Made by a program: the position numbers and the translations under genes. This document shows positions 1-64,000 of a stretch of DNA of 64,000 nt, piece after piece; position 1 is the stretch's first letter; every line of letters begins with the position of its first letter. The stretch is from contig JAOAKI010000001.1 of assembly GCA_026413765.1 (NCBI GenBank), positions 6,325 to 70,324 of the forward strand, written 5' to 3'. Under the pieces are notes generated by a model. It was not told where the DNA came from. It worked only from the letters and a program-made list of their open reading frames with translations, and ran no database searches. The DNA is from Candidatus Micrarchaeota archaeon (GTDB taxonomy: Archaea > Micrarchaeota > Micrarchaeia > Anstonellales > Anstonellaceae).

Positions 1-417
1 CGGCTGCCCATAGACAAGCGTGCCGCCTTTTGCCTCTGCCATCACAACAAGCGCAGACAAATCCTCCTCTCCCACCACGAAAACCGCGCCCTTTTTGCTG
101 GCAAGAGTCTGCCTTACTGCTTCATAAAGGTCGTCGGTTATATGGCCGGGAGGGGAAAGCACCACAAGCGCCTGCTGGACTTGGCTTGCAAGCGCCTCCT
201 TTATGCTTTGGTCCACTTCAACTCGCTTTATCTTGAAGTCAAAAATTGAGATGTCTGGCCTAAGGCCGATCGAAATCAGATCGACATTGCACTGATCCCC
301 CACTGCAATCAGCGGCTTGGCGCAATTTTCAAGCTCTCTTTTCATCTGCTCTTTTTGGACAACTTTCCCAAAAGGTTTCCTTATCTCTTCTCTCAGCTCA
401 ACTGGAAGCTTCAGCAT
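1..417 (-). CDS. GTP-dependent dephospho-CoA kinase (DUF359 family), C-terminus cut by window edge
   Basis: Absent from the ORF track because no stop lies inside the window. Reverse translation from ATG at 415-417 gives MLKLPVELREEIRKPFGKVV...IAVGDQCNVDLISIGLRPDISIFDFKIKR...VVGEEDLSALVVMAEAKGGTLVYGQP. The VGD..., PDIxIxDxKxKR and GEEDL...YGQP blocks are typical of archaeal DUF359 dephospho-CoA kinase. Confidence 0.7.
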   Translation of the reverse strand, partial: MLKLPVELREEIRKPFGKVVQKEQMKRELENCAKPLIAVGDQCNVDLISIGLRPDISIFDFKIKRVEVDQSIKEALASQVQQALVVLSPPGHITDDLYEAVRQTLASKKGAVFVVGEEDLSALVVMAEAKGGTLVYGQP

Positions 418-421
418 CCGA

Positions 422-1093
422 TTACCTCAATATTTTGCTGCTGCCGTCCTCCTGCCCTACTATCACGACAGGCCTCTTTTTTGAAAATATCCCGCAATCG
501 ACAACTCCGGGTATGCTTTTTATCTGCTCTTCCGCTTTAGAAGGCTCAAGAATTGCCCCAAATTCAGCATCCAATATCCAATTGCCATTGTCCGAGACAA
601 ATCTTTTTTTGCCTTTCATCCTGAAGCCAACCTTTTTTGCGCCCAATTTCAGCAGCTCATCCGACACCGGCTTGAATGCGAACGGCACAATCTCTACCGG
701 CACAATTCCAGAAAGCATTTTGCGCATTTTTGCCGGCCCTACCAAAACTACAAATTCTTCTGCCCTGTAGTCCACTATCTTTTCCCTCACCAGTGCGCCG
801 CCCATCCCTTTCAGCAGATTGAGGTTCTCGTCAACCTGATCTGCTCCGTCAAATGCAATGTCAATTTCTCCTATTTTCTCAAGCCCAACAACCTTCAGCC
901 CTGCCTGGATTGCTGCTTTTTCAGAAGAAACAGAAGTCGCAGCGCACAGCAGCCCAAGCTTTTCTTTGCTGTTCTTTTCCCCAAGCAGCTTGATGAAAAT
1001 CTCTGCCGTGCTGCCGCTTCCCAACCCTATGTGCATTCCAGGCTCAACCATCTGGAGTGCAGCCTTTGCGGCTGCCTCCTTTTCTTTATCCAT
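422..1093 (-). CDS. rpiA: ribose-5-phosphate isomerase A
   Basis: GLGSGSTAEIFIKLL, DIAFDGADQVD and LLKGMGGALVREKIV motifs match RpiA. I moved the start to ATG at 1093 because the track start at 1108 is TTG. Confidence 0.9.
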   Translation of the reverse strand: MDKEKEAAAKAALQMVEPGMHIGLGSGSTAEIFIKLLGEKNSKEKLGLLCAATSVSSEKAAIQAGLKVVGLEKIGEIDIAFDGADQVDENLNLLKGMGGALVREKIVDYRAEEFVVLVGPAKMRKMLSGIVPVEIVPFAFKPVSDELLKLGAKKVGFRMKGKKRFVSDNGNWILDAEFGAILEPSKAEEQIKSIPGVVDCGIFSKKRPVVIVGQEDGSSKILR

Positions 1094-1129
1094 GAAACCA
1101 ACTCGCAAATTAACGTTAAATCCCTTTTG

Positions 1130-1672
1130 TCAGACCGCTTTCAATATGTCTGCCTTGGTAATTATCCCAACTATTTCCCCCTGCCTTGAGACAAGAACCG
1201 CAGGATAATACTGCAAAAGCGAAAGAAAAGAAGAGATCGGCGAATCATAAAGGACAACCGGGAAAGCCTCATCAAGCGCATCTGCCACCTTCGCATGAGA
1301 CAAGTCCTGTCCAAGTGAGATTCTTCTGATTATCCCTTGCTCGCTTATGCTCCCCACGATCTTTTTTCCGTCGCTTACTGCAAGCTGGGAGATGTTCTTT
1401 TTCCTCATTTTTTGGACAGCCTCATGCAAAGAATCCTCCAGCCTGACGCTTTCCACTCCCACATGCATGATGTCTTTTGCTTTCCTTTCCTTCTGCCCTT
1501 TGACATTCTGCAAAGCATTGATTATGCAAATCGCTTTGCGATAGCTGGGCTCAACTTTTCCTGCCTCTATCTTTGCAAGAAGAGACTGGGAGATTCCGGC
1601 CGCCTTTGCAAGCTGCTGCTGCGTCAAGCCAAGCTTTACCCGAGTCTCCTTTATTTTTCCCAAATCCTCCAT
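1130..1672 (-). CDS. XRE-type HTH plus CBS-domain regulator
   Basis: N-terminal LGLTQQQLAKAAGISQSLLAKIEAG is a Cro/C1-type HTH. The C-terminal half has a CBS-pair-like pattern (IMHVGVESVRLEDSL...; VVLYDSPISSFLSLL...GIITKADILK). Confidence 0.75.
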   Translation of the reverse strand: MEDLGKIKETRVKLGLTQQQLAKAAGISQSLLAKIEAGKVEPSYRKAICIINALQNVKGQKERKAKDIMHVGVESVRLEDSLHEAVQKMRKKNISQLAVSDGKKIVGSISEQGIIRRISLGQDLSHAKVADALDEAFPVVLYDSPISSFLSLLQYYPAVLVSRQGEIVGIITKADILKAV

Positions 1673-1696
1673 GCTTTCTTATTTGCGCTTGCATTT

Positions 1697-1987
1697 TTAT
1701 TTTACTTTCTCAAGCAGCGGATATCCAAAAAGGCTGGAAGGAGATTTTCCTGAAAGCCTCTCGCCAAGCAATGCAGGGTAATTTCTACTCACATAGTCTT
1801 CCCCTTCACTTTCCACTCCAGCCACATACTGCCTTGCCCTCTTTTCGTCAAACCAGCCATAATTGCCGACTTTGAATGAAGTAAGCCTTCCTTCAAGAAG
1901 CGTTTTGCATTGCCAATAGATGACCACATATGCAGGCACCACTCCATTCCTTGCTTCTCTCAGCTGCGCATTTGTTTTCTGCTGCAT
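1697..1987 (-). CDS. hypothetical protein (96 aa)
   Basis: ATG-initiated ORF with ordinary composition that fills the gap between flanking genes. I recognise no family. Confidence 0.4.
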   Translation of the reverse strand: MQQKTNAQLREARNGVVPAYVVIYWQCKTLLEGRLTSFKVGNYGWFDEKRARQYVAGVESEGEDYVSRNYPALLGERLSGKSPSSLFGYPLLEKVK

Positions 1988-2088
1988 CGCATCACCGTCT
2001 TCCTTCTTTTAGCACCTGATATTTATAGCTCATTGTGTTTTTTATTCATATTTGAATCGCAGGCAAAAAGCAATCAGGATAAAAAAAG

Positions 2089-2280
2089 TGCCAAGGGCGT
2101 GATTTGCTCCCCTTTCGGGCTTGAACACGCGACTTCCAGATTTCTCCTGCCTATGAAACAATCTTCATAGGGAATGCCTATTTTCATCATCGCTTTCCGC
2201 TCATCACTCATATTTGCAGAAATTGCATTGGCAATTTCTGATATGAGTCTGGCACTCTAACCAGGCTGAGTTACCTTGGC
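2089..2280 (-). tRNA. tRNA with CAT anticodon (elongator Met or Ile2), interrupted by two insertions
   Basis: The reverse strand reads GCCAAGG-TA-ACTC-AGCCTGGTTA-GAGT-G-CCAGA-CTCATA, then a 100-nt intron, then A-TCTGG-AAGTC-GCGTG-TTCAA, then about 17 nt, then AT-CACGC-CCTTGGC-A. Acceptor, D, anticodon and T stems all pair. The introns lie at about 2142-2241 (canonical 37/38 position) and about 2104-2120 (T-loop). Confidence 0.8.
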
Positions 2281-2304
2281 ACAACCAATTGTTAGAAGCA
2301 AAGA

Positions 2305-2313
2305 GATTAAAAG
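2305..2313. promoter_or_regulatory. shared A/T box (GATTAAAAG) between divergent tRNA(CAT) and RNase P RNA genes
   Basis: This is the only TATA-like element in the 54-bp spacer. It lies about 25-33 nt from the tRNA 5' end (2280) and about 22-30 nt from the RNase P RNA 5' end (2335), which fits archaeal TATA spacing in both directions. Confidence 0.35.
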
Positions 2314-2334
2314 CAGTTCATTTCCATTCATTTA

Positions 2335-2588
2335 GAGCGGCGGGAGGACGGCTCACCGCGCAGTTTTTGCGTGGAGGAAGTTCTGCCCACCGGAAGATGG
2401 CCATGTCGCTTAAGGCGATATCGGGAACAGAAACGCAAACCATCCCTTCCGATGAGGATGACGAAAGGAGAGAAAGGGGCAATGGGTTGAAACGGCCCGT
2501 GCATGGCAACAAATGCCCGGTGCAAGGCCTATTGGCCGCGCAAGTCAAATGCCGTCTAAAACAGAAGGCAGACTACCACCTGCCGCTC
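2335..2588 (+). ncRNA. rnpB: RNase P RNA, compact (about 254 nt)
   Basis: P1 pairs GAGCGGCGGG (2335-) with CCTGCCGCTC (-2588). A P3 hairpin is CGCGCA-GTTTT-TGCGTG. CR-I-like GGAGGAAGTTCTGCCC pairs with CR-V-like AACAGAAGGCAGACTAC to form P4. GGTTGAAACGGC and ACAGAAACGC resemble CR-II and CR-III. The overlapping ORFs (2289..2600 and others) have implausible composition. Confidence 0.85.
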
Positions 2589-2600
2589 AAAGTGAACTGA

Positions 2601-3599
2601 ATGGCCTTCTCATCTGCTGATATCGAGCAAGAAGCCAGCAGGCTTTATGCAAAGCTGGGAAAGCTTGGGTGGAGCTTTGACAGTTGCCAAGCATATGCTC
2701 CGCTTACCCTTGAAATCAACCAGTTAAAAAAGCAGAAGAATGCAATAATCCTGGCGCACTCTTACCAAACCCCAGACATAATCTACGGAGTTGCAGATTT
2801 TGTTGGTGACTCTTATGCACTTTCATCCCATGCATCAAAGACTTCCGCGTCAATCATAGTGTTTGCAGGCGTCAAATTCATGGCAGAGACTGCAAAGCTG
2901 CTAAACCCGTCAAAAAAAGTCTTTTTGCCCTCGATGGATGCCGGCTGCTCGCTTGCAGACGGCATCACTGCGGAGGATGTCAAAAAGCTAAAGGCTCAAT
3001 TCCCAAACACTCCTGTCATCTGCTACATCAATACCTCTGCCGAAGTGAAGGCTGAATGCGACATATGCTGCACCAGCGCAAACGCAGCCAAAATCATCAG
3101 CAGCTTCCCGCAAGACAGCTTGATTTTCATCCCAGACGAGTTCATGGCAAAAAATCTTTCATTGCAGACAGGCAAAAAGCTCATAGGCTGGACTGCAAAG
3201 TGCATTGTCCATCAGGACTTCAACAAGGACACAATCAAATCAATCAAATCGCTCTTTCCTTCTGTCAAAATACTTGCCCATTCAGAGTGCTCTCCGCAGG
3301 TTGCGCAGCTTGCCGATGCTGTAGGAGGCACTTCAGACATGGAGCGCTTTGTCCGAGGCTCTTCTGCCTCTTCATTCATGCTCATCACAGAGTGCGGCCT
3401 TTCTGACAGGCTGAGGGCAGAGTTCCCAGACAAGCAGTTCATTGGCGCCTGCTCGCTTTGCCCTTACATGAAAAAAATCTCTCTGAAAAACATCTTGCAT
3501 GTGCTTTTGCACGAGCCCAAAGAAAACGAAATTTCGATACCGCCAGAAGTGGCAATCAAGGCGCGCAAAGCAATCCAGAAAATGCTGGACATTTCTTAA
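2601..3599 (+). CDS. nadA: quinolinate synthase
   Basis: AIILAHSYQTPDIIYGVADFVGDSYALS, FAGVKFMAETAKLL, CYINTSAEVKA and ITECGL motifs, at the typical length of about 330 aa. Confidence 0.9.
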   Translation: MAFSSADIEQEASRLYAKLGKLGWSFDSCQAYAPLTLEINQLKKQKNAIILAHSYQTPDIIYGVADFVGDSYALSSHASKTSASIIVFAGVKFMAETAKLLNPSKKVFLPSMDAGCSLADGITAEDVKKLKAQFPNTPVICYINTSAEVKAECDICCTSANAAKIISSFPQDSLIFIPDEFMAKNLSLQTGKKLIGWTAKCIVHQDFNKDTIKSIKSLFPSVKILAHSECSPQVAQLADAVGGTSDMERFVRGSSASSFMLITECGLSDRLRAEFPDKQFIGACSLCPYMKKISLKNILHVLLHEPKENEISIPPEVAIKARKAIQKMLDIS

Positions 3600-3793
3600 T
3601 CTGCTCCTTTGTTGAGCTTTGACAGCAATATGAAAACCATCCCTGCAGAAATGAGCCCTGCCAAATAAGGCATGTACCATTCCTCAAAGAAAGTGACATT
3701 TTCGGTCCATTGCCACCAAATCGCATATCCGACTACTGCCGCCACCGCCATCTTTGCAAAGCCCAAGAGAGCTTTCATCTTGTCAGATGCCAT
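3596..3793 (-). CDS. small membrane protein (65 aa, two hydrophobic segments)
   Basis: ATG start and two hydrophobic stretches (AVAAVVGYAIWW, YLAGLISAGMVFILL). It is convergent with nadA and overlaps its stop. No family recognised. Confidence 0.4.
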   Translation of the reverse strand: MASDKMKALLGFAKMAVAAVVGYAIWWQWTENVTFFEEWYMPYLAGLISAGMVFILLSKLNKGAD

Positions 3794-3900
3794 GTTCTTG
3801 TTTCTGTCATAATCCTTTTAATTTGTGCCTCTGCTCTTCGGCATTGATTTAAAACATTTTTCTTCTCTATCCCTTTTGTTTTTTTAGGAGGTTTGGTTTG

Positions 3901-4125
3901 ATGGCAGAAAAAAGGCCTTTTGACATTTTGAATAGCGCACTGAACAACACAGTAGTTGTCGGTCTGAAGGGTGGCAAAGAGCTTAGAGGCACAATGGTCT
4001 CCTATGATGTGCATATGAACATCGTCCTTGAGAAGGCAGAGCACCTTGAGGATGGGCAAGTCAAGCGCGGGCTGGGCACAGTGCTGATACGCGGAGATTC
4101 TGTAGTCTATATTTCTCCTTCTTAG
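3901..4125 (+). CDS. Sm-like archaeal protein (SmAP/LSm)
   Basis: The Sm1 and Sm2 pattern is present: VVVGLKGGKELRGTMVSYDVHMNIVLEKAE...VLIRGDSVVYISP. AGGAGG lies about 10 nt upstream of ATG 3901. The track start at 3898 is TTG. Confidence 0.9.
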   Translation: MAEKRPFDILNSALNNTVVVGLKGGKELRGTMVSYDVHMNIVLEKAEHLEDGQVKRGLGTVLIRGDSVVYISPS

Positions 4126-4209
4126 GGCTTGTGGCGCAATGGTAGCGCGCCTGCATGGCATGCCTTCCCATAATGCAGGAGGCTGGGGGTTCGAATCCCC
4201 CCAAGTCCA
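4125..4209 (+). tRNA. tRNA-Ala (GGC) with 13-nt intron at 37/38
   Basis: GGGCTTG-TG-GCGC-AATGGTA-GCGC-G-CCTGC-ATGGCA, then TGCCTTCCCATAA, then T-GCAGG-AGGCT-GGGGG-TTCGAAT-CCCCC-CAAGTCC-A. The G3:U70 Ala identity pair is present. The first nucleotide is the last base of the Sm stop codon. Confidence 0.85.
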
Positions 4210-4210
4210 T

Positions 4211-4251
4211 CCCTAGGGGGCACTAGCTTATCACCAACTTCCCCCTAAGGG
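4211..4251 (+). other. G/C-rich hairpin immediately 3' of tRNA-Ala
   Basis: CCCTAGGGGG (4211-4220) pairs with CCCCCTAAGGG (4241-4251). That is a 10-bp stem with one bulged A and a 20-nt loop. Confidence 0.5.
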
Positions 4252-4360
4252 TTCTCACCCCCGAACGCAAAACCTAAGATTTTTGGCACTAAACTTCCAC
4301 TAAAATCTTTCTGAAGGTTTCACCTCCGAATGCAAGACCAAAAGATTTTAGCACTAAACT
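4250..4360. repeat. imperfect tandem direct repeat (about 66-bp period, two clear copies)
   Basis: Copy 1 (4250-4295) is GGTTCTCACCCCCGAACGCAAAACCTAAGATTTTTGGCACTAAACT. Copy 2 (4316-4360) is GGTTTCACCTCCGAATGCAAGACCAAAAGATTTTAGCACTAAACT. Roughly four-fifths of positions are identical by eye. A possible third, decayed copy sits around 4386-4420 (core AAGATTTTGC). Confidence 0.6.
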
Positions 4361-4490
4361 AAGCACAAAATTCCGATAATCGCTGAATTTCGGGCGAAAA
4401 AACAAGATTTTGCTTGATTTGGGCCAAAATCGCAATTGTGCGGCGGTGTAGGTTTTAATACTGTTTGCTGTGTTTTTTCTTTGTGGGAGG

Positions 4491-6107
4491 ATGGTAGAGG
4501 AGTTCAGCCAAGAGGAAAAGGCAATCTTGTCACAATTTTGCACCAATACTGATTCCGATGTTTTTGCGCTCATAAACTTGCCAGAAGTGGTGAAGGGGGC
4601 GCTTTTTTCAAGATATTCCAGATCCTCGAAATCACTCCGCAGGCTTCTCTTGGATGAGTTCATACTCAATCCAGAGTCAGGATTTGAGGCAATCGCAGGC
4701 AAGGCTTCTTTTGGCGAGTCTCAGCTTGTTGCAATAAAGAAAGCAGAGGAGTTTTACGACAGGGTCCTTATTGGCTATGGGGATGACTCGGTTGCAGAGC
4801 TTGGCGGAGCGCATCTTGCCGCAGAGAGAGTCTCAAACCTTCTGACCAAGCAAATTGAGGACAGCAGGATAGGCATCTCTCCTCTTGAAAAGTCCACCCG
4901 CTATGTCTTTTTTGACCAAAAAGAAGGCGGCAGCTACAACTACCTCAAAGAAAAAAGATTAATGGAATCGGAATTTGCCAGCCAATATGTCGAAGTCTGC
5001 GACCTTCTTTTCGACACCTATTCCTCCCTCATTCCTCCTCTTTTGAAAATCGAAGAAGAGAAAAATCCTCCTTCTGGCGATGTATCTGAAAGGGCTTACA
5101 AAGCATCAATTCGCGCAAAAGTATGCGATATTTTGCGCGGCATCTTGCCTGCCTCCACTCTGACAAATGTAGGGCTGTTTGGGAATGGGCGGGCGTTCGA
5201 GTATATGCTCGTCAAGCTTTACTCTTCGCCTTTGTCGGAAGCGCAAGAGTTTGCGCGCAAGGCACATGCCGAGCTTTCCAAAGTGATTCCTTCGTTTGTC
5301 AAGAGGGCAAACGACAAATACGGCAAAGAGATGCAGCACTATATTGCTTCCTGCAGGCAAGAGGTGCAAAAGGCTGCTTTTTCTGCACTTGGCGCACAGC
5401 TGCCCCAGCCTGCCTTGCCCGAAGTCGTTCTTGTGGATTACGACAAAGACGCTTTGGACAAAGTGATTGCCGCAATCCTCTTTCCGCATACGCACTTTGA
5501 CATGAAGCAGCTTTTGCAAAAGGTTGCGCAGATGGGCAAAGAGGAAAAGCAAAAAATCATTTCAGCCTATGTCGGCATCCGGGCAAACCGCCGCCAAAAG
5601 CCAGGCAGGGCTTTTGAAATCCCATATTATACTTTCAGCATAACCGGCAACTTCGGCATCTACCGCGATTTGCATCGCCATCGCATTTTGACGCAAGAGC
5701 GGCAGCTGCTTTCCACAAAGCACGGCTTTGACATGCCAAAAGAAATCATAGAAGCCGGCCTTGAAGACAAAGTTCAAGCGGCAGTGGAGGCTGCAGACCA
5801 GCTTTATGAATTGCTTTCAAAAGAGATGCCTTATGAGGCACAGTATGTGGTGCCGCTTGGCTGCAGGATGAGATGGTATATCCGAATGAACCTCCGCGAA
5901 GCCTACCATTTCTGCGAGCTGAGGTCGATGCGGCAGGGGCATCCTGACTACCGCAAAGTCGCGCAGGAGATACACAAGCTTATCCTCTCGGTGCATCCGG
6001 ATCTTGCTGCCGGCATGAAATTCGTTGACCATCAAGACTATGCGCTTGAGCGGCTTGAAGCAGAGAAAAAAATCGACAAGAAGCTGCAGCAGCTAGGGCA
6101 AAAATGA
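4491..6107 (+). CDS. thyX: ThyX-family (FAD-dependent thymidylate synthase-like) protein, double length
   Basis: The ThyX signature YRDLHRHRILTQERQ has its RHR at 5676-5684. ELRSMRQGHPDYRKVA lies in the C-terminal half. At 538 aa it is about twice a standard ThyX. GGAGG precedes ATG 4491, and the track start at 4470 is GTG. Confidence 0.75.
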   Translation: MVEEFSQEEKAILSQFCTNTDSDVFALINLPEVVKGALFSRYSRSSKSLRRLLLDEFILNPESGFEAIAGKASFGESQLVAIKKAEEFYDRVLIGYGDDSVAELGGAHLAAERVSNLLTKQIEDSRIGISPLEKSTRYVFFDQKEGGSYNYLKEKRLMESEFASQYVEVCDLLFDTYSSLIPPLLKIEEEKNPPSGDVSERAYKASIRAKVCDILRGILPASTLTNVGLFGNGRAFEYMLVKLYSSPLSEAQEFARKAHAELSKVIPSFVKRANDKYGKEMQHYIASCRQEVQKAAFSALGAQLPQPALPEVVLVDYDKDALDKVIAAILFPHTHFDMKQLLQKVAQMGKEEKQKIISAYVGIRANRRQKPGRAFEIPYYTFSITGNFGIYRDLHRHRILTQERQLLSTKHGFDMPKEIIEAGLEDKVQAAVEAADQLYELLSKEMPYEAQYVVPLGCRMRWYIRMNLREAYHFCELRSMRQGHPDYRKVAQEIHKLILSVHPDLAAGMKFVDHQDYALERLEAEKKIDKKLQQLGQK

Positions 6108-6229
6108 CTGCGTGCCTGCAAAAGCAAGCACGCCTCTACCTTCTCCAGTTTGCGCGCAAGGCAAAACCACTCCATTCTTTGCTGATGCGGATCCTTTCCT
6201 CTTGGTGAGGCTGCAAAAGGATTGCAAGG

Positions 6230-7000
6230 CTAGCCAATCGCAAGCCCCTGAATTCCTGACAGCTGGCTTATGAGCTTTCCGATCAGCCAGCCTGCAATTG
6301 CGGCAAGCATGCCAATCGAGGCCATCTCAAGGCCGCTTTTCCACCAGCTGCCAACCGTTATCTTTGCTTTGCAAGCTCCGACTGCAAAAAGCACAGCTGT
6401 AGAGAGCGCAAAAGAGGCAGCAATTGCCTGCTCGACAGGAAAGAAGATGAAAGGCACGAGTGGAACAAGCGACCCAATGATTGCCGAAAGTCCAACCAGC
6501 AGCGCAGAGCGCAAAGGCTCTTCTTTTTCAATATACGCCAAATTGAGCTCTTCGCTCATCATGACCGAAAGCCAAAGTTGCTTGTTTGAAGTGACCATCT
6601 TTACCATGTTTTCAAGCTGCCTGCCTTTCAGCCCCTTGCGCATGTAAATTATCTTCACCTCTTCGCGCTCTATTTCCGGCAGGTTCTCGATTTCCCATTT
6701 CTCCTGCTCAAGCTCGCGCTGGTAATGGTCCTGCTCAGCCCTCTTTGAGGCATATGCCACTGCTGCCATTGAGATTGACTCTGCAAAGGTGGCGACCAAT
6801 CCTGCAACAAGCACAAAAAACCCGCTTGAGGTCGCGGATGCCACCCCAAGGACTATGCCAAAGACATTTACGAGCCCGTCCTGCCCGCCCAAAATCACAT
6901 CAGCAATTAAGCCTGTTGGCTTCCTTTTTCTTTCCTCCTCAATATGTTTTTGGACTCTGGCTGTAAGCTCTTTTAGGTTCTTTTTTTGCTTTCTTGGCAT
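6230..7000 (-). CDS. VIT1/CCC1-family iron/manganese transporter
   Basis: VILGGQDGLVNVFGIVLGVA, a central soluble helical region, and C-terminal TM segments (LLVGLSAIIGSLVPLVPF...). ATG at 7000. Confidence 0.8.
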   Translation of the reverse strand: MPRKQKKNLKELTARVQKHIEEERKRKPTGLIADVILGGQDGLVNVFGIVLGVASATSSGFFVLVAGLVATFAESISMAAVAYASKRAEQDHYQRELEQEKWEIENLPEIEREEVKIIYMRKGLKGRQLENMVKMVTSNKQLWLSVMMSEELNLAYIEKEEPLRSALLVGLSAIIGSLVPLVPFIFFPVEQAIAASFALSTAVLFAVGACKAKITVGSWWKSGLEMASIGMLAAIAGWLIGKLISQLSGIQGLAIG

Positions 7001-7009
7001 GTTCAACCC

Positions 7010-8191
7010 TTATATTGCCTTGAGCCTCTTGCCGACTTTTTCGAATGCAGCAAGTGCATCGTTCATGTCGTCTTTCGTGTGCGCTGCAGTTATCATTGTC
7101 CTTATGCGCGCCTTGTCTTTGGCAACCATCGGATAAACAATCGGAAGCGCAAATACGCCCTCCTCAAAAAGTTGGCGTGAGAACTCTTGTGCAAGCTTGC
7201 TTTCGCCAAGCATTACAGGCGTAATTGGAGTTTGGCTTTCGCCTATGTCAAAGCCAAGCTTCTTCAGGCTGCCCTTCCAGTAGCGTGTATTTCTCCAAAG
7301 CTTGCGGACCAGGTGGTCATCTTTTTCCAAAAGCTTTATTGCAGCTATGCACGCGGCAATTGTCGCAGGAGGAGCAGAGCCAGAAAGCAGGAAAGACCTT
7401 GCTTTGTTTTGCAGGAACTCGCACAATGGCTTGCTGCCTGAGACATATCCTCCCACCACTCCAAAAGCCTTCGAAAAAGTCCCCATTTCAACCTCAATTT
7501 TCCCTTCCAGCTTGAAGTGGGAAACTATTCCTCTGCCGTGGTCTCCCAATACGCCATCACCATGAGCATCATCGACATAGACAAAAGCCCCATAGGCATG
7601 CGCAAGCTTTTCAATCTCATCAAGGGGCGCAATGTCACCATCCATTGAAAAGACACCATCCGTTATCACCCAGATTTTCTTGTAGCCTTTCGAGCTTGCC
7701 TCTTTCAATATCTTTTCCAATTCAGACATATCTTTGTGCTTGTATATGGCCCGCTCGGCTTTCGAAAGCCTCACGCCGTCAATAATGCTACCGTGGTTCA
7801 GCTCGTCTGAGATGAGCAAATCGCCTTCCACTCCAAGCTGCGGAATTGAGCCCTGGTTTGCGGCAAATCCTGTCTGAAAATAGACGGCTGCCTCGGTATG
7901 CTTGAACTGCGCAATCGTTTCCTCAAGCTCCAAGTGCAAATCCATTGTACCGGCGATTGCCCGCACTGATCCAGAGCCTGCCCCATGGCTCTTTATGGCA
8001 TCGATTGCGGCTTTTTTTAGCGCCCTGTGTTCAGAAAGCCCAAGATAATTGTTTGAGCACATCATTATTACGTCTTTCCCGTCAACTTTGCACCGAGGCC
8101 TGCTTGGGCCCTCAAGCTTCCTCAACTTCCAATAAAGGCCGTTTTGCTTAAGTGTTTCTATCTCTGATTTCAAATATTCATCCAGCTTCAT
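7010..8191 (-). CDS. kbl: 2-amino-3-ketobutyrate CoA ligase (glycine C-acetyltransferase; BioF/Kbl PLP family)
   Basis: MKLDEYLKSEIETLKQNGLYW..., CSNNYLGLSEH, SVRAIAGTMDLHLELEE, DDAHG and GTFSKAFG (the PLP lysine). The track ORF runs to 8491, but homology starts at ATG 8191. Confidence 0.8.
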   Translation of the reverse strand: MKLDEYLKSEIETLKQNGLYWKLRKLEGPSRPRCKVDGKDVIMMCSNNYLGLSEHRALKKAAIDAIKSHGAGSGSVRAIAGTMDLHLELEETIAQFKHTEAAVYFQTGFAANQGSIPQLGVEGDLLISDELNHGSIIDGVRLSKAERAIYKHKDMSELEKILKEASSKGYKKIWVITDGVFSMDGDIAPLDEIEKLAHAYGAFVYVDDAHGDGVLGDHGRGIVSHFKLEGKIEVEMGTFSKAFGVVGGYVSGSKPLCEFLQNKARSFLLSGSAPPATIAACIAAIKLLEKDDHLVRKLWRNTRYWKGSLKKLGFDIGESQTPITPVMLGESKLAQEFSRQLFEEGVFALPIVYPMVAKDKARIRTMITAAHTKDDMNDALAAFEKVGKRLKAI

Positions 8192-8293
8192 CTGACCACC
8201 AAAAAAGTTTTTGAGGCAACATTTTAATTTGTAGCCTGACAGTGGCATGCTGCCTTGCGAACTTTTTAAACAGCTGCCCCACAAATCCCATAT

Positions 8294-9073
8294 ATGCGCC
8301 ACCTGCTTCGCTTTTACTTTGGGGAAGGCAAGCCACAGCTTATATTCCGCGATTTTGACCAGCTTGGCATGCTTGAGCTGGAGGTTGGCAAATATGCGGA
8401 TATTGACTTCAGCAGCAGGCTTTCCTGCATAGGCTACAAAAGCCCGGGAGGCTATTTTGCTTGCCCCAATCACGCGCTCAACGTCCGGCAATGCTCAACT
8501 TGCTCTTATTTGGATGTCTCTCGCGCATACACGGTTGGCGATTTTTCTGCCTACCCTGAGCTTTACAAAGAAGCCCAACAGGAAGAATATTGCGTCTATC
8601 TTGCGCAATTTGGCAGCCAAATAACCAAATGCGGTGTTACAAGGGTGCAGAGGTTCTTGAGCAGGATGCTTGAGCAGGGTGCAGATTTTGGCTGCATCAT
8701 AGCTAAGTTCTGCGGTCCTGACCTAGTATATGCAATAGAGGAAGAGCTGCAGGCGCGCTTCTTGTTTGCCAATTCAGTCCGGATGTCGCAAAAGCTGCGG
8801 CTCTTTTCTTTCGACAGGCAAGAGGCAAAAGAGAAGCTTGCCTGCGCAATTGAGCTTGTCCGCTCTTCAGGAATCGTTCCAGATTTCGACCCGCAAATTC
8901 ATGACTTTTCCTCATACTACCCAAAAGTCGATTTTGTGCAGCAGGCAAGCTCAGTTTTAGGTGAAGTGCTGGGGGCAAAAGGCGAATTTTTGGTTTTCCG
9001 CTCTGAATTGGGGAAAGCCTTTGCGGTCAACATGAAGACTCAAGTAGGGCATTTTTTCGAGTTGCGTCAGTAA
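8294..9073 (+). CDS. hypothetical protein with Cys-cluster and possible GIY-YIG-like core
   Basis: A C-x-x-H...C-x-x-C cluster (FACPNHALNVRQCSTCS) is followed by YCVYLAQFGSQITKCGVTRVQR...AIEEEL, which loosely resembles GIY-x10-YIG-x-T...R...E. It may belong to the DUF2797 type, but I cannot verify that. Confidence 0.5.
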   Translation: MRHLLRFYFGEGKPQLIFRDFDQLGMLELEVGKYADIDFSSRLSCIGYKSPGGYFACPNHALNVRQCSTCSYLDVSRAYTVGDFSAYPELYKEAQQEEYCVYLAQFGSQITKCGVTRVQRFLSRMLEQGADFGCIIAKFCGPDLVYAIEEELQARFLFANSVRMSQKLRLFSFDRQEAKEKLACAIELVRSSGIVPDFDPQIHDFSSYYPKVDFVQQASSVLGEVLGAKGEFLVFRSELGKAFAVNMKTQVGHFFELRQ

Positions 9074-9774
9074 AAAGTCTCGGGCTTGACCAAAAACAGG
9101 GCTTCTTTTTGGCTTTCAGCTATTTGCAAGAGGCTCTTTTTTTCTAATTTTGCAAATACGCCATATGCTGAGCAAAAATCATTCGCGCTTTTTTTTCTTA
9201 TTTCAAACCCATCGCCATAATTTCTGTTTCTCAACAGCTTGCCGTCGCTAAGCTCATAAAAGCAAGCACCCTTCATCTGAGCAAACATCCGGTAGTCTGC
9301 CTCAAATGCGTCGCAGACCAGATTGGCAAGCAGAAGCTCCTTTTCCAGTGAAGGGTTTATTGTGACATGGCCATAGCCAGGGGGTATCAGCAGCTTTTCG
9401 CCCTTTTTTGCCGAAACCAGCACCGCATCCTGCACGCCAAGGTTGGTGACTTTTTGCAGCAGGAAATGCGCTTTCCCTTCCAGAACCTCATAAATTTCTG
9501 GCCAGGGAGTGCCAGCTGGAGCGTTTGGGTGCAGATGGCCAAAAGTCTTGTTGTATTCGCCGCACAAGTCGAATGCGGAGATCCTGGTGATGTCGTAGCG
9601 GAGGCTTCCGTATTTTTTGACCGCCCTGTACATCCAATAAAGCGCGGTTTCCGGCTCGATGTGCTTTTTTTGCGGGAAAGCCAACACCGGAACCATCTGC
9701 GCAAAAGTCCTCACTGCTGGGCGGAACTCTCGCCCATCCAACATCAAAATGTCCTCTTTGAACGACAGTGTCAT
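9067..9774 (-). CDS. pgiA: cupin-type glucose-6-phosphate isomerase
   Basis: TFGHLHPN...PEIYEVLEGKAHFLLQK...LIPPGYGHVTINP matches archaeal cupin PGI metal-binding motifs. ATG 9774 is preceded by GGAAGGGGAG and overlaps the upstream stop (ATGA). Confidence 0.8.
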   Translation of the reverse strand: MTLSFKEDILMLDGREFRPAVRTFAQMVPVLAFPQKKHIEPETALYWMYRAVKKYGSLRYDITRISAFDLCGEYNKTFGHLHPNAPAGTPWPEIYEVLEGKAHFLLQKVTNLGVQDAVLVSAKKGEKLLIPPGYGHVTINPSLEKELLLANLVCDAFEADYRMFAQMKGACFYELSDGKLLRNRNYGDGFEIRKKSANDFCSAYGVFAKLEKKSLLQIAESQKEALFLVKPETFY

Positions 9775-10253
9775 TTTCTCCCCTTCCTTTTTCTCTTCTT
9801 CTGCCCAACCTCTCCCCTTTCCTTGAACAAAAGAAATTCGTTTTTCATTGGGCAAATTTCGCTGATTGCGCGCTTGCCTTCATATTTTGCAAGCCTTTCC
9901 TTCTTGAGCTTTTCAATCACCAAATAAAGAAAGGTTGAGAAATCTCTCAAATCTATCTCGTACTCCTTTGTTACCTCTTCGCACCGCTGCAGCAATTTCA
10001 CCATGTCCACCAATATCTGCGGGTCAATCCTCTCTCCTGCTTTTGCTGCCTTTATCTTTTCCAAAAGAAGAAGCCTTGAAAGCTCAAGCTCTTTTGCGAT
10101 CTTCCTTAGCTTGCCTGTCTTTTTTTCGACCTTGATTTGGAAATCGGTCGAAAGCTGCACTACAGTCTCCCACGAAAGCTCTCCTAAGTTTTGGCTCAGC
10201 TGAACCGGCAGGCTGTATCGCTCCGAGAAGGGCAAACTTTCTTTTTCCACCAT
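9771..10253 (-). CDS. hypothetical helical protein with basic C-terminal tail (160 aa)
   Basis: ATG start and translational coupling to pgiA. It is predicted helical and charged, and ends in KKRKRKGRK. No family recognised. Confidence 0.5.
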   Translation of the reverse strand: MVEKESLPFSERYSLPVQLSQNLGELSWETVVQLSTDFQIKVEKKTGKLRKIAKELELSRLLLLEKIKAAKAGERIDPQILVDMVKLLQRCEEVTKEYEIDLRDFSTFLYLVIEKLKKERLAKYEGKRAISEICPMKNEFLLFKERGEVGQKKRKRKGRK

Positions 10254-10281
10254 CTTTCTCGCAAATCATCTCTCAGCTTCT

Positions 10282-10290
10282 CTTTAAAAG
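10282..10290 (+). promoter_or_regulatory. TATA-like box (CTTTAAAAG) upstream of the HerA-like gene
   Basis: It lies 21-29 nt upstream of ATG 10311, consistent with a leaderless or short-leader archaeal transcript. Confidence 0.3.
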
Positions 10291-10310
10291 GTTACGTGAA
10301 AAACAGCATT

Positions 10311-11825
10311 ATGCAAAAAGAGGTAGGTACTGTAATCTCCACGCCCGAAGGGCCAACCACCACCCATTTCGATTTTGTCATTTCAGACAATCGGGTGCGG
10401 AAAGGGCAGTTTGTCACTGTTGATGTCCCAACCGGAAAAGTCATAGGGTCAATCACCGAAATCACAAAGGCAAACAGGTATTTCGAGCGCGCAGAGTCGG
10501 TTGCAGAATACGAAAAGACCAGCCCGATTTCTGCTTCTTTTCCTGTTTCAGAATGGGAGTACAGTATTGCCTCTGTCAATGTGCATGGGCTGCTTTGCGA
10601 TGGGCAGACCGTCCGATCAACCTACCCTGTAAGCCCAGGCGACAGAGTGTTTGAGGCAGAGCCTGAGATGCTCAAAAAGTTCTTGCAGCTTGATGAATCC
10701 GGAATCTATATTGGCAATCTCTATCACCACGATTTGCAAATCAAGCTGTCGCTTTCGAAGCTTTTTCAAAAGCATCTTGCGATTCTTGCGATGTCAGGCA
10801 GCGGCAAGTCCTATCTTACCTGCGTGCTTATTGAGGAGCTGCTGGAAAGGCCGCCGCTTTCTGGAAGAATCGCGATTGTTGCAATTGACAACCATGGCGA
10901 ATATTCCGGCTTCAAGAATACGCAATACGGAAAGCAAACAACAGTAATAACTGGAAAGCAATTCAAGATACCTTACCGCAAAGTCTCCCCGCAAATGATT
11001 CGGGAATGGATTCCAGAAATGTCTGCAAGCCAATACCGCGAGCTTGTGCCGATCATGCAGCAGCTCAAAAGGGAGATGAAGCAGTCGGGAAGCCCCTTCG
11101 GAATCGAGGACCTCATCCAAAGGATAGAGCTGGACCTGAATGACAAAAAGAAAGAGAACATCAAAAGGCCCCTGCTTGGCTGGCTTACTGAGCTTGCCTT
11201 GCTTAAAGTGATTGGGAGTTCTGATAGCCACCAATTTGAGCAATTTGTAGAGCCTGGCCGCCTGCTTGTACTGGATCTGTCCGACATTGAGAACCAAAGA
11301 AAAAAGCAAATCATCGTTTCTTATGTCTGCAGGCGGCTCTTCCGCCTGCGCAAAAAAGAGAAAATCGCTCCGTTTTTGCTTGTTGTCGAAGAAGCGCACA
11401 ATTTCGCGCCCGAGAAGGTGGAAAAGCACCATGCGCTTGCAAGGGCGCCGATCATAACAATCGCAAGGGAAGGGAGAAAATTTGGCGCTTGCCTTTGCCT
11501 CATTTCTCAAAGGCCTGTCCACCTTGCAACCAGCGCACTTTCGCAATGCAACACCAATATAATCTTGCGCATGACCAACCCATTCGACATAAAGCATGTT
11601 GGGGAGTCTTGCGAAGGCATAGACAGCGACATGCTCAATTCGATCACCACCTTGAGAGTAGGCGAGGCATTGATAGTTGGGGAAGCAATCAGCTCTCCAA
11701 TTTTCGTGAAAATAAGAAGAAGGAAGTCCGAATTTGCCTCAAAAGGCAAGTCGCTTGAGCTGCTTTCAAAATCTTTCGAGGAGGCAAAAAAGAAAAAAGA
11801 GCAGGATGTAGAGGCGTTCTTGTAA
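10311..11825 (+). CDS. HerA-like (DUF87, FtsK/HerA superfamily) ATPase with N-terminal barrel domain
   Basis: The N-terminal region GTVISTPEGPTTTHFDFVISDNRVRKGQFVTVDV resembles a HAS barrel. Walker A is AILAMSGSGKSY (10791-10815), Walker B is LLVVEEAHNF, and ISQRP and TNIILRMTNP are also present. Confidence 0.8.
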   Translation: MQKEVGTVISTPEGPTTTHFDFVISDNRVRKGQFVTVDVPTGKVIGSITEITKANRYFERAESVAEYEKTSPISASFPVSEWEYSIASVNVHGLLCDGQTVRSTYPVSPGDRVFEAEPEMLKKFLQLDESGIYIGNLYHHDLQIKLSLSKLFQKHLAILAMSGSGKSYLTCVLIEELLERPPLSGRIAIVAIDNHGEYSGFKNTQYGKQTTVITGKQFKIPYRKVSPQMIREWIPEMSASQYRELVPIMQQLKREMKQSGSPFGIEDLIQRIELDLNDKKKENIKRPLLGWLTELALLKVIGSSDSHQFEQFVEPGRLLVLDLSDIENQRKKQIIVSYVCRRLFRLRKKEKIAPFLLVVEEAHNFAPEKVEKHHALARAPIITIAREGRKFGACLCLISQRPVHLATSALSQCNTNIILRMTNPFDIKHVGESCEGIDSDMLNSITTLRVGEALIVGEAISSPIFVKIRRRKSEFASKGKSLELLSKSFEEAKKKKEQDVEAFL

Positions 11826-11875
11826 AGAAGCCTGGCTGAACGCAATAATTTAAAGCTGAGCGCAGAAAGCCAGTT

Positions 11876-12787
11876 GTGGCAAGCTCCAATATTGTCAGAA
11901 GAGACCATCTCGGCAGGCTTGTAGTGCTCACTGCTTTGCGTAGCAGCAGGCCGCACGACTTTGGCCACCAAAAGCAGCCAAAGGTTCAGCAGCCAAAAGG
12001 CTGCTTTTTTTGCCCAGGAAACGAGCACCTCACGCCTCCAGAGATTTTCAGGATAGAGAAGGAAGGCAGGTGGGAAGTAAGGGTCTTTCCCAACAAGTTC
12101 CCTGCTTTCGACAGCCAAAGCAAATCCGCATATGGGCGGCACGAGGTCATTGTGGAGACACCAAATCACTACGCCACTCTCTCAGAGCTTTCAGTTGAAA
12201 ATCTTTTTGACTATCTTTCAGCGCTCTCTTTGAGGCTGGCTGACGCAAAAAAAGATCCAAAGCTCAAATACACTTCAATTTTCAAAAATGAAGGAAAAGA
12301 GGCAGGCTGCTCGCTGGAGCATTCGCACAGCCAGCTTGTCAGCATGCCATTCATCCCTCCTTTCATAAAAAAGCTTTCGAAGAAATCAAAAGCTTTCGCA
12401 AAGCTTGCCTCAAGCAGCAAGCTTTGCTGGGCAAGCAACCAGTATTTTGTCGCGCTCTGCCCAAAAGCACCGCGCTTCCACCTTGAGACCCTGATTTTGC
12501 CCAAGCAGCCAGAAGCATCGATGGACTTGATGGATGCTGAGAAGCTCTACAGCTTGGCAGAAATTCTCAAGACTGCTTTGGTGGCAATCGATAGGGCTGC
12601 AAACTTCCCTCCTTACAATATCATATTTCACAACGCACCTCACGGAATGGAAAGTTTCCCTTTCCACCTGCAAATCATTCCGCGGCTTTCGATTTGGGCT
12701 GGCTTTGAGCTTAGCACAGAAATTGTGATGCTTTCTGACTCGCCTGTGCAGATGGCAGAAAAGCTAAGGAAAGCCTCAATCGGCTAA
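11876..12787 (+). CDS. galactose-1-phosphate uridylyltransferase family (HIT superfamily) protein
   Basis: The Zn motif CFFCPGNEH and the active-site motif SLEHSHSQL (HxHxQ) are present. The start appears to be GTG at 11876. Confidence 0.8.
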   Translation: MASSNIVRRDHLGRLVVLTALRSSRPHDFGHQKQPKVQQPKGCFFCPGNEHLTPPEIFRIEKEGRWEVRVFPNKFPAFDSQSKSAYGRHEVIVETPNHYATLSELSVENLFDYLSALSLRLADAKKDPKLKYTSIFKNEGKEAGCSLEHSHSQLVSMPFIPPFIKKLSKKSKAFAKLASSSKLCWASNQYFVALCPKAPRFHLETLILPKQPEASMDLMDAEKLYSLAEILKTALVAIDRAANFPPYNIIFHNAPHGMESFPFHLQIIPRLSIWAGFELSTEIVMLSDSPVQMAEKLRKASIG

Positions 12788-13068
12788 TGCATATTTTTGT
12801 GCACTGTTACAGATATTTTTATAACCTTCTTAGCACAATCAGACAAGGCTTCTGTGGTGAGGTTATGCTGAAAGCAACTAGAAATGAGCTCAGCAAAGAC
12901 CATAAGCAACTGGCCCTAGCTGCAGTGCTGCATCGCGACGCAATTGCAAAATTCATCGAAAAAATAGCCCCAAAAGTCTCTCGGCTTCGCCCAAAATTCC
13001 TCCCTGTAGATAAGATAGTTTATTGCCGCCTTGGAAACAAGAAAGTCATCAAATTCATCTATTCTTAG
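12787..13068 (+). CDS. hypothetical ORF, possibly the N-terminal fragment of the downstream kinase-like gene
   Basis: Its ATG overlaps the GalT stop (TAATG). It ends in ...IVYCRLGNKKVIKFIYS, which resembles a kinase beta-3 (V-A-I-K) strand. A TAG stop follows, and the next ORF continues in another frame. Confidence 0.3.
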   Translation: MHIFVHCYRYFYNLLSTIRQGFCGEVMLKATRNELSKDHKQLALAAVLHRDAIAKFIEKIAPKVSRLRPKFLPVDKIVYCRLGNKKVIKFIYS

Positions 13069-13724
13069 GTGTTTTCTTGCAAGCCTTTGCTGTTTTTTTG
13101 GAAGGTTTTGAGCACCTCAGCTATCCTCTTGGGAAAGAGGACACTCCGCAGGAGTTCGAATCCAGAAAAGAGGCGTTTTTTCTTGTCAAGGTTGGAAGCG
13201 AGCTTGAGGCGCAATCTTTCGTTGCCGCCTGCGATGCTATCCAAAAGCATGCGTCTGTCCCTGTTGGCTATCTTTTCAAAGGAGGCGAATTTTTTTTGGT
13301 CTGCAAGCAAAGGAAATCCGCAAGAAAGCAGCAAACATTCATCACCCCAGAAGAAAAGCGCCAGCTTGCAGAGAAAATCATATTGAGGCTGGCCGAAATC
13401 CACTCCGAAGGCCTCTGCTGCGGAGGGATTTCTCCCGAAGCAATCGAATATGCTGAAAAAAAGGTGTTTTTGTCCGATCCTTCAAGGCTTTCTGCCTCGA
13501 CAGAGGCAAACGAAATGTTTTTCGAGGTCATTTCCACCCTCTGCCTGCTCAAAAAGCACAAGCTTGCATCCGAAAAAGATTTCGGCCGGCTTGCAAGCAT
13601 TTACCTTTCGTTCTCCCCAATCTGTCGCGACGCAGTGTATTCCTACTCAATTCAGAAAAGCAAAAAGGGCTCGCTGAAAGAGATCATCGTAAGATGCGCC
13701 GCAAAGTACTCCTCTTATTTTTAG
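13023..13724 (+). CDS. protein-kinase-like protein with degenerate catalytic loop (pseudokinase or decaying gene)
   Basis: LAEIHSEGLCCGGISPEAIEY...KVFLSDPS (13401-13445) aligns with the RIO/Bud32-type LHxxGxxHGDLxPxNI...DFG pattern. However, HGD is replaced by CGG and DFG by SDP. There is no ATG at the ORF start (TTG). Confidence 0.45.
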   Translation: MPPWKQESHQIHLFLGVFLQAFAVFLEGFEHLSYPLGKEDTPQEFESRKEAFFLVKVGSELEAQSFVAACDAIQKHASVPVGYLFKGGEFFLVCKQRKSARKQQTFITPEEKRQLAEKIILRLAEIHSEGLCCGGISPEAIEYAEKKVFLSDPSRLSASTEANEMFFEVISTLCLLKKHKLASEKDFGRLASIYLSFSPICRDAVYSYSIQKSKKGSLKEIIVRCAAKYSSYF

Positions 13725-16012
13725 GAAATCTGACTTGCGCGTGTTGGACTGTCTGCGCTTTTGTCTCTTTCAAGATTCCATACCGTCCCTTGCGCAGCCT
13801 GCCCAAGAGCCGACTCATGGGTGATTATGAACGTCTGCTGCACTATTTGGGGAATCTTTGTCTGTATTGCTTCGGAAAGGAGGGCAATTGCGTCACTGTC
13901 CAAATTGTGCGTAGGCTCATCAAGCACAAGCCAGCTGAGGTTAGGAGTAAGCACCGAGGCAAACGCAATCCTTAACGCAAGGCAGAGGCAGGCGCGCTCT
14001 CCCCCTGAAGCAATATTGTCCACCTCTCTCCACTCATCCTTGAACATAAGAAAGCGGTAGTCCTTTTCGTCAGCCTCTATCTTCACTTCTTTGTAGTCAG
14101 AATAGGGGTAAATTGCAGGCCATATCTCTGCCAAAGCTGCATTTATCTCCTCGATAAGGTCTGACCGCAGCTCGGTTTGGGCAGCAACCAAGCAATTCTT
14201 GTAAATTCTCATGCTTTCTGCTGCTTCTGCATATCTTTTTGCCTTTGACTGCCTCTGCCTTATTTGCGCCCACTCATTCCTGAGGCTCTCAATCATCTTC
14301 TCAAGAACTTGCTTTTTTTCGCTTTTGCCTTTCTCTTCCTGCTGCTTTCTTGCAAGCTCAAGGGACGCCTCACTCAGCCTTCTTTTTTTAAGCTCGTACT
14401 CTTCCTGGTCGAATTTGATGCTTTCAAGCTCAGCCTGGCTTTTTGCAAGCATCGTCTTGGCATCCTCAAGGTCGCCAAAAAGCTTGTCCAGCCTTTGTAT
14501 CTCCTCTGCTTCCTTTTGCGCCAGCAGAAGCTGCTGTTGCAGCTCAAACAGCCTCTCCTGCAGCAAATTGTATCCCAGCTGCTCCTTTTCTGCCTCTTGC
14601 TTGAGCCTTTCAATGTCCTCCTGCGGAAGCTCTTGCTCCTTTTCAGCTGCCTCTGCCTCAGAAAGAAGGCGCATTGCTTCAGCGATTGCGTTTTCTGCTT
14701 TTGCAGCTTCCTTTTGCGCCTCTTTTGCCTGCAGGCAGATTTTTTCCGCATCTTCCTCCTGCCTTTTCTTTTCCGCTTCTTTTTCTTTCCTCAACTGCAC
14801 TGCTCTTTGAGTATTCAAGAAGCTGTCGCACACAGGGCATTTTGCGTCTGCCTTCTCCAATGCCTTGATCGCAATCCCAAGCTGCTCAATCTTTGCGCGC
14901 ATAGCGGCGCATTGGCTGCCCAAAGCCTCTGCCTCTTCTTTCTTTCGCGAAAGCAGCTCTTCAGCCTCCTGAAGAGACCGGTTTTGCAGGATGCTGGCAG
15001 CCTTCGCCTTGAGCATCGCTGCCTTTTCTTTCCTTTCTTTGCGCAGCTTTTCTGCGCTCTGGGCAACCGCGATTCTTGACGAAAGCAGAGAGATTGCCTT
15101 CTGCTTCATTTCAAGCTCCTGCCTTTTCTGGACCATTTCTTTCTTGAAAGCCTCTGCTTTCTTTTCAGCAGCATAAAGAGCCTGCTTTTCTGGCTTTGCC
15201 TTGCCTTCAGCCTCTTTCTTCAGCCTCTCCAGCAATCCCTCTAGTTTCTTGCATTCTGCAGTCTGGGCTGCCCATCTTGTTTTTGCATCCTCAAGCAGCT
15301 TGACCTCAGCCTCAATCTCTTGCTTGGCCTTCAATGCGCCTTCGATTGCCCTGCGCAATGACTCCAGCTCTTGACCCAGCGACTGCAGCTCTTTTTCATA
15401 CTCGCCGATTTGCTTTTCAATTGCAGACAGCCTCTCTTGGTCTTGGGGGAGGCTGAGCGCCTCTGCCTGCTGCTGCAGCCTGGTTGCAGTAGTTTGCGCC
15501 TCTTTTGCCGCATCATCAAATTGCCCAAGGCCAAGCAACCAATCTATCTCGGTCTTTCTCTGCTTGGGGTTGAGCGAAAGCAGAAAGTCCATCCGGTTTT
15601 GCTCAGAGTATATCGCCCTGCTGAAAAGCTCATAATCTGTGCCCAATATTTCCTCTATCAGCGCTGTGGTCTGCCTTGTGCCTTTCTGCAGAAGCTTGCC
15701 ATCGCACCTCAGCTCTGCATCTGATAAATTCTTCCCTATTTTGCGGACCACTTGGTATTTTTTGCCTTCTTTTTCAAATTCAAGCTCCACCTTTGCGTAA
15801 GGGGCCATGCTGCCAATCCTGACCAAGTCCTCGGTTGTAATGTCCCTTCTTGCCAGACGCGGAAATGTGCCGTATAGCGCAAAGCATATCGCATCCAAGA
15901 CAGATGACTTTCCTGCACCCATCCTGCCAACTAGTATGTTCGTCCCTTTCGAAAAAGCAAATTCGCTGTGCTCGTGCGACTTGAAATTCTCAAGAGCCAA
16001 TTTTGTTATCAT
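13721..16012 (-). CDS. rad50: Rad50-type SMC-like ATPase with zinc hook
   Basis: Walker A is LVGRMGAGKSSVLDAICFALYG. A long coiled coil carries a central CPVC hook (14828-14839). The signature motif is SGGERACLCLALRIA and Walker B/D-loop is LVLDEPTHNLD. Confidence 0.85.
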   Translation of the reverse strand: MITKLALENFKSHEHSEFAFSKGTNILVGRMGAGKSSVLDAICFALYGTFPRLARRDITTEDLVRIGSMAPYAKVELEFEKEGKKYQVVRKIGKNLSDAELRCDGKLLQKGTRQTTALIEEILGTDYELFSRAIYSEQNRMDFLLSLNPKQRKTEIDWLLGLGQFDDAAKEAQTTATRLQQQAEALSLPQDQERLSAIEKQIGEYEKELQSLGQELESLRRAIEGALKAKQEIEAEVKLLEDAKTRWAAQTAECKKLEGLLERLKKEAEGKAKPEKQALYAAEKKAEAFKKEMVQKRQELEMKQKAISLLSSRIAVAQSAEKLRKERKEKAAMLKAKAASILQNRSLQEAEELLSRKKEEAEALGSQCAAMRAKIEQLGIAIKALEKADAKCPVCDSFLNTQRAVQLRKEKEAEKKRQEEDAEKICLQAKEAQKEAAKAENAIAEAMRLLSEAEAAEKEQELPQEDIERLKQEAEKEQLGYNLLQERLFELQQQLLLAQKEAEEIQRLDKLFGDLEDAKTMLAKSQAELESIKFDQEEYELKKRRLSEASLELARKQQEEKGKSEKKQVLEKMIESLRNEWAQIRQRQSKAKRYAEAAESMRIYKNCLVAAQTELRSDLIEEINAALAEIWPAIYPYSDYKEVKIEADEKDYRFLMFKDEWREVDNIASGGERACLCLALRIAFASVLTPNLSWLVLDEPTHNLDSDAIALLSEAIQTKIPQIVQQTFIITHESALGQAAQGTVWNLERDKSADSPTRASQIS

Positions 16013-16021
16013 CTTTCCGCC

Positions 16022-16255
16022 TCAGATAATCTCCTGGACAGCATCTGTTTTGGCTTTGTAGACTTCAATCACTTTCCTGTAGCGCATGAAGAATCTGTCT
16101 GCCGCCTTTTCGTCTTCATCTTGCACTATTATGACTGATTTGGTCTTCCAGGGGCAGCTGGAAAGCTTGCTTTTTTTCAGCTCATAGTAGAATCTTCTTT
16201 TGATTCGGTTGTAGTCTTTCATTGTTGTTTTCAAGTCATAAAAATAAATTATCAT
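16022..16255 (-). CDS. small protein (77 aa) co-oriented 9 nt upstream of rad50
   Basis: From ATG at 16255 it reads MIIYFYDLKTTMKDYNRIKRRFYYELKK...KSVIIVQDEDEKAADRFFMRYRKVIEVYKAK. The beta-alpha-beta-beta-alpha-beta pattern vaguely recalls Cas2/VapD-like ferredoxin folds. That comparison is speculative. Confidence 0.5.
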   Translation of the reverse strand: MIIYFYDLKTTMKDYNRIKRRFYYELKKSKLSSCPWKTKSVIIVQDEDEKAADRFFMRYRKVIEVYKAKTDAVQEII

Positions 16256-16304
16256 GCCTGCTTTATGGCACAAACTCAACTATAAATCTTGCTTTCTGGG
16301 AGCC

Positions 16305-16556
16305 TCATATTCGGTCGGCAGACAATATTTCTACGCTTGAGACATTTGGCAAGCTTGCCGCCCTTTCCTCAAGCAAGTCGGTGCCGCCTGCCTTGTCCTC
16401 GACAACAAAACTAGCGACAATTGCCACAATTCCGAATGCCAATGGCTGCTCTTCAACCTTGTATGGCTTGAGGCTTTCCTCAACATCTGCCTTCAGCTGG
16501 TCAAACTTCTCCATCTCTTGCGGCACAATTCTTATCTTTACCAATACTTGACCCAT
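16305..16556 (-). CDS. translation elongation factor aEF-1 beta
   Basis: MGQVLVKIRIVPQEME...EEQPLAFGIVAIVASFVVEDKAGGTD...VSSVEILSADRI matches the aEF-1beta pattern (KVMP...EPIAFGL...D.EGGT...V). Confidence 0.9.
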   Translation of the reverse strand: MGQVLVKIRIVPQEMEKFDQLKADVEESLKPYKVEEQPLAFGIVAIVASFVVEDKAGGTDLLEERAASLPNVSSVEILSADRI

Positions 16557-16569
16557 TTTCAGCGCACCT

Positions 16570-16722
16570 TCACGGACCTGCCCTTCCGCATGCAGGGCAG
16601 CTGTAAGGCAAGCTTATTTTCCTGCAGTGCGGGCATCGTACTATCTTGCTTCCGCATTCTGGGCAGGGAAATTCAGCATAGCTTTTTGTCCTCTTGCCGC
16701 AAGTGATACAGCTTTTCAGCAT
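16570..16722 (-). CDS. Zn-ribbon protein (50 aa, four CxxC pairs), not in ORF track
   Basis: Reverse translation gives MLKSCITCGKRTKSYAEFPCPECGSKIVRCPHCRKISLPYSCPACGRAGP*. Small double zinc-ribbon proteins adjacent to aEF-1beta are a conserved archaeal arrangement (COG2888-like). Confidence 0.7.
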   Translation of the reverse strand: MLKSCITCGKRTKSYAEFPCPECGSKIVRCPHCRKISLPYSCPACGRAGP

Positions 16723-16760
16723 CCGATTCACCTATGCAGGCATTAAAAGCCAATAATGTT

Positions 16761-16991
16761 TTAATTCTTTGGCAAATACTCAAGCAGACCTTCTGCAAGG
16801 TCAGACACTGCAAGCAAGGCAGCAATGAACATCACAAAGGGATGCACTCCTTTGAGGCTGATAAAGAAAATGTTTATGTTCAAATAGAGGGCAAGAAGTA
16901 TGCCAACCAGCACATAAGCCCCAATCACCAAATGGATTGTGCCGATGAATCTTGCCGCAGAGGCGCTGTCTTCTCCTTTCTTAATGCCCAT
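16761..16991 (-). CDS. small membrane protein (76 aa)
   Basis: ATG start and two hydrophobic segments (FIGTIHLVIGAYVLVGILLALYL, FVMFIAALLAV). Confidence 0.45.
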   Translation of the reverse strand: MGIKKGEDSASAARFIGTIHLVIGAYVLVGILLALYLNINIFFISLKGVHPFVMFIAALLAVSDLAEGLLEYLPKN

Positions 16992-17027
16992 CTTACCACC
17001 ACCAAGTCTAAAAATCGATATTTCTAT

Positions 17028-18209
17028 TTAAATGCCTGCTTCTTGCCTCAGTTTCTCTGCCTTGTCGGTTCTTTCCCAGCTGAATTCAGGCTCTTCTCTT
17101 CCAAAATGCCCATAGCTTGCAGTTTTTTTGTAAATCGGCCTTCTTAATCCAAGGTCTGCAATTATCTGCCCTGCCTTCAGCCTGAAGTTTCCCCTCACAA
17201 GATCGACTATCTTGTGCTTTGGTATCTTTTCGGTTCCGAATGTCTCAACAAAAATCGAGACAGGGTCGGGCACCCCAATCACATATGCAAGCTGCACTTC
17301 GCATCGGTCCGCGATGCCTGCCGCAACTATGTTCTTTGCAATATAGCGAGCCATGTAGGATGCAGACCGGTCAACTTTGGTGGGGTCTTTGCCTGAAAAG
17401 CAGCCACCGCCATGTGAAGCCATGCCTCCATAGGTGTCCACTATTATTTTCCTTCCTGTCAGCCCGGTGTCTGCCGCAGGGCCTCCAAGAACAAACCTGC
17501 CCGTCCCATTCACTATTATCTGCGTTTTTTCATCAAGATATTCCCCAATCACAGGTACAATCACATGCTCCTGCAGGTCTTTTTTTATCCTTTGAACCTC
17601 TATCTCTGCCCCCTGATAGCTTTCATCATGCTGAGCAGCAATCACCACGGTGGTCACTTTCTGCGGCCTGTTTTTTTCGTCATACTCCACTGTGACTTGC
17701 GTTTTTCCATCCGGCCTCAAATAAGGTATTGTGCCGTCTTTCCTTACTTGCGCCAGCCTTTTTGCAAGCTGGTTTGCAAGCATTATAGGCAGCGGCATCA
17801 GCTGCGGGGTTTCGCGCACGGCATACCCAAACATTATGCCCTGGTCCCCTGCGCCTATCTCCTCCAACTCTCCTTCCTCTTTTACTCCCAATGCTATGTC
17901 AGGCGATTGCGAATGGATAGAAGAAAGCACGCCAACGCTTTTGCTGTCGAAGTGGTATTCTGGCTTTGTGTAGCCTATTTTCTCAAGCGTCTCTCTTACT
18001 ATGTAATCAATGTCGCAATAGCCACTAGTGGTTATCTCCCCTGCGACAACCACAAGCCCAGTAGTGGCCATCGCTTCTACCGCCACATGGGAATGGGGGT
18101 CCTGGGAAATCAAATCATCGACTATCGCGTCAGCGATCTGGTCGCAGACTTTGTCTGGGTGCCCTTCAGTCACCGATTCGGATGTGAACAAGTATTTTCC
18201 GCTTCCCAT
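17028..18209 (-). CDS. metK: S-adenosylmethionine synthetase, bacterial/eukaryotic type
   Basis: [37 protein letters not shown] and [19 protein letters not shown] are classical MetK motifs. I chose the start at ATG 18209 ([11 protein letters not shown]). Two further in-frame ATGs lie upstream. Confidence 0.9.
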
Positions 18210-18315
18210 AGCTTCACCGCTATTCCTTTGATAGCGCATCTTATATTTTCTCTTGCGGACTTTATTCATATATGAATAAGAGCAGCCCAGCCAGCCCGCA
18301 CAGCCGCGTCAGAAG

Positions 18316-18325
18316 CTTTTTAAAG
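18316..18325 (+). promoter_or_regulatory. TATA-like box (CTTTTTAAAG) upstream of the PHP-like gene
   Basis: It lies 20-29 nt upstream of ATG 18345. Confidence 0.3.
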
Positions 18326-18344
18326 TGGTCCTATCTGAAAATAA

Positions 18345-20009
18345 ATGGTCCATATGGCATTCCTCGTCCTTCCTAAGAAATCAAACATTTCATACGTGCA
18401 CAAAGAGCTTGCTTGCGCGCTTGCCTCGAATGGATTTTTTGCTTCAAAAGGCGTGCTGGCAGACCGGTATTATGACAAAAGTGACCCATCTTCGCAGACT
18501 TTTTTCGTTTATGGCAGGTCTTTTGAGGAGGACGGCAGCACCAACTCGAAATCCGCATTCAATATCTGCGTCTTGGATAGCGGCAGGCGCTTGAGGGTCT
18601 GGTTCTCAAATCCAGACGAATCTGCGCAAGCTGCCAATTTTGGCTACAGCCAATATATACGCTATTTTTCATTTTCTGCAGGAAATTCGGCAAAATTCGT
18701 CAAAGAGGTAGTTGATGCTGTTCTGGAAGCCTCCTCTCTCAAGCCAGCCTCCTCTTACAGGTTTTTCATCCACAACCATCTTGCAGAACTGGGCGGCGTC
18801 CTATTGAACAACTCACTGCAGATGTATGACGACGGCTGCTCGTCCTCTGCGGCATTTCTTTATAATCTGGTCCTTTCGCATGCGGATTTCGCGGCAATCA
18901 CTTCGCACAACCACTTTCTTCATGCACCCTGGAAGAGGTTCTCATCCGAGGCTTCAAAATACGGCATTACGCTGGTTGCAGGCTTTGAGGCGACGCTGCC
19001 TCTGCATGAATTTGAGCCTTGGCTCAAAGGGACGCCCGAAGGAAAAGCGCACAACCCAAACGGCCCGCACATCGTCCTCTTGTTTGAATCTGCCCAGCTT
19101 GCCTCTGAGTTTTGGAGCAGGTATTTTTCCGGCCGCCCAATCTACAAATATGCTCCGACCGCGTCAGCTGGGGTGGAGCTTTCCGCAATCTATGACTGCA
19201 TAGACAAGAACTACCGCGGCCAGATTGCGCGCCTTGTGGCACACCCCGTCTGCGACGTCTCTTTGCCTGATGTGGGACTTTTCAATCGAGTTGCAAAAGG
19301 GGAGATAGATTTGCAGACAATGGAGCAAATCTTTCTTAGGTCTTCAGGAATTGCGGTTTTCAACCCAACAGTGGACAGCAAGCCGATCGACTTTGATCTC
19401 TATCGGATGCAGGTGGAGCAATGCAGCCATTTTTCTGCAGAAGAAAAGCTGCGCAGAAAAAGAAACATAAATGAGGCAGAAGAATTCATACGCCAGCTTT
19501 TGCGCAATGTCGGCCTGGAGAAGCTGACACCAAACAACATCAACTTTGCTCTCGCCTTGCATTTCAGCCGAAAGCACACGGTGGCTTACTTTGATACCGA
19601 CTCGCACAATTTTGACTGGGGCTATACCGACCTTGGCGCATTCAACTGGATGATAAAGTCGATGGGGCTTTTTGCGGCAGGGCACAATTCCTATTCCTTT
19701 GAGTCGCTGCCGACTTCCAAGCCATCAGCAGCCGACGTTGTCCATTTCCTGGCAAAAGAAAGGCAGGACGGCTTTTGGTCATACACGCTTTTCAGCCAAA
19801 TAAAGGATGGCGAAATCCAGATCGCGCAGCAAAGAAGGGAGTCCTCTTTTGCCCAAAAAATCTTCAATGCACTTGAAAAAGCATATTATTATATCAAGCA
19901 AATCAAAAGGCTTGGTTCAGACACTGCGCAGGCGCTTTCGCACCAAGGCTCGCTTCATGAGCCGCTTGTGATGCTGAGAGGCTCAATCCCTGGAACAATA
20001 CCAAAATGA
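18345..20009 (+). CDS. PHP-domain-like phosphoesterase with about 150-aa unknown N-terminal region
   Basis: PHP-like motifs occur in the expected order: FFIHNHL (HxH), FAAITSHNHF (AITDHN-like), VAGFEATL (GxE), GPHIVLLF (H), LVAHPV (AHP) and FDTDSHNF (D-x-H). The N-terminal region and the long inserts match nothing I recognise. Confidence 0.55.
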   Translation: MVHMAFLVLPKKSNISYVHKELACALASNGFFASKGVLADRYYDKSDPSSQTFFVYGRSFEEDGSTNSKSAFNICVLDSGRRLRVWFSNPDESAQAANFGYSQYIRYFSFSAGNSAKFVKEVVDAVLEASSLKPASSYRFFIHNHLAELGGVLLNNSLQMYDDGCSSSAAFLYNLVLSHADFAAITSHNHFLHAPWKRFSSEASKYGITLVAGFEATLPLHEFEPWLKGTPEGKAHNPNGPHIVLLFESAQLASEFWSRYFSGRPIYKYAPTASAGVELSAIYDCIDKNYRGQIARLVAHPVCDVSLPDVGLFNRVAKGEIDLQTMEQIFLRSSGIAVFNPTVDSKPIDFDLYRMQVEQCSHFSAEEKLRRKRNINEAEEFIRQLLRNVGLEKLTPNNINFALALHFSRKHTVAYFDTDSHNFDWGYTDLGAFNWMIKSMGLFAAGHNSYSFESLPTSKPSAADVVHFLAKERQDGFWSYTLFSQIKDGEIQIAQQRRESSFAQKIFNALEKAYYYIKQIKRLGSDTAQALSHQGSLHEPLVMLRGSIPGTIPK

Positions 20010-20012
20010 TCT

Positions 20013-20279
20013 TCAGCAAAGCACAATCGTCTCAACTCCCGGCTGCAGCCTGCGTATATAGCAATCTATCTCAGTGGCAAGCTCAAGCGCCTTCAAGCTT
20101 GGGTATTCTTTCCTTACTGCCTCTTGCAAAGATTTTGCAAGCTCAATCTTTTTTTTGTCTTCTGCATCTGCCAGGTTTTTGATCAGCTCAAATGTTTTCC
20201 TTGAAAGCTCCAGCCTGTCTATTTTTCCTTTCGGCTCAGCTGCGACCCCTATGAGCCTTTCTATTTTTTGGATACTCAT
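20013..20279 (-). CDS. hypothetical helical protein (88 aa)
   Basis: ATG at 20279 with charged helical composition. No family recognised. Confidence 0.4.
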   Translation of the reverse strand: MSIQKIERLIGVAAEPKGKIDRLELSRKTFELIKNLADAEDKKKIELAKSLQEAVRKEYPSLKALELATEIDCYIRRLQPGVETIVLC

Positions 20280-20342
20280 TTTTTCCCCCACTTTTTTCCC
20301 ACCAAAGATTTTTAATACTGCCTGATCAAAGCTTTGCGCATC

Positions 20343-20744
20343 CTAATCCCAGCTTGCAGAAAGGAGCCTTGCTTTTGCGGCAGCAAGCCGTGCCTTTATC
20401 TTCTGGATGCTTTGGTTGCCGGGATTGCACTGCACGACCCAATTTGCTACTTCTCCTCTTTTTGAAGAGTGCGAATAGCTTGAGACCAGATCTACCTTTA
20501 GCTCTGCAAGGGCGGCTGCGGCAGCCGCAAGTGCGCCTGGCCTATCCGAAATCTCTATCACAAGCCTCAGCAGCTTCTTTTCGTGTGCAGGGCGCAGGGT
20601 TATCTCGTTTGCATCCTTGCCGAGGCTCAATATTATCTTGTCATTTGGCAAGATGCCTGCAATTTGGCGCATGTGCTGAGGAATCAAGACGCGCCCCTTC
20701 GAATCTACCCTCGAAGTCTCAACCAATGCCAAGCTTTCCACCAT
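20343..20744 (-). CDS. AbrB/SpoVT-like DNA-binding domain fused to ACT-like domain
   Basis: VDSKGRVLIPQHMRQIAGILPNDKIIL is the SpoVT/AbrB swapped-hairpin pattern. LRLVIEISDRPGALAAAAAALAELKVDLVS is ACT-like. I trimmed the ORF to ATG 20744 because the track's N-terminal extension overlaps a tRNA gene. Confidence 0.65.
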   Translation of the reverse strand: MVESLALVETSRVDSKGRVLIPQHMRQIAGILPNDKIILSLGKDANEITLRPAHEKKLLRLVIEISDRPGALAAAAAALAELKVDLVSSYSHSSKRGEVANWVVQCNPGNQSIQKIKARLAAAKARLLSASWD

Positions 20745-20798
20745 TTTCGGCTTCCGAAGCATTAAGTTTTTTGAATAGTTGCGCTTATATTGCTTCTT

Positions 20799-20872
20799 GC
20801 CCTCGTGGTATAACTTGGATAGCATGCGAGCTTGCGGAGCTTGAGATCCGCGTTCAAATCGCGGCGAGGGCG
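20799..20872 (+). tRNA. tRNA-Arg (GCG)
   Basis: Acceptor GCCCTCG/CGAGGGC, anticodon arm CGAGC-TTGCGGA-GCTTG and T arm CCGCG-TTCAAAT-CGCGG are all well formed. The D arm (GTAT...GCAT) pairs poorly, so confidence is reduced. Confidence 0.75.
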
Positions 20873-20961
20873 CTTTTTCCATGAAGGTGATAAAATGCGA
20901 AAAGGCAAGCGTTCGGCAGTAAGAAGGCAGTCAAGAAAAAGGGCAAAAAGCAACTGAGTCT

Positions 20962-21786
20962 ATGTCTGCGACAGCTTATGATTTTGAAGCCTGCAAAGAG
21001 GTTTTGCAGAAGGGCTCAAAGACGTTTTTTCTTTCCTCCAAACTATTGCCTGCTGCAAAAAAGAAAGCATTTTGGGCAGTCTACGCTTTCTGCAGGAAAA
21101 GCGACGACATCATCGACGAGGGCAACATCCCTGCAAGAAAGCGGCTTGAAATGCTTCGAAAATGGGAAAAAGAGCTTCTTGGCGCTTACGCCGGCAAGCC
21201 AAGCAAGCATCCTGTAATCCGTGCGTTCGTGTCGGTAGCAAAAGAGTTCAGTATTCCAAAAAGTTATCCGCTTACTCTGATCAGGGGCGTTTCTTCCGAT
21301 CTTTACCGCCAAAGGTTTTCCACTTTCCAGCAGTTGCGCGCATATTGCTTCTCAGTCGCTTCAATCGTTGGGCTCATGCTTTTGCGGGTCATGGGGATAA
21401 ATTCAGCCAAAGCGCGCAAGAAAGCGGTTTATCTTGGGATTGCGATGCAATTGACAAATATCATCAGGGATGTTGCTGAAGATTTCAGCGCAGGAAGGGT
21501 CTATCTGCCTGCATCTGACCTCAGAAGGTTTGGGCTTTCTTATTCTGACTTGGGCCCAAAAATGCAAAAAGGCAAAAAGAGAGCATTCATCAAGCTGATC
21601 GAGTTCGAATGCAAGCGTGCAAGGAAATATTATCGCCTTTCGCTTTCTGGCATCAGGCTTCTTCCAAAAGAGCTCCAAATAGCAATCACCACCGCTTCTC
21701 TGCTTTATTCCAGCATCCTTGACAAAATCGAGCGCTCTGGATTTGATGTGTTCAAGCAACAAAGGCTGTCGTCCTCTTTTACTTGA
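20962..21786 (+). CDS. crtB: phytoene synthase (squalene/phytoene synthase family)
   Basis: AVYAFCRKSDDIIDE is the first Asp-rich motif. NIIRDVAEDFSAGRVYLP is the second. Confidence 0.85.
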   Translation: MSATAYDFEACKEVLQKGSKTFFLSSKLLPAAKKKAFWAVYAFCRKSDDIIDEGNIPARKRLEMLRKWEKELLGAYAGKPSKHPVIRAFVSVAKEFSIPKSYPLTLIRGVSSDLYRQRFSTFQQLRAYCFSVASIVGLMLLRVMGINSAKARKKAVYLGIAMQLTNIIRDVAEDFSAGRVYLPASDLRRFGLSYSDLGPKMQKGKKRAFIKLIEFECKRARKYYRLSLSGIRLLPKELQIAITTASLLYSSILDKIERSGFDVFKQQRLSSSFT

Positions 21787-22045
21787 CTTTTGCCAGCAAC
21801 TCCCAACACAATACAGTGCACACCATCAGCGAAAGCCCGAAAGCCAAGTTTTCAGCCGGGATGAATGGAACCCTGATTCCAAGGATGTATCTTTCGCTGA
21901 ATTTCCACAGGCCAACATATGTCATTAGGTTGTCGAACACAAGCTGAAAAGCCAGCGAGACAAGACCAGCAGCCAACAGCATCCTCATGTTTGTCCTGCT
22001 TGCCAAAGCCAGCAAGAAAGATAAAACTAGCGCAACACCCGACAT
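21779..22045 (-). CDS. crtYd: lycopene cyclase domain subunit (heterodimeric type)
   Basis: An 88-aa three-TM protein with VPFIPAENLAFG (the PxE(E/N) motif). Its ATG shares one base with the upstream stop (TAATG at 22043-22047). Confidence 0.7.
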   Translation of the reverse strand: MSGVALVLSFLLALASRTNMRMLLAAGLVSLAFQLVFDNLMTYVGLWKFSERYILGIRVPFIPAENLAFGLSLMVCTVLCWELLAKVK

Positions 22046-22359
22046 TATTGTATATTCCACTTTCCCCACGCTCGCTTTGTAACCTCCCATACTGTCAGAT
22101 AAAAAAACGGGGCAACGACAAAAAACAGCAGCTCTTCAATTGGCTGGTTGATTATCACAATGCCAGTCATGTACTGAAGGCCAAATTCCCAATGCCCTCT
22201 TTCAGCAGCTATTATGTCCCAAGAGACAAAAACCAAAAAAACAGGCAAAACAGCATAGGCAAATCTTTTCAAACTTATCTGCACGCCTCCCAGCCTGCAC
22301 AAAGCAGCCGAAAAAATCGCTATCGCCGCAAGATAAGCCAAATAATAAAACCAGCTCAT
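22045..22359 (-). CDS. crtYc: lycopene cyclase domain subunit (heterodimeric type)
   Basis: A 104-aa membrane protein with INQPIEELLFFVVAPFF, the lycopene cyclase domain motif. Its start overlaps the crtI stop by 4 nt. Confidence 0.75.
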   Translation of the reverse strand: MSWFYYLAYLAAIAIFSAALCRLGGVQISLKRFAYAVLPVFLVFVSWDIIAAERGHWEFGLQYMTGIVIINQPIEELLFFVVAPFFYLTVWEVTKRAWGKWNIQ

Positions 22360-23846
22360 CTGTTTCCACCCGCAAAAAATTCTTCCTTGAACCTTTTTTC
22401 AATAAGCTGTGCAGAAAGAAGGACGATTGGTATTCCGCTTCCTGGATGGGTGCTTGCCCCCACAAAATAAAGCCTTTTGATTTTCCTGTCTTTGTTTGGT
22501 GGCCTGAATCCGGCCGACTGCAGAAGTGTCGGCGATAGACCAAATGTTGCACCATCCTCCAAGTTGAACATCTCTTTCCAATTTTGCGGCGTGATCCTCT
22601 CTTCCATCACTATCCTTTTTTCCAGCTCCTTTATGCCTATCCTCTCAAGCCTTTCGAAGACCTTCCTGCGGAGCCTACCTGCCTCCTCATCCCAATTTAT
22701 TTTCGATGAAAGGTTTGGCACCGGCACAAGTATGTAAAGTATGCTGTGGCCTTCTGGGGCAAGCGAGCTGTCATGCACGCAGGGGTTGGCAATATAGATT
22801 CCTGGCTCTTGTGGCATTGTTTTTTTCTCAAATATCTCTTCGAAAGTTTTTAGGCTGTCTTTCGGCAAGAGGAAGGTGTGGTGCGGCAGATCAACCGCAC
22901 CCTTTATACCCAAATAAATCATGAATGCGGAGCACGAGTTCTTAAGCAGTCGTAGTTTTGAGTTGGGCATGTGCGGCCTGTCCTTTTCTTCAATCAGGCA
23001 AAGATAGGTGTAGATTAAGTCTGCGTTTGAGATAACGGCATCAGCGCGAACTATTTCGCCTCCCTCAAGCATGACGCCAACTGCCTGCATATTCTCTATC
23101 ATGATTTTTTTGACCGGATTGCCAAATTTTATTTTCACTCCCATCTGATAGCAAACCTGCCGGATTGCTTCCGCTATTTTGTAAAGCCCTCCTTTTGGGT
23201 ACCAAACCCCTTCAGTGAATTCCACATAAGGTATCAGGCCGTATACGGCAGGCAGAGCGGTCGGGGCTGCGCCAATATAGACTGATTGGATTGAGAATGC
23301 AAGCCGAATTCTCGGGTCAGCAAAATAGTCGCCAGTTTTGGAATAAACATCCCTCAAGGCACCAGCTGAAAGGAGCGCGGCAATCGCCTTTGGATTTATC
23401 ATGTCAAGTGGCGAATCAAAATTTTTTTCTATGAATTCCTCAAGCGCAATTTGGTAATATTTTTTGTAGTCCGCCAGATATCTTCCGTAAGCGTCAGCGT
23501 CTTTTTGCGAGATATTTGCCATCTCTTCAATCATCTTCTTTACATCCGAATATGGCGAAAATTGGCCATCACCCTCGAAATATATCCTGTAGATCGGGTG
23601 CAGCTGCTCCAAGTGGAGCCAATCTTCAAGCCTCATGCCCATGTCATCAAAAAACTTGCGCAGGACCCATGGCATCAGCAGAAGCGTCGGCCCAATGTCT
23701 ACGCGGAAATTTTCTTTTTGCATGCACGCAAGCCTGCCGCCTGCATTGCCGTTCTTCTCATATATTTCCACTTCGAACCCAAGCTTTGCCAGCCTGCATG
23801 CAGCAGCCATGCCTCCAACGCCAGCTCCAATTATGACAACTTTCAT
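22356..23846 (-). CDS. crtI: phytoene desaturase
   Basis: MKVVIIGAGVGGMAAACRLAKLGFEVEIYEKNGNAGGR is the FAD-binding fold. Length (496 aa) and the C-terminal YFVGASTHPGSGIP motif match CrtI. Confidence 0.85.
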   Translation of the reverse strand: MKVVIIGAGVGGMAAACRLAKLGFEVEIYEKNGNAGGRLACMQKENFRVDIGPTLLLMPWVLRKFFDDMGMRLEDWLHLEQLHPIYRIYFEGDGQFSPYSDVKKMIEEMANISQKDADAYGRYLADYKKYYQIALEEFIEKNFDSPLDMINPKAIAALLSAGALRDVYSKTGDYFADPRIRLAFSIQSVYIGAAPTALPAVYGLIPYVEFTEGVWYPKGGLYKIAEAIRQVCYQMGVKIKFGNPVKKIMIENMQAVGVMLEGGEIVRADAVISNADLIYTYLCLIEEKDRPHMPNSKLRLLKNSCSAFMIYLGIKGAVDLPHHTFLLPKDSLKTFEEIFEKKTMPQEPGIYIANPCVHDSSLAPEGHSILYILVPVPNLSSKINWDEEAGRLRRKVFERLERIGIKELEKRIVMEERITPQNWKEMFNLEDGATFGLSPTLLQSAGFRPPNKDRKIKRLYFVGASTHPGSGIPIVLLSAQLIEKRFKEEFFAGGNR

Positions 23847-23926
23847 CCCACCACTTTTACGTCAATTGTTGAAAATAACATTTATTAATTAGCAGTTTCA
23901 ACGAATATGAGACTTGAAGTAAGTGA

Positions 23927-25684
23927 ATGCCTATGTCGCAAGTTAACAAAGTCAATTGCAAGATAGGGGGTCCTGCTGGCTCAGGCGTTGCAACGATGGG
24001 CGCGCTTTTTGCGAAATGCTTGCAGCAATGCGGTCTTTATGTTGTCGGAACAAACGACTACCCTTCGCTCATCAAAGGCGGGCACAATACCTACAAAATA
24101 AGGGCTGCGCCATTTCCAATCACTGCGATAGTCGGGCAATATGATCTACTTCTGGCTTTAGATAAGCTCACTGTGCAGCTGCACGCATCCGAGCTTTCGG
24201 AAGGCGGGGCAATTATCTACGATTCAAACAAAATCAAGGATGCAGCAGCAATTGCGGCAAGAAGCGACATACATCTTGTTGGCATGCCCCTCACCCAAAT
24301 GGCAGCAGCAGCAGGCGGAGAAATCATGTTCAACAGCGTTGCTTTAGGGGCGGCAATGGGCTTGATGCAGATGGATTTCGACATTATTAGGACGATGATG
24401 CAGAAAATCTGGGCAAGGAAAGGGCAGAAAGTGGTGGACGCAAACATCGCTGCCGCGCTTGCCGGCCATCAGGCATCAAAATCCGCGCTCCAACAGCAGT
24501 TCAAAGTTAAAATCGAATTCATCAAGAGGCCAAAAACAGTATTCATGAATGGAAACGAAGCTTCGGTTGCAGGCGCAATCAAGGCAGGATGCAAATTCGT
24601 GGCGGAATACCCGATGTCTCCTTCCTCTTCTATTTTGCATCTTATGGCAGGACATGAGTGGGATTATGGCATCATTGTCAAGCAGACAGAAGACGAGATT
24701 GCGGCTGCAAACATGATTTGCGGGGCGGCTTTTGCTGGCGTTCGCGCGATGACAGCAACTTCGGGCGGCGGGTTCTCCTTGATGGTTGAGGCATTGGGCT
24801 TGATGGGCATCAGCGAGACTCCTTGCGTGATTTTCGAGTCGCAGCGCTGCGGCCCTTCAACCGGCCTGCCAACCTATACTGAGCAGGCAGATTTGCAATT
24901 CGTTCTTCATGCTTCGCAAGGTGAGTTTCCGCGCGTTGTGATCGCCCCAGGCGATCCTCTCGAATGCTTTGTTGAGGCGATAAACGCCTTCAATATAGCA
25001 GAGATGGTCCAAACACCAGTCATTGTCCTCCTAGACAAATTTTTGTCCGAAACCTCTCTTACTCTTGAGAATCTACAAAGCATCCCTGTGAAAATAATTC
25101 GCGGAAAGCTTCAAAGCGATGAAGAAATGCAAAAAGCAAGCTCGTTCAAAAGGTATCAGTTCACTCCAGACGGCATCTCGCCGCGCTGCATTCCTGGCCA
25201 GCAAAACGGACTGCATGTCTGCTCTTCTTACGAGCATGATGAGACAGGATATACTTCTGAAGCCCCAGACATGCGGGTGGCAATGATTAACAAAAGGGCA
25301 AAAAAGCTTGAGGCGATTCCGCAAGAGCTCATTGCGCCCTCTTTCCATGGCGCAGGTGAAAATGAAGCAGATGTCCTGGCAGTCTGCTGGGGCTCCACAA
25401 AAATGCCAATGCTTGAAGCGCTTAAGCTGCTTGCAGAAGAAGGGAAAAAGGTGAGAGCAATGCATATCCGCTATGCCTCCCCGTTCCCATCCAAAGCAGT
25501 CGCTGGCGCCCTTTCATCTTTCAAGAAATCGATAATTTTTGAAGGCAACTCGGAAGCGCAGATGCGCTCGTTGATTTTCGAAAAGACGGGCCACTTCATC
25601 CAGAAAGCATATCTGCGCTATGATGGCAGGCCATTTAAGCCCGAAGAGATTGCCTCAGCGATAAAAAGGGAGTTTTATGGCTAG
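23927..25684 (+). CDS. korA: 2-oxoacid:ferredoxin oxidoreductase alpha subunit (fused gamma-alpha)
   Basis: The N-terminal gamma-like part is IGGPAGSGVATMGALFAK...GGHN. It is followed by alpha-domain motifs (NGNEASVAGAIKAGCKFVAEYPMSPSS, TATSGGGFSLM). Confidence 0.85.
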   Translation: MPMSQVNKVNCKIGGPAGSGVATMGALFAKCLQQCGLYVVGTNDYPSLIKGGHNTYKIRAAPFPITAIVGQYDLLLALDKLTVQLHASELSEGGAIIYDSNKIKDAAAIAARSDIHLVGMPLTQMAAAAGGEIMFNSVALGAAMGLMQMDFDIIRTMMQKIWARKGQKVVDANIAAALAGHQASKSALQQQFKVKIEFIKRPKTVFMNGNEASVAGAIKAGCKFVAEYPMSPSSSILHLMAGHEWDYGIIVKQTEDEIAAANMICGAAFAGVRAMTATSGGGFSLMVEALGLMGISETPCVIFESQRCGPSTGLPTYTEQADLQFVLHASQGEFPRVVIAPGDPLECFVEAINAFNIAEMVQTPVIVLLDKFLSETSLTLENLQSIPVKIIRGKLQSDEEMQKASSFKRYQFTPDGISPRCIPGQQNGLHVCSSYEHDETGYTSEAPDMRVAMINKRAKKLEAIPQELIAPSFHGAGENEADVLAVCWGSTKMPMLEALKLLAEEGKKVRAMHIRYASPFPSKAVAGALSSFKKSIIFEGNSEAQMRSLIFEKTGHFIQKAYLRYDGRPFKPEEIASAIKREFYG

Positions 25685-26531
25685 CGTCTCAGATTTCAAT
25701 TCCCCTCACAATATCACTTGGTGTCCAGGATGCGGAGATTTTGGCATTCTGGTTGCGCTCAAGGGCGCATTTGCCAAGCTTGGCCTTTCTCCGCATAATG
25801 TGGTCGTAGTGTCCGGCATTGGGTGCGGAGGGAAAATCCCGCACTTCATCCGCACCTATGGATTTGAAGGCATACATGGCAGGGCACTGCCTGCAGCGAC
25901 AGGGATACACCTTGCAAACCACGAGCTGACAGTGGTTGCGATTGGAGGCGACGGGGATGGATGCGGCATCGGGCTTGGCCATTTCATGCATGCAATGAGG
26001 CGCAATCTGGATATAACGTATATTATCCAGGACAATGAGATCTATGGGCTTACAGTTGGGCAAGCTTCCCCAACCACAAAAAAAGGAGTGATCACAAAAA
26101 GCACGCCGCACGGGACGCCTGAAGACCCGATAAATCCTCCACTTGTTGCTCTTGCCGCTGGCGCCACATTTGTCGCAAGAGGATTTTCAGGCGATATCCC
26201 GCACCTTACCGACCTTATTGCGAAAGGAATCGCGCATCGCGGGGTTGCGTTCATTGATGTTTTCCAGCCTTGCGTGACGTGGCGGAAAGATCTTCCCTAT
26301 GAGCTTTATCAAAAGAAAATCTACAAGCTGGAGGAGGTAGGGCACGATCCATCCGATTGGCAAGCCGCAGTCAAGCGCGCCATTGAGACTGAGCGGTGGC
26401 CGATTGGAATTTTTTACCAGGTGCAAAAGCCAATCTACACCGATCAAATCCCGTTCATCAAAGACAAGCCGCTTGTAAAGCACGACATTTCAAACATAGA
26501 CATTTCCAAATACCTTGAAGAATTCATGTAG
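25677..26531 (+). CDS. korB: 2-oxoacid:ferredoxin oxidoreductase beta subunit (TPP-binding)
   Basis: WCPGCGDFG, SGIGCGG and GGDGDGCGIGLGHF motifs are present. The gene overlaps the korA stop. Confidence 0.9.
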   Translation: MASVSDFNSPHNITWCPGCGDFGILVALKGAFAKLGLSPHNVVVVSGIGCGGKIPHFIRTYGFEGIHGRALPAATGIHLANHELTVVAIGGDGDGCGIGLGHFMHAMRRNLDITYIIQDNEIYGLTVGQASPTTKKGVITKSTPHGTPEDPINPPLVALAAGATFVARGFSGDIPHLTDLIAKGIAHRGVAFIDVFQPCVTWRKDLPYELYQKKIYKLEEVGHDPSDWQAAVKRAIETERWPIGIFYQVQKPIYTDQIPFIKDKPLVKHDISNIDISKYLEEFM

Positions 26532-27606
26532 CCTTCATCGCAGAAACTACTCTTTCTTTTGCTATCTCAAGTGCAGCTTCCCTCAAGTCGACTTTTCCTT
26601 TTTCAAGAACAAGCCGCGTGTTTTTTACTATTTTTTCCTTCACAGCAGAAAACATTTCCTGCTCGCTTCCACCAATATATTCTATGTAAGATGAAATCAC
26701 TCCGCCTGCGTTTGCTACAAAATCCGGGATTATGAGTATGCCTTTTTTTGCAAGCTGCAACTCAATTTCATGCTTCATTGGTATGTTTGCAGCTTCAACA
26801 ATTACCTTTGCTTTTACTGACCCTGCATTATTTTCATTTATGACATTTGGCCTTGCGCCTGGGATTAGGACATCGCATTTAAGCTCAAACAGCTGCGAAG
26901 CGGAAAGCACAGTTGCGCCAGGATAGTAAATCACGCTTCCTTTTTGCTTTTTTGTTTCGATCAGCTTGTCATAGTTGAGCCCTGATTCAAAGTAGGCAGT
27001 CCCTTTGGAGTCTGACACTGCGATTATTTTTGCTCCTTTTTGCGACAGGAACTTTGCAGTAAACGTCCCAACATTTCCAAACCCTTCAATTGCAACCGTT
27101 GAGCCTTCTATTGGTATCTTTTTGTGCTCAAGAGCGACTTCGGTGGCAAGCGCAACGCCAAACCCAGTTGAGCCAAGCTCGTGCGGCAGGCCACCCATGC
27201 TTTTCGGCTTGCCAGTGGCAGCCTTTGGTGTCCCAATCGTCTTTGCTATAATTTCCATCTCATGCTCGCCCATGTTCATGTCAGGTCCTGCGATATAGCA
27301 TGAAGGGACAAGTGGGGCGATCTTTGAGGCAAATGCCTCTACAAGCTTGTCTTTGTTTGGCGCATTTCCTGCTGCCTTGATTCCTGATTTTGCCCCTCCA
27401 AAAGGTATTCCTGCAAGCGCATTTTTCCATGTCATTGCTCTTGCAAGCCCAAAAACCTCCTCTACTGTTATGTCCGGCACCATCCGCACTCCGCCTTTGC
27501 CAGGCCCAAGTGCGGTGTTGTCCACCACCACAATTCCTTGCATCTTTGTCTTAGGGTCGTATACTTCTAGTATCATTTCTGGGCCAAAATCATCCTCAAA
27601 TGGCAT
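26524..27606 (-). CDS. Glu/Leu/Phe/Val dehydrogenase family protein
   Basis: GPGKGGVRMVP...MTWKNALAGIPFGGAKSGI is the catalytic-Lys region. IEGFGNVGTFTAKFL is the Rossmann GxGxxG motif. Confidence 0.85.
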   Translation of the reverse strand: MPFEDDFGPEMILEVYDPKTKMQGIVVVDNTALGPGKGGVRMVPDITVEEVFGLARAMTWKNALAGIPFGGAKSGIKAAGNAPNKDKLVEAFASKIAPLVPSCYIAGPDMNMGEHEMEIIAKTIGTPKAATGKPKSMGGLPHELGSTGFGVALATEVALEHKKIPIEGSTVAIEGFGNVGTFTAKFLSQKGAKIIAVSDSKGTAYFESGLNYDKLIETKKQKGSVIYYPGATVLSASQLFELKCDVLIPGARPNVINENNAGSVKAKVIVEAANIPMKHEIELQLAKKGILIIPDFVANAGGVISSYIEYIGGSEQEMFSAVKEKIVKNTRLVLEKGKVDLREAALEIAKERVVSAMKAT

Positions 27607-27621
27607 TTTTTCCCTCCTTTA

Positions 27622-28644
27622 TTACGCTCCTTTGCATCGCTGTGTCTGTGGGTCGCAGAAAGTATTTGGCGGGCAGTCTTCATGCCTGCTGCATGTTACC
27701 TTCACGCAACGATATGCGTTCACCGAATACGGGTCAAGCTCGCATCTTTCGTTGTATGCGCAATGAGCAGAAGAGGTGCAATAACCTATCTTAAGAATGC
27801 ATTTGTGCTCTTTTTCATCGCATCTTTGGTAAAATGTGCATTCGGCATCCGAAGAGCAATAGCCTGGCCTTGAAATGCACCTTCTGCTATTCACATCGCA
27901 AATCTGCCAAGCCTGGCAGTCTGCATTCGAGCCGCACAAGCCACGCTTTGCTTCGCACCTGTGCGTGGTCGGGTTGCAAAGCTGCCAAGAAGTGCACTGG
28001 CTGTCAAGTTCGCAATAGCCAACACCTGCTACGCAGCGGTGCAGCCCAGGGTCGCAAACCTGCCATTCTGCGCAGTCCAAGTCATTGTCGCAAAAGCCTT
28101 CTTTTGGAACGCATTTGTTGGTCGTCTGGTTGCATATCTGCCATTCCTTGCATTCTGCCGAGTTGGAGCATCTGCCAGGCAGCGAGACGCATTTCTTTGC
28201 CTGCATGTCGCAGGTCTGGTAGGCTTCGCAATCGTATGGAGTTTCACAAAGTCCGGGCTTGGGGACACAGATGTGCTTGATTGGGCTGCATATTTGGGTC
28301 TGCTGGTTGCAATATTCGTCCCTGTCGCAGAACCCTGCCTTTGGCCTGCAAGTGTTGTTGCCTGTCACATCGCAAAGCTGCCACGATTCGCAGTCGCTGT
28401 CCGAGCGACATTTGCCTTTTATGTAGGCGCACTTGTGCGTTGTGATGTCGCAAGTCTTCAGCGTGTCATTGCAATCACTGTCCGAATTGCAATAGCCTGG
28501 CTTTAAAACGCAAGTTTTCTTTGCAGTATCGCAATACTGCCATGCCTTACAGTTTTTATCGCTCGAGCATGATGAAGAGCCAGCGCACCCATAAAGCACC
28601 AACAACGCAACCAATGCAAAAAAAGCCAAAATTCTGCCTTTCAA
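27622..28644 (-). CDS. cysteine-rich tandem-repeat lipoprotein (340 aa)
   Basis: A signal peptide with a lipobox-like LLVLYGC is followed by about 12 repeats of 26-27 aa. Each repeat has 4 Cys, for example SDSDCESWQLCDVTGNNTCRPKAGFC. The start appears to be TTG. Confidence 0.75.
   Translation of the reverse strand: MKGRILAFFALVALLVLYGCAGSSSCSSDKNCKAWQYCDTAKKTCVLKPGYCNSDSDCNDTLKTCDITTHKCAYIKGKCRSDSDCESWQLCDVTGNNTCRPKAGFCDRDEYCNQQTQICSPIKHICVPKPGLCETPYDCEAYQTCDMQAKKCVSLPGRCSNSAECKEWQICNQTTNKCVPKEGFCDNDLDCAEWQVCDPGLHRCVAGVGYCELDSQCTSWQLCNPTTHRCEAKRGLCGSNADCQAWQICDVNSRRCISRPGYCSSDAECTFYQRCDEKEHKCILKIGYCTSSAHCAYNERCELDPYSVNAYRCVKVTCSRHEDCPPNTFCDPQTQRCKGA
27625..28566 (-). repeat. about 78-81-nt coding tandem repeats (12 diverged copies)
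   Basis: Cys positions in the translated product recur every 26-27 residues, with spacing C-x5-C-x5-C-x6/7-C-x6. The copies are diverged at the DNA level. Confidence 0.7.
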
Positions 28645-28775
28645 TCCATCACCAGTTGATTTTCAGCTAATAAATTATTAAAAATCATTCAGTAGCCGCA
28701 TATTTTGCGCCTTCGTAAAGCTCTGCATTTGCGGAAGGAAAGTCGTTTAAAACCTTTGACTTAACAAACTAGCCT

Positions 28776-29024
28776 ATGAAGCAGGATGCGATTCCAAAAG
28801 GGGCGCTTAGGCAAAATGCGATAAAGGAGCTTGTATTTTTTTTGAAGAGCGGCTCTTTGCACAATGCTTATGAGATAATGATTTCGTTTGGCATAACAAA
28901 AAAAGAGATAATGGAGGAGAATCGCAGGACTGGCGGCCATCTTGCCAAAGAAGCCCTTGAGGAATTCTATCTCTACTGCAGCAGGCAGGCACAAAAGAAG
29001 TTCGAGAAACATCTGAAAGAATGA
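28776..29024 (+). CDS. hypothetical protein (82 aa)
   Basis: ATG ORF with plausible helical composition in an otherwise empty interval. No family recognised. Confidence 0.35.
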   Translation: MKQDAIPKGALRQNAIKELVFFLKSGSLHNAYEIMISFGITKKEIMEENRRTGGHLAKEALEEFYLYCSRQAQKKFEKHLKE

Positions 29025-29096
29025 TGTTTTCTTCAGCCCACAATGAAGCCTCAAAATAACGAAGGTTTTTAATATTTCAAATCAGAACTTAAAGCT

Positions 29097-29900
29097 ATGT
29101 TGCGCCTCCTTGCAATCTTGCTGGTCCTTTTCAGCCAGCTGAATTCAGTAAGGGTAATTTATCCTGCCAGCGCAGAGATTTCAAACGGAAGCCAAATATC
29201 AGTTGAAAGCGTTGGGCCTGGCCAGACTTTTGCAGTCGTTGTGGACCCGAAAGTTTCGACAGGCGGAAAGCACGGAATTGGTGGAGCATACGATTTGCTG
29301 GTCCCGCTGAAGCTGCCTTCTGGATGGTCGGGCTCCCCATCAAAGCTTTATGCAAATCCGCTGCAGGCAGAAATTACCGTCGCAAAAGATGCGGCAGACG
29401 GGGAATATGATGTGCTTTTTGCACTGTGGGATGAAGCAGGCGAGCAAGGCTTAGGCGACAATCTGACATTTTCCGCAAAAGTCGTCGTTTCCTCCGATGT
29501 TATTGGCATGAAAGTGGAGCCTTCCTTTCTTTCGGTTGGCGCAGGCCAGCCAGCAAGATATACAATCACAGTTTTAAACAAAGGAATCGCAAATGACATT
29601 TTTCTGATAAGCTCGACAGGAGTTTCCAGCTGGGCTTTCCAGAGGTCGGTTTATATTCCCGCAGGCACAGCCAAGTCAATCACATATGAAGTGGTGGGCA
29701 ATGAAGAAGAGCAATACAACGTGCGCTTTTCTGCAAAATCGGCATCAAGCGACAGAATTTCCGCATCTTCTGATGTCGGATTGCAGGTCCAGACTAATTT
29801 GGTTTCTGACTGGAAAGCAGTCAATCGCGGAGTTCTTCTCTTCCCGATAGTCCAAGCGCCAGCATTCTTCTTTGCAGGGCTTCTCTCGCTTTTGTTTTGA
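29097..29900 (+). CDS. secreted, C-terminally membrane-anchored surface protein with beta-rich (CARDB/NEW3-like) repeats
   Basis: The N-terminal signal is MLRLLAILLVLFSQL. Two beta-sandwich-like segments follow (GQTFAVVVDP..., GQPARYTITVLNKG...AGTAKSITYEV). The C-terminal TM is LLFPIVQAPAFFFAGLLSLLF. Confidence 0.55.
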   Translation: MLRLLAILLVLFSQLNSVRVIYPASAEISNGSQISVESVGPGQTFAVVVDPKVSTGGKHGIGGAYDLLVPLKLPSGWSGSPSKLYANPLQAEITVAKDAADGEYDVLFALWDEAGEQGLGDNLTFSAKVVVSSDVIGMKVEPSFLSVGAGQPARYTITVLNKGIANDIFLISSTGVSSWAFQRSVYIPAGTAKSITYEVVGNEEEQYNVRFSAKSASSDRISASSDVGLQVQTNLVSDWKAVNRGVLLFPIVQAPAFFFAGLLSLLF

Positions 29901-30011
29901 GGTGTTTTTTTGGCCTCTGCCTCCAGAGCGCAAGAAGCTGCTAAGATACAAGGCTTGCTGGGCAGACTGCCAAAATATGCGCCGCCAAGCCAACGAAAGC
30001 AAAGCGAAAGC

Positions 30012-31553
30012 ATGAAGAAGGCGGCTGCCGAGGCGGCCTTGCTTTTGCTTGAAGGGAAGGCAGACATTCAATCAGCCAAGCATATTGTTTCAGAGAAATA
30101 CAAAATCCCATTTATCAGGAATTCAGACATTCTTGCGCACATCCCAAAAGAAAGAGTTGATTTGAAAGCAAAGCTGCTCAAATCTCCAACCCGCACACTT
30201 TCAGGCGTCTCGCCCATCGCCATAATGCCTCCGCCTGCGCCTTGCGGAGGAGCTTGCATCTATTGCCCCAAAGGCGAAGGGGCGCCGCAGTCTTACACTG
30301 GCTTTGAGCCCACCACGATGCGAGCAATCCAGAATAGCTACTCGGCAAGAAATCAAATCATTGCCCGAATCAACCAATATCTTGCGCAAGGCCACCCGGT
30401 TGACAAATGCCACCTGATAATCATGGGCGGAACTTTCCTTTATGGATTTTCGCAAAATGAAAGGCATGCGTTCATGAAAGAGGCGTTCGACACCCTCAAT
30501 CAAAAGGCTTCCAAAGACCTCAAGCAAGCAATTGACCAAAATGAATTCGCCCCTTACCGCGCGGTGGGCGTCACTTTTGAGACAAGGCCAGACTACGGCT
30601 TTCAGCCGCATGCAGAAGAAATGCTGCAGATGGGAGGGACGCAAGTTGAGCTTGGGGTCCAGGTTTTGTCTGATCGCATTTATAAGAAAGTAAACAGGGG
30701 ACACAAAGTCAAAGACGTCATCCTTTCAACGCAGATACTCAAAGACAGCGGCTTTAAAGTATGCTACCATATGATGCCTGGATTGCTTTCAACGCCAAAT
30801 CAGGATATCTCTTATTTCAAGCGCCTTTTTTCTTCCCAGGATTTCCAGCCGGACATGCTTAAAATTTACCCTGCGCTTGTAATCGTGGGCACAGGCCTTT
30901 ACAAGCTGTGGAAAGAAGGCAAATATTCTCCTTATGATACGCAAACTGCAGCCGATGTGATAGCAAAAGCCACGCGATTTATTCCACCCTATGTCCGAAT
31001 TATGCGGGTCCAGCGCGACATCCCTTCCCCGCTTGTCCAAGCAGGGGTCAAGCATTCGAACCTGCGCCAAATAGTGGATGAAAAATTGGCGCAAATGGGT
31101 CAAAAATGCCGCTGCATCCGTTGCCGCGAGGTCGGCAGCGCGTTGCGCAAGGGGCAAGCCCCAAAGAAGCTCTCACTCCAGCTTGAAAGGATAGACTATG
31201 CCGCTTCAAATGGCAAAGAGATCTTCCTTTCGTTTGAGGACAAAAAGGAAGATGCGCTTGCCGCTTTCCTGCGGCTTCGCATACCTTACAAGCCTCACCG
31301 CCCAGAATTGCAGGACGCATCAGTTGTGCGCCAGCTGCACGTCTATGGGCATGAAGTGGCAATCGGTGCGCATGAAGAAAGCAAGTTGCAGCACCAAGGG
31401 CTTGGCGCAAGGCTCCTTTTGGAAGCTCAAGAGATAACAAAAAAAGAATTCGGGCTGTCAAAAATATGCGTCATCTCTGGGCCAGGAGCAAGAGGCTATT
31501 ACCGCAAAAGAGGCTATTTTCTTGAAGGCGCATATATGGCAAAAAAGCTCTAA
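30012..31553 (+). CDS. elp3: Elp3-type tRNA uridine(34) modification enzyme (radical SAM plus GNAT)
   Basis: The radical-SAM cluster is CGGACIYCP (C-x3-C-x2-C). GTQVELGVQ is present, and the C-terminal GNAT motif is LQHQGLGARLLLEAQEI. I chose ATG 30012 by comparison with archaeal Elp3 N-termini. The track start at 29910 is TTG. Confidence 0.85.
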   Translation: MKKAAAEAALLLLEGKADIQSAKHIVSEKYKIPFIRNSDILAHIPKERVDLKAKLLKSPTRTLSGVSPIAIMPPPAPCGGACIYCPKGEGAPQSYTGFEPTTMRAIQNSYSARNQIIARINQYLAQGHPVDKCHLIIMGGTFLYGFSQNERHAFMKEAFDTLNQKASKDLKQAIDQNEFAPYRAVGVTFETRPDYGFQPHAEEMLQMGGTQVELGVQVLSDRIYKKVNRGHKVKDVILSTQILKDSGFKVCYHMMPGLLSTPNQDISYFKRLFSSQDFQPDMLKIYPALVIVGTGLYKLWKEGKYSPYDTQTAADVIAKATRFIPPYVRIMRVQRDIPSPLVQAGVKHSNLRQIVDEKLAQMGQKCRCIRCREVGSALRKGQAPKKLSLQLERIDYAASNGKEIFLSFEDKKEDALAAFLRLRIPYKPHRPELQDASVVRQLHVYGHEVAIGAHEESKLQHQGLGARLLLEAQEITKKEFGLSKICVISGPGARGYYRKRGYFLEGAYMAKKL

Positions 31554-31610
31554 GAAGGCTTCCTTCTTGTTTTTTAAATTTCAGTGCAGAACTTCAACCT
31601 TGGTGCCCGA

Positions 31611-32870
31611 ATGTCTGCAATTACAAGGATTTCTGCTTGCCAAGTTCTGGATTCAAGAGGCTATCCTACACTGCAAGTCGAGGTCTTTTCAAAAAAAGGA
31701 TACGGCAAGGCGCTAGCCCCCTCTGGCGCGTCAACTGGCAAGCACGAGGCAGTTGAGCTGCGCGACGGAGGGAAAAAATTCGAAGGCAAAGGAGTGCAAA
31801 AGGCAATCGCAAATGTTTTGGGCCCTATTGCAAAGGCACTCAAAGGACTGGATGTCCAAAAGCAAGAAGAAATTGATCAACTATTGTGCAGCCTGGATGG
31901 CACCCCGAACAAGTCTCGCCTTGGCGCAAATGCAACCACTGCGGTTTCGCTTGCAGTTGCGCAATGTGCAGCTTCCGAGTCAAAAGTCGGACTCTACCGC
32001 GCGCTTGGCAGGCGACCTCTTCTGCCTTGCCCCTTCCTCAATGTCATCAATGGCGGCAAGCATTCAGGCAGCGGCCTTTCAATCCAGGAATTCATGCTGG
32101 TGCCTGCAGGCTTTGCTAAATTCTCGGATGCTATTTTTGCCGCAGCTGAAGTCTATCATTCATTGGGCAGGATAGTCGCCAGAAAATACGGCAAGATTTT
32201 CGTCGGGCTGGGAGACGAAGGCGGTTTTGCGCCGCCGTGCAAATCTGCCCAAGATGCGCTCAGCCTTCTTGAAGAGGCAGTTTCAGAATCTGGCTATTCA
32301 GGCAGGATGAAATTCGCAATCGATGCAGCAGCATCTTCTTTTTACAATCCAGATTCGAAAAGCTACGCAGTGGACGGCAAAGTTTTTTCTTGCCAAGAGC
32401 TTCATGATTTTTATGTCTGGCTTGCCTCTTCCTACCCGATAGTCTCGATTGAAGACCCCTTTGAGGAGGACTCTTTTGAGGACTTTGCCCTGCTGAGAAA
32501 AAAGCTTGTAGGGAAGGCGCAAATTGTCGGAGATGATCTATTTGTCACCAATGCTGCCCGGATCGAGATTGGAATAAAGAAACGCTCTGCCTCTGCTCTT
32601 CTTTTGAAGGTCAATCAGGTTGGCACGCTGACCGAAGCATTGCAGGCGGCAAAGCTTTGCCACGAAAACAAGATGGGCGTAATCGTCTCGCATCGCTCAG
32701 GCGAAACCGAAGACAGTGCAATAGCTGACATTGCGGTTGGGATAGGTTGCGGCCAGATCAAGGCAGGAGCGCCTGCGCGCTCAGAAAGGACCGCCAAGTA
32801 CAATCGCCTGCTCCAAATTGAGCAAGAGTCTGGCTGCAAGTTCGCAGGAGGGTCGCGGCTGGTGCTTTGA
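31611..32870 (+). CDS. eno: enolase
   Basis: ISACQVLDSRGYPTLQVEV, SGASTGKHEAVELRD, IEDPF and SHRSGETEDS motifs. ATG at 31611. Confidence 0.95.
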   Translation: MSAITRISACQVLDSRGYPTLQVEVFSKKGYGKALAPSGASTGKHEAVELRDGGKKFEGKGVQKAIANVLGPIAKALKGLDVQKQEEIDQLLCSLDGTPNKSRLGANATTAVSLAVAQCAASESKVGLYRALGRRPLLPCPFLNVINGGKHSGSGLSIQEFMLVPAGFAKFSDAIFAAAEVYHSLGRIVARKYGKIFVGLGDEGGFAPPCKSAQDALSLLEEAVSESGYSGRMKFAIDAAASSFYNPDSKSYAVDGKVFSCQELHDFYVWLASSYPIVSIEDPFEEDSFEDFALLRKKLVGKAQIVGDDLFVTNAARIEIGIKKRSASALLLKVNQVGTLTEALQAAKLCHENKMGVIVSHRSGETEDSAIADIAVGIGCGQIKAGAPARSERTAKYNRLLQIEQESGCKFAGGSRLVL

Positions 32871-32871
32871 T

Positions 32872-33273
32872 ATGTTCGCTTTTGAGCCAAAGCAAGTCAT
32901 CCGTATCACTTCGCTGCTGTTCAATTTATCGATGGGCATCCTTCTTGTGCTCGGCTCTCTTTCAATGGTCTTCGCAAATTTTCTGCTTGGGCAGGTTTTG
33001 TTTGGCTTGGGTCTTGTGCTATTGATCGGAAACGAATTTCTCTCCTATCGATATTTGAAGCTTTTCCCAAAAAGGCAGCTTCCGCCCACTCAAATGCTTT
33101 CTGGGATGCTCGGCTTTCTTTTTGCATGCTTGCTTCCTGCAGCAACATCTGTCGTGTGGTATTTTGGATTTGAGCAAAACGAGAAAATCCTAATTATTGC
33201 GCTTGCGGGAGTCTGCGTTGCAACTATCAAGATCGTAAGCAGAACGCTGCTTTTGCTTAGGCAGACTAGCTGA
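32872..33273 (+). CDS. small multi-pass membrane protein
   Basis: Its ATG lies 1 nt after the eno stop, and it has four hydrophobic segments. No family recognised. Confidence 0.5.
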   Translation: MFAFEPKQVIRITSLLFNLSMGILLVLGSLSMVFANFLLGQVLFGLGLVLLIGNEFLSYRYLKLFPKRQLPPTQMLSGMLGFLFACLLPAATSVVWYFGFEQNEKILIIALAGVCVATIKIVSRTLLLLRQTS

Positions 33274-33589
33274 TACCATACTTTTTCTTTATCCCTGCTT
33301 CTGGGTGGTTTATCACTTCTTCAAGCTGCTGAACTGCGAAAGAGGCAAGCTTTTTTGCGACTTCTGTCTGCTGGGCAGTCATCCTGTCATAATCTATTCT
33401 TATGTTGCTTCTCCACTCCCATTGGGCTGCAAGTTTGCTTTTGTCATTCTCCCTCTCGATTTCATGCAGGCCAACCAAGACAATCAGATAGGGCTTCCCA
33501 TCCATCCCTTCCAGCAGCTTCTTTTCCGCTTCGTCAAACAGCCTTCGCAGCTTTGTCTCCTCTTCAGCCAATGCTTCGTTTTTAGCCAT
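33266..33589 (-). CDS. hypothetical protein (107 aa)
   Basis: ATG at 33589 (MAKNEALAEEE...). The longer track ORF (to 33901) would read through two tRNA genes, so I trimmed it. Confidence 0.5.
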   Translation of the reverse strand: MAKNEALAEEETKLRRLFDEAEKKLLEGMDGKPYLIVLVGLHEIERENDKSKLAAQWEWRSNIRIDYDRMTAQQTEVAKKLASFAVQQLEEVINHPEAGIKKKYGIS

Positions 33590-33606
33590 CAATTCACCTG
33601 GCAATG

Positions 33607-33679
33607 CGCCCCGGGCAGGGCTCGAACCTGCGACCTGTGGATTAACAGTCCACCGCTCTACCAGCTGAGCTACCGAGGC
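33607..33679 (-). tRNA. tRNA-Asn (GTT)
   Basis: GCCTCGG-TA-GCTC-AGCTGGTA-GAGC-G-GTGGA-CTGTTAA-TCCAC-AGGTC-GCAGG-TTCGAGC-CCTGC-CCGGGGC-G forms a full cloverleaf. Confidence 0.9.
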
Positions 33680-33696
33680 ATCTTGCTTTTTTGCAA

Positions 33697-33798
33697 TGCC
33701 ACAGGCCGGATTTGAACCAGCAACACATCGGTCACCAAGCTGCAATTGCCCTATGCAGCGCTTCAGCCGATTGCTCTCCCAGGTTGAGCTACTGTGGC
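33697..33798 (-). tRNA. tRNA-Phe (GAA) with 28-nt intron at 37/38
   Basis: GCCACAG-TA-GCTC-AACCTGGGA-GAGC-A-ATCGG-CTGAAG, then CGCTGCATAGGGCAATTGCAGCTTGGTG, then A-CCGAT-GTGTT-GCTGG-TTCAAAT-CCGGC-CTGTGGC-A. Confidence 0.85.
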
Positions 33799-33844
33799 AC
33801 CACTCTCTGTTTATAATGCGCTTATTATAAAAGATTAGCTTTTT

Positions 33845-34294
33845 ATGGATAAAAGAAAAAAGCAAAGCATGGCGTTGAAAATTGATGAGAAAGACCGCCA
33901 AATCCTGCGCATTTTGCAGGAAGACAGCAGGACGCCCAATGAGCTGATAGGGCGCAAAGTAGGCCTTTCAGAAGCCGCAACTCGAAGGCGGATAAAAAAC
34001 CTGCTCAAGCAAGGAATTATCCGTAGATTCACAATAGATGTCGCAGAAAGCCAAACTGTTTCTGCCCTTGTTCTGCTTTCGCTTTCCCCCCAGGCAAACA
34101 TAGAAAAAGTCGTCCAGCATCTGCTCAAGCAAGAAGGCATAGAGTCGATTTGGGAAATATCTGGCGAAATCGATGTCGCTTTAATTATTGGCGCCCCCGA
34201 CATTTCCTCGCTCAACAGCCGCATAGACAAAATAAGGATGGTTGCGGGCGTCACAAAAACCCAGACATGTGTTGTCTTGAAAAAAAGAAAGTGA
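33845..34294 (+). CDS. Lrp/AsnC family transcriptional regulator
   Basis: LDEKDRQILRILQEDSRTPNELIGRKVGLSEAATRRRIKNLLKQGIIRRF is the HTH_AsnC pattern. A C-terminal RAM-like domain follows. Confidence 0.85.
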   Translation: MDKRKKQSMALKIDEKDRQILRILQEDSRTPNELIGRKVGLSEAATRRRIKNLLKQGIIRRFTIDVAESQTVSALVLLSLSPQANIEKVVQHLLKQEGIESIWEISGEIDVALIIGAPDISSLNSRIDKIRMVAGVTKTQTCVVLKKRK

Positions 34295-34296
34295 GT

Positions 34297-35439
34297 TTAG
34301 GCAGTTTTGATGATTTCGGAGAATATGTTTATCATCTGCTTGTAGCTTCTGGCAGTTATCCACTCGTCTGCCTGATGCTCATTTCCGCCCATCGGGCCTA
34401 TGCCGATGACAGGGGCTCCGCTCAAGGCAAAGACGTTTTCGTCTGCCACTGAATTTCCATATGCAAAGACTGGCTTGCCTGCATGCTTTTTGACAGCGCA
34501 GGCAGCTATCTTGACAATTTGGCTTTTTGGATCGGTGATGTATGGGGCAAGATAAGGCGTTTTGCGTGGTTTCAGGCCCACTTCTATCTTTTTGCCATCT
34601 ATTGGCCGGAAAATCTTTCGCTTGTAAAGCGAACTTATGAACTTCTTTGTTTGGGCAAGTGCGCTTTCTGGCGTCTGCGGTATCACAAGATGCCTGTCCA
34701 GCTCAACGACTGCAAGCTCGGGCACCGAAAGAGAGGTTGTCTCTGCATTTATTTTTCTTACAAATTGGCTCGGCGCAGGCAGCAGTGGGTGGCTGCCAAG
34801 AAAAGATTCCATTTCTCTGAGGTGCTCTATGAGCCTTGCAGCCTCGTTGATGGCGTTCACTCCTTTCTTGTCCTGCGCGCCATGCGCAGACGCACCTGGC
34901 ACTCTGATTTCAAGTACGCACCTTCCCCTTCTGCCAAGCACTATCTGCCTTGGCCCAAGGCATTTTCCAGAAGATGCAATCTCTCCAGTTATTATTGCTT
35001 CAACATCCGCCAAAAGGCCGCTTTTTAATACTTCAAATGCGCCTTCCGAAATGTTTTCCTCATCAACACAGAATGCGACCTTTATTGCTCTATCGCTTTC
35101 CTGCTGGCTTTGAAGCGCCCTGATTATCGCGCAGACTCCTGCTTTCATGTCAAATACTCCCAATCCATAGAGTCTGCCATCTTTTTTCCGCAGCTTGAAA
35201 GGGTTGAAGCTCCACTTGCCGTAAGGGGGAACGGTGTCCAAATGCCCATAAAAAAGCAAAGGCTTGCCTTCTTTTCCCCTTTCCCCAACAATGTTGAATC
35301 TGCCATCCTCTATCCTGATTCTTTTTGTCTTAAAGGAGGCCGCTTGCAGCTGTTTTTCGACGAATATCGCGAATTCTTTTTCGTTTCCGCTGACCGAATT
35401 GATCGAAACTGCCTCTTCAAGCAGCGCGATGTCATCCAT
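34297..35439 (-). CDS. M20-family metallopeptidase/deacylase (ArgE/DapE-like)
   Basis: LLFYGHLDTVPP, the D-x-K-A-G region (VFDMKAGV) and DEENISEG are present. ATG 35439 lies 4 nt after the upstream stop. Confidence 0.8.
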   Translation of the reverse strand: MDDIALLEEAVSINSVSGNEKEFAIFVEKQLQAASFKTKRIRIEDGRFNIVGERGKEGKPLLFYGHLDTVPPYGKWSFNPFKLRKKDGRLYGLGVFDMKAGVCAIIRALQSQQESDRAIKVAFCVDEENISEGAFEVLKSGLLADVEAIITGEIASSGKCLGPRQIVLGRRGRCVLEIRVPGASAHGAQDKKGVNAINEAARLIEHLREMESFLGSHPLLPAPSQFVRKINAETTSLSVPELAVVELDRHLVIPQTPESALAQTKKFISSLYKRKIFRPIDGKKIEVGLKPRKTPYLAPYITDPKSQIVKIAACAVKKHAGKPVFAYGNSVADENVFALSGAPVIGIGPMGGNEHQADEWITARSYKQMINIFSEIIKTA

Positions 35440-35443
35440 TTTC

Positions 35444-36427
35444 CTACCTTGCGTAAAACACCTGCAAAGATTCGTATTCATAGTTTAGCTGATAATTGAA
35501 GCTCCTGTCGCTTATTATCTGGCAGTGGAAAGGCAGAGTGCCGGCATAATGCATCCCTGCCTCTTTGGAAGATTTTATGACCGGCTTCCAAGGCGCTCTG
35601 TCTTCCGCATAAATTATCGCTTTTGGGTGCAGCTTTTTGACAAGCTCTATCGCAAATATCTGGAGTGCAGTAATCAAGCCGTTGCCTCTGTCTTTGCGGA
35701 AAGTAGCAAAATCAGACAGCTCGACAAGCTCGACCACGCTGTTTTCAATCTGCAGGCTGCACTTTTCAGCAACCAGTACCGAGCAGATGTTTCTTTGGGC
35801 ATTCCTTGCGGCAATTATCTTATTGCCGTTTTCAAAAAGGTAAGTTATCACCTCTTCGTTTATCTCGAAGGTGTATCTTGAGTAAGCCTCCGAATACAAT
35901 TTCAGCAACTCTTGCACGTCGCTTTCTTCCTTTTTTGCATAAGAGATGTAGTAGCCCGCAGTGGTTATCCTTTCATAGGCTTGCTGAGCTGAAATGGGCT
36001 TTACGTTTGCAAGAACCCACTCCAATATCTCTTTTTCCTTTTTTGCCGTCAGCTCGTCTGGCAGCCTTTTTTGGCTGTTTTTTCCGATGTAAACCAAATC
36101 AAATTCAGGCAGAGCGTTTTCCGCAGGCAAAACCGCCTCGACTTTGTAGTCTTGGATCCTGCGCATTTCTTCAACTAGCGGCTTTCTTACAAATGCCCTC
36201 ACTGTCGTTCTTGTTGCTTGGCTGTGCCTTCTTTCAAAATCCTTCACCAGCTCAACCATTTCGTACGCGTCCTTCATGCTCTTTATCAGCTTTGTGTGTA
36301 TCCCCTTTATCCGACTGTTTCTTTCGTCAAAAAACAGCCCGGCTGACCCAATACTGCCTACTTCCATTTTTTTGGCATGCTGGATAGATTGCTCAAGGAC
36401 CATTTCAATCTGCTGGCTTTTTGCCAC
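35444..36427 (-). CDS. protein with C-terminal GNAT acetyltransferase-like domain
   Basis: The C-terminal LVELSDFATFRKDRGNGLITALQIFAIE resembles GNAT motif A (R-x-x-G-x-G). The N-terminal 180 aa or so are unassigned. The architecture recalls beta-lysine acetyltransferase-type proteins, but that link is unverified. Confidence 0.5.
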   Translation of the reverse strand: MAKSQQIEMVLEQSIQHAKKMEVGSIGSAGLFFDERNSRIKGIHTKLIKSMKDAYEMVELVKDFERRHSQATRTTVRAFVRKPLVEEMRRIQDYKVEAVLPAENALPEFDLVYIGKNSQKRLPDELTAKKEKEILEWVLANVKPISAQQAYERITTAGYYISYAKKEESDVQELLKLYSEAYSRYTFEINEEVITYLFENGNKIIAARNAQRNICSVLVAEKCSLQIENSVVELVELSDFATFRKDRGNGLITALQIFAIELVKKLHPKAIIYAEDRAPWKPVIKSSKEAGMHYAGTLPFHCQIISDRSFNYQLNYEYESLQVFYAR

Positions 36428-36534
36428 AAACAGTTTTTAAATGTTGCCGTTTTTCGCAATTTTAATTTTAAAATTAACTTTTTTTTCATAAATAATTGAC
36501 GATTTTCGTTATTTTTTGGCTTATTTGCTGCAGG

Positions 36535-36939
36535 CTAGTCTGCCTTGCCGTATAGCCTTTTGTGCTCTTTCATTATGCACTTGTCCATCACAAACAGAAT
36601 GCCGGCTTCCCTTGCAATCTTTTCTGCTTCAGCGCTTCTTACCCCTTCCTGAAGCCATACTGCGCGCGCTTTTATGGCTATCGCCTCCTGAACAATGCCT
36701 GCTGCTGCCTCGCTTTTTCTAAATACGTCGACAACATCGACTTTGTGCGGCACAGTAGCAAGAGAAGGATAGCTTTTTTTGCCTAGCCATTCTTGCATAT
36801 TGGGATTTACAGGTATCACATCATAGCCTGCTTCGACTAAATAGCGTCCCACGTGGTAGCTTGGGCGCTCTTGGTTGTCAGACAGCCCTATTATTGCGAC
36901 AGTCTTCATCTGCAAAATCTTTTTTATCTCGTCTTCCAT
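36535..36939 (-). CDS. CoA-binding domain protein (YccU/YneT-like)
   Basis: KTVAIIGLSDNQERPSYHVGRYLVEAGYDVIPVNP...VDVVDVFRKSE...AVWLQEG. ATG 36939 overlaps the trm1 3' end by 16 nt. The longer track ORF (to 37344) is an artefact. Confidence 0.8.
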   Translation of the reverse strand: MEDEIKKILQMKTVAIIGLSDNQERPSYHVGRYLVEAGYDVIPVNPNMQEWLGKKSYPSLATVPHKVDVVDVFRKSEAAAGIVQEAIAIKARAVWLQEGVRSAEAEKIAREAGILFVMDKCIMKEHKRLYGKAD

Positions 36940-38027
36940 CTTGCACCCTCCACGGCTGCGCCTATCACAACATCGTGCGGCGCATCTGTGCGGATTGCAG
37001 TTGGGCAAAAGTGGGTTGGCACTGCTGAAAAGCCTTGCCTGCAAATCCTGTCGATTATCTTCTCTTTCGGCGCAATATCCGCCTTGAGCTTCTTTGCAAT
37101 CCAGTGAATATCGTAATAGCCATAAGCTCCCAGCTTGCATTCCTGCTGCATGACACAAAGCAGTTTTTCTGCTGGTTTTGCATACTCTATCTCCTGCGCC
37201 ATTTTTTTCATTCTCTCTACAAGCACCCCATCCCAAAGCTGACCAAGCCAAATTGGCCCGCAATAGCTGGCTTTGTTGGAGCAACTCGGGCAGCTTGGCC
37301 CAATCGGCATCGTTTGCGCATTTTGGTAAAGGCACGCAGGACAAAACATCCCAAATCCAATGCTCTTACATGCCGCCACTGCTTTCTGTGCGCCTTTCTG
37401 GATTTTGAAAATTATCTTCATGTAGTGTTTGTGCGAAATTGAAAAAACAGGGACTGCGGCAAGATTGAATGGAGCAGCGGAAAGAACTACCTTTGCGGCA
37501 AGGATTCTCAACCCGTTCTCGTGGCACATATGGTTGTTGAGAGGCACTGCGCCATAGTTTTTCAGGCATGCGGAAGCATGCGCTCCGCACAAAACTGCGG
37601 TGTCAGTCGCAGTCACCGAAAAAAAGCTCTCTCTTTTTTTCTCCAGGCACACAAACGAATCATGAAGGAATGGGACAGGCGTTCCAAAAGGGTCAAGCTC
37701 TAAAAAGTCGCATTCTGCTTCTCTTAAGAATTCCCTGGCGTCTTTGCATATCGTTGCGCATTTTATCTTGTTTAGCTTTGCGTTCTTTTCTGCGCAAGCT
37801 ATCGCCTTTTTGCTCCTGTCGCAAAGCGCAAGCTCGCCAGCATTCTTGTTTTCTTTCTTGTACCGTATCCCGCGGATTCCGCTTGCGCACATCACGTCTG
37901 CGACGTCAACTTTTTTTCCCAGTGCACCAACTGCTAAGCTGCACAGCGTCCTGCAAAGCTCCATCTGCGGGTTGTAAAATACGCCCTCATCAATTATTGC
38001 CTTTACTTTGCCTTCCGAAACCTGCAT
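36924..38027 (-). CDS. trm1: tRNA (guanine26-N2)-dimethyltransferase
   Basis: EGKVKAIIDEGVFYNPQMELCR, DVMCASGIRGIRY, LELDPFGTPVPFL and the C-terminal Cys cluster (CPACLY...CPSC). Confidence 0.85.
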   Translation of the reverse strand: MQVSEGKVKAIIDEGVFYNPQMELCRTLCSLAVGALGKKVDVADVMCASGIRGIRYKKENKNAGELALCDRSKKAIACAEKNAKLNKIKCATICKDAREFLREAECDFLELDPFGTPVPFLHDSFVCLEKKRESFFSVTATDTAVLCGAHASACLKNYGAVPLNNHMCHENGLRILAAKVVLSAAPFNLAAVPVFSISHKHYMKIIFKIQKGAQKAVAACKSIGFGMFCPACLYQNAQTMPIGPSCPSCSNKASYCGPIWLGQLWDGVLVERMKKMAQEIEYAKPAEKLLCVMQQECKLGAYGYYDIHWIAKKLKADIAPKEKIIDRICRQGFSAVPTHFCPTAIRTDAPHDVVIGAAVEGARWKTR

Positions 38028-38078
38028 GCTTTAGTTGTCTTGGCAAGCCATAAAAAGCATTATTGGGAAAAGAACGCT

Positions 38079-39320
38079 ATGGATATTGAAATCCGCCGCT
38101 CTATCATTTCAGGAAAAAGAAAAGCACCTTCCTCTTGCGCGATTGCGCACAGGGCCATAATTGCTGCCTCATTTGCAGACGGCCAGACTGTAATTTCAGG
38201 AGTTCCATCCTCAAGCTCTCTTGACGCGACGATTTCAATATGCAACAGCTTGGGCGCAGATATATTGGTTGAAGGCGATGTGGCAGATGTGCTTGGAAGA
38301 GGGGAAATTTACCCTAAAAAAGTGATAAATTGCCGACAAAGCAACAGCGCACTCAAGCTCTTCATGGGAATTTTTTCTCACCTTCCAAACGAAGTGAGGT
38401 TTGACGGGACAGATAAGCTACTCAGCATAAATCTTCGCCCCTTCACCTATTTCATCGACTATTATTCCGGCTACACTTTCAACCCATCCGCTGCCTTGCC
38501 GCTTTATCTTCGGGGTCCAATTAATTCCCAAGAAATGGTCTATCCTGTCCAGCTTGGGACACAGTTTCTTTCCGGCATTCTTCTTGGCGCCCCTTTCAAC
38601 GACCAGGCTACTGGAATTGGCATCAGCGGCACTTTCAAAGACCCACATGCGCTTAATGAAACCATCAACATAATGAAGAAGGCAGGAATTGATTTTTTGG
38701 CGGAATATTCAGACCTAATCATGCTCCAAGGCGGTCAAGGCTTTCTGCCGCTCAAAGAATACGAAATACCAAAAAGCAAAAGAGCAGCCTCTTATCTTCT
38801 TCTTGCTGGCGCGCTTGCAGGAAAGTGCACAGTTGAGGGAATTGGGAAATACCAGCAGCTTGAGGCTCTTTTTTCGCGCTTTGGTGCAACACTGTCGTCA
38901 ACCGAAAGCTCAATAACCGCAAGCACTTCTTTTCTTGAAGCTGCAGACGTCGATGTCTCAATTCTGGATTATCTTGCTTGCCATGCATTAGTGCTTGCTT
39001 GCCTGGCCAAAGGGCAAAGCAGGCTCCTTGGATTCAAAAAAATCTCTTCAAGCTTGCACCTGCGGCTAAAGAGGCTGAAGTTTGAGCTTTCAAAAATGGG
39101 CGCTTCAATTCTAGAGACGCCTGACGGGTTTATCGTCCAAGGAGGAAAGCTGCATGGCGCAATTGTGGATTCAAGGAAAGACCCGCATATCGCGATGGCT
39201 TGTGCAGCAGCTGCTCTTTGCGCAGAAGGACCAACCACTATTTGCAATGCAGAATATGCTGAGCTGCTTTTTCCCAATTTTTTCCAGCAACTTGCACTGA
39301 TCGGGGCTATTGTGCGCTAG
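38079..39320 (+). CDS. enolpyruvyl-transferase family protein (AroA/EPSP synthase-like, divergent)
   Basis: The overall two-domain repeat pattern and the N-terminal [16 protein letters not shown] (compare KSxSNRALLLAAL) fit AroA. The GNSGT/LGNAGTA loop is replaced by RQSNSALKL, and GDxSLxxRP by [12 protein letters not shown]. Confidence 0.65.
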
Positions 39321-39430
39321 ATTTCACCTACTCTGCGCTTGAGCCTGCGCTTGAGGCGCTTCCTTCTTTTCTTGAGCCATTTCCAGCGCATCCTGCCTTT
39401 TTTCTTCCACTTTCTTGGTCTTGCTCCCAA
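39317..39430 (-). CDS. rpl41e: ribosomal protein L41e (37 aa), not in ORF track
   Basis: The reverse strand encodes (TTG)[36 protein letters not shown]. The [21 protein letters not shown] core is the archaeal L41e signature. The TTG start is tentative, and an internal ATG lies at 39391. The stop overlaps the aroA-like stop. Confidence 0.7.
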
Positions 39431-39476
39431 AAAGTCACCTTCAAGTTGGTTTTTTATTCCAGATAAAATTATAAAT

Positions 39477-39698
39477 TCACTTCTTCTCCCACGGCTTTCT
39501 TAAGGCATCCAGCAGTCCATGGGCGTAATTTATGCAGCCAAATGCGGTAAGCAAATCCTCTTTTTCAAGAAAATATTTCGCATCCTGGCAATATCTTTCC
39601 GCAAGCTCTATCGTTTTCTCGTTGCTTTTTGTCCTTTTCAGCTGCTTTAGATTTTCGTAAAACTGCTGAATGTCCGACTCAATCCTTTCTCTTGTCAT
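39477..39698 (-). CDS. DUF357-family protein
   Basis: [35 protein letters not shown] matches the Y..DA.YF...GD...A......YA.G.LDA pattern of archaeal DUF357. Confidence 0.65.
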
Positions 39699-40273
39699 TC
39701 CACCCTCTCCATATAGCGGGCTCTGCTTTCTATCTTGGCGGCCATCTGGACGACCGCATTGTCCTTGTTCTCCATCAAATAGGCGGCAACAAACTGCTTG
39801 CCTGCCTTGCCCAACGCACGCTTCATTGTCACTACGTCCACTGCCTTGTCTTCAATGTCGCTGCTGATTGCCGACAAGCCAAAATCAATGACAGCCATCC
39901 TGCCCTTGACCAACATGAGATTGGCAGGCGTAAAGTCTCCATGCACAATGTTTGCTTTGTGGAGCTTGGCAACTATCTGCGCAGCCTGCCGAACTTCTTT
40001 TCGGGTTATCTTTCTTTTTTTCATTGCATGGTGAAGCATTTCCCCATCCAGCCTCTTCATCAAAATCGAAAACCTGCCGACATGGTATATTGTTGGGCAC
40101 AGCACTCCTGCCTCTTTTGCCTTTGAAAGTATGCGCGCTTCCCTTCTTGTGCGCCCTTCTCTTATCAGGCGGTCCAATTGAGGCTCTCGGTAGCTCTTTT
40201 CTATCCTTATTTTTTCAACTGCTTTGCATCCAAGGAAAGATGCTTTTCTTATGATCGCCTCTGCCCCTTTCAT
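39695..40273 (-). CDS. bud32: Bud32 (KEOPS complex kinase/ATPase)
   Basis: KGAEAIIRKASFLG...EKIRIEKSYR...RTRREARIL...LHKANIVHGDFTPANLML...VIDFGLS. ATG at 40273. Confidence 0.85.
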   Translation of the reverse strand: MKGAEAIIRKASFLGCKAVEKIRIEKSYREPQLDRLIREGRTRREARILSKAKEAGVLCPTIYHVGRFSILMKRLDGEMLHHAMKKRKITRKEVRQAAQIVAKLHKANIVHGDFTPANLMLVKGRMAVIDFGLSAISSDIEDKAVDVVTMKRALGKAGKQFVAAYLMENKDNAVVQMAAKIESRARYMERVE

Positions 40274-40278
40274 AAAAA

Positions 40279-40905
40279 TCAGAATATCAGCGAAGGCAAA
40301 AACGCCGCCCCGCCAAAGCTTATCAATACTGACAAAAGCCAGATTTTGAAGTCCCAAGCCAGCACTTTGCTTCCGTCAAGGGGGAAAATGGGTATGAGAT
40401 TGAAAAGAGCAAGAGCAAAATTTATCCTAAAGCCAAGCAAGCAGATGGTGGAGATGATTTGGTTTTGGGAAAAGAGAGCGGCAAGAAGCAAAAACAAGAT
40501 TCCCACTGCCCAATTTGTTGCAGGGCCGGCAAGCGAGATGATTCCGTTTTCTCTGACTCCTATCCTCCTTATTGCATAGATGTAGACTGCCCCAGGGGCA
40601 ATGAAGAATATCGGAAACCATCCAAATAGCTGCGGGACTATCACAAGCCCAAGCGCCAATGCAAGGCCAAGCGGCCATGCCTTAAAGGCAGCCCTTGCGC
40701 CGTATTTTATTGCAAAGTATTTGTGGGCAAGCTCATGCAGGACAAATCCGCTGCCCAAAGTTATCGTAGCTGCCGCCATTGAAAACACGAACACCGATGG
40801 CGAGACCGAAAGGCCGGAGTCATAAAAAGTGAAGACTAGGGCAATTGCAAGTATCGAGACAAGCATTTCGATTGCCTCTTGCTTCCCAACGTAAAACTCC
40901 GCCAT
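40279..40905 (-). CDS. M50-family (site-2 protease-like) membrane metalloprotease
   Basis: HELAHKYFAIKYG is the HExxH motif within a TM segment. There are multiple TM segments, and NLIPIFPLDGSKV is the NxxPxxxLDG motif. Confidence 0.8.
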   Translation of the reverse strand: MAEFYVGKQEAIEMLVSILAIALVFTFYDSGLSVSPSVFVFSMAAATITLGSGFVLHELAHKYFAIKYGARAAFKAWPLGLALALGLVIVPQLFGWFPIFFIAPGAVYIYAIRRIGVRENGIISLAGPATNWAVGILFLLLAALFSQNQIISTICLLGFRINFALALFNLIPIFPLDGSKVLAWDFKIWLLSVLISFGGAAFLPSLIF

Positions 40906-40913
40906 ACCTTTCC

Positions 40914-43076
40914 TCACCTGTACATCGAATTATGCTCTCCTTTCGCAAACTTCTTTATTCTTTCAACATACGTTTTGGTAACCGATGGCTTTACTATCGT
41001 GAGGGCTTCCTCAAAGTCATGCATTTCAACCTCTTTTACGTCCAGGCTCCTTCTGATAGCGTTCATTCCTGCCTCGCGGCATACATTCTCCAAGTCCGCG
41101 CCAGTGTATCCTTCTGTCTTCTTTGCAATTTCTGCCAAATCGACATTTTTCGAAAGAGGCATGTTCTTGGTATGGACCTTGAGAATCTCAAGGCGCGTTT
41201 TTTCATCCGGCACTGGGATTTCAATAATCCTGTCAAACCTGCCACTTCTCAGCAGCGCGCTGTCCAAAAGCTCGGGCCTGTTTGTCGCGGCGATCACCAC
41301 GACGTTTTTCAATCCAGTAAGTCCATCCATTTCTGTAAGCAGAGTATCTACTATCCTTTCAGTCACCCTGCTTCCTTCATCTGTTATGCCTCTTTGCGGG
41401 GCAATCGCATCTATCTCGTCTATGAATATCACGCATGGCGTTGCCATCCTTGCCTTCCTGAAAGTCTCCCTGACCGCCTTTTCAGACTCACCCACCCATT
41501 TGGAAAGCACCTCTGGGCCTTTGACAGAAATGAAGTTCGCTTCAGTTTCGGTGGCAACCGCTTTGGCAAAAAGGGTTTTTCCTGTCCCTGGAAGACCAAC
41601 AAGCAGGATTCCTTTCACAGGCCTTATGCCCATCCTTGCAAACACCTCGGGCCTTTTCAGCGGCAATTCAACTGCCTCTTTGAGCTCTTTTTTGACATTC
41701 TCAAGCCCGCCGATGTCTGACCAACGCACATTCGGCTTTTCTATGAATACCTCTCTCAGAGCAGAGGGCCTGACTTCTCGCAAAGCGTTGAAAAAGTCCT
41801 CTCGCGTGACTTGGAGGCTGTCCAATATTTCAGAAGGGATGAATTCTTGTGCAAGGTCTATCTTTGGCAATATCCTGCGCAAGACTTTCATTGCCGCCTC
41901 TTTTGTCAAGGAGGAGATGTCTGCTCCAGTGTAGCCATGCGTAAGGGCGGCAAGCTCATCTATGTTGACATCAGGAGCAAGAGGCATGCTTCGCGTGTGA
42001 ATCTGCAATATCTCTTTCCTTCCTTGCTGGTCTGGCACCCCTATCTCAATTTCCCTGTCGAACCTTCCTGGCCTTCGCAAAGCAGGGTCTATGCTGTTTG
42101 GTCTGTTGGTCGCCCCAATCACTATGACTTGGCCTCTTGCCTTCAGCCCATCCATCAGCGTCAAAAGCTGGCTTACCATCCTGCGCTCTACTTCACCAGT
42201 AACTTCCTCCCGCTTGGGCGCAATCGCATCTATCTCATCCATGAATATTATCGAGGGTGCGTTCTCCTGGGCTTCCTTGAAAATTTGCCTCAGCTTCTCT
42301 TCAGACTCTCCAACGAACTTGCTTACCAGCTCAGGTCCGCCTATGTGGATGAAGTTCGCCTCGCTTTCAGAGGCTACCGCTTTTGCAAGCAAGGTCTTTC
42401 CTGTGCCAGGCGGCCCATAAATCAGGACGCCCTTTGGGGCTTCAATCCCAAGCCTTTCAAAGAGCTCTGGATGGCGCATCGGCAGCTCAACCATCTCCCT
42501 TATCTTTTGCACCTCTTCTTTCAGCCCGCCGATGTCTTCGTAGGAGATTGTCTGCACCTGTCCGCCTTCCTTTTCAGGCATTTCTTTCAGTATCACTTCT
42601 GTATTTTCATTGACCAAGACGATGCCGGCAGGCTGGACAATCGTGGCAATCAATGGAAATGAAGTGCCAAACACACCAATGAAAATCGTATCGCCCCTAT
42701 TGAGAGCCCTGCCGATCAGCTTCTTTTTCACAAACTGGTCAAATCCAGGAGAATATTTCATTGGCTGCGTTGGAGCAAGCACAATCTTTTTTGCCTCTTT
42801 CAATTCTGCCTTTTTGACAATTATCTTGTCGCCCAGTGCAACCCCAGTGTTTTGCCTCAGGTAGCCATCCATCCTAATGATGTTCAGCCCTTCATCTTGC
42901 GGATGCGCCTGCCAGACTAGTGCAGCAGTGCTTCGCTTGCCTTTCAGCTCAACAATATCTCCTGTAGAAACATCAAGCTCTTTGCGCGCTTTTGAATCTA
43001 TCCTGACAAGCCCCCTCCCAACATCATTCTGAAGGGCTTCAGCGACCTTCAGCTCGATTGCCTTCCCCATATCCAT
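40914..43076 (-). CDS. cdc48: CDC48/VCP-type AAA+ ATPase (two AAA domains)
   Basis: The N-terminal double-psi barrel region is LKVAEA...GRGLVRID. Two Walker A motifs are present ([15 protein letters not shown] and [15 protein letters not shown]). DEIDAIAP occurs twice. Confidence 0.95.
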
Positions 43077-43117
43077 CCCTTCCTAAAAGTAGCTTCAAAC
43101 TTTATAAAAGAGGTCGA

Positions 43118-44356
43118 TTAGCCAAACGCCCCAAGTGTCGTTTGGCCCTCTTTTGCCTCTTCCTCATCAAAAATTATTATTTGTCCGTATTGGCCGTCAA
43201 ATCCTGCTATTTTCTTTACTTTTCCCTCCCTTATTCTTTTTATTGCTTGCGCAAACCTTTTGCCTGCGTGCTTCAAGAGAGGCCCATCCGCCGCATGCAG
43301 CACCGCAAATTCATTCCCGAACATCTCTATAAGCCTCAAATATTCATTCTGCACAGCTTTTGAAGTTGGTTCCTTGTTTAGTGCCTGCGCGATAATCTCT
43401 TTGAGGGGCACCAAATTTTCAAAAGGCACGGCATTCTTTGGCACAAAACCAGCAGGCCTGTCTGCAAGCTCCTCCACTCTGCTTAAGACCCCAATCGTTA
43501 GCGGCTTTTTGCAGACAGGGCATATTCCTTTGTGCTCCTTAGTCTGCTGCGGAGAAAAGCTCACCTTGCATGCCTTATGGCCGTCAAAGTGATATTTTCC
43601 TTCCTCTGGATAAAATTCGTATGTGCAAGCCAATTTCCTTTTTTCTTTGGAGCAAATCGCATCATAAAGTTCATCATATGTTAGTCTGTCAAGCTCAAAC
43701 ACATTTGCCTCTCTTCCTATTTTCTCAGGGGAATGGCTGTCTGAGTTTGACAGCAGCTGGACTCTGTCTAATTTGGAAAGCCTCCAGTTCATAGGCGGGT
43801 CGGACGAAAGGCCTGTTTCGATTGCATAAATATTTTTTTCATACTCTCCGAAGCATTCTCTCAGCGAGTCAAATCCGCTTTTTGAGCCAAATACCGAAAA
43901 CCACGGTGTCCACGCATGCGCAGGTATGATCAGGTTTTTTCTTGAAATCTCAAGAGCCTGCTCGCAAAGCTCAACCGCGCTCATCGACAAAGTCGGCCTA
44001 CCATCTGCCTCCAAATTGCCCTTTTTTGCAAGCGCCTCATTCAGCTGTTGCGCTATTTCAATCGAAGGGCAAAGCAGGATTAGGTGTATTTTGCGCAATT
44101 TTCCATCCTGCAAATACACGCATGAGACTTCGGCAGAAAGGCAAAAATTCATGCCGTCGTATGTCAAGAAGCCAGAGTCTGACTGGATTGTTTTTCTTTC
44201 CAGCTCGTCTATCCATTTTGGGTGCGTGAAGTCGCCTGTGCCAAGCAGCCCTATGCCTTTTATCTTTGCCCACTTCGAAAGCGCCTCAAGCTCCATTCCT
44301 TCTGAGGTTGCGCGAGAATATTTTGAATGTATGTGCAAATCCGCAATTACTTTCAT
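43118..44356 (-). CDS. endonuclease Q-like PHP-domain protein
   Basis: MKVIADLHIHSKYSRATS, GTGDFTHPKW, IPAHAWTPW, SNSDSHSP, the Zn finger CPVCKKPLTIGVLSRV and the C-terminal GFDGQYGQI parallel the Pyrococcus EndoQ/TIGR00375 layout. Confidence 0.75.
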   Translation of the reverse strand: MKVIADLHIHSKYSRATSEGMELEALSKWAKIKGIGLLGTGDFTHPKWIDELERKTIQSDSGFLTYDGMNFCLSAEVSCVYLQDGKLRKIHLILLCPSIEIAQQLNEALAKKGNLEADGRPTLSMSAVELCEQALEISRKNLIIPAHAWTPWFSVFGSKSGFDSLRECFGEYEKNIYAIETGLSSDPPMNWRLSKLDRVQLLSNSDSHSPEKIGREANVFELDRLTYDELYDAICSKEKRKLACTYEFYPEEGKYHFDGHKACKVSFSPQQTKEHKGICPVCKKPLTIGVLSRVEELADRPAGFVPKNAVPFENLVPLKEIIAQALNKEPTSKAVQNEYLRLIEMFGNEFAVLHAADGPLLKHAGKRFAQAIKRIREGKVKKIAGFDGQYGQIIIFDEEEAKEGQTTLGAFG

Positions 44357-44441
44357 TCCCCTCCCAGCCAGATTTCGAAGGTGAGATTTTTATGCATGCA
44401 AGTGGCAAATTGGTTATAAATTTCTTCTTGATTTTAGATTC

Positions 44442-45515
44442 ATGGCAAACATCTTTTCTTTGCTTGAAAGCAAAGCCAACATCTTCCGCAACGAAGCCGC
44501 CCTCCTTCCAGATTTCTTGCCATCCGAGCTGCCAGGCAGAGAAAAAGAGTTAAAATCGCTTGCTTATTGCCTTTTGCCTGCCTCACAAAACCGCCAGCCT
44601 CAGCATGCCCTGCTGTTTGGCCCGCCAGGGACAGGAAAAACTTCGGTAGCAAAATTCGTGCTGGAGCAGCTTAAGGCATACACAAGCAGAGCATGCCCTA
44701 TCTATATCAACTGCTGGGAGTACTCGACACGCTCTTCAGTTTTTTCTGCCATTGCCGATGCGCTTGGCGAGCTATTGCCAAGAAGAGGCATAGCGGCAGA
44801 CGAAATCTTCAGCAGAATAATAGAGATTGCAAAAAAGCAGGACAAGGTTTTAGTTTTAGTCCTAGATGAAATAGACCGCCTTGGGTCCTCGCACGAAGGA
44901 GTGCAAGTGCTTTATGACCTGTGTCGTGCGTCAGAATCCTATGGGGTCAAGACAGGCATCATTGCAATAACAAATGACGAGCTTTTTCACATGCGCCTTG
45001 ATGGCAGAATCCGCTCCTCGTTTGTTCAAAATACCTTCAAATTCCTGCCTTACACCGTCTCGCAGCTGAAAGAGATATTGGCAAGCCGCGCCAAGATTGC
45101 ATTCGACCCATTGGCGCTTGAGGCGGATGTGATTGGCCTGTGCGCCGCGATCGCGTTCAAAAAAGGCGGCGATGCAAGGATTGCGCTTTCGCTTTTGCAT
45201 AAGGCAGGCAAAGAGGCAGAAGCAGAAGGCGCAAGCAAAGTCTTGACAAAGCATGTCAGGCAAGCAGAGCAGAAAGCAGACTACTCAAATGCAAAATCCG
45301 TCCGCAAATTTGGCCAGCTGGACGAGATCGACCAGCAAATTGTGCAGGCAGCAAAAGATGGAATACTGTCTGGCCAGCTTTATCAAAAGCTTTCTTGGCT
45401 GGCAAGGCCTCGCTCGCTTAGGGCAAGAATAGAAAGGCTTGCAAGGCTGGGCATATTGACAGTGGAAGAAAGGCAGATTGGCAAGGGAAAAAGCAGGCTT
45501 ATAAAATCTGCTTAG
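44442..45515 (+). CDS. cdc6: Orc1/Cdc6 replication initiator
   Basis: LPGREKELKSLAYCL, Walker [16 protein letters not shown], Walker B VLVLDEID, and a C-terminal winged helix. Confidence 0.9.
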   Translation: MANIFSLLESKANIFRNEAALLPDFLPSELPGREKELKSLAYCLLPASQNRQPQHALLFGPPGTGKTSVAKFVLEQLKAYTSRACPIYINCWEYSTRSSVFSAIADALGELLPRRGIAADEIFSRIIEIAKKQDKVLVLVLDEIDRLGSSHEGVQVLYDLCRASESYGVKTGIIAITNDELFHMRLDGRIRSSFVQNTFKFLPYTVSQLKEILASRAKIAFDPLALEADVIGLCAAIAFKKGGDARIALSLLHKAGKEAEAEGASKVLTKHVRQAEQKADYSNAKSVRKFGQLDEIDQQIVQAAKDGILSGQLYQKLSWLARPRSLRARIERLARLGILTVEERQIGKGKSRLIKSA

Positions 45516-46744
45516 CCACGCGCAGCCTCTATTGCTTCTTTCACGCTTATTGTCTCTTCCTTTCCGCTCTGCAGGTCCCTGAGGGTCACTTTCTTGGCTT
45601 CTTTTTCTTTCTGCCCGACCACTACTGCCCACCTGCACCAGCTTGAGGCATATTCAAGCTGTTTTGCAAGGCTTCTTTTGTTTAAATCGGTCTGTGCAGC
45701 TATCCCTGCTGCCCGGAAAGCGGCAGCAACTTCGATCGCATAACTATAAGATGCTTCATCTACTGCCGCGACAAATACGCCTGCATTTGCTTGAGGCAAG
45801 CGTTTGGACAGGCTCATTATTCTTTCAATCCCAAGCGAGATGCCTACCGCAAAGTCTCCCTGGCCGTAAAGTTCAAGGAGGTTGTCATACCTTCCGCCTC
45901 CAGCCACCGAGCCTATCGTGTCTGCCAATTTGATTTCAAATATTGGGCCGGTGTAGTAATCGAGTCCTCGCGCAAGTGACAAGTCTATCACTATGCTTCT
46001 GCTGCCAGGATAGCTTTCGGCAAGCTCTATTATGCTTTCCAAGTCCTGTGCTGCAGCCTTGCTATATCGGGAGGCAATCTCTATCTTTTCCTCATTTTTT
46101 GTTTTTGCAGTGATTTGGTCAATCAAATCCTGCGCCTTGTTTTTTTCGACTCCAAGCCCTTCCAAAAGCCTTATTGTTTCCTCATCACCTATTTTTTCCC
46201 TTTTGTCAAGAATCCTCAATATTTGCGTCTCTTTGCTTGCAAGAAGGCTTTTTGCAACTGCGGAAATGATTCTTCTGTCATTCAGATGTACTGTTGGGTT
46301 GCTGAACCCAAGCGCGCCAAGCGCATGCGAGGCAACCGCAATCAACTCTGCTTCTGCTCTTACTGAAGGGCAGCCGATTATGTCTGCGTCAGCCTGGTAA
46401 AATTCCCTGAACCTGCCTTTCTGCGGCTCCTCTTTTCTCCATACCGGACCAATGCAATATCGCTTGAGCGGCTTTTTGAAGCTGTTGTTTGCAGCTACCC
46501 GTGCCAGAGGCACTGTCAAATCAAATCTCAATGCAAGCTTGCCGTCCTCAATCCTGAACAATTGACCTCTGATTTCCTCTCCGCATTTCTTTTCAAGGGT
46601 CTCTATGTTTTCCAGGGCAGGAGTATCCATCGGCACGAACCCATAAAGCCGATAAATTTCCTTTATCGTCTGGATTGTCTGCTCTCTTTGCATCATTTCC
46701 TGCGGGAGAAAATCTCTCATCCCCTTTGGCGCATAAAACTCCAT
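45512..46744 (-). CDS. hisS: histidyl-tRNA synthetase
   Basis: APKGMRDFLP, LRFDLTVPLAR, RYCIGPVWRKEEPQKGRFREFYQ and GGGRYDNL motifs. ATG at 46744. Confidence 0.9.
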   Translation of the reverse strand: MEFYAPKGMRDFLPQEMMQREQTIQTIKEIYRLYGFVPMDTPALENIETLEKKCGEEIRGQLFRIEDGKLALRFDLTVPLARVAANNSFKKPLKRYCIGPVWRKEEPQKGRFREFYQADADIIGCPSVRAEAELIAVASHALGALGFSNPTVHLNDRRIISAVAKSLLASKETQILRILDKREKIGDEETIRLLEGLGVEKNKAQDLIDQITAKTKNEEKIEIASRYSKAAAQDLESIIELAESYPGSRSIVIDLSLARGLDYYTGPIFEIKLADTIGSVAGGGRYDNLLELYGQGDFAVGISLGIERIMSLSKRLPQANAGVFVAAVDEASYSYAIEVAAAFRAAGIAAQTDLNKRSLAKQLEYASSWCRWAVVVGQKEKEAKKVTLRDLQSGKEETISVKEAIEAARG

Positions 46745-46755
46745 CTTGCTCACTT

Positions 46756-47064
46756 TCACTTCAAGCTCGCCTGAATCCAGCTCTTTAGTGTCTCTTTGGA
46801 AGCCGCACCCACTCTGTTTGCAACTATTTTGCCTTCTTTGAAAAGCACCAGCGTTGGAATGGACGAAATTCCGAATTTTTCTGCAAGCTCCGGCTGCTCG
46901 TCAACATTTACCTTCCCAAATTTTACATCTTTCATCTCAGCAGCCAGTTCCTCAAGAATAGGGGCGACCATCCTGCAAGGACCGCACCATGGAGCCCAGA
47001 AATCCACCAGCACCGTTTTGCCTTTTACTTCTCTCTCGAAGTTCTCTTCAGTCAAAGTGATCAT
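46756..47064 (-). CDS. trxA: thioredoxin
   Basis: VLVDFWAPWCGPCRM active site, at 102 aa. Confidence 0.9.
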   Translation of the reverse strand: MITLTEENFEREVKGKTVLVDFWAPWCGPCRMVAPILEELAAEMKDVKFGKVNVDEQPELAEKFGISSIPTLVLFKEGKIVANRVGAASKETLKSWIQASLK

Positions 47065-47165
47065 TCAAACACCCCATTGCTATTGCGCAAGTTAATTGTT
47101 TTATTATTTTTGGCATGCGCTGCTCTTTTGTTTGCCTGGGTTTTTTGCAAAAAAGCAGAGAATCT

Positions 47166-47648
47166 TCATTTTTGGAGTTCAAAATAAGATTTGAATTTAT
47201 CCGTAGTGAAAAGCGCCTTTGTCCTGCCTTCCTTTTTTTGCGTCAAGAACCCTTTCTGGACCAGCTCTGCGACATCTTTGTAGATAGTTGAGCCGAGCTT
47301 TTGGGCAAGGACTGATTTTTTTATCCCTTCATTTCTTGAGATGTAGGCAAGCGTTTTTAGGGCATGCTTGCTGATCTCGCCTTCCTTTGCAATCTCCTTT
47401 ACAAAGCCGACATATAATGGCTTGAGCCTCATAGTGTATCTTCCTTCCTCCTGCGCTATCTGTATGGCGCTGCCTGTCTGCTCATATCTTTGGGCAAGCG
47501 CGTCAAGCCTTTGCGCAATATAGCCAGGAGCCGCAATCCCAACGATTTTCGCAAGCTCCTGCACTGAAAGAGGCTTGCTGCTCATAAAAAGCGCAGCCTC
47601 AATTATCCTCTCCACTTCTTTTTCGTCCATAAAATCAGCCGCCCTCAT
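47166..47648 (-). CDS. scpB: segregation and condensation protein B-like
   Basis: IIEAALFMSSKPLSVQELAKIVG, followed by a second winged-helix segment. It overlaps the scpA 3' end. Confidence 0.8.
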   Translation of the reverse strand: MRAADFMDEKEVERIIEAALFMSSKPLSVQELAKIVGIAAPGYIAQRLDALAQRYEQTGSAIQIAQEEGRYTMRLKPLYVGFVKEIAKEGEISKHALKTLAYISRNEGIKKSVLAQKLGSTIYKDVAELVQKGFLTQKKEGRTKALFTTDKFKSYFELQK

Positions 47649-48417
47649 TTACCCTTATGAATATCTCACCAAAAAATTTTTCTTGAAAAAGCGAAAGCCT
47701 TTTTGCCTGCACGAGGTGAAGAAGCGGGATAAGGACAGATATGATTTCTACTGGCGTGCGCTCTTTCAGCAAAGAGGAAAAGGTGGCAAGCCCCTCCGAA
47801 TCCTTCTCTTTTAGCACCCGTTGATAAACTTCCTCCATTTTCTCTTCAATGTTGAACTCAGGCAGCTGTATGTTTATGACAGGCTGAATCTCAATCTTGC
47901 GCGCTTTCTCTTCTCTTCTTTTTTGCTCCTCAAAAACCTTCTCCATCGCAACCAAAAGCTCGTCTAATGTAACCATCCTTTTTGGCGGGATTCTCGTTCT
48001 CAGCTCCAGCACAGGTATGACTTCGGGCTCGGCATTCTCCTCCACATAAGTTTCTTCGACAGCCTCTTGTGTCTCCTCCTCAAATTTCAAAGCATAAGCC
48101 TTGAATCTCACCAGAATTGCGGCAGCCAATATCAAGTTGGCAGGTATTCGCAAATCCAGAAGCTCCATTTTTTTTATCCTTTCCAGGTAGCCCGTAGTTA
48201 TCTCAACAATGTCTATGTTCCATGGGTCAAGCTTTTTTGCGGCAACCAAATCAAGCAAAACTTCGCGCCAGGTCGGAATTGCGACGATTTTTTCAAGCTT
48301 TATGTCTTCTGGCTGAAGGTCCTCTACCGAAACACTTTCATGCTCTTCTACTATTTCTTCGCTTTCCTGGACGCCCATGCAAAAAATTTGGCATTCTTGC
48401 TTATATTTTTTTGTCAT
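47635..48417 (-). CDS. scpA: segregation and condensation protein A-like (kleisin)
   Basis: LDLVAAKKLDPWNIDIVEITTGYLERIKKM...IPANLILAAAILVRFK, plus a C-terminal winged helix (VEIISVLIPLLHL). Confidence 0.8.
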   Translation of the reverse strand: MTKKYKQECQIFCMGVQESEEIVEEHESVSVEDLQPEDIKLEKIVAIPTWREVLLDLVAAKKLDPWNIDIVEITTGYLERIKKMELLDLRIPANLILAAAILVRFKAYALKFEEETQEAVEETYVEENAEPEVIPVLELRTRIPPKRMVTLDELLVAMEKVFEEQKRREEKARKIEIQPVINIQLPEFNIEEKMEEVYQRVLKEKDSEGLATFSSLLKERTPVEIISVLIPLLHLVQAKRLSLFQEKFFGEIFIRVNEGG

Positions 48418-48464
48418 CCACCAAATTATTAAAAAAGCCGTCTGATAACTATTGCAATGGTTCT

Positions 48465-48956
48465 ATGGCACAGCAGAAGTCTTTCGATGAACTTGCGGAA
48501 GAAGTAGCCCAAAACGGGGGCTTTGCGGCAATTTTCTATTTTGACTTGCATGCCCCTTCTGAAGAAGAGGTCAAAAACCTCATGGTCGGCTTCATCAGCA
48601 AGCTGACAGGCGAGCCGGGCGTGCTTTACGCAGTAGGCGAGATTGACAAGCCAATCCAGAAAGAAAACCTTTTTTCTACCTGGGCAGAAGTCAAGATTCT
48701 GGCAAACGACTTTTCCACTCTGGTGAGGCTTTCCACAATGTATTCTCCGATAGGGGTGGAGATAATCCAGCCATCCGAAGTGAGGCTTTCACTTTCTGAA
48801 GCGCAAGGGATTCTGCTTGATATCTCGCAGACAAGCTTGAATTTCACCAAGCTGATTATGGAGCGTGTGCTTTCCAAAGAGGAAGTTGAGCAATATAAAA
48901 GCAAGCTGCAGCAGCGGGCAGAATTAGGAAAGAGGCTTTTGCAAAAAAAGCAATAG
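48465..48956 (+). CDS. hypothetical protein (163 aa) immediately upstream of a KaiC-like ATPase
   Basis: ATG 48465. It has a mixed alpha/beta N-terminal part and a C-terminal coiled-coil tail (EEVEQYKSKLQQRAELGKRLLQKKQ). No family recognised. Confidence 0.5.
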   Translation: MAQQKSFDELAEEVAQNGGFAAIFYFDLHAPSEEEVKNLMVGFISKLTGEPGVLYAVGEIDKPIQKENLFSTWAEVKILANDFSTLVRLSTMYSPIGVEIIQPSEVRLSLSEAQGILLDISQTSLNFTKLIMERVLSKEEVEQYKSKLQQRAELGKRLLQKKQ

Positions 48957-48965
48957 GTGTCTCCT

Positions 48966-49679
48966 ATGCAAGAAAAAGTGAAATCTGGCATCCCTGGTCT
49001 TGATAAGATGCTTGGGGGCGGCTTCCCAAAAGGTAGTGTGATTGCTGTTTCGGGCGGCACCGGCTCAGGAAGAACCACATTTGTTTTTCAGTTCCTTGCA
49101 GCAGGCGCGCTGGAATACGATGAGCCAGGGTTATTTTTGTCTTTTGACGAGCAAAAGTCATCTATCTATCCGCATCTTGCTTCTTTTGGCTGGGATCTTG
49201 TCGAGCTTGAGAAAAAGCAGCAAGTCGTTTTCATAGAATACCCCCAAAATGAACTTTCCTCGTTCGTGGAGCAAGAGGGGGCAATCAGGGACCTGATAGA
49301 CACATTAGGCATCAAAAGGGTGGCATTGGACTCAATCACTCCGTTTGCCTTGCTTTACACAAATCCAGAAGAAAGAAGGACAAATACGCTTAAGCTTGTC
49401 TCCGCATTGCGCTCTTGGAAGACGGTGTCTCTTGTGTCTGCCGAGGACATTCCTGGCTCTTCAACAACATTCCCCCACACGATCTCAGGCATCGAGTCTT
49501 TTGCAGACGGATTCATCCATATCTCTTTCCTTAGGGAAGGAAGAGTAAGGCACAGGACAGTCGAAGTGATAAAAATGAGAGGATGCAAGCACGAGCATGA
49601 AACAAGGCTGGCGCTTCTGACCGAAAAAGGATTCATGATAGTATCCGAGGAAGAAAAAGCTAAGAAAAGGCGCATTTGA
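48966..49679 (+). CDS. KaiC/RadA-like single-domain ATPase
   Basis: SGIPGLDKMLGGGFPKGSVIAVSGGTGSGRTTFVFQF is the Walker A region. RVALDS is Walker B-like. It ends in VIKMRGCKHEHE. Confidence 0.8.
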   Translation: MQEKVKSGIPGLDKMLGGGFPKGSVIAVSGGTGSGRTTFVFQFLAAGALEYDEPGLFLSFDEQKSSIYPHLASFGWDLVELEKKQQVVFIEYPQNELSSFVEQEGAIRDLIDTLGIKRVALDSITPFALLYTNPEERRTNTLKLVSALRSWKTVSLVSAEDIPGSSTTFPHTISGIESFADGFIHISFLREGRVRHRTVEVIKMRGCKHEHETRLALLTEKGFMIVSEEEKAKKRRI

Positions 49680-50764
49680 TGGCAACTGAAAAAATTGACC
49701 CGTGGTCCTCTACTCAGGCATTTGACTATTTGCGCCTTTTTGAGCAATTCGGCCTTTCACACATTTCTGATGAGCTTTCTGCAAAAGCCAATTTCCATCT
49801 CATCAGAAGGCAAGTCATTTTTGCCCACCGCGATTTTGACTTGTGGCTCAAAGATGCGCTTGAAGGCAAGCCTGTGGCGGTGATGTCCGGAATAAAGCCT
49901 TCATCAGAGTTTCATCTTGGCAGCAAGCTTACTGCAGATGAGATGATTTTCTTCCAAAAAAAGTTCGGAGCGCATGTTTTCTATTCTATCGCAGACCTAG
50001 AGGCTTTTGCAGACAATAACTTGTCGCTTGAGGAATCATTTTCGTTTGCTGTTTCGAACCTTGCAGATTTTCTTGCTTTGGGGCTAGACCCAAAAAAATC
50101 ATTTGTTTACCTTCAAAGCCAGGAAAAGCGCGTAATGAACATGGCATATATTTTTTCAAAGAGGGCAACGCCAGCACTGCTGACAGCTCTTTACGGCCAA
50201 CGGAACTATTCGCTTTATTTTGCTGCGCTTACGCAGGTCGGCGACATCCTTCTTCCGCAGCATAGAGATTTTGGCGGGCCCAAAAGGACGCTTGTGCCAG
50301 TTGGCATCGACCAGGATCCGCATATTAGGTTCGCAAGGGATATCGCATTCAAGGAGAAGCTTCTTGCGCCTTCAGCAATCTATCACAAGCTCATGCGAGG
50401 GTTGCGCGGCGAGGCAAAAATGAGCAAGCGAGACGCCTCTTCCGTCCTTTCACTTTCCGATTCCCAAGAAGAGGCAAAAAGGAAGCTGGCCTCAACCCTT
50501 ACTGGCGGGCGCGCGACTGCGGAAGAGCAAAGAAAGCTTGGCGGCCAGATTGAGAATTGCGTTTTTTATGAAATCATGCGCTATCATTTTCTGCTTGATG
50601 AGCATGAGCTGGAGAAGATGCGCCAAGACTGCGTGTCTGGCGCGGTGCTCTGCGGCGATTGCAAAGCATGCTACTCAAAAAAGGTCCTTGAGTGGCTGGC
50701 AAAGCATCAAGAAAAGAAAAAAAAGATGCTGCCTCTGGCAAAAAAGCTGCTCAAGAAAGACTAA
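49679..50764 (+). CDS. trpS: tryptophanyl-tRNA synthetase (archaeal/eukaryotic type)
   Basis: The N-terminal region contains IDPW. The HIGH region is GIKPSSEFHLGSKL, and KMSKRD is the KMSKS motif. Its ATG overlaps the upstream stop (TGATG). Confidence 0.8.
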   Translation: MATEKIDPWSSTQAFDYLRLFEQFGLSHISDELSAKANFHLIRRQVIFAHRDFDLWLKDALEGKPVAVMSGIKPSSEFHLGSKLTADEMIFFQKKFGAHVFYSIADLEAFADNNLSLEESFSFAVSNLADFLALGLDPKKSFVYLQSQEKRVMNMAYIFSKRATPALLTALYGQRNYSLYFAALTQVGDILLPQHRDFGGPKRTLVPVGIDQDPHIRFARDIAFKEKLLAPSAIYHKLMRGLRGEAKMSKRDASSVLSLSDSQEEAKRKLASTLTGGRATAEEQRKLGGQIENCVFYEIMRYHFLLDEHELEKMRQDCVSGAVLCGDCKACYSKKVLEWLAKHQEKKKKMLPLAKKLLKKD

Positions 50765-51759
50765 TAGCGCATTTGCCTTTTTGCTTGTGCAATCCTTGGG
50801 ACAAATGCGCAGCCGACTGCTGCCTCAACCTGCTCCCGGCGATGCATCAAATTGGAGGAGAACCAGCCAAGCGCGCCTTGCCGATAACCTATATTTTCTA
50901 TTCCTGCGACCTGGCGCATCACATAGGACAAGTCTTTTTTTGTGCTTTTTATCTTTTTTATTATCCATGCTGGAATCGCAAATCCCATGCCAGTCCCATA
51001 AGTTTCAGACTCGCCGTCATAAACGCAGCATACTGTTATGTCCAAATGCATTCCTTTTTTCATGTTGGAAAAAATGCCGGATTCAATTCCAATTGCGTAG
51101 TCGCATTTTCCCCCGCTTCTTTTCCATGCTGCAAGTGCGCGGTTACGTGCGCCAGCAAATGTCTGCCTGTCAAATGGATGGGCTCCAACACCTGATTTTT
51201 CCGCATGGTTCTTTATCTGAAATTTTCTTCCAAAAATCTTTCTCAGCGCGTTTTTGGCCCCAGCCAACTTTGTCGGGTTGTTGGTTGCAATCTGCACCCA
51301 AAGCTTCTTTTTTATCCTTCCTTTCTTGTCCGTCTTTCCCTCGAATATCTTTGCGCACGAGATTTTCTTTAAGTCTTCGCCAAAGACAATTGGCACTACT
51401 ATTATTTTCAGGGCCCGCAGCCCTCTTTTGCGTCTTTCATTGTTTATCTTGACCGCATTGGGGGCGCTTTCTGGGCTCACAATTATAGCGTCAGCATCCT
51501 TTATCCTTTCTGCCCCTCCATATTCGTCCTCAATCACCTTTATCGCAGATTTCTTCAGGATGCCAAGTATTTTGAGCGCCTTTTTGACGTTCCTGACCCT
51601 CTTTTTAAGCGGAAAAGAAGGGTAAAGCTTGTGCTCTTTTACATAATTGTCCGATGTAATGCCAACAGTTATCTTGCTGAACTTTTTGCATTCTTTAAAT
51701 AGCCGCAGATGGCCTTCATGGACATATGTGAATGTGCCTCCTATGATGCAATGCTTCAT
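50761..51759 (-). CDS. fusion of archaeal phosphopantetheine adenylyltransferase-like domain and DUF84 (inosine/xanthosine triphosphatase-like) domain
   Basis: The N-terminal IIGGTFTYVHEGHLRLF is the cytidylyltransferase (H/T)xGH motif. The C-terminal half (VQIATNNPTKLAGAKNAL...SGVGAHPFDRQTFAGARNRA...GIESG) matches the DUF84 NTPase pattern. Confidence 0.7.
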   Translation of the reverse strand: MKHCIIGGTFTYVHEGHLRLFKECKKFSKITVGITSDNYVKEHKLYPSFPLKKRVRNVKKALKILGILKKSAIKVIEDEYGGAERIKDADAIIVSPESAPNAVKINNERRKRGLRALKIIVVPIVFGEDLKKISCAKIFEGKTDKKGRIKKKLWVQIATNNPTKLAGAKNALRKIFGRKFQIKNHAEKSGVGAHPFDRQTFAGARNRALAAWKRSGGKCDYAIGIESGIFSNMKKGMHLDITVCCVYDGESETYGTGMGFAIPAWIIKKIKSTKKDLSYVMRQVAGIENIGYRQGALGWFSSNLMHRREQVEAAVGCAFVPRIAQAKRQMRY

Positions 51760-51765
51760 CAGCTT

Positions 51766-53100
51766 TCACCAGCTGTATTTAAATCCAAAAAGCTCGTATA
51801 TGTATGCGACAAGAAACACAAGACCGATAAAGACAGGATAAGCCACTATCAAAAGCAAAAGTGGCAGAAAATGCCTTGCCTTCAGCCTTCTGTTTGTTAT
51901 CTCAAAGCTTTTTATCAGAAAATACGCCCAAATCGACAAGGTAAAGATTCCCAATATCCAGGCAGACTGAAAAACAATGATTCCAGAATTTAACGTCGCA
52001 CTAAACGCCTCTACTCCTGCAGAGAAATTAGCAACAACAGGCCACAGCCAGTCGACTATGTTTCTGCTCAGAGTCATGAGCGTCCATGCCATGAAAAGAG
52101 CGGCAAAAAACCCTGCTCCAAGAGTGGTTGGCAAGATGAATAGTCCGAAATCCCCGTATTTTGGGTTGAAGAAAAGATCTATGTATTTTAGTATATTCAT
52201 CACTCCTCCCCTATACCAGCGCAGCCTTTGCCGGAAGAGCTTTCCTAATGTTTCTGGGACATCTGTTCGCACAACCGTCTCGTGGCATACCTTTATCTTG
52301 TAGCCATGCTTTTGGAAGCGCAAAGCTATCTCCATATCTTCGGTCAAGTTTTTCTCGTCAAATCCGCCAAGCTCAAGCAGTATTCTTTTCCTGTAAAGCG
52401 CGGTCGGCCCAGGCGTGACATACAATCCGTCTATGCTTGCAATCGTCCTAAAGAAAAACCCAAAAGAGATCAAATATTCTATCTCCTGGATTTTTTGCAA
52501 GAGCGTCTTTGGCTTGTTTGCGCAGATGAAAACCACTACTGAGGCAACTTTCTTGTCTTCATAGAAGTGCTTGACTGATTCAATGAGCGCATTTTCCGCA
52601 GGGTAGGAATCCGAATCAATGCATGCCACAATCTCTCCTTTCGCGTGCTCCAAACCTCTGTTTAATGCAGCTGCCTTGCCGCAGTTTTTTAGATTTTTGA
52701 CAAGTTTGATTCCTTTCACTTTCTTGAGCAGCTCGTATGATCCGTCAGTTGAGCCATCATCCACTACGATTATCTCGACTTTCTTTGGGTATTTCATTCT
52801 CTTGCAGGCGCGCAAGCAGTCGAATATTGTCTCTTTTGCGTTAAATGAAGGGATTATTATGCTGACCGAAGGGTAATTTTTTAAAGAAGGCAAGCTCGTT
52901 TTCCTCCCTTCCTCCTGAAGCCACAAGACCAAGTAAGAGGAAAAGATGAAAAGAGTCAAGATGGTGTAGCCAATGAAAATCAGCTGGTAAGATATAATGA
53001 AAAAAATGAATATAACAACAGCAGCCACCGAAAGGCCTATGACTGCAAGCTGGCGCCGCTGTGGTATCGAAATTGTAGAGCGCGCATGTTCTGTTGCCAA
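51766..53100 (-). CDS. family-2 glycosyltransferase, processive type (membrane-embedded)
   Basis: VSIIIPSFNAKETI, IIVVDDGSTDGS, DSD, TEDME and QRLRWYRG (QxxRW) are flanked by TM segments. The start appears to be TTG at 53100, 4 nt after the upstream stop. Confidence 0.85.
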   Translation of the reverse strand: MATEHARSTISIPQRRQLAVIGLSVAAVVIFIFFIISYQLIFIGYTILTLFIFSSYLVLWLQEEGRKTSLPSLKNYPSVSIIIPSFNAKETIFDCLRACKRMKYPKKVEIIVVDDGSTDGSYELLKKVKGIKLVKNLKNCGKAAALNRGLEHAKGEIVACIDSDSYPAENALIESVKHFYEDKKVASVVVFICANKPKTLLQKIQEIEYLISFGFFFRTIASIDGLYVTPGPTALYRKRILLELGGFDEKNLTEDMEIALRFQKHGYKIKVCHETVVRTDVPETLGKLFRQRLRWYRGGVMNILKYIDLFFNPKYGDFGLFILPTTLGAGFFAALFMAWTLMTLSRNIVDWLWPVVANFSAGVEAFSATLNSGIIVFQSAWILGIFTLSIWAYFLIKSFEITNRRLKARHFLPLLLLIVAYPVFIGLVFLVAYIYELFGFKYSW

Positions 53101-53104
53101 TGGC

Positions 53105-53755
53105 TCACCGTCTCTTTTGCAATTTCTCCTCTATTGTCTGCTCGTCTTGCAGGCCAGAAAGAACAAGCTGCTCATCAATGACAATCGCCGGCACTTCCTT
53201 TATCTTGTATCTTTCAATAATCACGTCCAAAAGCTCCACATCAGCATCAATTGGGAAAGCAAAAACCCGCAGTTCTGGGTGCTTTTTTCTTACTTCATCC
53301 AGAACTTTCCCTTGCGCGCTGCACATCGGGCAATTCTCCTTTATTTTATAGAAAAACAAAACAATCCTATAAGGGCTTTCCCCGCAATACTTTTTTGCCA
53401 AAAGCAAATTCAGATACAATCCTGCATTAGAAATATAGTATTGATTGCGTATTTGTTCATAGTCCTTCTGAACCACATTACTTTTTTCGTATTGCATTAT
53501 TTTCTCAGCAAGAAGGTATGCCCTGGCAGCTTTGCTTTGTGTCGTGGATGAAAAATAGCCGCAAAGCTCGGATTTGTTTTCCACCACTTGCGAATAAAGA
53601 AATAGTAGCCTCTCCATTTCAGATTGGTAAACAAGCTCATCAACATTTTTACGCAACTCATCTGCCCTCATCTGATCCAATTGCGTGATGAAGAAAAACC
53701 CAAGAAATGTCAGCGCTATTGTCAGTAAGGCTGCTTTAATGTACGGACTTACCAC
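53105..53755 (-). CDS. membrane-anchored thioredoxin-fold protein with CPMC motif
   Basis: An N-terminal TM (IKAALLTIALTFLGFFFI) and a helical region are followed by FFYKIKENCPMCSAQGKVLDEV...VPAIVID, a CxxC thioredoxin/glutaredoxin-like fold. GTG start. Confidence 0.55.
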   Translation of the reverse strand: MVSPYIKAALLTIALTFLGFFFITQLDQMRADELRKNVDELVYQSEMERLLFLYSQVVENKSELCGYFSSTTQSKAARAYLLAEKIMQYEKSNVVQKDYEQIRNQYYISNAGLYLNLLLAKKYCGESPYRIVLFFYKIKENCPMCSAQGKVLDEVRKKHPELRVFAFPIDADVELLDVIIERYKIKEVPAIVIDEQLVLSGLQDEQTIEEKLQKRR

Positions 53756-53776
53756 AGAAAATCACCTTGCGAAAAG

Positions 53777-55213
53777 CTACTCTCTGCCTTCCTTGCTTTC
53801 TGCCCACATTTTTCTTATAAGCAAGCGAAGCTCCTCTCTTTTTCTTTCAAACTCTTCCTGTTCTTTCTCTGAAAGCTTTATCTTTTCGATGAATGTCTCA
53901 GTTTCTGCCCCTCCGAATGCTGGCGGCTGGATTGTCTCTGCGACAGCGGCAGCCTTTTGCTGCTCAAACGTTTCAACCTCATTTAGCAGTGCAGTAAGGT
54001 TCTTCTCCAACTCCTCCTGTCGCTTCTTTAAATCTAGTATTATTGCCTCCAAGCTTGTCAGCCCTTCTATCAATTCCCCCCTGCCTTCAATTGTTTCAAC
54101 CAGTTTTCGGTGCTCCTTGACAAGCCCCTCAATCTCTTTTTGCTTCTTGGAAAGCTCCCGCTGAGCAACTTCAACTTCGTTTTTAATTTCATCGTACTCG
54201 CTCCTGAAGCTTTGGATTGTTTTCTCAATGTCGCCCTCTTTTTCCTCAATCTGCGCAAGCCTTTCCTGCTGGCTTTTTACTGAGGCAAGCGCATCGTTGA
54301 GCAGCTCGGTGATGGCTTCCTTTTGTCTAGCTGCTTCCTTTTCCATCTTTGACAACTCGATGAATTGCCTTTTAACCGAGATTTCTTCGTCTTTTGTCAT
54401 CTCTCTTATCTGTTGCTGAAGAGCCTGGATTTCCTTTGAAATCTCTGCCTGCTCCTGCATTACCGCTTGTATTGCGCCGTCTAACTCGTCTTTCAGTTGG
54501 GCTAAGCTGTCAATCTTTTTTTGAATTTCTGCAATCTTTTCTTTCTGCCCTTTTTCTTGCAGCCTTTTCTTGAGCTCTTCGGCAGCACCGCTAAACGACT
54601 CAAACACTTGCTGGCTTGTCTGCAACTGCTCTTTGATTGTCTCTTCTTGTCTTTCCAGGATCCCAAGTGCCTCTTCAATCTTTTCGGCCAATTTTCCATC
54701 TTCGATCGCAAGCCCGCTTTTTTGCTCGAACTGCCTTATTTTCTGCTCAAGTTGCCTCAGCCTTTTGCTTCCTTTTGCAGCTGCCTGCTCATACGCCTTG
54801 GCCAAATCGGAAATTTCGCTTTTCAGCTTCTCAATGTCTTGCGGACGGATAGCCGCCGTCCTTTTCATCTGCTCAAGCTCTGCCTGAAAATTAGACAGCT
54901 CCTGATTCCCTTGCTTGACTTTCCCCAAAAGATTATGGACTTCGGCTTTCATCTGCTGAGTCTGGAGTTGGATTGGCTGCTTTTTTCTTGCTGCGCTGTC
55001 CGAGATGTCTTTTTTTACAAGATAGGTGCGCGTGAGTCGGTATTCTATCTTTATCATTCCCTCCTCTTCCAGCGCGCGCGCCCAGTCTTCGACAGTGTTT
55101 ATCGGAACCCCGATTTTCACCGCAGCTTCCGCAATGTCAATCCTGCCTTTCTCGTTTATCAGATTTATTAGTTGGTCCACCCCTGTCGAGATTAATAAGT
55201 CGTCCAACCCCAT
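53777..55213 (-). CDS. winged-helix-like N-terminal domain fused to about 400-aa coiled coil
   Basis: The N-terminus is GVDQLINLINEKGRIDIAEAAVKIGVPINTVEDWARALEEEGMIKIEY. The rest is heptad-rich and E/K/Q/L-dominated. No P-loop is present. Confidence 0.6.
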   Translation of the reverse strand: MGLDDLLISTGVDQLINLINEKGRIDIAEAAVKIGVPINTVEDWARALEEEGMIKIEYRLTRTYLVKKDISDSAARKKQPIQLQTQQMKAEVHNLLGKVKQGNQELSNFQAELEQMKRTAAIRPQDIEKLKSEISDLAKAYEQAAAKGSKRLRQLEQKIRQFEQKSGLAIEDGKLAEKIEEALGILERQEETIKEQLQTSQQVFESFSGAAEELKKRLQEKGQKEKIAEIQKKIDSLAQLKDELDGAIQAVMQEQAEISKEIQALQQQIREMTKDEEISVKRQFIELSKMEKEAARQKEAITELLNDALASVKSQQERLAQIEEKEGDIEKTIQSFRSEYDEIKNEVEVAQRELSKKQKEIEGLVKEHRKLVETIEGRGELIEGLTSLEAIILDLKKRQEELEKNLTALLNEVETFEQQKAAAVAETIQPPAFGGAETETFIEKIKLSEKEQEEFERKREELRLLIRKMWAESKEGRE

Positions 55214-55236
55214 ATTTCCCTGAATTCAAATCCAAT

Positions 55237-55246
55237 CCTTATAAAG
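55237..55246. promoter_or_regulatory. TATA-like element (CCTTATAAAG) in the 84-bp divergent spacer
   Basis: It lies about 24-33 nt from ATG 55213 (minus-strand gene). A second box, GTAAATAT (55271-55278), lies about 20-27 nt from ATG 55298 (plus-strand gene). Confidence 0.3.
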
Positions 55247-55297
55247 ATTTGCGCCAAACTTCCTATTCGTGTAAATATGCGGCTTACGGGGTCTTAA

Positions 55298-56479
55298 ATG
55301 AAAAGCTCGGATTTTGACATTCGCTTCAAGAAGGAGGCAAAAACTGCGCTCCAAATATTCAAGGACCAATCTTTGCTGAGAAAAATGTTTGGGGAGGAGG
55401 CAGTCAAGCTCTACAACATGATTGACAGCGGTCTTTCTGCCCAGCAACTTATGGAGCAGCTCGGATTGTCTGAGGAAAATTTTGTCAAAATCCTGGAATT
55501 CATGAACAACAATGGTATGATTAGCGTGGTGGAAGAAAGCCAAGAGGAAGAAATGCCAAAGATGCAAGAGCCAGTTCTACAGCCAACCGAGCTTTATGCC
55601 CAAAAAAAGGAGCCACCTATCTCTCCTGAAAACCTTTCTCCCATCGAGAAACTGATTTATGACAAATATGGCGAAGTCGGGATCAAAGTATACACTCTAA
55701 TTGATGGTGAAAAAACCGCAGAAGAGATATTGCGGCAGACGAACATTTCGGAGGCAAAGCTGGTTGAAATTCTTGAGTTCTTGGACGAAAAAGGGATTAT
55801 CCACCTTGAAAACCCCAAAAAAGACCAACAAGCCGAATCATCCAGAGTTGACAGCCAATCCGACAAAGAATATGAATACGAGCCAAAATTCAAGCCAATA
55901 ATTGAAGAAAGCCCGGAAGAAAAGCCGTTTGAGCCATCTCCACCACCGAAGCCACCCCAAATACCAAAAAAAGAAGAAAAGAAGGTAGAAGTTGCTGAAG
56001 ACATAATAATGGTCGATGTTCCAAAGATGGAAAAGCTTTCCCTTATGCAAAAAGCCACTCTTTTTGCAGAGCTTTCAATGAAATTCCCAAAAGAAGCCAG
56101 AAAGCTTATTTCGCTTGTGGATGGCAAAAAGGATTTTGTTGAGCTTGCATTGGAGACCGGCCTGTCGTTTTTCGATATTGATTCCATTTTTGCCTATTTT
56201 GGAAAAAAGGGGTTTTTCACCTTCAGCGTACTTTCGCGTGATGAAATAAAAAAGAGATATGGAGAAGACGGTTTTGCGATCTATAAGCGCTATGGGCGCG
56301 ACGGCCTCCTATTATATGAAATGATAGGCAAAGAGGCATCGCTGAAAGACATAATAACTAAAAGCAAAATTGACGTTGACCGTGCAGTCGATATTTTCCT
56401 TTTCATACACAAAGTCTTAGGGATAGATATTCCGCTTGACAGAGATATAATCTACAAGCAGCTTGGGCTCAAAAAATAG
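55298..56479 (+). CDS. protein with four tandem winged-helix-like modules and a Pro/Glu/Lys-rich linker
   Basis: The four repeats are at aa 31-77, 124-170, 263-309 and 332-377. An example is YGEVGIKVYTLIDGEKTAEEILRQTNISEAKLVEILEFLDEKGIIHL. The linker contains EPSPPPKPPQIPKKEEKK. Confidence 0.6.
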   Translation: MKSSDFDIRFKKEAKTALQIFKDQSLLRKMFGEEAVKLYNMIDSGLSAQQLMEQLGLSEENFVKILEFMNNNGMISVVEESQEEEMPKMQEPVLQPTELYAQKKEPPISPENLSPIEKLIYDKYGEVGIKVYTLIDGEKTAEEILRQTNISEAKLVEILEFLDEKGIIHLENPKKDQQAESSRVDSQSDKEYEYEPKFKPIIEESPEEKPFEPSPPPKPPQIPKKEEKKVEVAEDIIMVDVPKMEKLSLMQKATLFAELSMKFPKEARKLISLVDGKKDFVELALETGLSFFDIDSIFAYFGKKGFFTFSVLSRDEIKKRYGEDGFAIYKRYGRDGLLLYEMIGKEASLKDIITKSKIDVDRAVDIFLFIHKVLGIDIPLDRDIIYKQLGLKK

Positions 56480-56482
56480 TTC

Positions 56483-56911
56483 TTATTCTATCCTGCAAAG
56501 AGCCATCTTTTCAATTTCAAGCTCTGCCTCATAGTAGTTGCCGATTTTTTTGCCCCATAAAGGAATGCGGCAAGCTTCCGCCCTTTCCAGGCGCAATCTT
56601 TTTTTGACGGCCCTGCTTAGCTTCCTTTCTGACGCAATCAAAAAATCCGATGCGCTTTTTGCTCCCACCTTTTTTATGGCCGAGGAAAAGTTTGTCTCCT
56701 TTGCAAGGAAAAGCAGCGCCTCGTTTTGAATCTTGTCTGATATGTTCCTCTTTTCCTTGAATGCTTTCCTTGCAAGCTCAAAGGCAGCCACGAGTTCCAT
56801 TTTAGTTTTTGCTGCTTGGGGCGAAATTATCAGCAGTCCGCCTATTTTCTTGCTAGCCTCCACCAGCTCTTCAACCGAAGAAAAAGAGGAAGAGCACCGC
56901 AGGACTATCAT
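56483..56911 (-). CDS. cgi121: Cgi121-like KEOPS subunit
   Basis: At 142 aa, its KRNISDKIQNEALLFLAKETNFSSAIKKVG resembles the Cgi121 block (..S.E.LL.LSG.RQI..AI...G). Confidence 0.6.
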   Translation of the reverse strand: MIVLRCSSSFSSVEELVEASKKIGGLLIISPQAAKTKMELVAAFELARKAFKEKRNISDKIQNEALLFLAKETNFSSAIKKVGAKSASDFLIASERKLSRAVKKRLRLERAEACRIPLWGKKIGNYYEAELEIEKMALCRIE

Positions 56912-57046
56912 GTCCTCAATAAAGCTGCTCTAAATTTTTATTGCCTTCAGTTCATTGCTGGTTTTTTCATACACACTACCCATTCAGAGAAGACTATTGG
57001 AGTAGGCTTAAATAAACTATTATGTTATTTTTATACTGATGATGGT

Positions 57047-59155
57047 ATGCCGCAGAAAACTGCTGCACGAGAGCTGCTGCTTTACTCTGAAAGAATCAAA
57101 GCGGAAGATGTCTTGAACCTTTTCAATCAGGTGTTGAAAGCGAGAATGCCGCTTTTTGGCTTGATCGATTTTTCAGATCTGTTTTCCTTGGATGTGCTTG
57201 AGTTGGTAGTAAAGCGCAGGCTCAACACAGTGCAGTTTTTTGTTCATGATAAAAAATCGCTTGGCACACTGTCTATGCTGGTTTTCCCATACAAAATCTC
57301 CGAACCAATCGAGATAGAAAAGAAAGCAGGCTCGTTTCTACCTTATCCAAAAATTTATTTTTTGGTTGGCGACAGGGATTTTCTTAGCTTTATGCTCAAA
57401 GAAAGCATCGAAGAAATGAACCTCAAAATAATCAAAATTTTCGGGAAGTTTCTTGGCTTTGGGACCGCAGTAGATGAAAAAGGCAAAAAAAGCGTTCTAG
57501 TCAGCACCTCGCCTGAAAGGCTTCTTGTATTGGATTTAGAAAAAAACCCTTCAATATATGTGGAAGTTTTGGACCCTATCCCAAAAAGAGTGTCTTTGAG
57601 CTCAAAATACCCAGTTTTTGAGGAGACTGGCATCACAGTTGGAGTTGACAATTTCGATGTTTTCCAGCACACACTTTTTGTTGGCGCATCTGGGACAGGA
57701 AAAAGCAGAAGCATCTATGCGATGATAAAAGCGATAGAAGCGATGCATGGCGATGGAGTCCGGATTGTGCTTCTTGATCCTCATGGCGAATTCATCCGCT
57801 CAATGCATTACGCAAAAACTGTCAATTTCATTGAAAATTATATAGAGCCGCTTGATGTTGGAGGCATGAAGACACCTCTCATGACACAGCTGATTGCCCA
57901 GCTTCTTTCTTCTGCGATAGGGCAGGAGAACAAATATTCTGAAAGAGTGCTTTTTTACACAACCCACCTTCTTTCCTCGCTTGGCAAGATGGATTTGAAG
58001 AACATCGGCCTTCTGCTGACCGACTCAGCAAAAAGAGCAGAGTTTCTTTCTGAGACAGACAACGATGAAGTGAAGCGGTTTTTTGACGAAGAATTCAACG
58101 ACATTTATACACGCCATTTCAATGATGCGATTTTGCCTATTCTCAACTTTGTCGGTGAGTATGAGCTTTACCTTGGAGGCAAAAAAAAGCAGGAGAGCCT
58201 GCTGGAGCTGATAGACAACAACCGCCTAATTGTGATTTCTTTCAACCCAAATTTCTTTGGAAAAAGAATGATCAGTTTCATGGCGGGGGCGATTATCAAC
58301 CAAATGTATATTCTTGCGATAACCGAAAAGCTGAAGCTGCCGACAATCCTTGTGATAGACGAGTTCCAGAGGGTCGAAACCAAAGTTGTGAAAGACATCC
58401 TAGCTGAAAAAAGGAAGTTCAATTTGTATGTCTATCTGTCAATGCAATCTCTCGGACAAGTTTCAAAAGAGGTTCACGATTCGCTTGTTTCAAATATCCG
58501 AAACATAGTTGCATTCAAGGCAAACCGTCAGGATGCCGCGATGCTTTCCTCAATGATGGAGATAAAAATCGAGGAAGCGTTCAAAAAATCAAGAACCCAA
58601 GCCGAGCTGGAAGAGTCAAAGAAAGAGATGTTCATCCGTCTGCACCAAAGAGAATGCATAGTGCGACTTTTTGATGGCAAAAATTATATCCTTCCAATGA
58701 AGCTACGAGTTGTTGATGTTTACAAACTGTGGGGCTACAAAGAGATGCCATTGGAGCAACTGTCGCCCCTGTCTTCTGTGCCGCCTTCGATGGTCAAAAA
58801 GCAACAGCCTCAAGAAAGCCATCTTGAGCAAAAGCAAGAGGAGCCTGGCTTTCAGATGCCTCTGCATGAAGAGGAAAGGCACGAGCCTGAAAGCGAATCT
58901 GCCGCAAGCAGCGCGCCAGAAAGCATGCAGCCTCCAAAGCAGCCAAAGCAAGAGGCTGGAGAATCTAGCCAGGATCTTGCTGCTGATGAAAGAATTGAGC
59001 AAGAAAAAGAGCCAAGCTTTTTTGACAAAGCGATGCAGCCTGATGAAGAAAAGCCTGCTAAGGCTGCCAGCAGAGTCAAGCTGAAATTGGCAGCTGCCAG
59101 AAAGAAAAAGCCCGCTGCAAAGGCAAAGCCAAAGAAAGCCTCAAAGAAAAAATAA
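57047..59155 (+). CDS. FtsK/HerA-superfamily P-loop ATPase (VirB4/VirD4/HerA-like) with low-complexity C-terminal tail
   Basis: Walker A is FVGASGTGKSRS (57683-57706) and Walker B is ILVIDEFQRV (58346-58363). No TM segment is present. The N-terminal 250 aa or so are unassigned. The C-terminus is acidic low-complexity sequence followed by KLKLAAARKKKPAAKAKPKKASKKK. Confidence 0.7.
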   Translation: MPQKTAARELLLYSERIKAEDVLNLFNQVLKARMPLFGLIDFSDLFSLDVLELVVKRRLNTVQFFVHDKKSLGTLSMLVFPYKISEPIEIEKKAGSFLPYPKIYFLVGDRDFLSFMLKESIEEMNLKIIKIFGKFLGFGTAVDEKGKKSVLVSTSPERLLVLDLEKNPSIYVEVLDPIPKRVSLSSKYPVFEETGITVGVDNFDVFQHTLFVGASGTGKSRSIYAMIKAIEAMHGDGVRIVLLDPHGEFIRSMHYAKTVNFIENYIEPLDVGGMKTPLMTQLIAQLLSSAIGQENKYSERVLFYTTHLLSSLGKMDLKNIGLLLTDSAKRAEFLSETDNDEVKRFFDEEFNDIYTRHFNDAILPILNFVGEYELYLGGKKKQESLLELIDNNRLIVISFNPNFFGKRMISFMAGAIINQMYILAITEKLKLPTILVIDEFQRVETKVVKDILAEKRKFNLYVYLSMQSLGQVSKEVHDSLVSNIRNIVAFKANRQDAAMLSSMMEIKIEEAFKKSRTQAELEESKKEMFIRLHQRECIVRLFDGKNYILPMKLRVVDVYKLWGYKEMPLEQLSPLSSVPPSMVKKQQPQESHLEQKQEEPGFQMPLHEEERHEPESESAASSAPESMQPPKQPKQEAGESSQDLAADERIEQEKEPSFFDKAMQPDEEKPAKAASRVKLKLAAARKKKPAAKAKPKKASKKK

Positions 59156-59177
59156 TTGCTTTTTCAGTCAAGCAGAA

Positions 59178-59188
59178 CTTTTAAAAAA
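59178..59188 (+). promoter_or_regulatory. TATA-like box (CTTTTAAAAAA) upstream of rps8e
   Basis: It lies about 41-51 nt upstream of ATG 59229. GGAGGG (59217-59222) could serve as a ribosome-binding site. Confidence 0.3.
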
Positions 59189-59228
59189 CCAACATGGCTA
59201 ATATCTTGCTGCTTTCGGAGGGTTTCAG

Positions 59229-59612
59229 ATGGAAAATTACCATGGTCCTTCAGGCTCCACAGTCAAGGGCACTGGCGGAAAGATGGGCAAGCACAGCGAT
59301 AAGAAGCTGCGTCTTGTCGGCGGCCCTTTCACTGCAACAAAAGTTGGAAAGGAAGACTTGCGACAGCTGAGGCAAGGCAGGGGCAATGTCTACAAAGTCA
59401 AACTCAAGACAGCAAAATTCGCCAACGTTCTTTCAAAAGACGGCAAGATACGCAAAGCCTCTATCAGGACAGTCATCGAGACTCCAGACAATAGGCACCA
59501 TGCAAGGCAAAACATCATTACTAAAGGAGCAATAATTGACACCGAGCTTGGAAAAGCAAAGGTGTTGAACAGGGTTGGACAAGACGGAGTCATCAACGCA
59601 AAGCTCCTCTGA
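59229..59612 (+). CDS. rps8e: ribosomal protein S8e
   Basis: HGPSGSTVKGTGGK...RQGRGNVYKVKL...TPDNRHHARQNIITKGAII..ELGKAKV.NRVGQDGVINAKLL is the S8e pattern. Confidence 0.9.
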   Translation: MENYHGPSGSTVKGTGGKMGKHSDKKLRLVGGPFTATKVGKEDLRQLRQGRGNVYKVKLKTAKFANVLSKDGKIRKASIRTVIETPDNRHHARQNIITKGAIIDTELGKAKVLNRVGQDGVINAKLL

Positions 59613-59615
59613 TTT

Positions 59616-60773
59616 TCAAATTGACGCTAGAATAGATGGGACAATAATTATGCCCATCAAATGGGTCCTTCTTATCCCAAGAAGAGGCGGCAATACTCCT
59701 GCAGCAGTGCAGACCGCAAAAAGCAACATCCCCAAAGGTCCAGAAATCAGCCACACTGAAAACACAAGGTAAATTATCACAAGCAAATTAAGCATTTTTG
59801 AGTTTTGCAAAAATCTTTGCGCATGCTTTGCAAGCTGGGTCAAGATTATGCTTGATACGCCTATTGAGACAAGCAATATGCCAAGCGCAATAGGGACATT
59901 TTGCGAAGTAATAGGGTAGACTTCGTTTATCATGGCAATTGTGCCTTCCCTTGCTTTTCCGATTGTGACCAATGCAGCGAAGGCAAAGACGGTATGCGCA
60001 GAGGCAATCGCGCTAACCAGCGCAAGAAATTTCCTGGGTTCAGCAACTGGCAGCAAAAGCGAAGCAAAAACAGCAATCTGGGCTGGCGCCGCTATCCCTG
60101 GCAGCAGATCAGAAAGCATGCCAAATATTGCACCCACTATGATATATGCCGCATAATCAAAATTTGTTGTCACTTCCTTCTGCTTTGGGGGTGGCTTTGA
60201 TGCCCCAAACGAAAGCAAAATACCGCTTGCGGCAAAGAGACCCGCAAAGGCAGGAAAAAGCGGCTCGTTTATCTGGCCTATGAATGTCGCAATTCCTATC
60301 GCCCCTGTCAGAAGGAATACAAAGGATGCAGCGATTGCCTTCTTGAATTCGCTTTCTGTCCAAATCAAAATTATCGATGCAAGCACTAGCAAAAAAGCAA
60401 TGTGCGGCTTTATCATCTTGTATGCGAGCGGGAAAAATTCAGTCGCAACTGGAAATGCAAGCAAGGCAAGAAAAAAAGCTCCAAACAATGAGGAAAGGCA
60501 GACTATGATCGCCTCCTTTCCTCGCCCTTCGAGTGCCATCCGGTGGCCTGGCAACACTGAAAGCGCAACCGTGTCGTCTGGAATAGAAAAGAATATTGAT
60601 GGAAAAAACTGCACGACCAGATGGGCCCCCATTGTTGCAACTAGTATGTAAAAAAGTACTGACGGCTCTATTGGCAGACTTGTTAAGATCGATGCGACTG
60701 TGTTGGCATGGATGCCAGGCAGAAGCCCGCTGAAGGTGCCGAGTGCAATCCCTAAAGCTATCTCAAGAAACAT
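59616..60773 (-). CDS. TctA/DUF112-family membrane protein
   Basis: GIALGTFSGLLPGIHANT is repeated as GMLSDLLPGIAAPAQ. There are about 10 TM segments. ATG at 60773. Confidence 0.7.
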   Translation of the reverse strand: MFLEIALGIALGTFSGLLPGIHANTVASILTSLPIEPSVLFYILVATMGAHLVVQFFPSIFFSIPDDTVALSVLPGHRMALEGRGKEAIIVCLSSLFGAFFLALLAFPVATEFFPLAYKMIKPHIAFLLVLASIILIWTESEFKKAIAASFVFLLTGAIGIATFIGQINEPLFPAFAGLFAASGILLSFGASKPPPKQKEVTTNFDYAAYIIVGAIFGMLSDLLPGIAAPAQIAVFASLLLPVAEPRKFLALVSAIASAHTVFAFAALVTIGKAREGTIAMINEVYPITSQNVPIALGILLVSIGVSSIILTQLAKHAQRFLQNSKMLNLLVIIYLVFSVWLISGPLGMLLFAVCTAAGVLPPLLGIRRTHLMGIIIVPSILASI

Positions 60774-60775
60774 CT

Positions 60776-61114
60776 TCAATCACTAAGCTGGATTTTTTGG
60801 GCCTCCACATATTTTGCCCCCCTGTAATTCTTTATCTTACCAACAACGACTACATTTTGCCCTTCCCCAACAAGCTTTCCTGCAACACTTCCTCTTGCCT
60901 GAACAGTAATGCACAATGTTTTCTGGCAAAGCAAAAACTTCTGCTGAGTTACGTTTGCTGCGTACCCTTCTAGTCTGACAAGCGTGTTTTCTGCCTCAAT
61001 AAGCGCTCTGCCTACTGTTGTCACAGTCGGGATTTCCAAAAACAGAAGAAAAGTGCCGGCTATTGCAAAAAAAGCAGCCAAGGCAACAATCCTTTGCTCG
61101 TCAAGATGCACCAT
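60776..61114 (-). CDS. membrane-anchored protein with possible OB-fold
   Basis: An N-terminal TM is followed by VRLEGYAANVTQ...ITVQARGSVAGKLVGEGQNVVVVGKIKNYRGAKYVEAQKI, which resembles an OB-fold anticodon-binding-type domain. Confidence 0.45.
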   Translation of the reverse strand: MVHLDEQRIVALAAFFAIAGTFLLFLEIPTVTTVGRALIEAENTLVRLEGYAANVTQQKFLLCQKTLCITVQARGSVAGKLVGEGQNVVVVGKIKNYRGAKYVEAQKIQLSD

Positions 61115-61147
61115 ATATTAATAAATCAGAATATTAAAAAATTCCAC

Positions 61148-62410
61148 ATGTCCGTGCTCATCAAGAATGCGACTCTGCTTTCTGGAAAAAAAGCAGACAT
61201 TCTTTTGCAAGAAGGCAAAATATCAAAAATAAGGCCTTCTGTTTCAGCCAGCGCAGAAGAAAGAATCGACGCATCTGGCCTTCTTGCATTGCCTGGATTT
61301 GTCAATACGCATACCCACTGCGCAATGGCAATTCTGCGCGGCCTTGCGGAAGACCTTCGGATGGAAGACTGGCTTTCTGCAGTAAGAAAAAAAGAAAAGA
61401 ATCTGTCTTTTGCTCAAGTGAGAGCCGGCGCGCTTCTTGCTTGTGTGGAGATGCTCAAAAGCGGCATCACCTGCTTTTCAGACATGTATTTTCACATGGA
61501 TGCGGTTGCCTCAGCAGTTCAACAGACAGGCATTCGCGCAGTTTTGGGCTATGGCATGGTTGATTTGGGCGAGCCTGGCTTGCGCAAAAAAGAGCTTGCC
61601 GAAACCAAGCGCTTCGTCAAAAAGTGGCATCAAAAAGCAGAAGGCAGAATCTCCTGCGCAGTTGCTCCGCATTCCGTCTATCTTTGCTCAGCTGAGCTGT
61701 TGAAGCAATCTTTCCATCTTTCGAAAGAATTTGGGCTTCGGTTGCACATCCACCTTTCAGAAACCCGCAAGGAAGTCTTTGATTGTCTGAAGATGACAGG
61801 AAAAAGACCAGCATTTTATCTTGAGTCGCTTGGCTTTCTTGGCCCAAGCATGGTTGCGGCGCATTGTGGCTGGCTTTCAAAAGAGGAGGTGAGGGTTCTT
61901 GCAAGGCATGGAGTTTCTGCTTCGCTTTGCCCTGTATCCAACATGAAGCTTGCCACAGGGGCAACTGCTCCTCTGCCTGAAATGCAGGAATTCGGCATGA
62001 ACGTTTCGCTTGGCACTGACGGGGCAGCATCAAACAACTCTCTTTCAATGTTTGATACAATGAAGCTTCTTGGGCTTGCGCAAAAAAATTCGCGATGGGA
62101 CGCATCGATAGCGCCTGCTCATTATATCTTGAGCGCAGCAACAGAGGGCGGCGCAAACGCGTTGGGCATCAAATCAGGAAGGCTCCAGGAGGGCCTTTTA
62201 GCAGACTTGATTTTGATCGACATGCGTGCACCGAATCTGCTTCCTTGGCATAACTTCCAGTCAAACATCATCTATTGTGCCCATCCTGGAAATGTCCGGC
62301 ATGTCTTTGTAGATGGCAAGCATCTTGTCCAAGACGGCAGACTCGCTTTCATAGATGAAGAAAAAATAAAGGATGAGTTCATTTCGCAGGCAAGCAGCCT
62401 TCAAGGCTAA
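61148..62410 (+). CDS. mtaD: amidohydrolase, 5'-methylthioadenosine/S-adenosylhomocysteine deaminase-like
   Basis: LPGFVNTHTHCAMAILRG, HLSET, VAAHC and GTDGAASNNSL motifs. ATG at 61148. Confidence 0.8.
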   Translation: MSVLIKNATLLSGKKADILLQEGKISKIRPSVSASAEERIDASGLLALPGFVNTHTHCAMAILRGLAEDLRMEDWLSAVRKKEKNLSFAQVRAGALLACVEMLKSGITCFSDMYFHMDAVASAVQQTGIRAVLGYGMVDLGEPGLRKKELAETKRFVKKWHQKAEGRISCAVAPHSVYLCSAELLKQSFHLSKEFGLRLHIHLSETRKEVFDCLKMTGKRPAFYLESLGFLGPSMVAAHCGWLSKEEVRVLARHGVSASLCPVSNMKLATGATAPLPEMQEFGMNVSLGTDGAASNNSLSMFDTMKLLGLAQKNSRWDASIAPAHYILSAATEGGANALGIKSGRLQEGLLADLILIDMRAPNLLPWHNFQSNIIYCAHPGNVRHVFVDGKHLVQDGRLAFIDEEKIKDEFISQASSLQG

Positions 62411-63329
62411 TCTCTGCCGCAGTACCTATTTTTTCTATTGCTTTTGTGGCGAATGCCGCCCCAAGCTTTGCAGAAGCCTCGAGCGAATAGTCATTTGCCA
62501 ATCCATAAAGCACTCCCGCCTCATAGGCGTCCCCGGCACCTGTGGTGTCAACCACCTCTGCCTTCAGAGCGCCTATCATTATTTTTGAGTGTTTCCAGAA
62601 TACGACTGAGCCTTTTGCGCCCCTTTTTACAAAGACATACGCAGAGGGATTGAGCTTGGCTGCATTTTTCCAATTCCCAAGAAGTGCATTCCCTTCTGCC
62701 TCATTCATAAATACGATATCTGCGCTCTTTGAAAGATCAAGGAAAAAGGGCCTTTTTTTCTCTATCGCCTTCCAGTTTTCCAATGCAAATACAATTTTTT
62801 TCCCAGCCTTTCTTGCATAGCGGCACATTTTCAGTGCAGTTCTTGCAGTCGCATTTTCCTGCGTCACGGTAATTGATGTGAAAAAGAAAAATCTGGCCCG
62901 CCGGATTGCATTTTCTTCAAAAGAAGAATATTTTGTCCCAACACCTAAATTTGCGCAGAATGTTCTTTCTTTGTCAGGCGTTATCAATGCAACTATCTTA
63001 CCTGTTGTCCCTTTCTTGCGCTCAAGCAAAGCCTCAATGTTGTTTTTAGCCAAATTCCTCTTGAATTCTTCACCTTCCGGATCATCCCCAATCGCCCCGC
63101 AATACCCGCATTTTCCGCCAGCCACTGCAAACCATTCGCAAAGGTTTCTTGCGTTGTCGCCCGGGTATTTGAGCACAATTTTGCCTTCAATTGCCTTGAT
63201 GATTTCTTCCAGCCTCCTTTTTGGAAGATAGTTGGTCGCCCCTTTTGATAGGCCCAATTTCTCAATTTCGCCTGCCTGCACACGAGCGTAAAAGTCTATT
63301 ACCGGAGTCCCGACTGTCAGCACGTCCAT
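62379..63329 (-). CDS. PfkB-family carbohydrate/nucleoside kinase
   Basis: N-terminal VGTPVIDFY, the GG dipeptide region, and C-terminal VVDTTGAGDAYEAGVLYGL. It converges on mtaD and overlaps it by 32 nt. Confidence 0.85.
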   Translation of the reverse strand: MDVLTVGTPVIDFYARVQAGEIEKLGLSKGATNYLPKRRLEEIIKAIEGKIVLKYPGDNARNLCEWFAVAGGKCGYCGAIGDDPEGEEFKRNLAKNNIEALLERKKGTTGKIVALITPDKERTFCANLGVGTKYSSFEENAIRRARFFFFTSITVTQENATARTALKMCRYARKAGKKIVFALENWKAIEKKRPFFLDLSKSADIVFMNEAEGNALLGNWKNAAKLNPSAYVFVKRGAKGSVVFWKHSKIMIGALKAEVVDTTGAGDAYEAGVLYGLANDYSLEASAKLGAAFATKAIEKIGTAAEISLEGCLPAK

Positions 63330-63406
63330 GCAAAGATTAAAAGATTAGCATTTTAAATAATCTTGCAGATTTTCATTCGTTGAGGTTTTGGTTGAGGAGG
63401 TTTTGT

Positions 63407-64000
63407 ATGGCTGAACAAAAAAAGCACCTGGCTTCTCGCAGTGGTGTTGTAGATTCTTATGTTTATGACAACGAAGGCATCCAAGTTCTTGCAAAAATCA
63501 TCACAAAAGAAGGCGAATACGTCCCGCTTTACGAAATCAGCGTCCGCGAGCTTTCAGAGGGCACAAGGCTGGTGCTGAATCAGCTTAAAGGGGAGCTCAT
63601 CACGACAGTGAAGTTGGACATAACCGAAATCATGGACCCAAAAAAAAGAGACGACGTGCGCAAAAAGTTTGAGACTAGGGCAAATTTTCTGCTAAGCAAG
63701 CACTTTCCTACTCTTTCTGAATCAGACAAGAAAGTTCTGACTGCCTATCTGATTCAAAACTCTCTGGGGCTTGGCGATCTTGAGCCTCTTCTTCACGATG
63801 AAAACTTGGAAGAAATAGCGATAAACTCCTCTTCCGAGCCGGTCTGGGTATATCACAAAAAGCACGGCTGGTGCAAAACAAATGTCTGGCTGAAAAGCGA
63901 GGAGGCAATCTATGACATCTCTGCTATGATCGGCAGAAGAATCGGAAAACAAATCAACATCCTCAACCCGGTGATGGATGCTCATCTTTCGACAGGCGAC
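63407..64000 (+). CDS. type II/IV secretion-family ATPase (archaeal PilB/FlaI-like), N-terminal part only
   Basis: Absent from the ORF track because no stop lies in the window. ATG 63407 is preceded by GAGGAGG. The translation is MAEQKKHLAS...LIQNSLGLGDLEPLLHDENLEEIAINSSSEPVWVYHKKHGWCKTNV...ISAMIGRRIGKQINILNPVMDAHLSTGD. This is the typical N-terminal region of archaeal secretion ATPases, upstream of the Walker motifs. Confidence 0.75.
   Translation, partial: MAEQKKHLASRSGVVDSYVYDNEGIQVLAKIITKEGEYVPLYEISVRELSEGTRLVLNQLKGELITTVKLDITEIMDPKKRDDVRKKFETRANFLLSKHFPTLSESDKKVLTAYLIQNSLGLGDLEPLLHDENLEEIAINSSSEPVWVYHKKHGWCKTNVWLKSEEAIYDISAMIGRRIGKQINILNPVMDAHLSTGD

Follow-up and report, generated by a model that had tools for sequence, protein, structure and literature searches.

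Background

The closest described counterpart of the protein treated here is the Myxococcus Cys-rich repeat, catalogued as NCBIfam TIGR04201 (Myxo_Cys_RPT) and defined as a repeat of about 20 amino acids with three invariant cysteines plus flanking cysteine (Pathak et al. 2012, PMC3325183). It occurs in TraA, a receptor for cell-cell recognition, where the repeats have been proposed, in what is itself a hypothesis, to form a rigid stalk (PMC3325183, PMC6372800); deletions within TraA indicate that some repeats can be spared whereas others are essential (PMC3325183; Cao et al. 2019, PMC6372800). On the archaeal side, predictions place many lipobox proteins in DPANN archaea, in which the lipoprotein-biogenesis enzyme AliA is encoded (Hong et al. 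2025, PMC12462473). Dependence on a host is believed to be mediated by the cell surface in these archaea, of whose envelope proteins very few are understood.

Here we describe a Cys-rich repeat protein encoded within a stretch of 64,000 nucleotides (64 kb; hereafter "the window"). The initial annotation of this DNA had supposed an episymbiotic archaeon, and the organism does belong to the DPANN archaea (Micrarchaeota, near Ca. Anstonellaceae).

A tandem array of four-cysteine units behind a putative lipobox

The gene occupies positions 27622..28644 on the minus strand, stop codon included, and its assignment rests on the open reading frame, on orthologues and on purifying selection. It has a TTG start and ends in two consecutive TAA stops, the second lying just past these coordinates. 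The 340-aa product contains 49 cysteines (14.4%), in good agreement with the roughly 15% Cys and about 12 tandem four-Cys repeats that had first been noticed: past Cys20, the gaps between cysteines cycle through 5, 5, 6 and 6 residues, which gives twelve units following C-x5-C-x5-C-x6/7-C-x6. This spacing had been read correctly; the units, given there as 26-27 aa, measure 26-29 aa. Their consensus is C-[SD]-x-D-x-[DE]-C-x-x-[WY]-Q-x-C-[DN]-x4-[KR]-C-V-x-K-P-G-[YF]. The array comprises residues 26-340 (27625..28569, minus strand), as delimited by Cys spacing, shuffles, AlphaFold2 and orthologues; in window coordinates, all on the minus strand, units 1-4 lie at 28492-28569, 28411-28491, 28330-28410 and 28249-28329, units 5-8 at 28171-28248, 28093-28170, 28015-28092 and 27937-28014, and units 9-12 at 27859-27936, 27781-27858, 27694-27780 and 27625-27693. 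We compared the spacing with that of 20,000 composition-preserving shuffles. Gaps of 5 or 6 account for 45 of 48 (shuffles: mean 6.0, maximum 17), and 28 cysteines have a partner cysteine at +26 (shuffles: mean 6.6, maximum 16). Since both observed counts exceed every shuffle maximum, the spacing is non-random.

At the DNA level the units have diverged, as had been proposed: TRF detects no tandem array, and self-BLAST reaches at most 76% over 74 nt. Among the seven units of exactly 26 aa, mean pairwise identity is 39%, or 28% when the cysteines are left out. We found no second lipobox protein and no Cys-rich paralogue within the 64-kb window.

The signal peptide with a lipobox-like LYGC that had been suggested could be traced residue by residue. 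Residues 1-19 (28588..28644, minus strand) consist of an n-region, MKGR, a 13-residue h-region, ILAFFALVALLVL, and L-Y-G at positions -3 to -1. Next comes Cys20 (28585..28587, minus strand), the lipobox +1 residue, which we predict to be the lipid-attachment site on the basis of its invariance in all orthologues. Across 12 orthologues G19 and C20 show no variation and L17 shows very little; position -2 is Tyr here and His, Ser, Pro or Ala in the orthologues, which is atypical when set against the bacterial consensus [LVI][ASTVI][GAS]C. The cysteine totals of the orthologues are always of the form 4n+1 (49 = 12x4+1; 41 = 10x4+1), Cys20 being the extra one. AlphaFold models the signal-peptide segment at pLDDT <50, as expected for signal peptides.

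Orthologues and selection

Orthologues are present in nine Micrarchaeota metagenome-assembled genomes (MAGs), at 42-78% identity, and also on metagenome contigs. They are collinear, retain all 48 repeat cysteines and, from one orthologue to the next, conserve features specific to individual units. With pN at 0.14-0.31 against a saturated pS of about 0.7 (dN/dS about 0.2 or lower), the gene is under purifying selection, and the earlier view of an old, selected array holds. As weak evidence of expression, the coding region of one orthologue (L009) is matched at 100% identity by a metatranscriptome contig of 210 nt; one hot-spring metatranscriptome was uninformative, with zero coverage over the entire region of the closest orthologue. 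In Micrarchaeota we also found a paralogue, P0007, that carries an insert of ~250 aa inside the rod, modelled at pLDDT ~30 and without a significant match in a PDB sequence search.

Upstream region and neighbouring genes

The putative upstream control region (28648..28693, minus strand) contains an A/T-rich, TATA-like box at 28668-28684, a CTGAAA motif and a Shine-Dalgarno-like GGTGAT at 28648-28653, 4 nt ahead of the TTG start. A 36-nt block of it is 94% identical in two of the related loci (L005 and L006), and the layout TTTTTAAT box, CTGAAA, GGTG[AG]T, TTG recurs upstream of all nine 12-unit orthologues (9/9). Judging from their sequence, these motifs may act as promoter and ribosome-binding site. 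Fifteen nucleotides downstream of the Cys-rich gene and on the same strand lies a gene for glutamate dehydrogenase (26524..27606, minus strand; Pfam ELFV_dehydrog), which has an AGGAGG of its own and is probably co-transcribed with the Cys-rich gene; the order of the two is retained in eight related loci. On the other side, a divergent gene (29097..29900, plus strand) encodes a protein of 267 aa that has a signal-like segment at its N-terminus and a transmembrane (TM) segment at its C-terminus. This protein, for which neither Pfam nor the PDB gives a match, is kept beside the Cys-rich gene in four loci (L004-L007) at 65-70% identity, and is predicted to be a second envelope protein.

Elsewhere in the window, 25 kb from the Cys-rich gene, the thioredoxin-fold gene that the initial annotation had pointed out (53105-53755) is present, with an N-terminal TM segment and a CPMC motif. 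Within the 64 kb we found no gene of the DsbB/VKOR type and none for lipoprotein biogenesis (the archaeal enzyme AliA, arCOG02177); the only two polytopic proteins encoded there are VIT1 and TctA.

Kinship to catalogued repeat families

It had been stated that the unit matches no named Cys-rich domain. This turned out to be incorrect, since the window protein scores 68.6 bits against Pfam PF19232 (DUF5885; E = 7.6e-19, summed over 6 stretches), well above the gathering score of 33.2, and several family members carry the PF19232 tag in public precomputed annotation. The match is confined to one part of the profile: the highest-scoring stretch spans profile positions 34-114, orthologues and relatives align nowhere outside ~13-117 of the 265 positions, and positions 118-265 are unmatched by the window protein, its orthologues and its relatives. 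These profile coordinates rule out that DUF5885 is simply a 10-unit version of the window protein. A literature search returned no papers on DUF5885.

Similarly, the Myxococcus repeat had been set aside as not fitting the spacing, yet TIGR04201-positive proteins do have C-x5-C-x5-C-x6-C together with xDxDC. The window protein itself reaches 18.0 bits with TIGR04201, under the cutoff of 25; the paralogue P0007 is barely above it (25.3 bits), and more distant matches score 35-47. Among the top matches tested, P0007 alone reaches the cutoff, so the top bacterial-type matches do not count as members of TIGR04201. In a profile-profile alignment (hhalign) of the two units, the score is 33.2 over all 24 columns, while permutations of the columns with the cysteines held fixed give 11.2 +/- 3.2 and reach 33.2 in 0 of 200 cases. 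Thus, at the level of sequence profiles, the likeness extends beyond the cysteines. The model of TraA as a whole, an outer-membrane exchange receptor (NF033759), is matched at 20.2 bits against a cutoff of 750, and only in its Cys-rich region (positions 275-478); a PA14-like variable domain of the TraA type is absent, and Pfam reveals no further domain in the 340 aa. The initial annotation had noted that a confident match to a described repeat family would remove the novelty of the unit, and with DUF5885 and TIGR04201 this is largely what we found: the unit is a variant of the "stalk" repeat already catalogued in bacteria and no new class of domain.

The other two families that had been considered a poor fit fared differently. 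No EGF family is matched by the window protein in a Pfam search at E <= 10, as had been expected. The same is true of Dickkopf_N (Pfam PF04706) for the window protein, but the dismissal does not extend to the whole family, as the L013 orthologue passes (30.5 against a gathering score of 25) and 8 of 100 relatives match. Searching the PDB by sequence and by profile, with the protein and with its family, returned nothing. A 2026 preprint on "CysRReps", which mentions Micrarchaeota, concerns another motif (Cx6-9Cx5-7Cx8-11Cx7-8CC) and was set aside.

An exhaustive search recovered 274 relatives of the protein. SPII-like N-termini are seen in 95 of 142 relatives; among these 95 lipobox-bearing proteins, 48 have the order anchor, repeats, Cys-poor region of at least 120 aa, and 11 the reverse order. 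The partner domains are diverse extracellular modules (RCC1, VWA, PPC, peptidases, TSP3, CBM and dockerin).

Structure model and preferred reading

From an input alignment of 13 sequences, AlphaFold gave a model of the window protein with a mean pLDDT of 85.4 (about 85-93 over the array) and a pTM of 0.42. Each unit is modelled as one helical turn, formed by the xDxDC segment, and one beta-hairpin, which bears Cys3 and Cys4 as cross-strand neighbours. The Foldseek search that had been recommended for such a model yielded local matches and no global match to a solved structure in the PDB. Single units align with the squash inhibitors EETI-II and MCoTI-II over 25-29 columns (rmsd 1.1-5.4 A, 32-45% identity, E 1.5-3), EETI-II matching locally over 26 columns at rmsd 1.3 A and 35% identity. 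Longer local matches are to the Cys-rich domain of Draxin (PDB 5z5k; probability 0.92 over 65 columns) and to CRD1 of Dkk4 (PDB 5o57; probability 0.51, 31% identity over 62 columns). EGF arrays remain at TM-scores of at most 0.17, and against BFVD only uncharacterised Cys-repeat membrane proteins of giant viruses were returned, with low TM-scores.

In the relatives the unit is flanked by a lipid anchor on one side and globular domains of diverse kinds on the other, and Micrarchaeota paralogues carry an inserted domain; the unit can therefore be regarded as a stalk or spacer module, and the window protein as a "stalk without a head". Since a head is missing, the word "stalk" describes what the module does elsewhere, not this protein's own role. 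Taken together with the model, this architecture makes a rod-like, disulfide-rich surface protein, as originally proposed, the most reasonable reading. We estimate a probability of about 0.6 that the product is an exported, membrane-anchored, disulfide-stapled rod with a function that would be that of a structural spacer or a contact element.

The protein would be exported via Sec, Cys20 would be lipid-modified and the signal peptide removed by an archaeal lipoprotein pathway of the AliA/AliB type. The remaining 48 cysteines would then form 24 disulfides, two per unit, with pairing probably C1-C3 and C2-C4 if the local match to squash knottins is a guide. Through the conserved Trp/Tyr (xxWQx) and the Gly-Tyr/Phe linker the units may stack into a stiff rod standing off the cell membrane, presumably heat- and protease-resistant; both its overall shape and its disulfide pairing are predictions. 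In the envelope such a rod would probably act as a structural spacer or as part of a coat, or make contact toward a partner cell. A bolder version, in which the head-less rod is a Micrarchaeota envelope organelle, a lipid-anchored filament of 24 disulfides that fixes the distance from membrane to S-layer or bridges to the host, its stalk module having been exchanged between bacteria (myxobacteria-like lipoproteins) and DPANN by inter-domain gene transfer, is speculative and rather unlikely.

Alternative readings

One may also consider that the rod is mainly an adhesin, its surface (Trp-Gln, acidic patches and N-x-T sequons that may bear glycans) binding a partner cell, a host cell or a substrate, as in cell-cell contacts of the DPANN type. 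The source is a Micrarchaeon, surface exposure of the protein is predicted, N-x-T sequons are conserved at three sites, and related repeats are present in TraA; weak Foldseek matches to Cys-rich regions of adhesion or lectin type, such as the Entamoeba Gal/GalNAc lectin, point the same way, although the structural matches have TM-scores of at most 0.17. In TraA, however, recognition maps to the PA14/variable domain rather than to the repeats, and in the window protein a recognisable binding domain is absent. Moreover, the fast diversifying evolution frequent in host-contact proteins is not seen here: the protein is conserved at ordinary rates, its 78% identity to the nearest orthologue being similar to that of its neighbours Elp3 and enolase. 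We consider a primarily adhesive role unlikely.

A second alternative leaves the export in place and removes the lipid, the Sec signal being cut by signal peptidase I or retained as an uncleaved membrane anchor, with G-C merely the first repeat-associated cysteine. The atypical -2 residue and the lack of biogenesis genes in the 64-kb window would agree with this, as would the fact that archaeal lipidation has been demonstrated experimentally in Haloferax only. Yet in all orthologues, and in most of the bacterial relatives, L-x-G-C comes straight after the h-region, and Cys20, because it lies outside the four-Cys register, would be left unpaired unless lipidated; an unlipidated protein thus appears improbable.

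We have still less confidence in metal binding or buffering, whether metallothionein-like through Cys thiolates, a conserved His before Cys4 and Asp-rich motifs, or with the fold stabilised by Ca2+ as in LDLR-A and TSP3. The 14.4% Cys, the conserved xDxDC, the weak Foldseek matches to LDLR-A arrays and three histidines invariant in the orthologues (His70, His124 and His280; the conserved His sits two residues ahead of Cys4) might be taken to favour it, and His and acidic motif together could bind ions instead. However, export is predicted, whereas metallothioneins are cytoplasmic; CxC, CC and CxxC clusters are absent; the number of cysteines past the lipobox is always even; and the model reaches a regular hairpin fold with confidence when no metal is included, with no Pfam metal-binding family matched by the window protein.

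Finally, that the array is a series of knottin-like inhibitor or toxin units, for instance a multi-headed protease inhibitor, is most implausible: the single-unit matches to EETI-II and MCoTI-II, both squash trypsin inhibitors, and the weak Pfam toxin-family matches in some relatives are offset by non-significant E-values in the former, by the absence of a counterpart to the inhibitory loop and by lipid anchoring and a stalk-like architecture of the relatives that indicate a structural module, and a cystine knot is impossible in a unit that has four cysteines rather than six.

Comparison with known systems

The lipid-anchored rod that we favour ties an archaeal protein family to a repeat earlier described as specific to myxobacteria. 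Conservation across Micrarchaeota, a size that suits expression and a high-confidence prediction make this family convenient for work on three questions: whether archaea beyond haloarchaea anchor lipoproteins in this way, whether DPANN form disulfides outside the cell, and whether TIGR04201-type repeats make a "rigid stalk", an idea that can be addressed here with no head domain to complicate matters.

With the AliA/AliB lipoproteins of Haloferax volcanii (PMC12462473) the window protein would have in common the N-terminal signal peptide and the lipobox cysteine, both predicted here; its mature part is unrelated to these substrates, which are mostly solute-binding proteins, its -2 residue is atypical, and its lipidation is a prediction from sequence. 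Dickkopf N-terminal domains (Dkk4 CRD1) and the Cys-rich domain of Draxin share with it a local CxxDxxCxxxxxC motif, yet CRD1 is a single 10-Cys domain of animal signalling proteins, in contrast to tandem 4-Cys units, and TM-scores are low. Pfam PF19232 (DUF5885) has only the Cys-repeat segment of its profile in common with the window protein.

The uncharacterised metagenomic lipoproteins that we term WQ-type (for example P0003, P0006 and P0009) align with the window protein at 35-43% identity over 150-280 aa, with E down to 1.6e-74. They have the unit with its xxWQx and PG-x motifs in common with the window protein, and, as in it, the predicted N-terminal lipobox cysteine adjoins the repeats. 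Their units are shorter, 24-25 aa with gaps of 5, 5, 4/5 and 6 compared with 26-29 aa, and the repeats lead into a Cys-poor domain of at least 300 aa or an RCC1, VWA or peptidase domain. Composition and partner domains suggest that these relatives are bacterial.

With TIGR04201, the repeat of Myxococcus TraA and of related surface proteins in myxobacteria, the spacing C-x5-C-x5-C-x6-C is identical, and both units have the xDxDC start, the D/N past Cys3 and a T/x-rich hairpin turn; both stand in tandem in exported, envelope-anchored proteins, and both are proposed disulfide-bonded stalks. They differ at position 12, which is Trp/Tyr in the window unit (xxWQx) and Gly in TIGR04201 (PAGxV), and in the linker, which is fixed at 6 residues ending in P-G-aromatic in the former and is variable and acidic in the latter. 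The window protein belongs to an archaeon rather than a myxobacterium, all its orthologues coming from Micrarchaeota MAGs, and, in place of the MYXO-CTERM anchor and the PA14 or other head domain, it has a putative N-terminal lipobox and the repeats alone.

Gene, repeats and conservation

The Cys-rich protein is encoded at 27622-28644 on the minus strand (340 aa, TTG start, TAATAA end), and 49 of its residues (14.4%) are cysteines. After Cys20, the gaps between cysteines follow a 5,5,6,6 cycle, so that residues 26-340 divide into twelve units, each 26-29 aa long, whose consensus is C-[SD]-x-D-x-[DE]-C-x-x-[WY]-Q-x-C-[DN]-x4-[KR]-C-V-x-K-P-G-[YF]. Such regularity far exceeds chance: 45 of 48 gaps are of 5 or 6 residues and 28 cysteines have a partner at +26, compared with means of 6.0 (maximum 17) and 6.6 (maximum 16), respectively, in 20,000 shuffles. 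The tandem four-Cys array described in the initial annotation is thus confirmed, as is the divergence of its units at the DNA level, since TRF detected no tandem array and the best self-BLAST similarity was <=76% over 74 nt.

A scan of species-representative genomes yielded nine orthologue loci (42-78% identity), all in Micrarchaeota MAGs, the two closest being labelled Ca. Anstonellaceae; more relatives occur on metagenome contigs. Alignment of the window protein with its nine 12-unit orthologues is collinear, 48/48 repeat cysteines are conserved, and single units retain signatures of their own, namely NDTLK in place of xxWQx in unit 2 and a DPYSxNAYRC insertion in unit 11. A survey of repeat number found twelve units in these nine and ten in remoter orthologues. 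One orthologue (locus L011, 5846-6886) has 48 cysteines rather than 49, one repeat Cys being replaced by Trp within 'GSLWMV'; because coverage of this MAG contig is very low, the substitution probably reflects faulty assembly and not a biological difference. Non-synonymous differences per site among orthologues are 0.14-0.31 versus about 0.7 for synonymous ones (saturated), and dN/dS is 0.20 for the closest unsaturated pair, which bears out the earlier claim that the array is under selection. Conservation is about that of Elp3 and enolase, and the protein is therefore not fast-evolving. The gene is real and conserved in Micrarchaeota.

Genomic neighbourhood and expression

The glutamate dehydrogenase gene (GDH, 26524-27606, minus strand) starts 15 nt past the end of the Cys-rich ORF, with its own AGGAGG, and at eight loci (L004-L011) the two genes are adjacent in this order and share a strand. 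There is no obvious functional reason why a surface protein and a metabolic enzyme should be paired. Divergently upstream lies a predicted 267-aa envelope protein (29097-29900, plus strand; N-terminal signal-like segment, C-terminal TM segment, no Cys), which is kept, at 65-70% identity, in four of the eight GDH-linked loci and had no match in Pfam and PDB sequence searches. The protein may thus belong to the envelope like the Cys-rich one, the two genes sharing a promoter region. POR and Elp3 are also syntenic in three of those loci, and enolase in two of the three. The intergenic region (28645-29096) contains an 82-aa ORF (28776-29024, plus strand), lying within about 340 nt of DNA absent from the closest orthologue loci, where the divergent genes are only about 108 nt apart. 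Neither Pfam nor tblastn against related loci gave a match, so the ORF may be a small gene confined to this lineage or else what is left of an insertion.

The only sequencing run holding the window sequence is a hot-spring metagenome; no RNA run holds it. One lake metatranscriptome contained a 210-nt contig 100% identical to the coding region of the orthologue at locus L009, with GDH and flanks uncovered. This weakly supports transcription of a family member, DNA carry-over being another possible source of the contig.

Elsewhere in the window, a squalene/phytoene synthase gene (20962-21786, plus strand) lies close to one for an FAD amine-oxidase-type, phytoene-desaturase-like protein (22356-23846, minus strand), a pair of isoprenoid/carotenoid-type genes within the reduced genome of this DPANN archaeon. 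The GC minimum of the window (0.414 at 56-58 kb versus about 0.47 elsewhere) coincides with a gene for a 779-aa HerA/FtsK/TrwB-like ATPase (56816-59155, plus strand) and may mark a mobile or secretion-related island. A predicted tRNA-Gly(GCC) (4125-4209, plus strand), at 85 nt with the anticodon at position 38, exceeds standard tRNA length and may contain an intron or have a mis-set boundary.

Relation to known repeat families

The view that the unit has no named relative was not upheld. Pfam DUF5885 matches the protein with 68.6 bits (gathering score 33.2), and across the family all matches fall within profile positions ~13-117 of 265, so only the repeat segment is in common. The NCBIfam repeat TIGR04201, rich in Cys, was defined on TraA of Myxococcus (PMC3325183), and its spacing had been said not to fit; this was wrong, as TIGR04201-positive relatives (35-47 bits) have exactly the C-x5-C-x5-C-x6-C spacing of our protein, and both carry the xDxDC motif, although the window protein itself, at 18 bits, does not reach the cutoff of 25. 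The two unit profiles aligned over all 24 columns with a score of 33.2. Since both alignments had been selected on their Cys pattern, the control permuted the non-Cys columns (n=200), giving 11.2 +/- 3.2 (maximum 22.4), and 0/200 reached the observed value. Given this score and the shared spacing and motif, the unit is, judged by sequence, a Trp-Gln subtype of the TIGR04201 repeat class. The rejection of Dickkopf holds for the window protein, which falls below the Dickkopf_N gathering score; one orthologue passes it.

Predicted export and anchoring

The N-terminus consists of MKGR, a 13-residue hydrophobic stretch and L-Y-G-C20. All orthologues have G(-1) and C(+1), and nearly all have L(-3), while -2 may be Y, H, S, P or A. 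The nine 12-unit loci also have a common upstream layout (TTTTTAAT-type box, CTGAAA, GGTG[AG]T, TTG start), which supports TTG as the start codon, and with it the signal peptide. Cys counts in the family follow 4n+1 (49 = 12x4+1; 41 = 10x4+1), so the lipobox Cys is the single one outside the repeat register, and this fits lipidation of Cys20 with pairing of all others. Lipobox proteins are predicted to be prevalent in DPANN, where AliA (arCOG02177) has been reported (Hong et al. 2025, PMC12462473). As the 64-kb window holds no lipoprotein-biogenesis gene, lipidation is put forward here as a prediction; export without lipidation is the weaker reading. Disulfides might be supplied by a 216-aa thioredoxin-fold protein (53105-53755, minus strand; one predicted N-terminal TM, C-terminal CPMC domain, Pfam Thioredoxin_3), plausibly an exported thiol-disulfide oxidoreductase. 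Three N-x-T sequons, N59 (28468-28470), N96 (28357-28359) and N172 (28129-28131), all on the minus strand, each recur in 7-8 of the nine orthologues with twelve units and are possible N-glycosylation sites on the predicted rod.

Predicted structure

The AlphaFold2 model, built with 13 sequences, has a mean pLDDT of 85.4; values are about 85-93 in most of the array, fall in the last units and are <50 in the signal peptide. Every unit is modelled as a helical turn of three residues, formed by the xDxDC segment, followed by a beta-hairpin that brings Cys3 and Cys4 together as cross-strand neighbours. Foldseek found no global PDB match (query TM-score <=0.17), and no solved structure was related by sequence, family profile search included. 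Local matches were to eukaryotic disulfide-rich modules: Draxin (probability 0.92), Dkk4 CRD1 (0.51), EGF, LDLR-A and TNFR arrays and the Entamoeba lectin Cys-rich region. Single units also matched squash knottins (EETI-II: 26 columns, rmsd 1.3 A, 35% identity, E = 1.5). EETI-II contains a C-x5-C-x5-C-x5-C sub-framework with bonds C9-C21 and C15-C27, and because this resembles the unit, pairing within each unit is likely to be C1-C3 and C2-C4. That the protein is an array of knottin-like inhibitors is a weaker explanation, and so is metal binding, for which a conserved His before Cys4 and the acidic motif speak.

Relatives and probable role

An exhaustive search of 1.84 billion representatives returned 274 relatives at E <= 0.001 and 21 at E <= 1e-30. 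Among listed matches starting with Met, 95 of 142 have an SPII-like N-terminus; in 48 of these 95 the order is anchor, repeats and a Cys-poor region (at least 120 aa after the repeats), in 11 it is reversed, 24 have repeats only (many being fragments) and 12 are other. In about half of these 95 the repeats thus lie between anchor and globular domain, and the partners of the repeats are varied extracellular modules, including RCC1, VWA, PPC, peptidases C25, M6 and M12B, TSP3, CBM, dockerin and a T9SS tail. In the Micrarchaeota paralogue type (P0007, P0171, P0021) a Cys-poor insert of about 250 aa, for which fold prediction gave no fold, interrupts the predicted rod. In another Micrarchaeota MAG (locus L017) the gene immediately after P0007 encodes a protein of 1579 aa (9916-14655, plus strand) without Pfam match, near type IV pilus/archaellum-type ATPase genes (T2SSE/T2SSF), and this may be a surface-structure gene cluster.

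With the signal and L-x-G-C lipobox conserved, the 4n+1 cysteines and a confident turn-hairpin model, the proposal of a lipoprotein forming a surface rod is reasonable. The protein would be exported via Sec and lipidated at Cys20, its remaining cysteines would form 24 disulfides, and the resulting stiff, extended rod, having no head, might serve as a structural spacer or in contact; a dedicated adhesin is a weaker alternative. The order of anchor, repeats and domain, the varied partners and the paralogue insert are what is expected of a module that acts as spacer or stalk. The repeat class was already catalogued, with its function uncharacterised; what is new here is an archaeal protein that is stalk only and of the Trp-Gln subtype. 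In TraA some repeats are dispensable and others essential, and a stalk role has been proposed though not proven (PMC6372800); the spacer or stalk behaviour seen among the relatives of the Cys-rich protein matches that proposed role.

Follow-up and report, generated by a model that had tools for sequence, protein, structure and literature searches.

Genes and features of the locus

In this study, we analyzed a gene cluster in a 64,000-nucleotide stretch of DNA from a Candidatus Micrarchaeota archaeon (hereafter the window). Two divergent genes, A and B, are followed by a Cgi121-like KEOPS subunit gene, by gene D, which encodes an ATPase, and, further downstream, by the 5′ part of a type IV pilus assembly ATPase gene (Table 1). 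The open reading frames of A, B, Cgi121, and D lie where the initial annotation had placed them, and we agree with it that none of A, B, and D belongs to a named, characterized family.

Table 1. Coordinates of the genes, protein domains, and promoter elements in the window
Feature	Position	Strand	Size or residues	Basis or remark
Gene A (winged helix + coiled coil)	53777..55213	-	478 aa	ORF list
A, C-terminal helix	53798-53875	-	about 447-472	conserved
A, coiled-coil rod		-	about 70-440 (~370 residues)	family conservation profile
A, acidic winged-helix (wH) head	55016-55213	-	1-66	family conservation profile
Putative shared divergent promoter region	55214..55297		84 bp	sequence
Near-invariant block	55229-55251			window's clade
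Palindromic TATA-like element CCTTATAAAG	55237-55246			inside the block
Second TATA-like site GTAAATAT	about 55272-55279			about 20 nt upstream of B ATG
Gene B (four wH modules)	55298..56479	+	393 aa	ORF list
B wH1	55319-55537	+		alignment + AF2 model
B wH2	55622-55816	+		alignment + AF2 model
B wH3	56006-56233	+		alignment + AF2 model
B wH4	56234-56476	+		alignment + AF2 model
Cgi121-like KEOPS subunit	56483..56911	-		domain matches
Gene D (soluble FtsK/HerA/TrwB-superfamily P-loop ATPase)	57047..59155	+	702 aa from ATG	ORF
D, Walker A (GASGTGKS)	57683-57706	+	213-220
D, Walker B	58346-58363	+	434-439
S8e upstream region	59156-59228
FlaI/TadA-like type IV pilus assembly ATPase (T2SSE), 5′ part	63407..64000	+		cut by window end

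The protein encoded by A joins a conserved wH head to a poorly conserved rod and ends in a conserved helix (EEqEEFERKREELRlLIrKMW). Domain searches returned weak HTH_24/Lrp-type matches for the N terminus, the head being similar to Lrp/AsnC HTH domains, and SMC/Rad50 coiled-coil-type matches for the remainder, with no ATPase head, in agreement with the earlier description of A as a wH-like module fused to a coiled coil. Some database sources label A homologues "chromosome segregation ATPase," a name that reflects coiled-coil composition only. No transmembrane (TM) segment was predicted in A, and neither a class III nor a Sec signal was found, whereas the true pilins of its operon (see below) do have signals. 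B likewise has neither a signal peptide nor a TM segment.

In the AF2 model of B (mean pLDDT of 78), the modules are separated by two disordered, acidic Pro/Glu/Lys-rich linkers, the second of which carries a conserved P-x-F-K-P-x-x-E-E motif, and wH3 and wH4 form a single compact unit. The modules are mutually homologous, with hhalign probabilities of 95 to 99% in five of six pairs (13% for wH3 versus wH4). Their similarity to the wH of A is weak (probability of 7%); of the earlier claim that B contains four copies of the same type of module as A, the homology among the B modules thus stands, while the likeness between A and B is at the level of the fold only. The wH2 module exceeds the Pfam threshold for TrmB (PF01978; 28.7 bits, cutoff of 25.6), and a TrmB-type wH match occurs in 20 of 27 family members, but the match is limited to about 38 residues in the HTH core. 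A PDB-wide search with B gave no match, and by comparison B is not related to ScpB. Across the families, the presumed recognition helices have net charges of −4 (A), −3 (wH1), −4 (wH2), −1 (wH3), and 0 (wH4). We found 210 homologues of B, and all those with an organism name are from Micrarchaeota.

For D, Pfam matches above the cutoffs (TrwB_AAD_bind, 37.2 bits; DUF87/HerA, 36.7 bits), Foldseek, and the sequence itself agree with the assignment in the initial annotation to the soluble FtsK/HerA-superfamily ATPases and with its Walker A and B positions. The best Foldseek matches were TrwB (1e9s) and HerA (4d2i), at about 3e-11, with VirB4, DndH-C, and TdpA next (about 1e-10 to 1e-9). The NCBIfam models for TraD, HerA, and CedD gave scores far below their cutoffs. 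The protein has a β-rich N-terminal domain (about residues 1 to 200), no predicted membrane anchor, and, from about residue 585, a disordered tail, acidic and then Lys rich, that varies among homologues. A longer form from a TTG at position 56816 would overlap Cgi121, and alignments with homologues start at residue 1 of the ATG form, which leaves a gap of 567 bp between B and D.

Conservation of the A/B pair and insertion of gene D

A and B are a genuine, phylum-wide divergent gene pair of Micrarchaeota. Among 80 loci with B from other Micrarchaeota species (GTDB), 70 have an A homologue on the other strand that immediately precedes B, which bears out the earlier report of a divergent pair with an 84-bp spacer. 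In the Burarchaeum clade, B is present without an adjacent A. An A/T-rich element, judged by eye, lies at a fixed distance from the start codon of A in nearly all of 69 loci. In about 20 species it is part of a near-invariant block of about 26 to 29 nt, and the A proteins of these species are only about 27 to 43% identical to that of the window. Within the window the block occurs once, about 23 to 30 nt from the ATG of A, a distance that would imply a leaderless A mRNA.

The initial annotation had joined A, B, and D into one module, and this grouping did not hold. D lies within 10 kb of B in none of the 80 loci; in the genome of L008, one of the closest relatives, it is on another contig. In this relative and in L007, Cgi121 abuts S8e, and the window retains the ancestral Cgi121-S8e intergenic stretch intact downstream of D. 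D therefore stands apart from the A/B unit, as an independent gene inserted between Cgi121 and the S8e promoter in this lineage only. An upstream region of its own precedes D, and elsewhere the gene recurs next to an uncharacterized, Cys-rich paralogous family of ~255 aa; in six contexts, no type IV secretion system, relaxase, or NurA gene was found nearby. Cgi121 itself, borderline in the window (NCBIfam, 39.1 bits; cutoff of 40) and with an orthologue that passes the Pfam threshold, is a housekeeping neighbor outside the A/B unit that keeps its synteny with B and S8e across many Micrarchaeota; B-S8e synteny was found in 61 of the 80 loci. The proximity of scpAB and KaiC-like genes, noted previously, is confined to the window's own clade.

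Association with a type IV pilus locus

Most Micrarchaeota have A at the head of an operon, ahead of a FlaI/TadA-like ATPase gene. The commonest or ancestral order is B, divergent from A, then the ATPase, an unknown protein of ~527 aa, TadB-like and TadC-like proteins, and a type IV pilin; besides A, the operon encodes T2SSE, a pair of T2SSF proteins, and a product whose class III signal peptide reads KGQAVMEYLITYG.... Among the 58 loci with room, T2SSE lies directly downstream of A and in the same direction in 31 and elsewhere within the locus in a further 12. The gaps between the two genes are about 1 to 160 bp, and those of about 1 to 45 bp, found in dozens of species, indicate cotranscription. 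The A-adjacent ATPase of L062 matches Pfam T2SSE at 3e-40 and the NCBIfam FlaI and TadA models with 286 and 202 bits, respectively. The truncated T2SSE of the window is 89% identical to the N terminus of that of L007 and 50% identical to that of L062 and is orthologous to the gene that comes right after A in most other Micrarchaeota. Species of the window's clade have the ATPase block about 8 kb from the A/B pair, which stays together, and the relocated operon has a different conserved element upstream; in L007, the genes after T2SSE encode an unknown protein of 676 aa and then two T2SSF proteins. In the L033-L042 clades, A and B adjoin uvrAB, and no pilus gene lies closer than 10 kb.

A profile of the A head built from Micrarchaeota only also detected a divergent group (E values of about 1e-16 to 1e-18), and a later profile, A4, which already contained members of this group, retrieved 2,462 clusters at 50% identity (E ≤ 0.001). 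These A-like proteins have ~385 aa, and T2SSE is the next gene in 65 of 80 metagenome loci, which also hold two T2SSF genes, pilins, and a VWA protein. A is the Micrarchaeota version of a widespread family with a wH head and a coiled-coil rod, encoded immediately upstream of a pilus assembly ATPase. No B homologue is detectable in the pilus loci of this other lineage, so the tie of B to the pilus comes only from its pairing with A. In our reading, A and B both belong with a Tad/Epd-like type IV pilus locus.

Possible roles of A and B

We favor a role of A and B as a cytoplasmic scaffold or adaptor for the pilus motor, with a probability of about 0.5, because the presumed recognition helices are, without exception, acidic or neutral. 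Both proteins would be cytoplasmic, given the absence of signals and TM segments. A may form a long coiled-coil rod whose acidic wH head and C-terminal amphipathic helix would offer two docking sites, and B may act as a multivalent hub, with four acidic or neutral modules on flexible linkers; together they would scaffold, position, or gate the ATPase/platform motor, much as lineage-specific rings and adaptors in the cytoplasm do in other type IV filament machines. Against this reading, the synteny of B with Cgi121 and S8e is just as strong, and part of the linkage could be inherited order in small genomes; the palindromic block at the A promoter has the look expected of a wH-regulator operator; wH2 passes the TrmB threshold; and there are the loci where the pair lacks nearby pilus genes (L033-L042) or B lacks an adjacent A (Burarchaeum).

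The main rival, which we consider unlikely, is that B, possibly with A, is a transcription factor controlling the divergent pilus operon, with its wH modules on the palindrome overlapping the TATA element of A and the coiled coil serving only for oligomerization. This would fit the classic layout of a regulator divergent from its target in the 70 loci, the TrmB-type matches of B, the Lrp/AsnC-like head of A, and a promoter block that is near-invariant despite the divergence of A. However, the palindromic TATA element and its flanking BRE-like elements are explicable by the promoter alone, and the relocated ATPase operon of the window's clade bears a different upstream element. Moreover, the presumed recognition helices are acidic or hydrophobic in each module (median charge of −4 to 0), neither a coiled coil of about 370 residues nor an array of four wH modules joined by long acidic linkers is typical of archaeal operon regulators, and in a lineage without B the A-like family is found in the same position.

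Quite improbable, in our judgment, is a role in a nonpilus process, as a cytoskeletal, cell division, or chromatin scaffold, with the pilus adjacency being inherited order. The pair does persist where pilus genes are not nearby (L033-L042 and, at a distance of about 8 kb, the window's clade), B-S8e synteny matches A-ATPase synteny, and there are weak Sso10a/Sul12a-type matches. Yet these scores are far below the cutoffs, the gaps between A and the ATPase gene are short in dozens of species, and inertia is hard to invoke for an arrangement found again in a separate lineage whose A-like protein is much shorter. We give very little credence to A as an exported, reovirus sigma-1-like attachment fiber delivered by the pilus machinery to a host cell: coiled-coil proteins (CCPs) that resemble sigma-1 structurally do sit in pilus loci of host-attached DPANN, according to Hamm et al. 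(PMC11291902), but long coiled coils match each other nonspecifically, the conserved head of A is a cytoplasmic-type wH/HTH, and A lacks the export signals and TM segment, the former being present in the operon's pilins. Least credible of all is the earlier idea of a single machine, made up of A, B, and D, that would serve DNA segregation, DNA transfer, or chromosome organization. In its favor are the closeness of the three genes in this window, their domain logic (wH, coiled coil, and hexameric-type translocase fold), and the segregation ATPase names of some A homologues. Against it, D is absent from all 80 B loci, was inserted beside an intact S8e promoter, and has a different recurring neighbor; A lacks an ATPase head and shares its operon with genes for the ATPase, platform, and pilin of a type IV pilus; B is unrelated to ScpB; and the wH "recognition" helices are acidic or neutral.

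Comparison with known systems

D shares with TrwB/VirD4 and HerA the RecA-like P-loop core with a helical insertion and differs from them in its distinct β-rich N-terminal domain, lack of a membrane anchor, and Cys-rich family as recurring neighbor. The modules of B, wH2 above all, match the wH model of TrmB regulators, but B has four of them in tandem, acidic recognition helices, and no effector-binding domain. In the archaellum motor, a type IV filament machine, the FlaI-type ATPase is surrounded or docked by the cytoplasmic scaffolds ArlX (FlaX) and ArlCDE, which are lineage specific and partly coiled coil, and FlaI is the best NCBIfam match of the A-adjacent ATPase. ArlX, however, has an N-terminal membrane anchor, which A lacks, and the two share no sequence similarity; where the archaellum has FlaJ and archaellins, the A locus encodes two single-domain TadB/C-like platform proteins and pilins.

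By description, A also resembles arCOG07564, a cytoplasmic coiled-coil protein from the type IV pilus loci of haloarchaeal subclade 4F for which the role of a regulatory subunit was proposed (Makarova, Koonin & Albers 2016, PMC4858521), in being an intracellular coiled coil specific to one archaeal pilus clade. The ATPases of that clade also occur in "nanoarchaea" (PMC4858521), but arCOG07564 comes from another phylum, with neither a wH head nor a wH-repeat partner reported. Closer in context are the CCPs encoded in CpaF/TadC loci of cluster-2 DPANN and detected in their proteomes (Hamm et al. 2024, Nat Commun 15:6449, PMC11291902), which that paper likens to a viral attachment fiber, with suggested host contact. 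They are reported there for Nanohaloarchaeota, Woese-, Pace-, Nano-, and Aenigmarchaeota, and Undinarchaeota, with Micrarchaeota not among them. Like A, these are long coiled-coil proteins of host-dependent DPANN whose genes neighbor those for a CpaF/TadA-like ATPase and TadC-like platform proteins; the sections consulted mention no wH head, and no four-wH partner like B is described. The wH head of A and its partner B appear to be undescribed. The comparison with the CCPs NAR1_03220 and NAR1_01690 is by description and gene context only. The ~385-aa A-like family has exactly the gene context of the DPANN CCPs and has its N-terminal domain in common with A.

Synteny of the A and B pair and the separate ATPase D

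Judging by the names of its homologues, the source organism belongs to Micrarchaeota and is close to Anstonellaceae. The initial annotation proposed a single module of three genes: gene A, encoding a winged-helix (wH) coiled-coil protein; gene B, divergent from A and encoding four wH modules (wH1 to wH4); and gene D, encoding an ATPase of the FtsK/HerA/TrwB superfamily. The positions that it gave for these ORFs and for the Cgi121-like gene between B and D are all confirmed, as is the 84-bp spacer between A and B.

Genes of the window considered in this analysis
Gene	Position	Strand	Product
A	53777-55213	-	ORF, 478 aa
B	55298-56479	+	ORF, 393 aa
Cgi121-like gene	56483-56911	-	ORF
D	57047-59155	+	702 aa from ATG

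A scan of one genome per GTDB species returned 110 relatives, from which 80 loci with B, all from Micrarchaeota, were taken and compared with the window proteins by tblastn. The divergent arrangement of A and B is borne out as a unit: in 70 of the 80 species loci, the gene immediately upstream of B is an A homologue on the other strand, and the loci without A beside B are mostly contig ends or members of the Burarchaeum clade. The proposed trio failed the same synteny comparison, D being found by tblastn in none of the 80 B loci (S8e was found in 61 and Cgi121 in 33). The initial annotation had itself named a lack of conserved co-occurrence as refuting its proposal, and for D this is the outcome. 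The A and B pair is thus genuine, but the trio with D is not. The window's B shares 70% and 67% identity with its counterparts in L007 and L008, respectively, the two closest relatives. In the Burarchaeum clade (loci L001/L031, L039, L047, and L050), B is preceded by a Cys-rich lipoprotein and a ∼95-aa single-wH protein homologous to B's modules, which replace A; the region just downstream of B in L001 carries an integrase and a T4SS-like element (TrbC, T4SS pilin, and TraC-like ATPase).

How D came to lie beside this pair can be read from its flanks. Cgi121 and S8e are adjacent in L007 and L008, about 68 bp apart, and the window keeps this ancestral intergenic stretch intact at 59156-59228, with the TATA box and Shine-Dalgarno sequence of S8e included (compare L007:11612-11679). 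Because the stretch is retained downstream of D, we conclude from sequence comparison that D, together with 135 bp of its own upstream sequence, was inserted right at the Cgi121 start; the insertion showed neither repeats nor an integrase. In the genome behind L008, D lies on another contig, among sugar-metabolism genes, and A and B are absent from all five other D contexts (L004, L005, L006, L087, and L088). The function of D is independent of A and B. As for Cgi121 itself, a KEOPS subunit, the window gene falls just below the NCBIfam cut-off (39.1 bits versus 40) and below that of Pfam (16.6 versus 25), and its orthologue in the Micrarchaeota locus L042 passes Pfam with 28.2 bits.

The assignment of D to the FtsK/HerA superfamily of P-loop ATPases was correct, with Pfam TrwB_AAD_bind and DUF87/HerA over their thresholds, and so was the placement of its Walker A (residues 213-220) and Walker B (residues 434-439) motifs; 32 homologues share many invariant core positions. 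Its AF2 model (pLDDT 75.5) matches TrwB and HerA at ∼3e-11 in Foldseek, and VirB4, DndH-C, and TdpA slightly more weakly. It comprises a beta-rich N-domain that aligns partly with HerA 4d2i (517 aligned columns for the D model), a helical insertion like the TrwB all-alpha domain, and a variable disordered tail. D is therefore a soluble FtsK/HerA/TrwB-superfamily ATPase. Coupling proteins of the VirD4/TrwB/TraD type carry an N-terminal membrane anchor and go with T4SS or relaxase genes, whereas D, like A and B, has no predicted TM segment; no T4SS genes occur in the six D contexts, window included, and D scores 22.9 bits against the NCBIfam TraD cut-off of 521. Lacking both the anchor and the T4SS context that define a type IV coupling protein, D was rejected as one. 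A defense-system reading was also rejected (PADLOC mad8 at 45 bits, HerA models weak). A HerA-NurA end-resection helicase would be expected to have a HAS-barrel N-domain and a neighboring NurA, Mre11, or Rad50 gene; no such gene lies near D in any context seen. D is highly conserved in Micrarchaeota, and the 50-76% identity among its listed homologues would argue for a housekeeping role.

Beside D in four of the five other contexts stands a paralogous, Cys-rich family of ∼255-aa units, single or in tandem, which is probably D's true functional partner. Its members lie at L004:10387-15124, L005:6421-7996, L006:1997-7784 and 10129-17922, and L087:3977-5569 and 8199-9824, reach at least 11 copies in one locus, and repeat 'C..C....N...C.NC.FCFN' in their C-terminal half; neither Pfam nor NCBIfam matches the family, and the 64-kb window contains none of its members. 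We flag D and the Cys-rich family as a problem separate from A and B.

A type IV pilus operon headed by A

Clustering the ORFs of all 80 loci and annotating the recurrent clusters revealed the company that A keeps. The commonest order, on one strand, is pilin, T2SSF, T2SSF, a ∼527-aa protein, T2SSE, and A, followed by B on the opposite strand, Cgi121, S8e, and, further on, MetRS, where T2SSE is the pilus assembly ATPase and T2SSF a TadB/C-like platform protein. From this dominant order, it follows that an operon for type IV pilus assembly begins with A. Among the 58 informative loci, that is, those with A present and at least 1.5 kb of downstream sequence, T2SSE directly follows A in 31, with gaps of ∼1-160 bp, and lies elsewhere within the locus in 12 more. 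The latter include the window's clade, where the ATPase, a large uncharacterized protein, and two T2SSF genes stand after PfkB, ∼7-12 kb off and on B's side. In the window, T2SSE starts at 63407, ∼8 kb from A, and is truncated by the window's end; it shares 89% identity with the L007 enzyme and 50% with the A-adjacent ATPase from the Micrarchaeota locus L062. The T2SSF pair of this clade is seen in L007, L008, and L010; in the window's own contig, it would lie past the sequence covered here.

The components amount to a type IV filament (Tad/Epd-like pilus) locus, with secretion ATPase, T2SSF platform, and class III pilin all present. The A-linked T2SSE matches Pfam T2SSE at 3e-40, and its best NCBIfam matches are FlaI and TadA with 286 and 202 bits, both under the equivalog cut-offs. 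The platform consists of two single-domain T2SSF genes (about 300 and 357 aa) downstream of the ATPase, and the operon's last gene encodes a ∼187-aa pilin with a class III signal peptide (N-terminus '...KGQAVMEYLITYGLALFVILIV', 'KGQAVMEYLITYG...'); within the 64-kb window, a regex search found no class III signal. The prepilin peptidase (PibD/EppA type) is often encoded elsewhere in the genome.

Two further observations concern neighboring genes. In Micrarchaeota, the genes for the pilus ATPase and the first TadB/C-like protein always flank one that encodes an uncharacterized cytoplasmic protein, of ∼527 aa at L077:4857-6440, 676 aa at L007:17412-19442, and ∼850 aa in L010, L017, and L019; the ∼527-aa and 676-aa proteins have no family match. 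Window positions 48222-49679 encode a ∼164-aa protein (probable start 'MAQQKSFDE...') and then a 240-aa single-domain KaiC-like ATPase, their stop and start codons overlapping; this pair is conserved in the window's clade only, beside scpAB and TrpRS.

The family of A extends beyond these loci. A head profile built from Micrarchaeota alone (A2) reached a divergent subgroup at E of ∼1e-16 to 1e-18, and its search of a 5.8-billion-protein set gave only fragments of up to 132 aa, apparently through length bias. The A4 profile used for the exhaustive search, which already held members of the divergent subgroup, returned 2462 clusters at 50% identity (E ≤ 0.001), in two size classes of about 480-600 aa and about 380-390 aa. 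The short class was aligned (A5) and 80 metagenome loci of these ∼385-aa proteins (L090-L169) were fetched. T2SSE directly follows the A-like gene in 65 of them, the remainder being contig ends, and the ATPase is followed further on by two T2SSF genes and a pilin. Given this order in 65 of 80 loci from another lineage, the leading position of the wH-coiled-coil gene in the ATPase operon is conserved across deep lineages. Upstream stand class-III-signal pilins, a ∼887-aa VWA protein, a ∼320-aa membrane protein, and DUF192 (the pilins of these loci are several and match Pfam Class_IIIsignal weakly). The ∼887-aa VWA-domain protein is a candidate tip adhesin (examples of the upstream genes are L125:1726-4392 and L102:2493-2837). 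None of the 80 pilus loci contains B, D, or the ∼527-aa protein, and B is, as far as these sequences indicate, specific to Micrarchaeota. Thus, in no fewer than two deep lineages, a large unnamed wH-coiled-coil family takes first place in the pilus ATPase operon, and in Micrarchaeota it has a dedicated four-wH partner.

Architecture and possible role of A and B

In A, residues 1-66 give a weak HTH_24/Lrp-type wH match, with T10, V12, D13, W44, L48, and E49 invariant; the C-terminal helix is conserved ('EEFERKREELRxLIxKLW'), and the rod between these ends is poorly so. In B, hhalign relates five of the six module pairs at 95-99%, with wH3 versus wH4 at 13%. The initial annotation had taken A and B to share one module type; this holds for the four homologous modules of B, but the link to the A head is loose (7%). 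The AF2 model of B (mean pLDDT 78) has disordered Pro/Glu/Lys linkers and combines wH3 and wH4 in a single compact unit. In an alignment of 27 homologues, wH2 is very conserved ('IDGEKTAEEIL...KLVEILEF'), wH4 is conserved too, and linker 2 carries a short conserved motif. The B model gave only generic single-wH matches in Foldseek against the PDB, none at E < 0.001, and a B profile found nothing among PDB sequences. A and B, which also have no signal peptide, appear cytoplasmic in character. An unplaced relative in architecture is P0324 (657 aa, on a 2.9-kb ENA contig), whose five tandem wH modules match the A-head profile and are joined by Lys/Glu/Pro-rich linkers; its layout is that of B, with modules of the A type.

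Our preferred reading is that A may be an oligomeric rod docking via its two conserved ends and B a multivalent hub, and that the two together would scaffold or gate the ATPase/platform motor. A bolder reading, to which we give a probability of only about 0.35, would make A and B the core of an unrecognized cytoplasmic apparatus serving the type IV pili of DPANN archaea. In it, A would be a coiled-coil rod of fixed design, with wH head and docking helix at opposite ends; in Micrarchaeota, it would be organized by B as a four-fold wH hub, and the apparatus would position or gate the motor at the site of host contact.

The main rival to the scaffold reading, in which the pilus operon is regulated by B with or without A, has real support. 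The divergent layout fits a regulator, and so do the TrmB-type wH matches of B: Pfam TrmB scores 28.7 bits against a cut-off of 25.6 over residues 134-171, and 20 of 27 family members match at E < 1e-3. TrmB-family regulators are expected to have a basic or polar recognition helix, whereas the presumed helices of wH1 to wH4 have median net charges of -3, -4, -1, and 0, and those of all five modules of A and B are acidic or neutral. Further in favor of regulation, a palindromic A/T-rich element was found by eye at a fixed ∼23-30 nt from the A ATG in nearly all of 69 loci. In the window's clade, it lies within a ∼26-29-nt block, 'GCAAATCCAATCCTTATAAAGATTTGTGC', around the A TATA box (window 55229-55251 and homologous positions in L007-L028), which holds the inverted repeat CAAATC...GATTTG and is near-invariant in ∼20 species with A proteins that share only ∼27-43% identity with that of the window. 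This block could be an operator or a bidirectional BRE/TATA promoter; as a bare promoter, a TATA box with flanking BRE-like sequences, it would imply a leaderless A mRNA. An operator common to the A promoter and that of the relocated ATPase was rejected since their conserved elements differ, and a scan for bacterial-type promoters and terminators was set aside as uninformative for an archaeon.

The reading of A, B, and D as a DNA machine was not borne out. An SMC/Rad50-type organizer is rejected for A, since these models match its coiled-coil arms alone, beyond the head and with 20-35 bits against cut-offs of at least 567, and A has no P-loop and no ABC-type ATPase head. Three further ideas also fell: B as a fused ScpB dimer (hhalign 0.1% against the window's ScpB), B as a TFE-like factor (TFIIE_alpha matched by 2 of 27 members, under cut-off), and an ESCRT-II/CdvA-like system of wH repeats and coiled coil (compare Makarova et al. 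2024), dropped for want of Vps4 or ESCRT-III in the 80 loci.

Comparison with known pilus systems

Like other DPANN archaea, Micrarchaeota live in attachment to a host cell, a contact for which type IV pili are the prime candidates; the cytoplasmic parts of DPANN pilus motors have, to our knowledge, not been described. The present assignment replaces a misleading 'DNA machine' reading with a testable one, and the family and its partner become targets for interaction modeling, cryo-ET, and proteomics in the few existing cocultures. If the bolder reading of A and B as the core of a pilus apparatus is true, the wH-coiled-coil family (>2000 clusters at 50% identity) would be a general part, still without a name, of archaeal Tad-like machines and would offer a way into the attachment of ultrasmall symbionts to their hosts. 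As a scaffold or gate, A and B would be analogous in role, not in ancestry, to ArlX or ArlCDE of archaella or to PilM/N/O and TadZ of bacterial machines.

Two articles describe related loci. Hamm et al. (2024; PMC11291902) report two conserved type IV pilus loci with CpaF and TadC in cluster-2 DPANN and Undinarchaeota; these encode coiled-coil proteins (CCPs), including NAR1_03220 and NAR1_01690, which have been found in proteomes and compared to the sigma-1 attachment fiber. Makarova et al. (2016; PMC4858521) report a cytoplasmic coiled-coil protein, arCOG07564, in haloarchaeal pilus loci of subclade 4F. The parts of these articles consulted contain no mention of a wH head, of Micrarchaeota, or of a wH-repeat partner. 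In the CCP loci, the coiled-coil protein stands beside a CpaF-like ATPase and TadC, as it does in the A loci, but in the window the ATPase has moved off. Judging by genomic context, and with the CCPs compared by description, we infer that the ∼385-aa class corresponds to the published CCPs. The DPANN pilus locus with a coiled-coil protein is hence of a known kind; what is new is the recognition of its wH head and the four-wH partner specific to Micrarchaeota.
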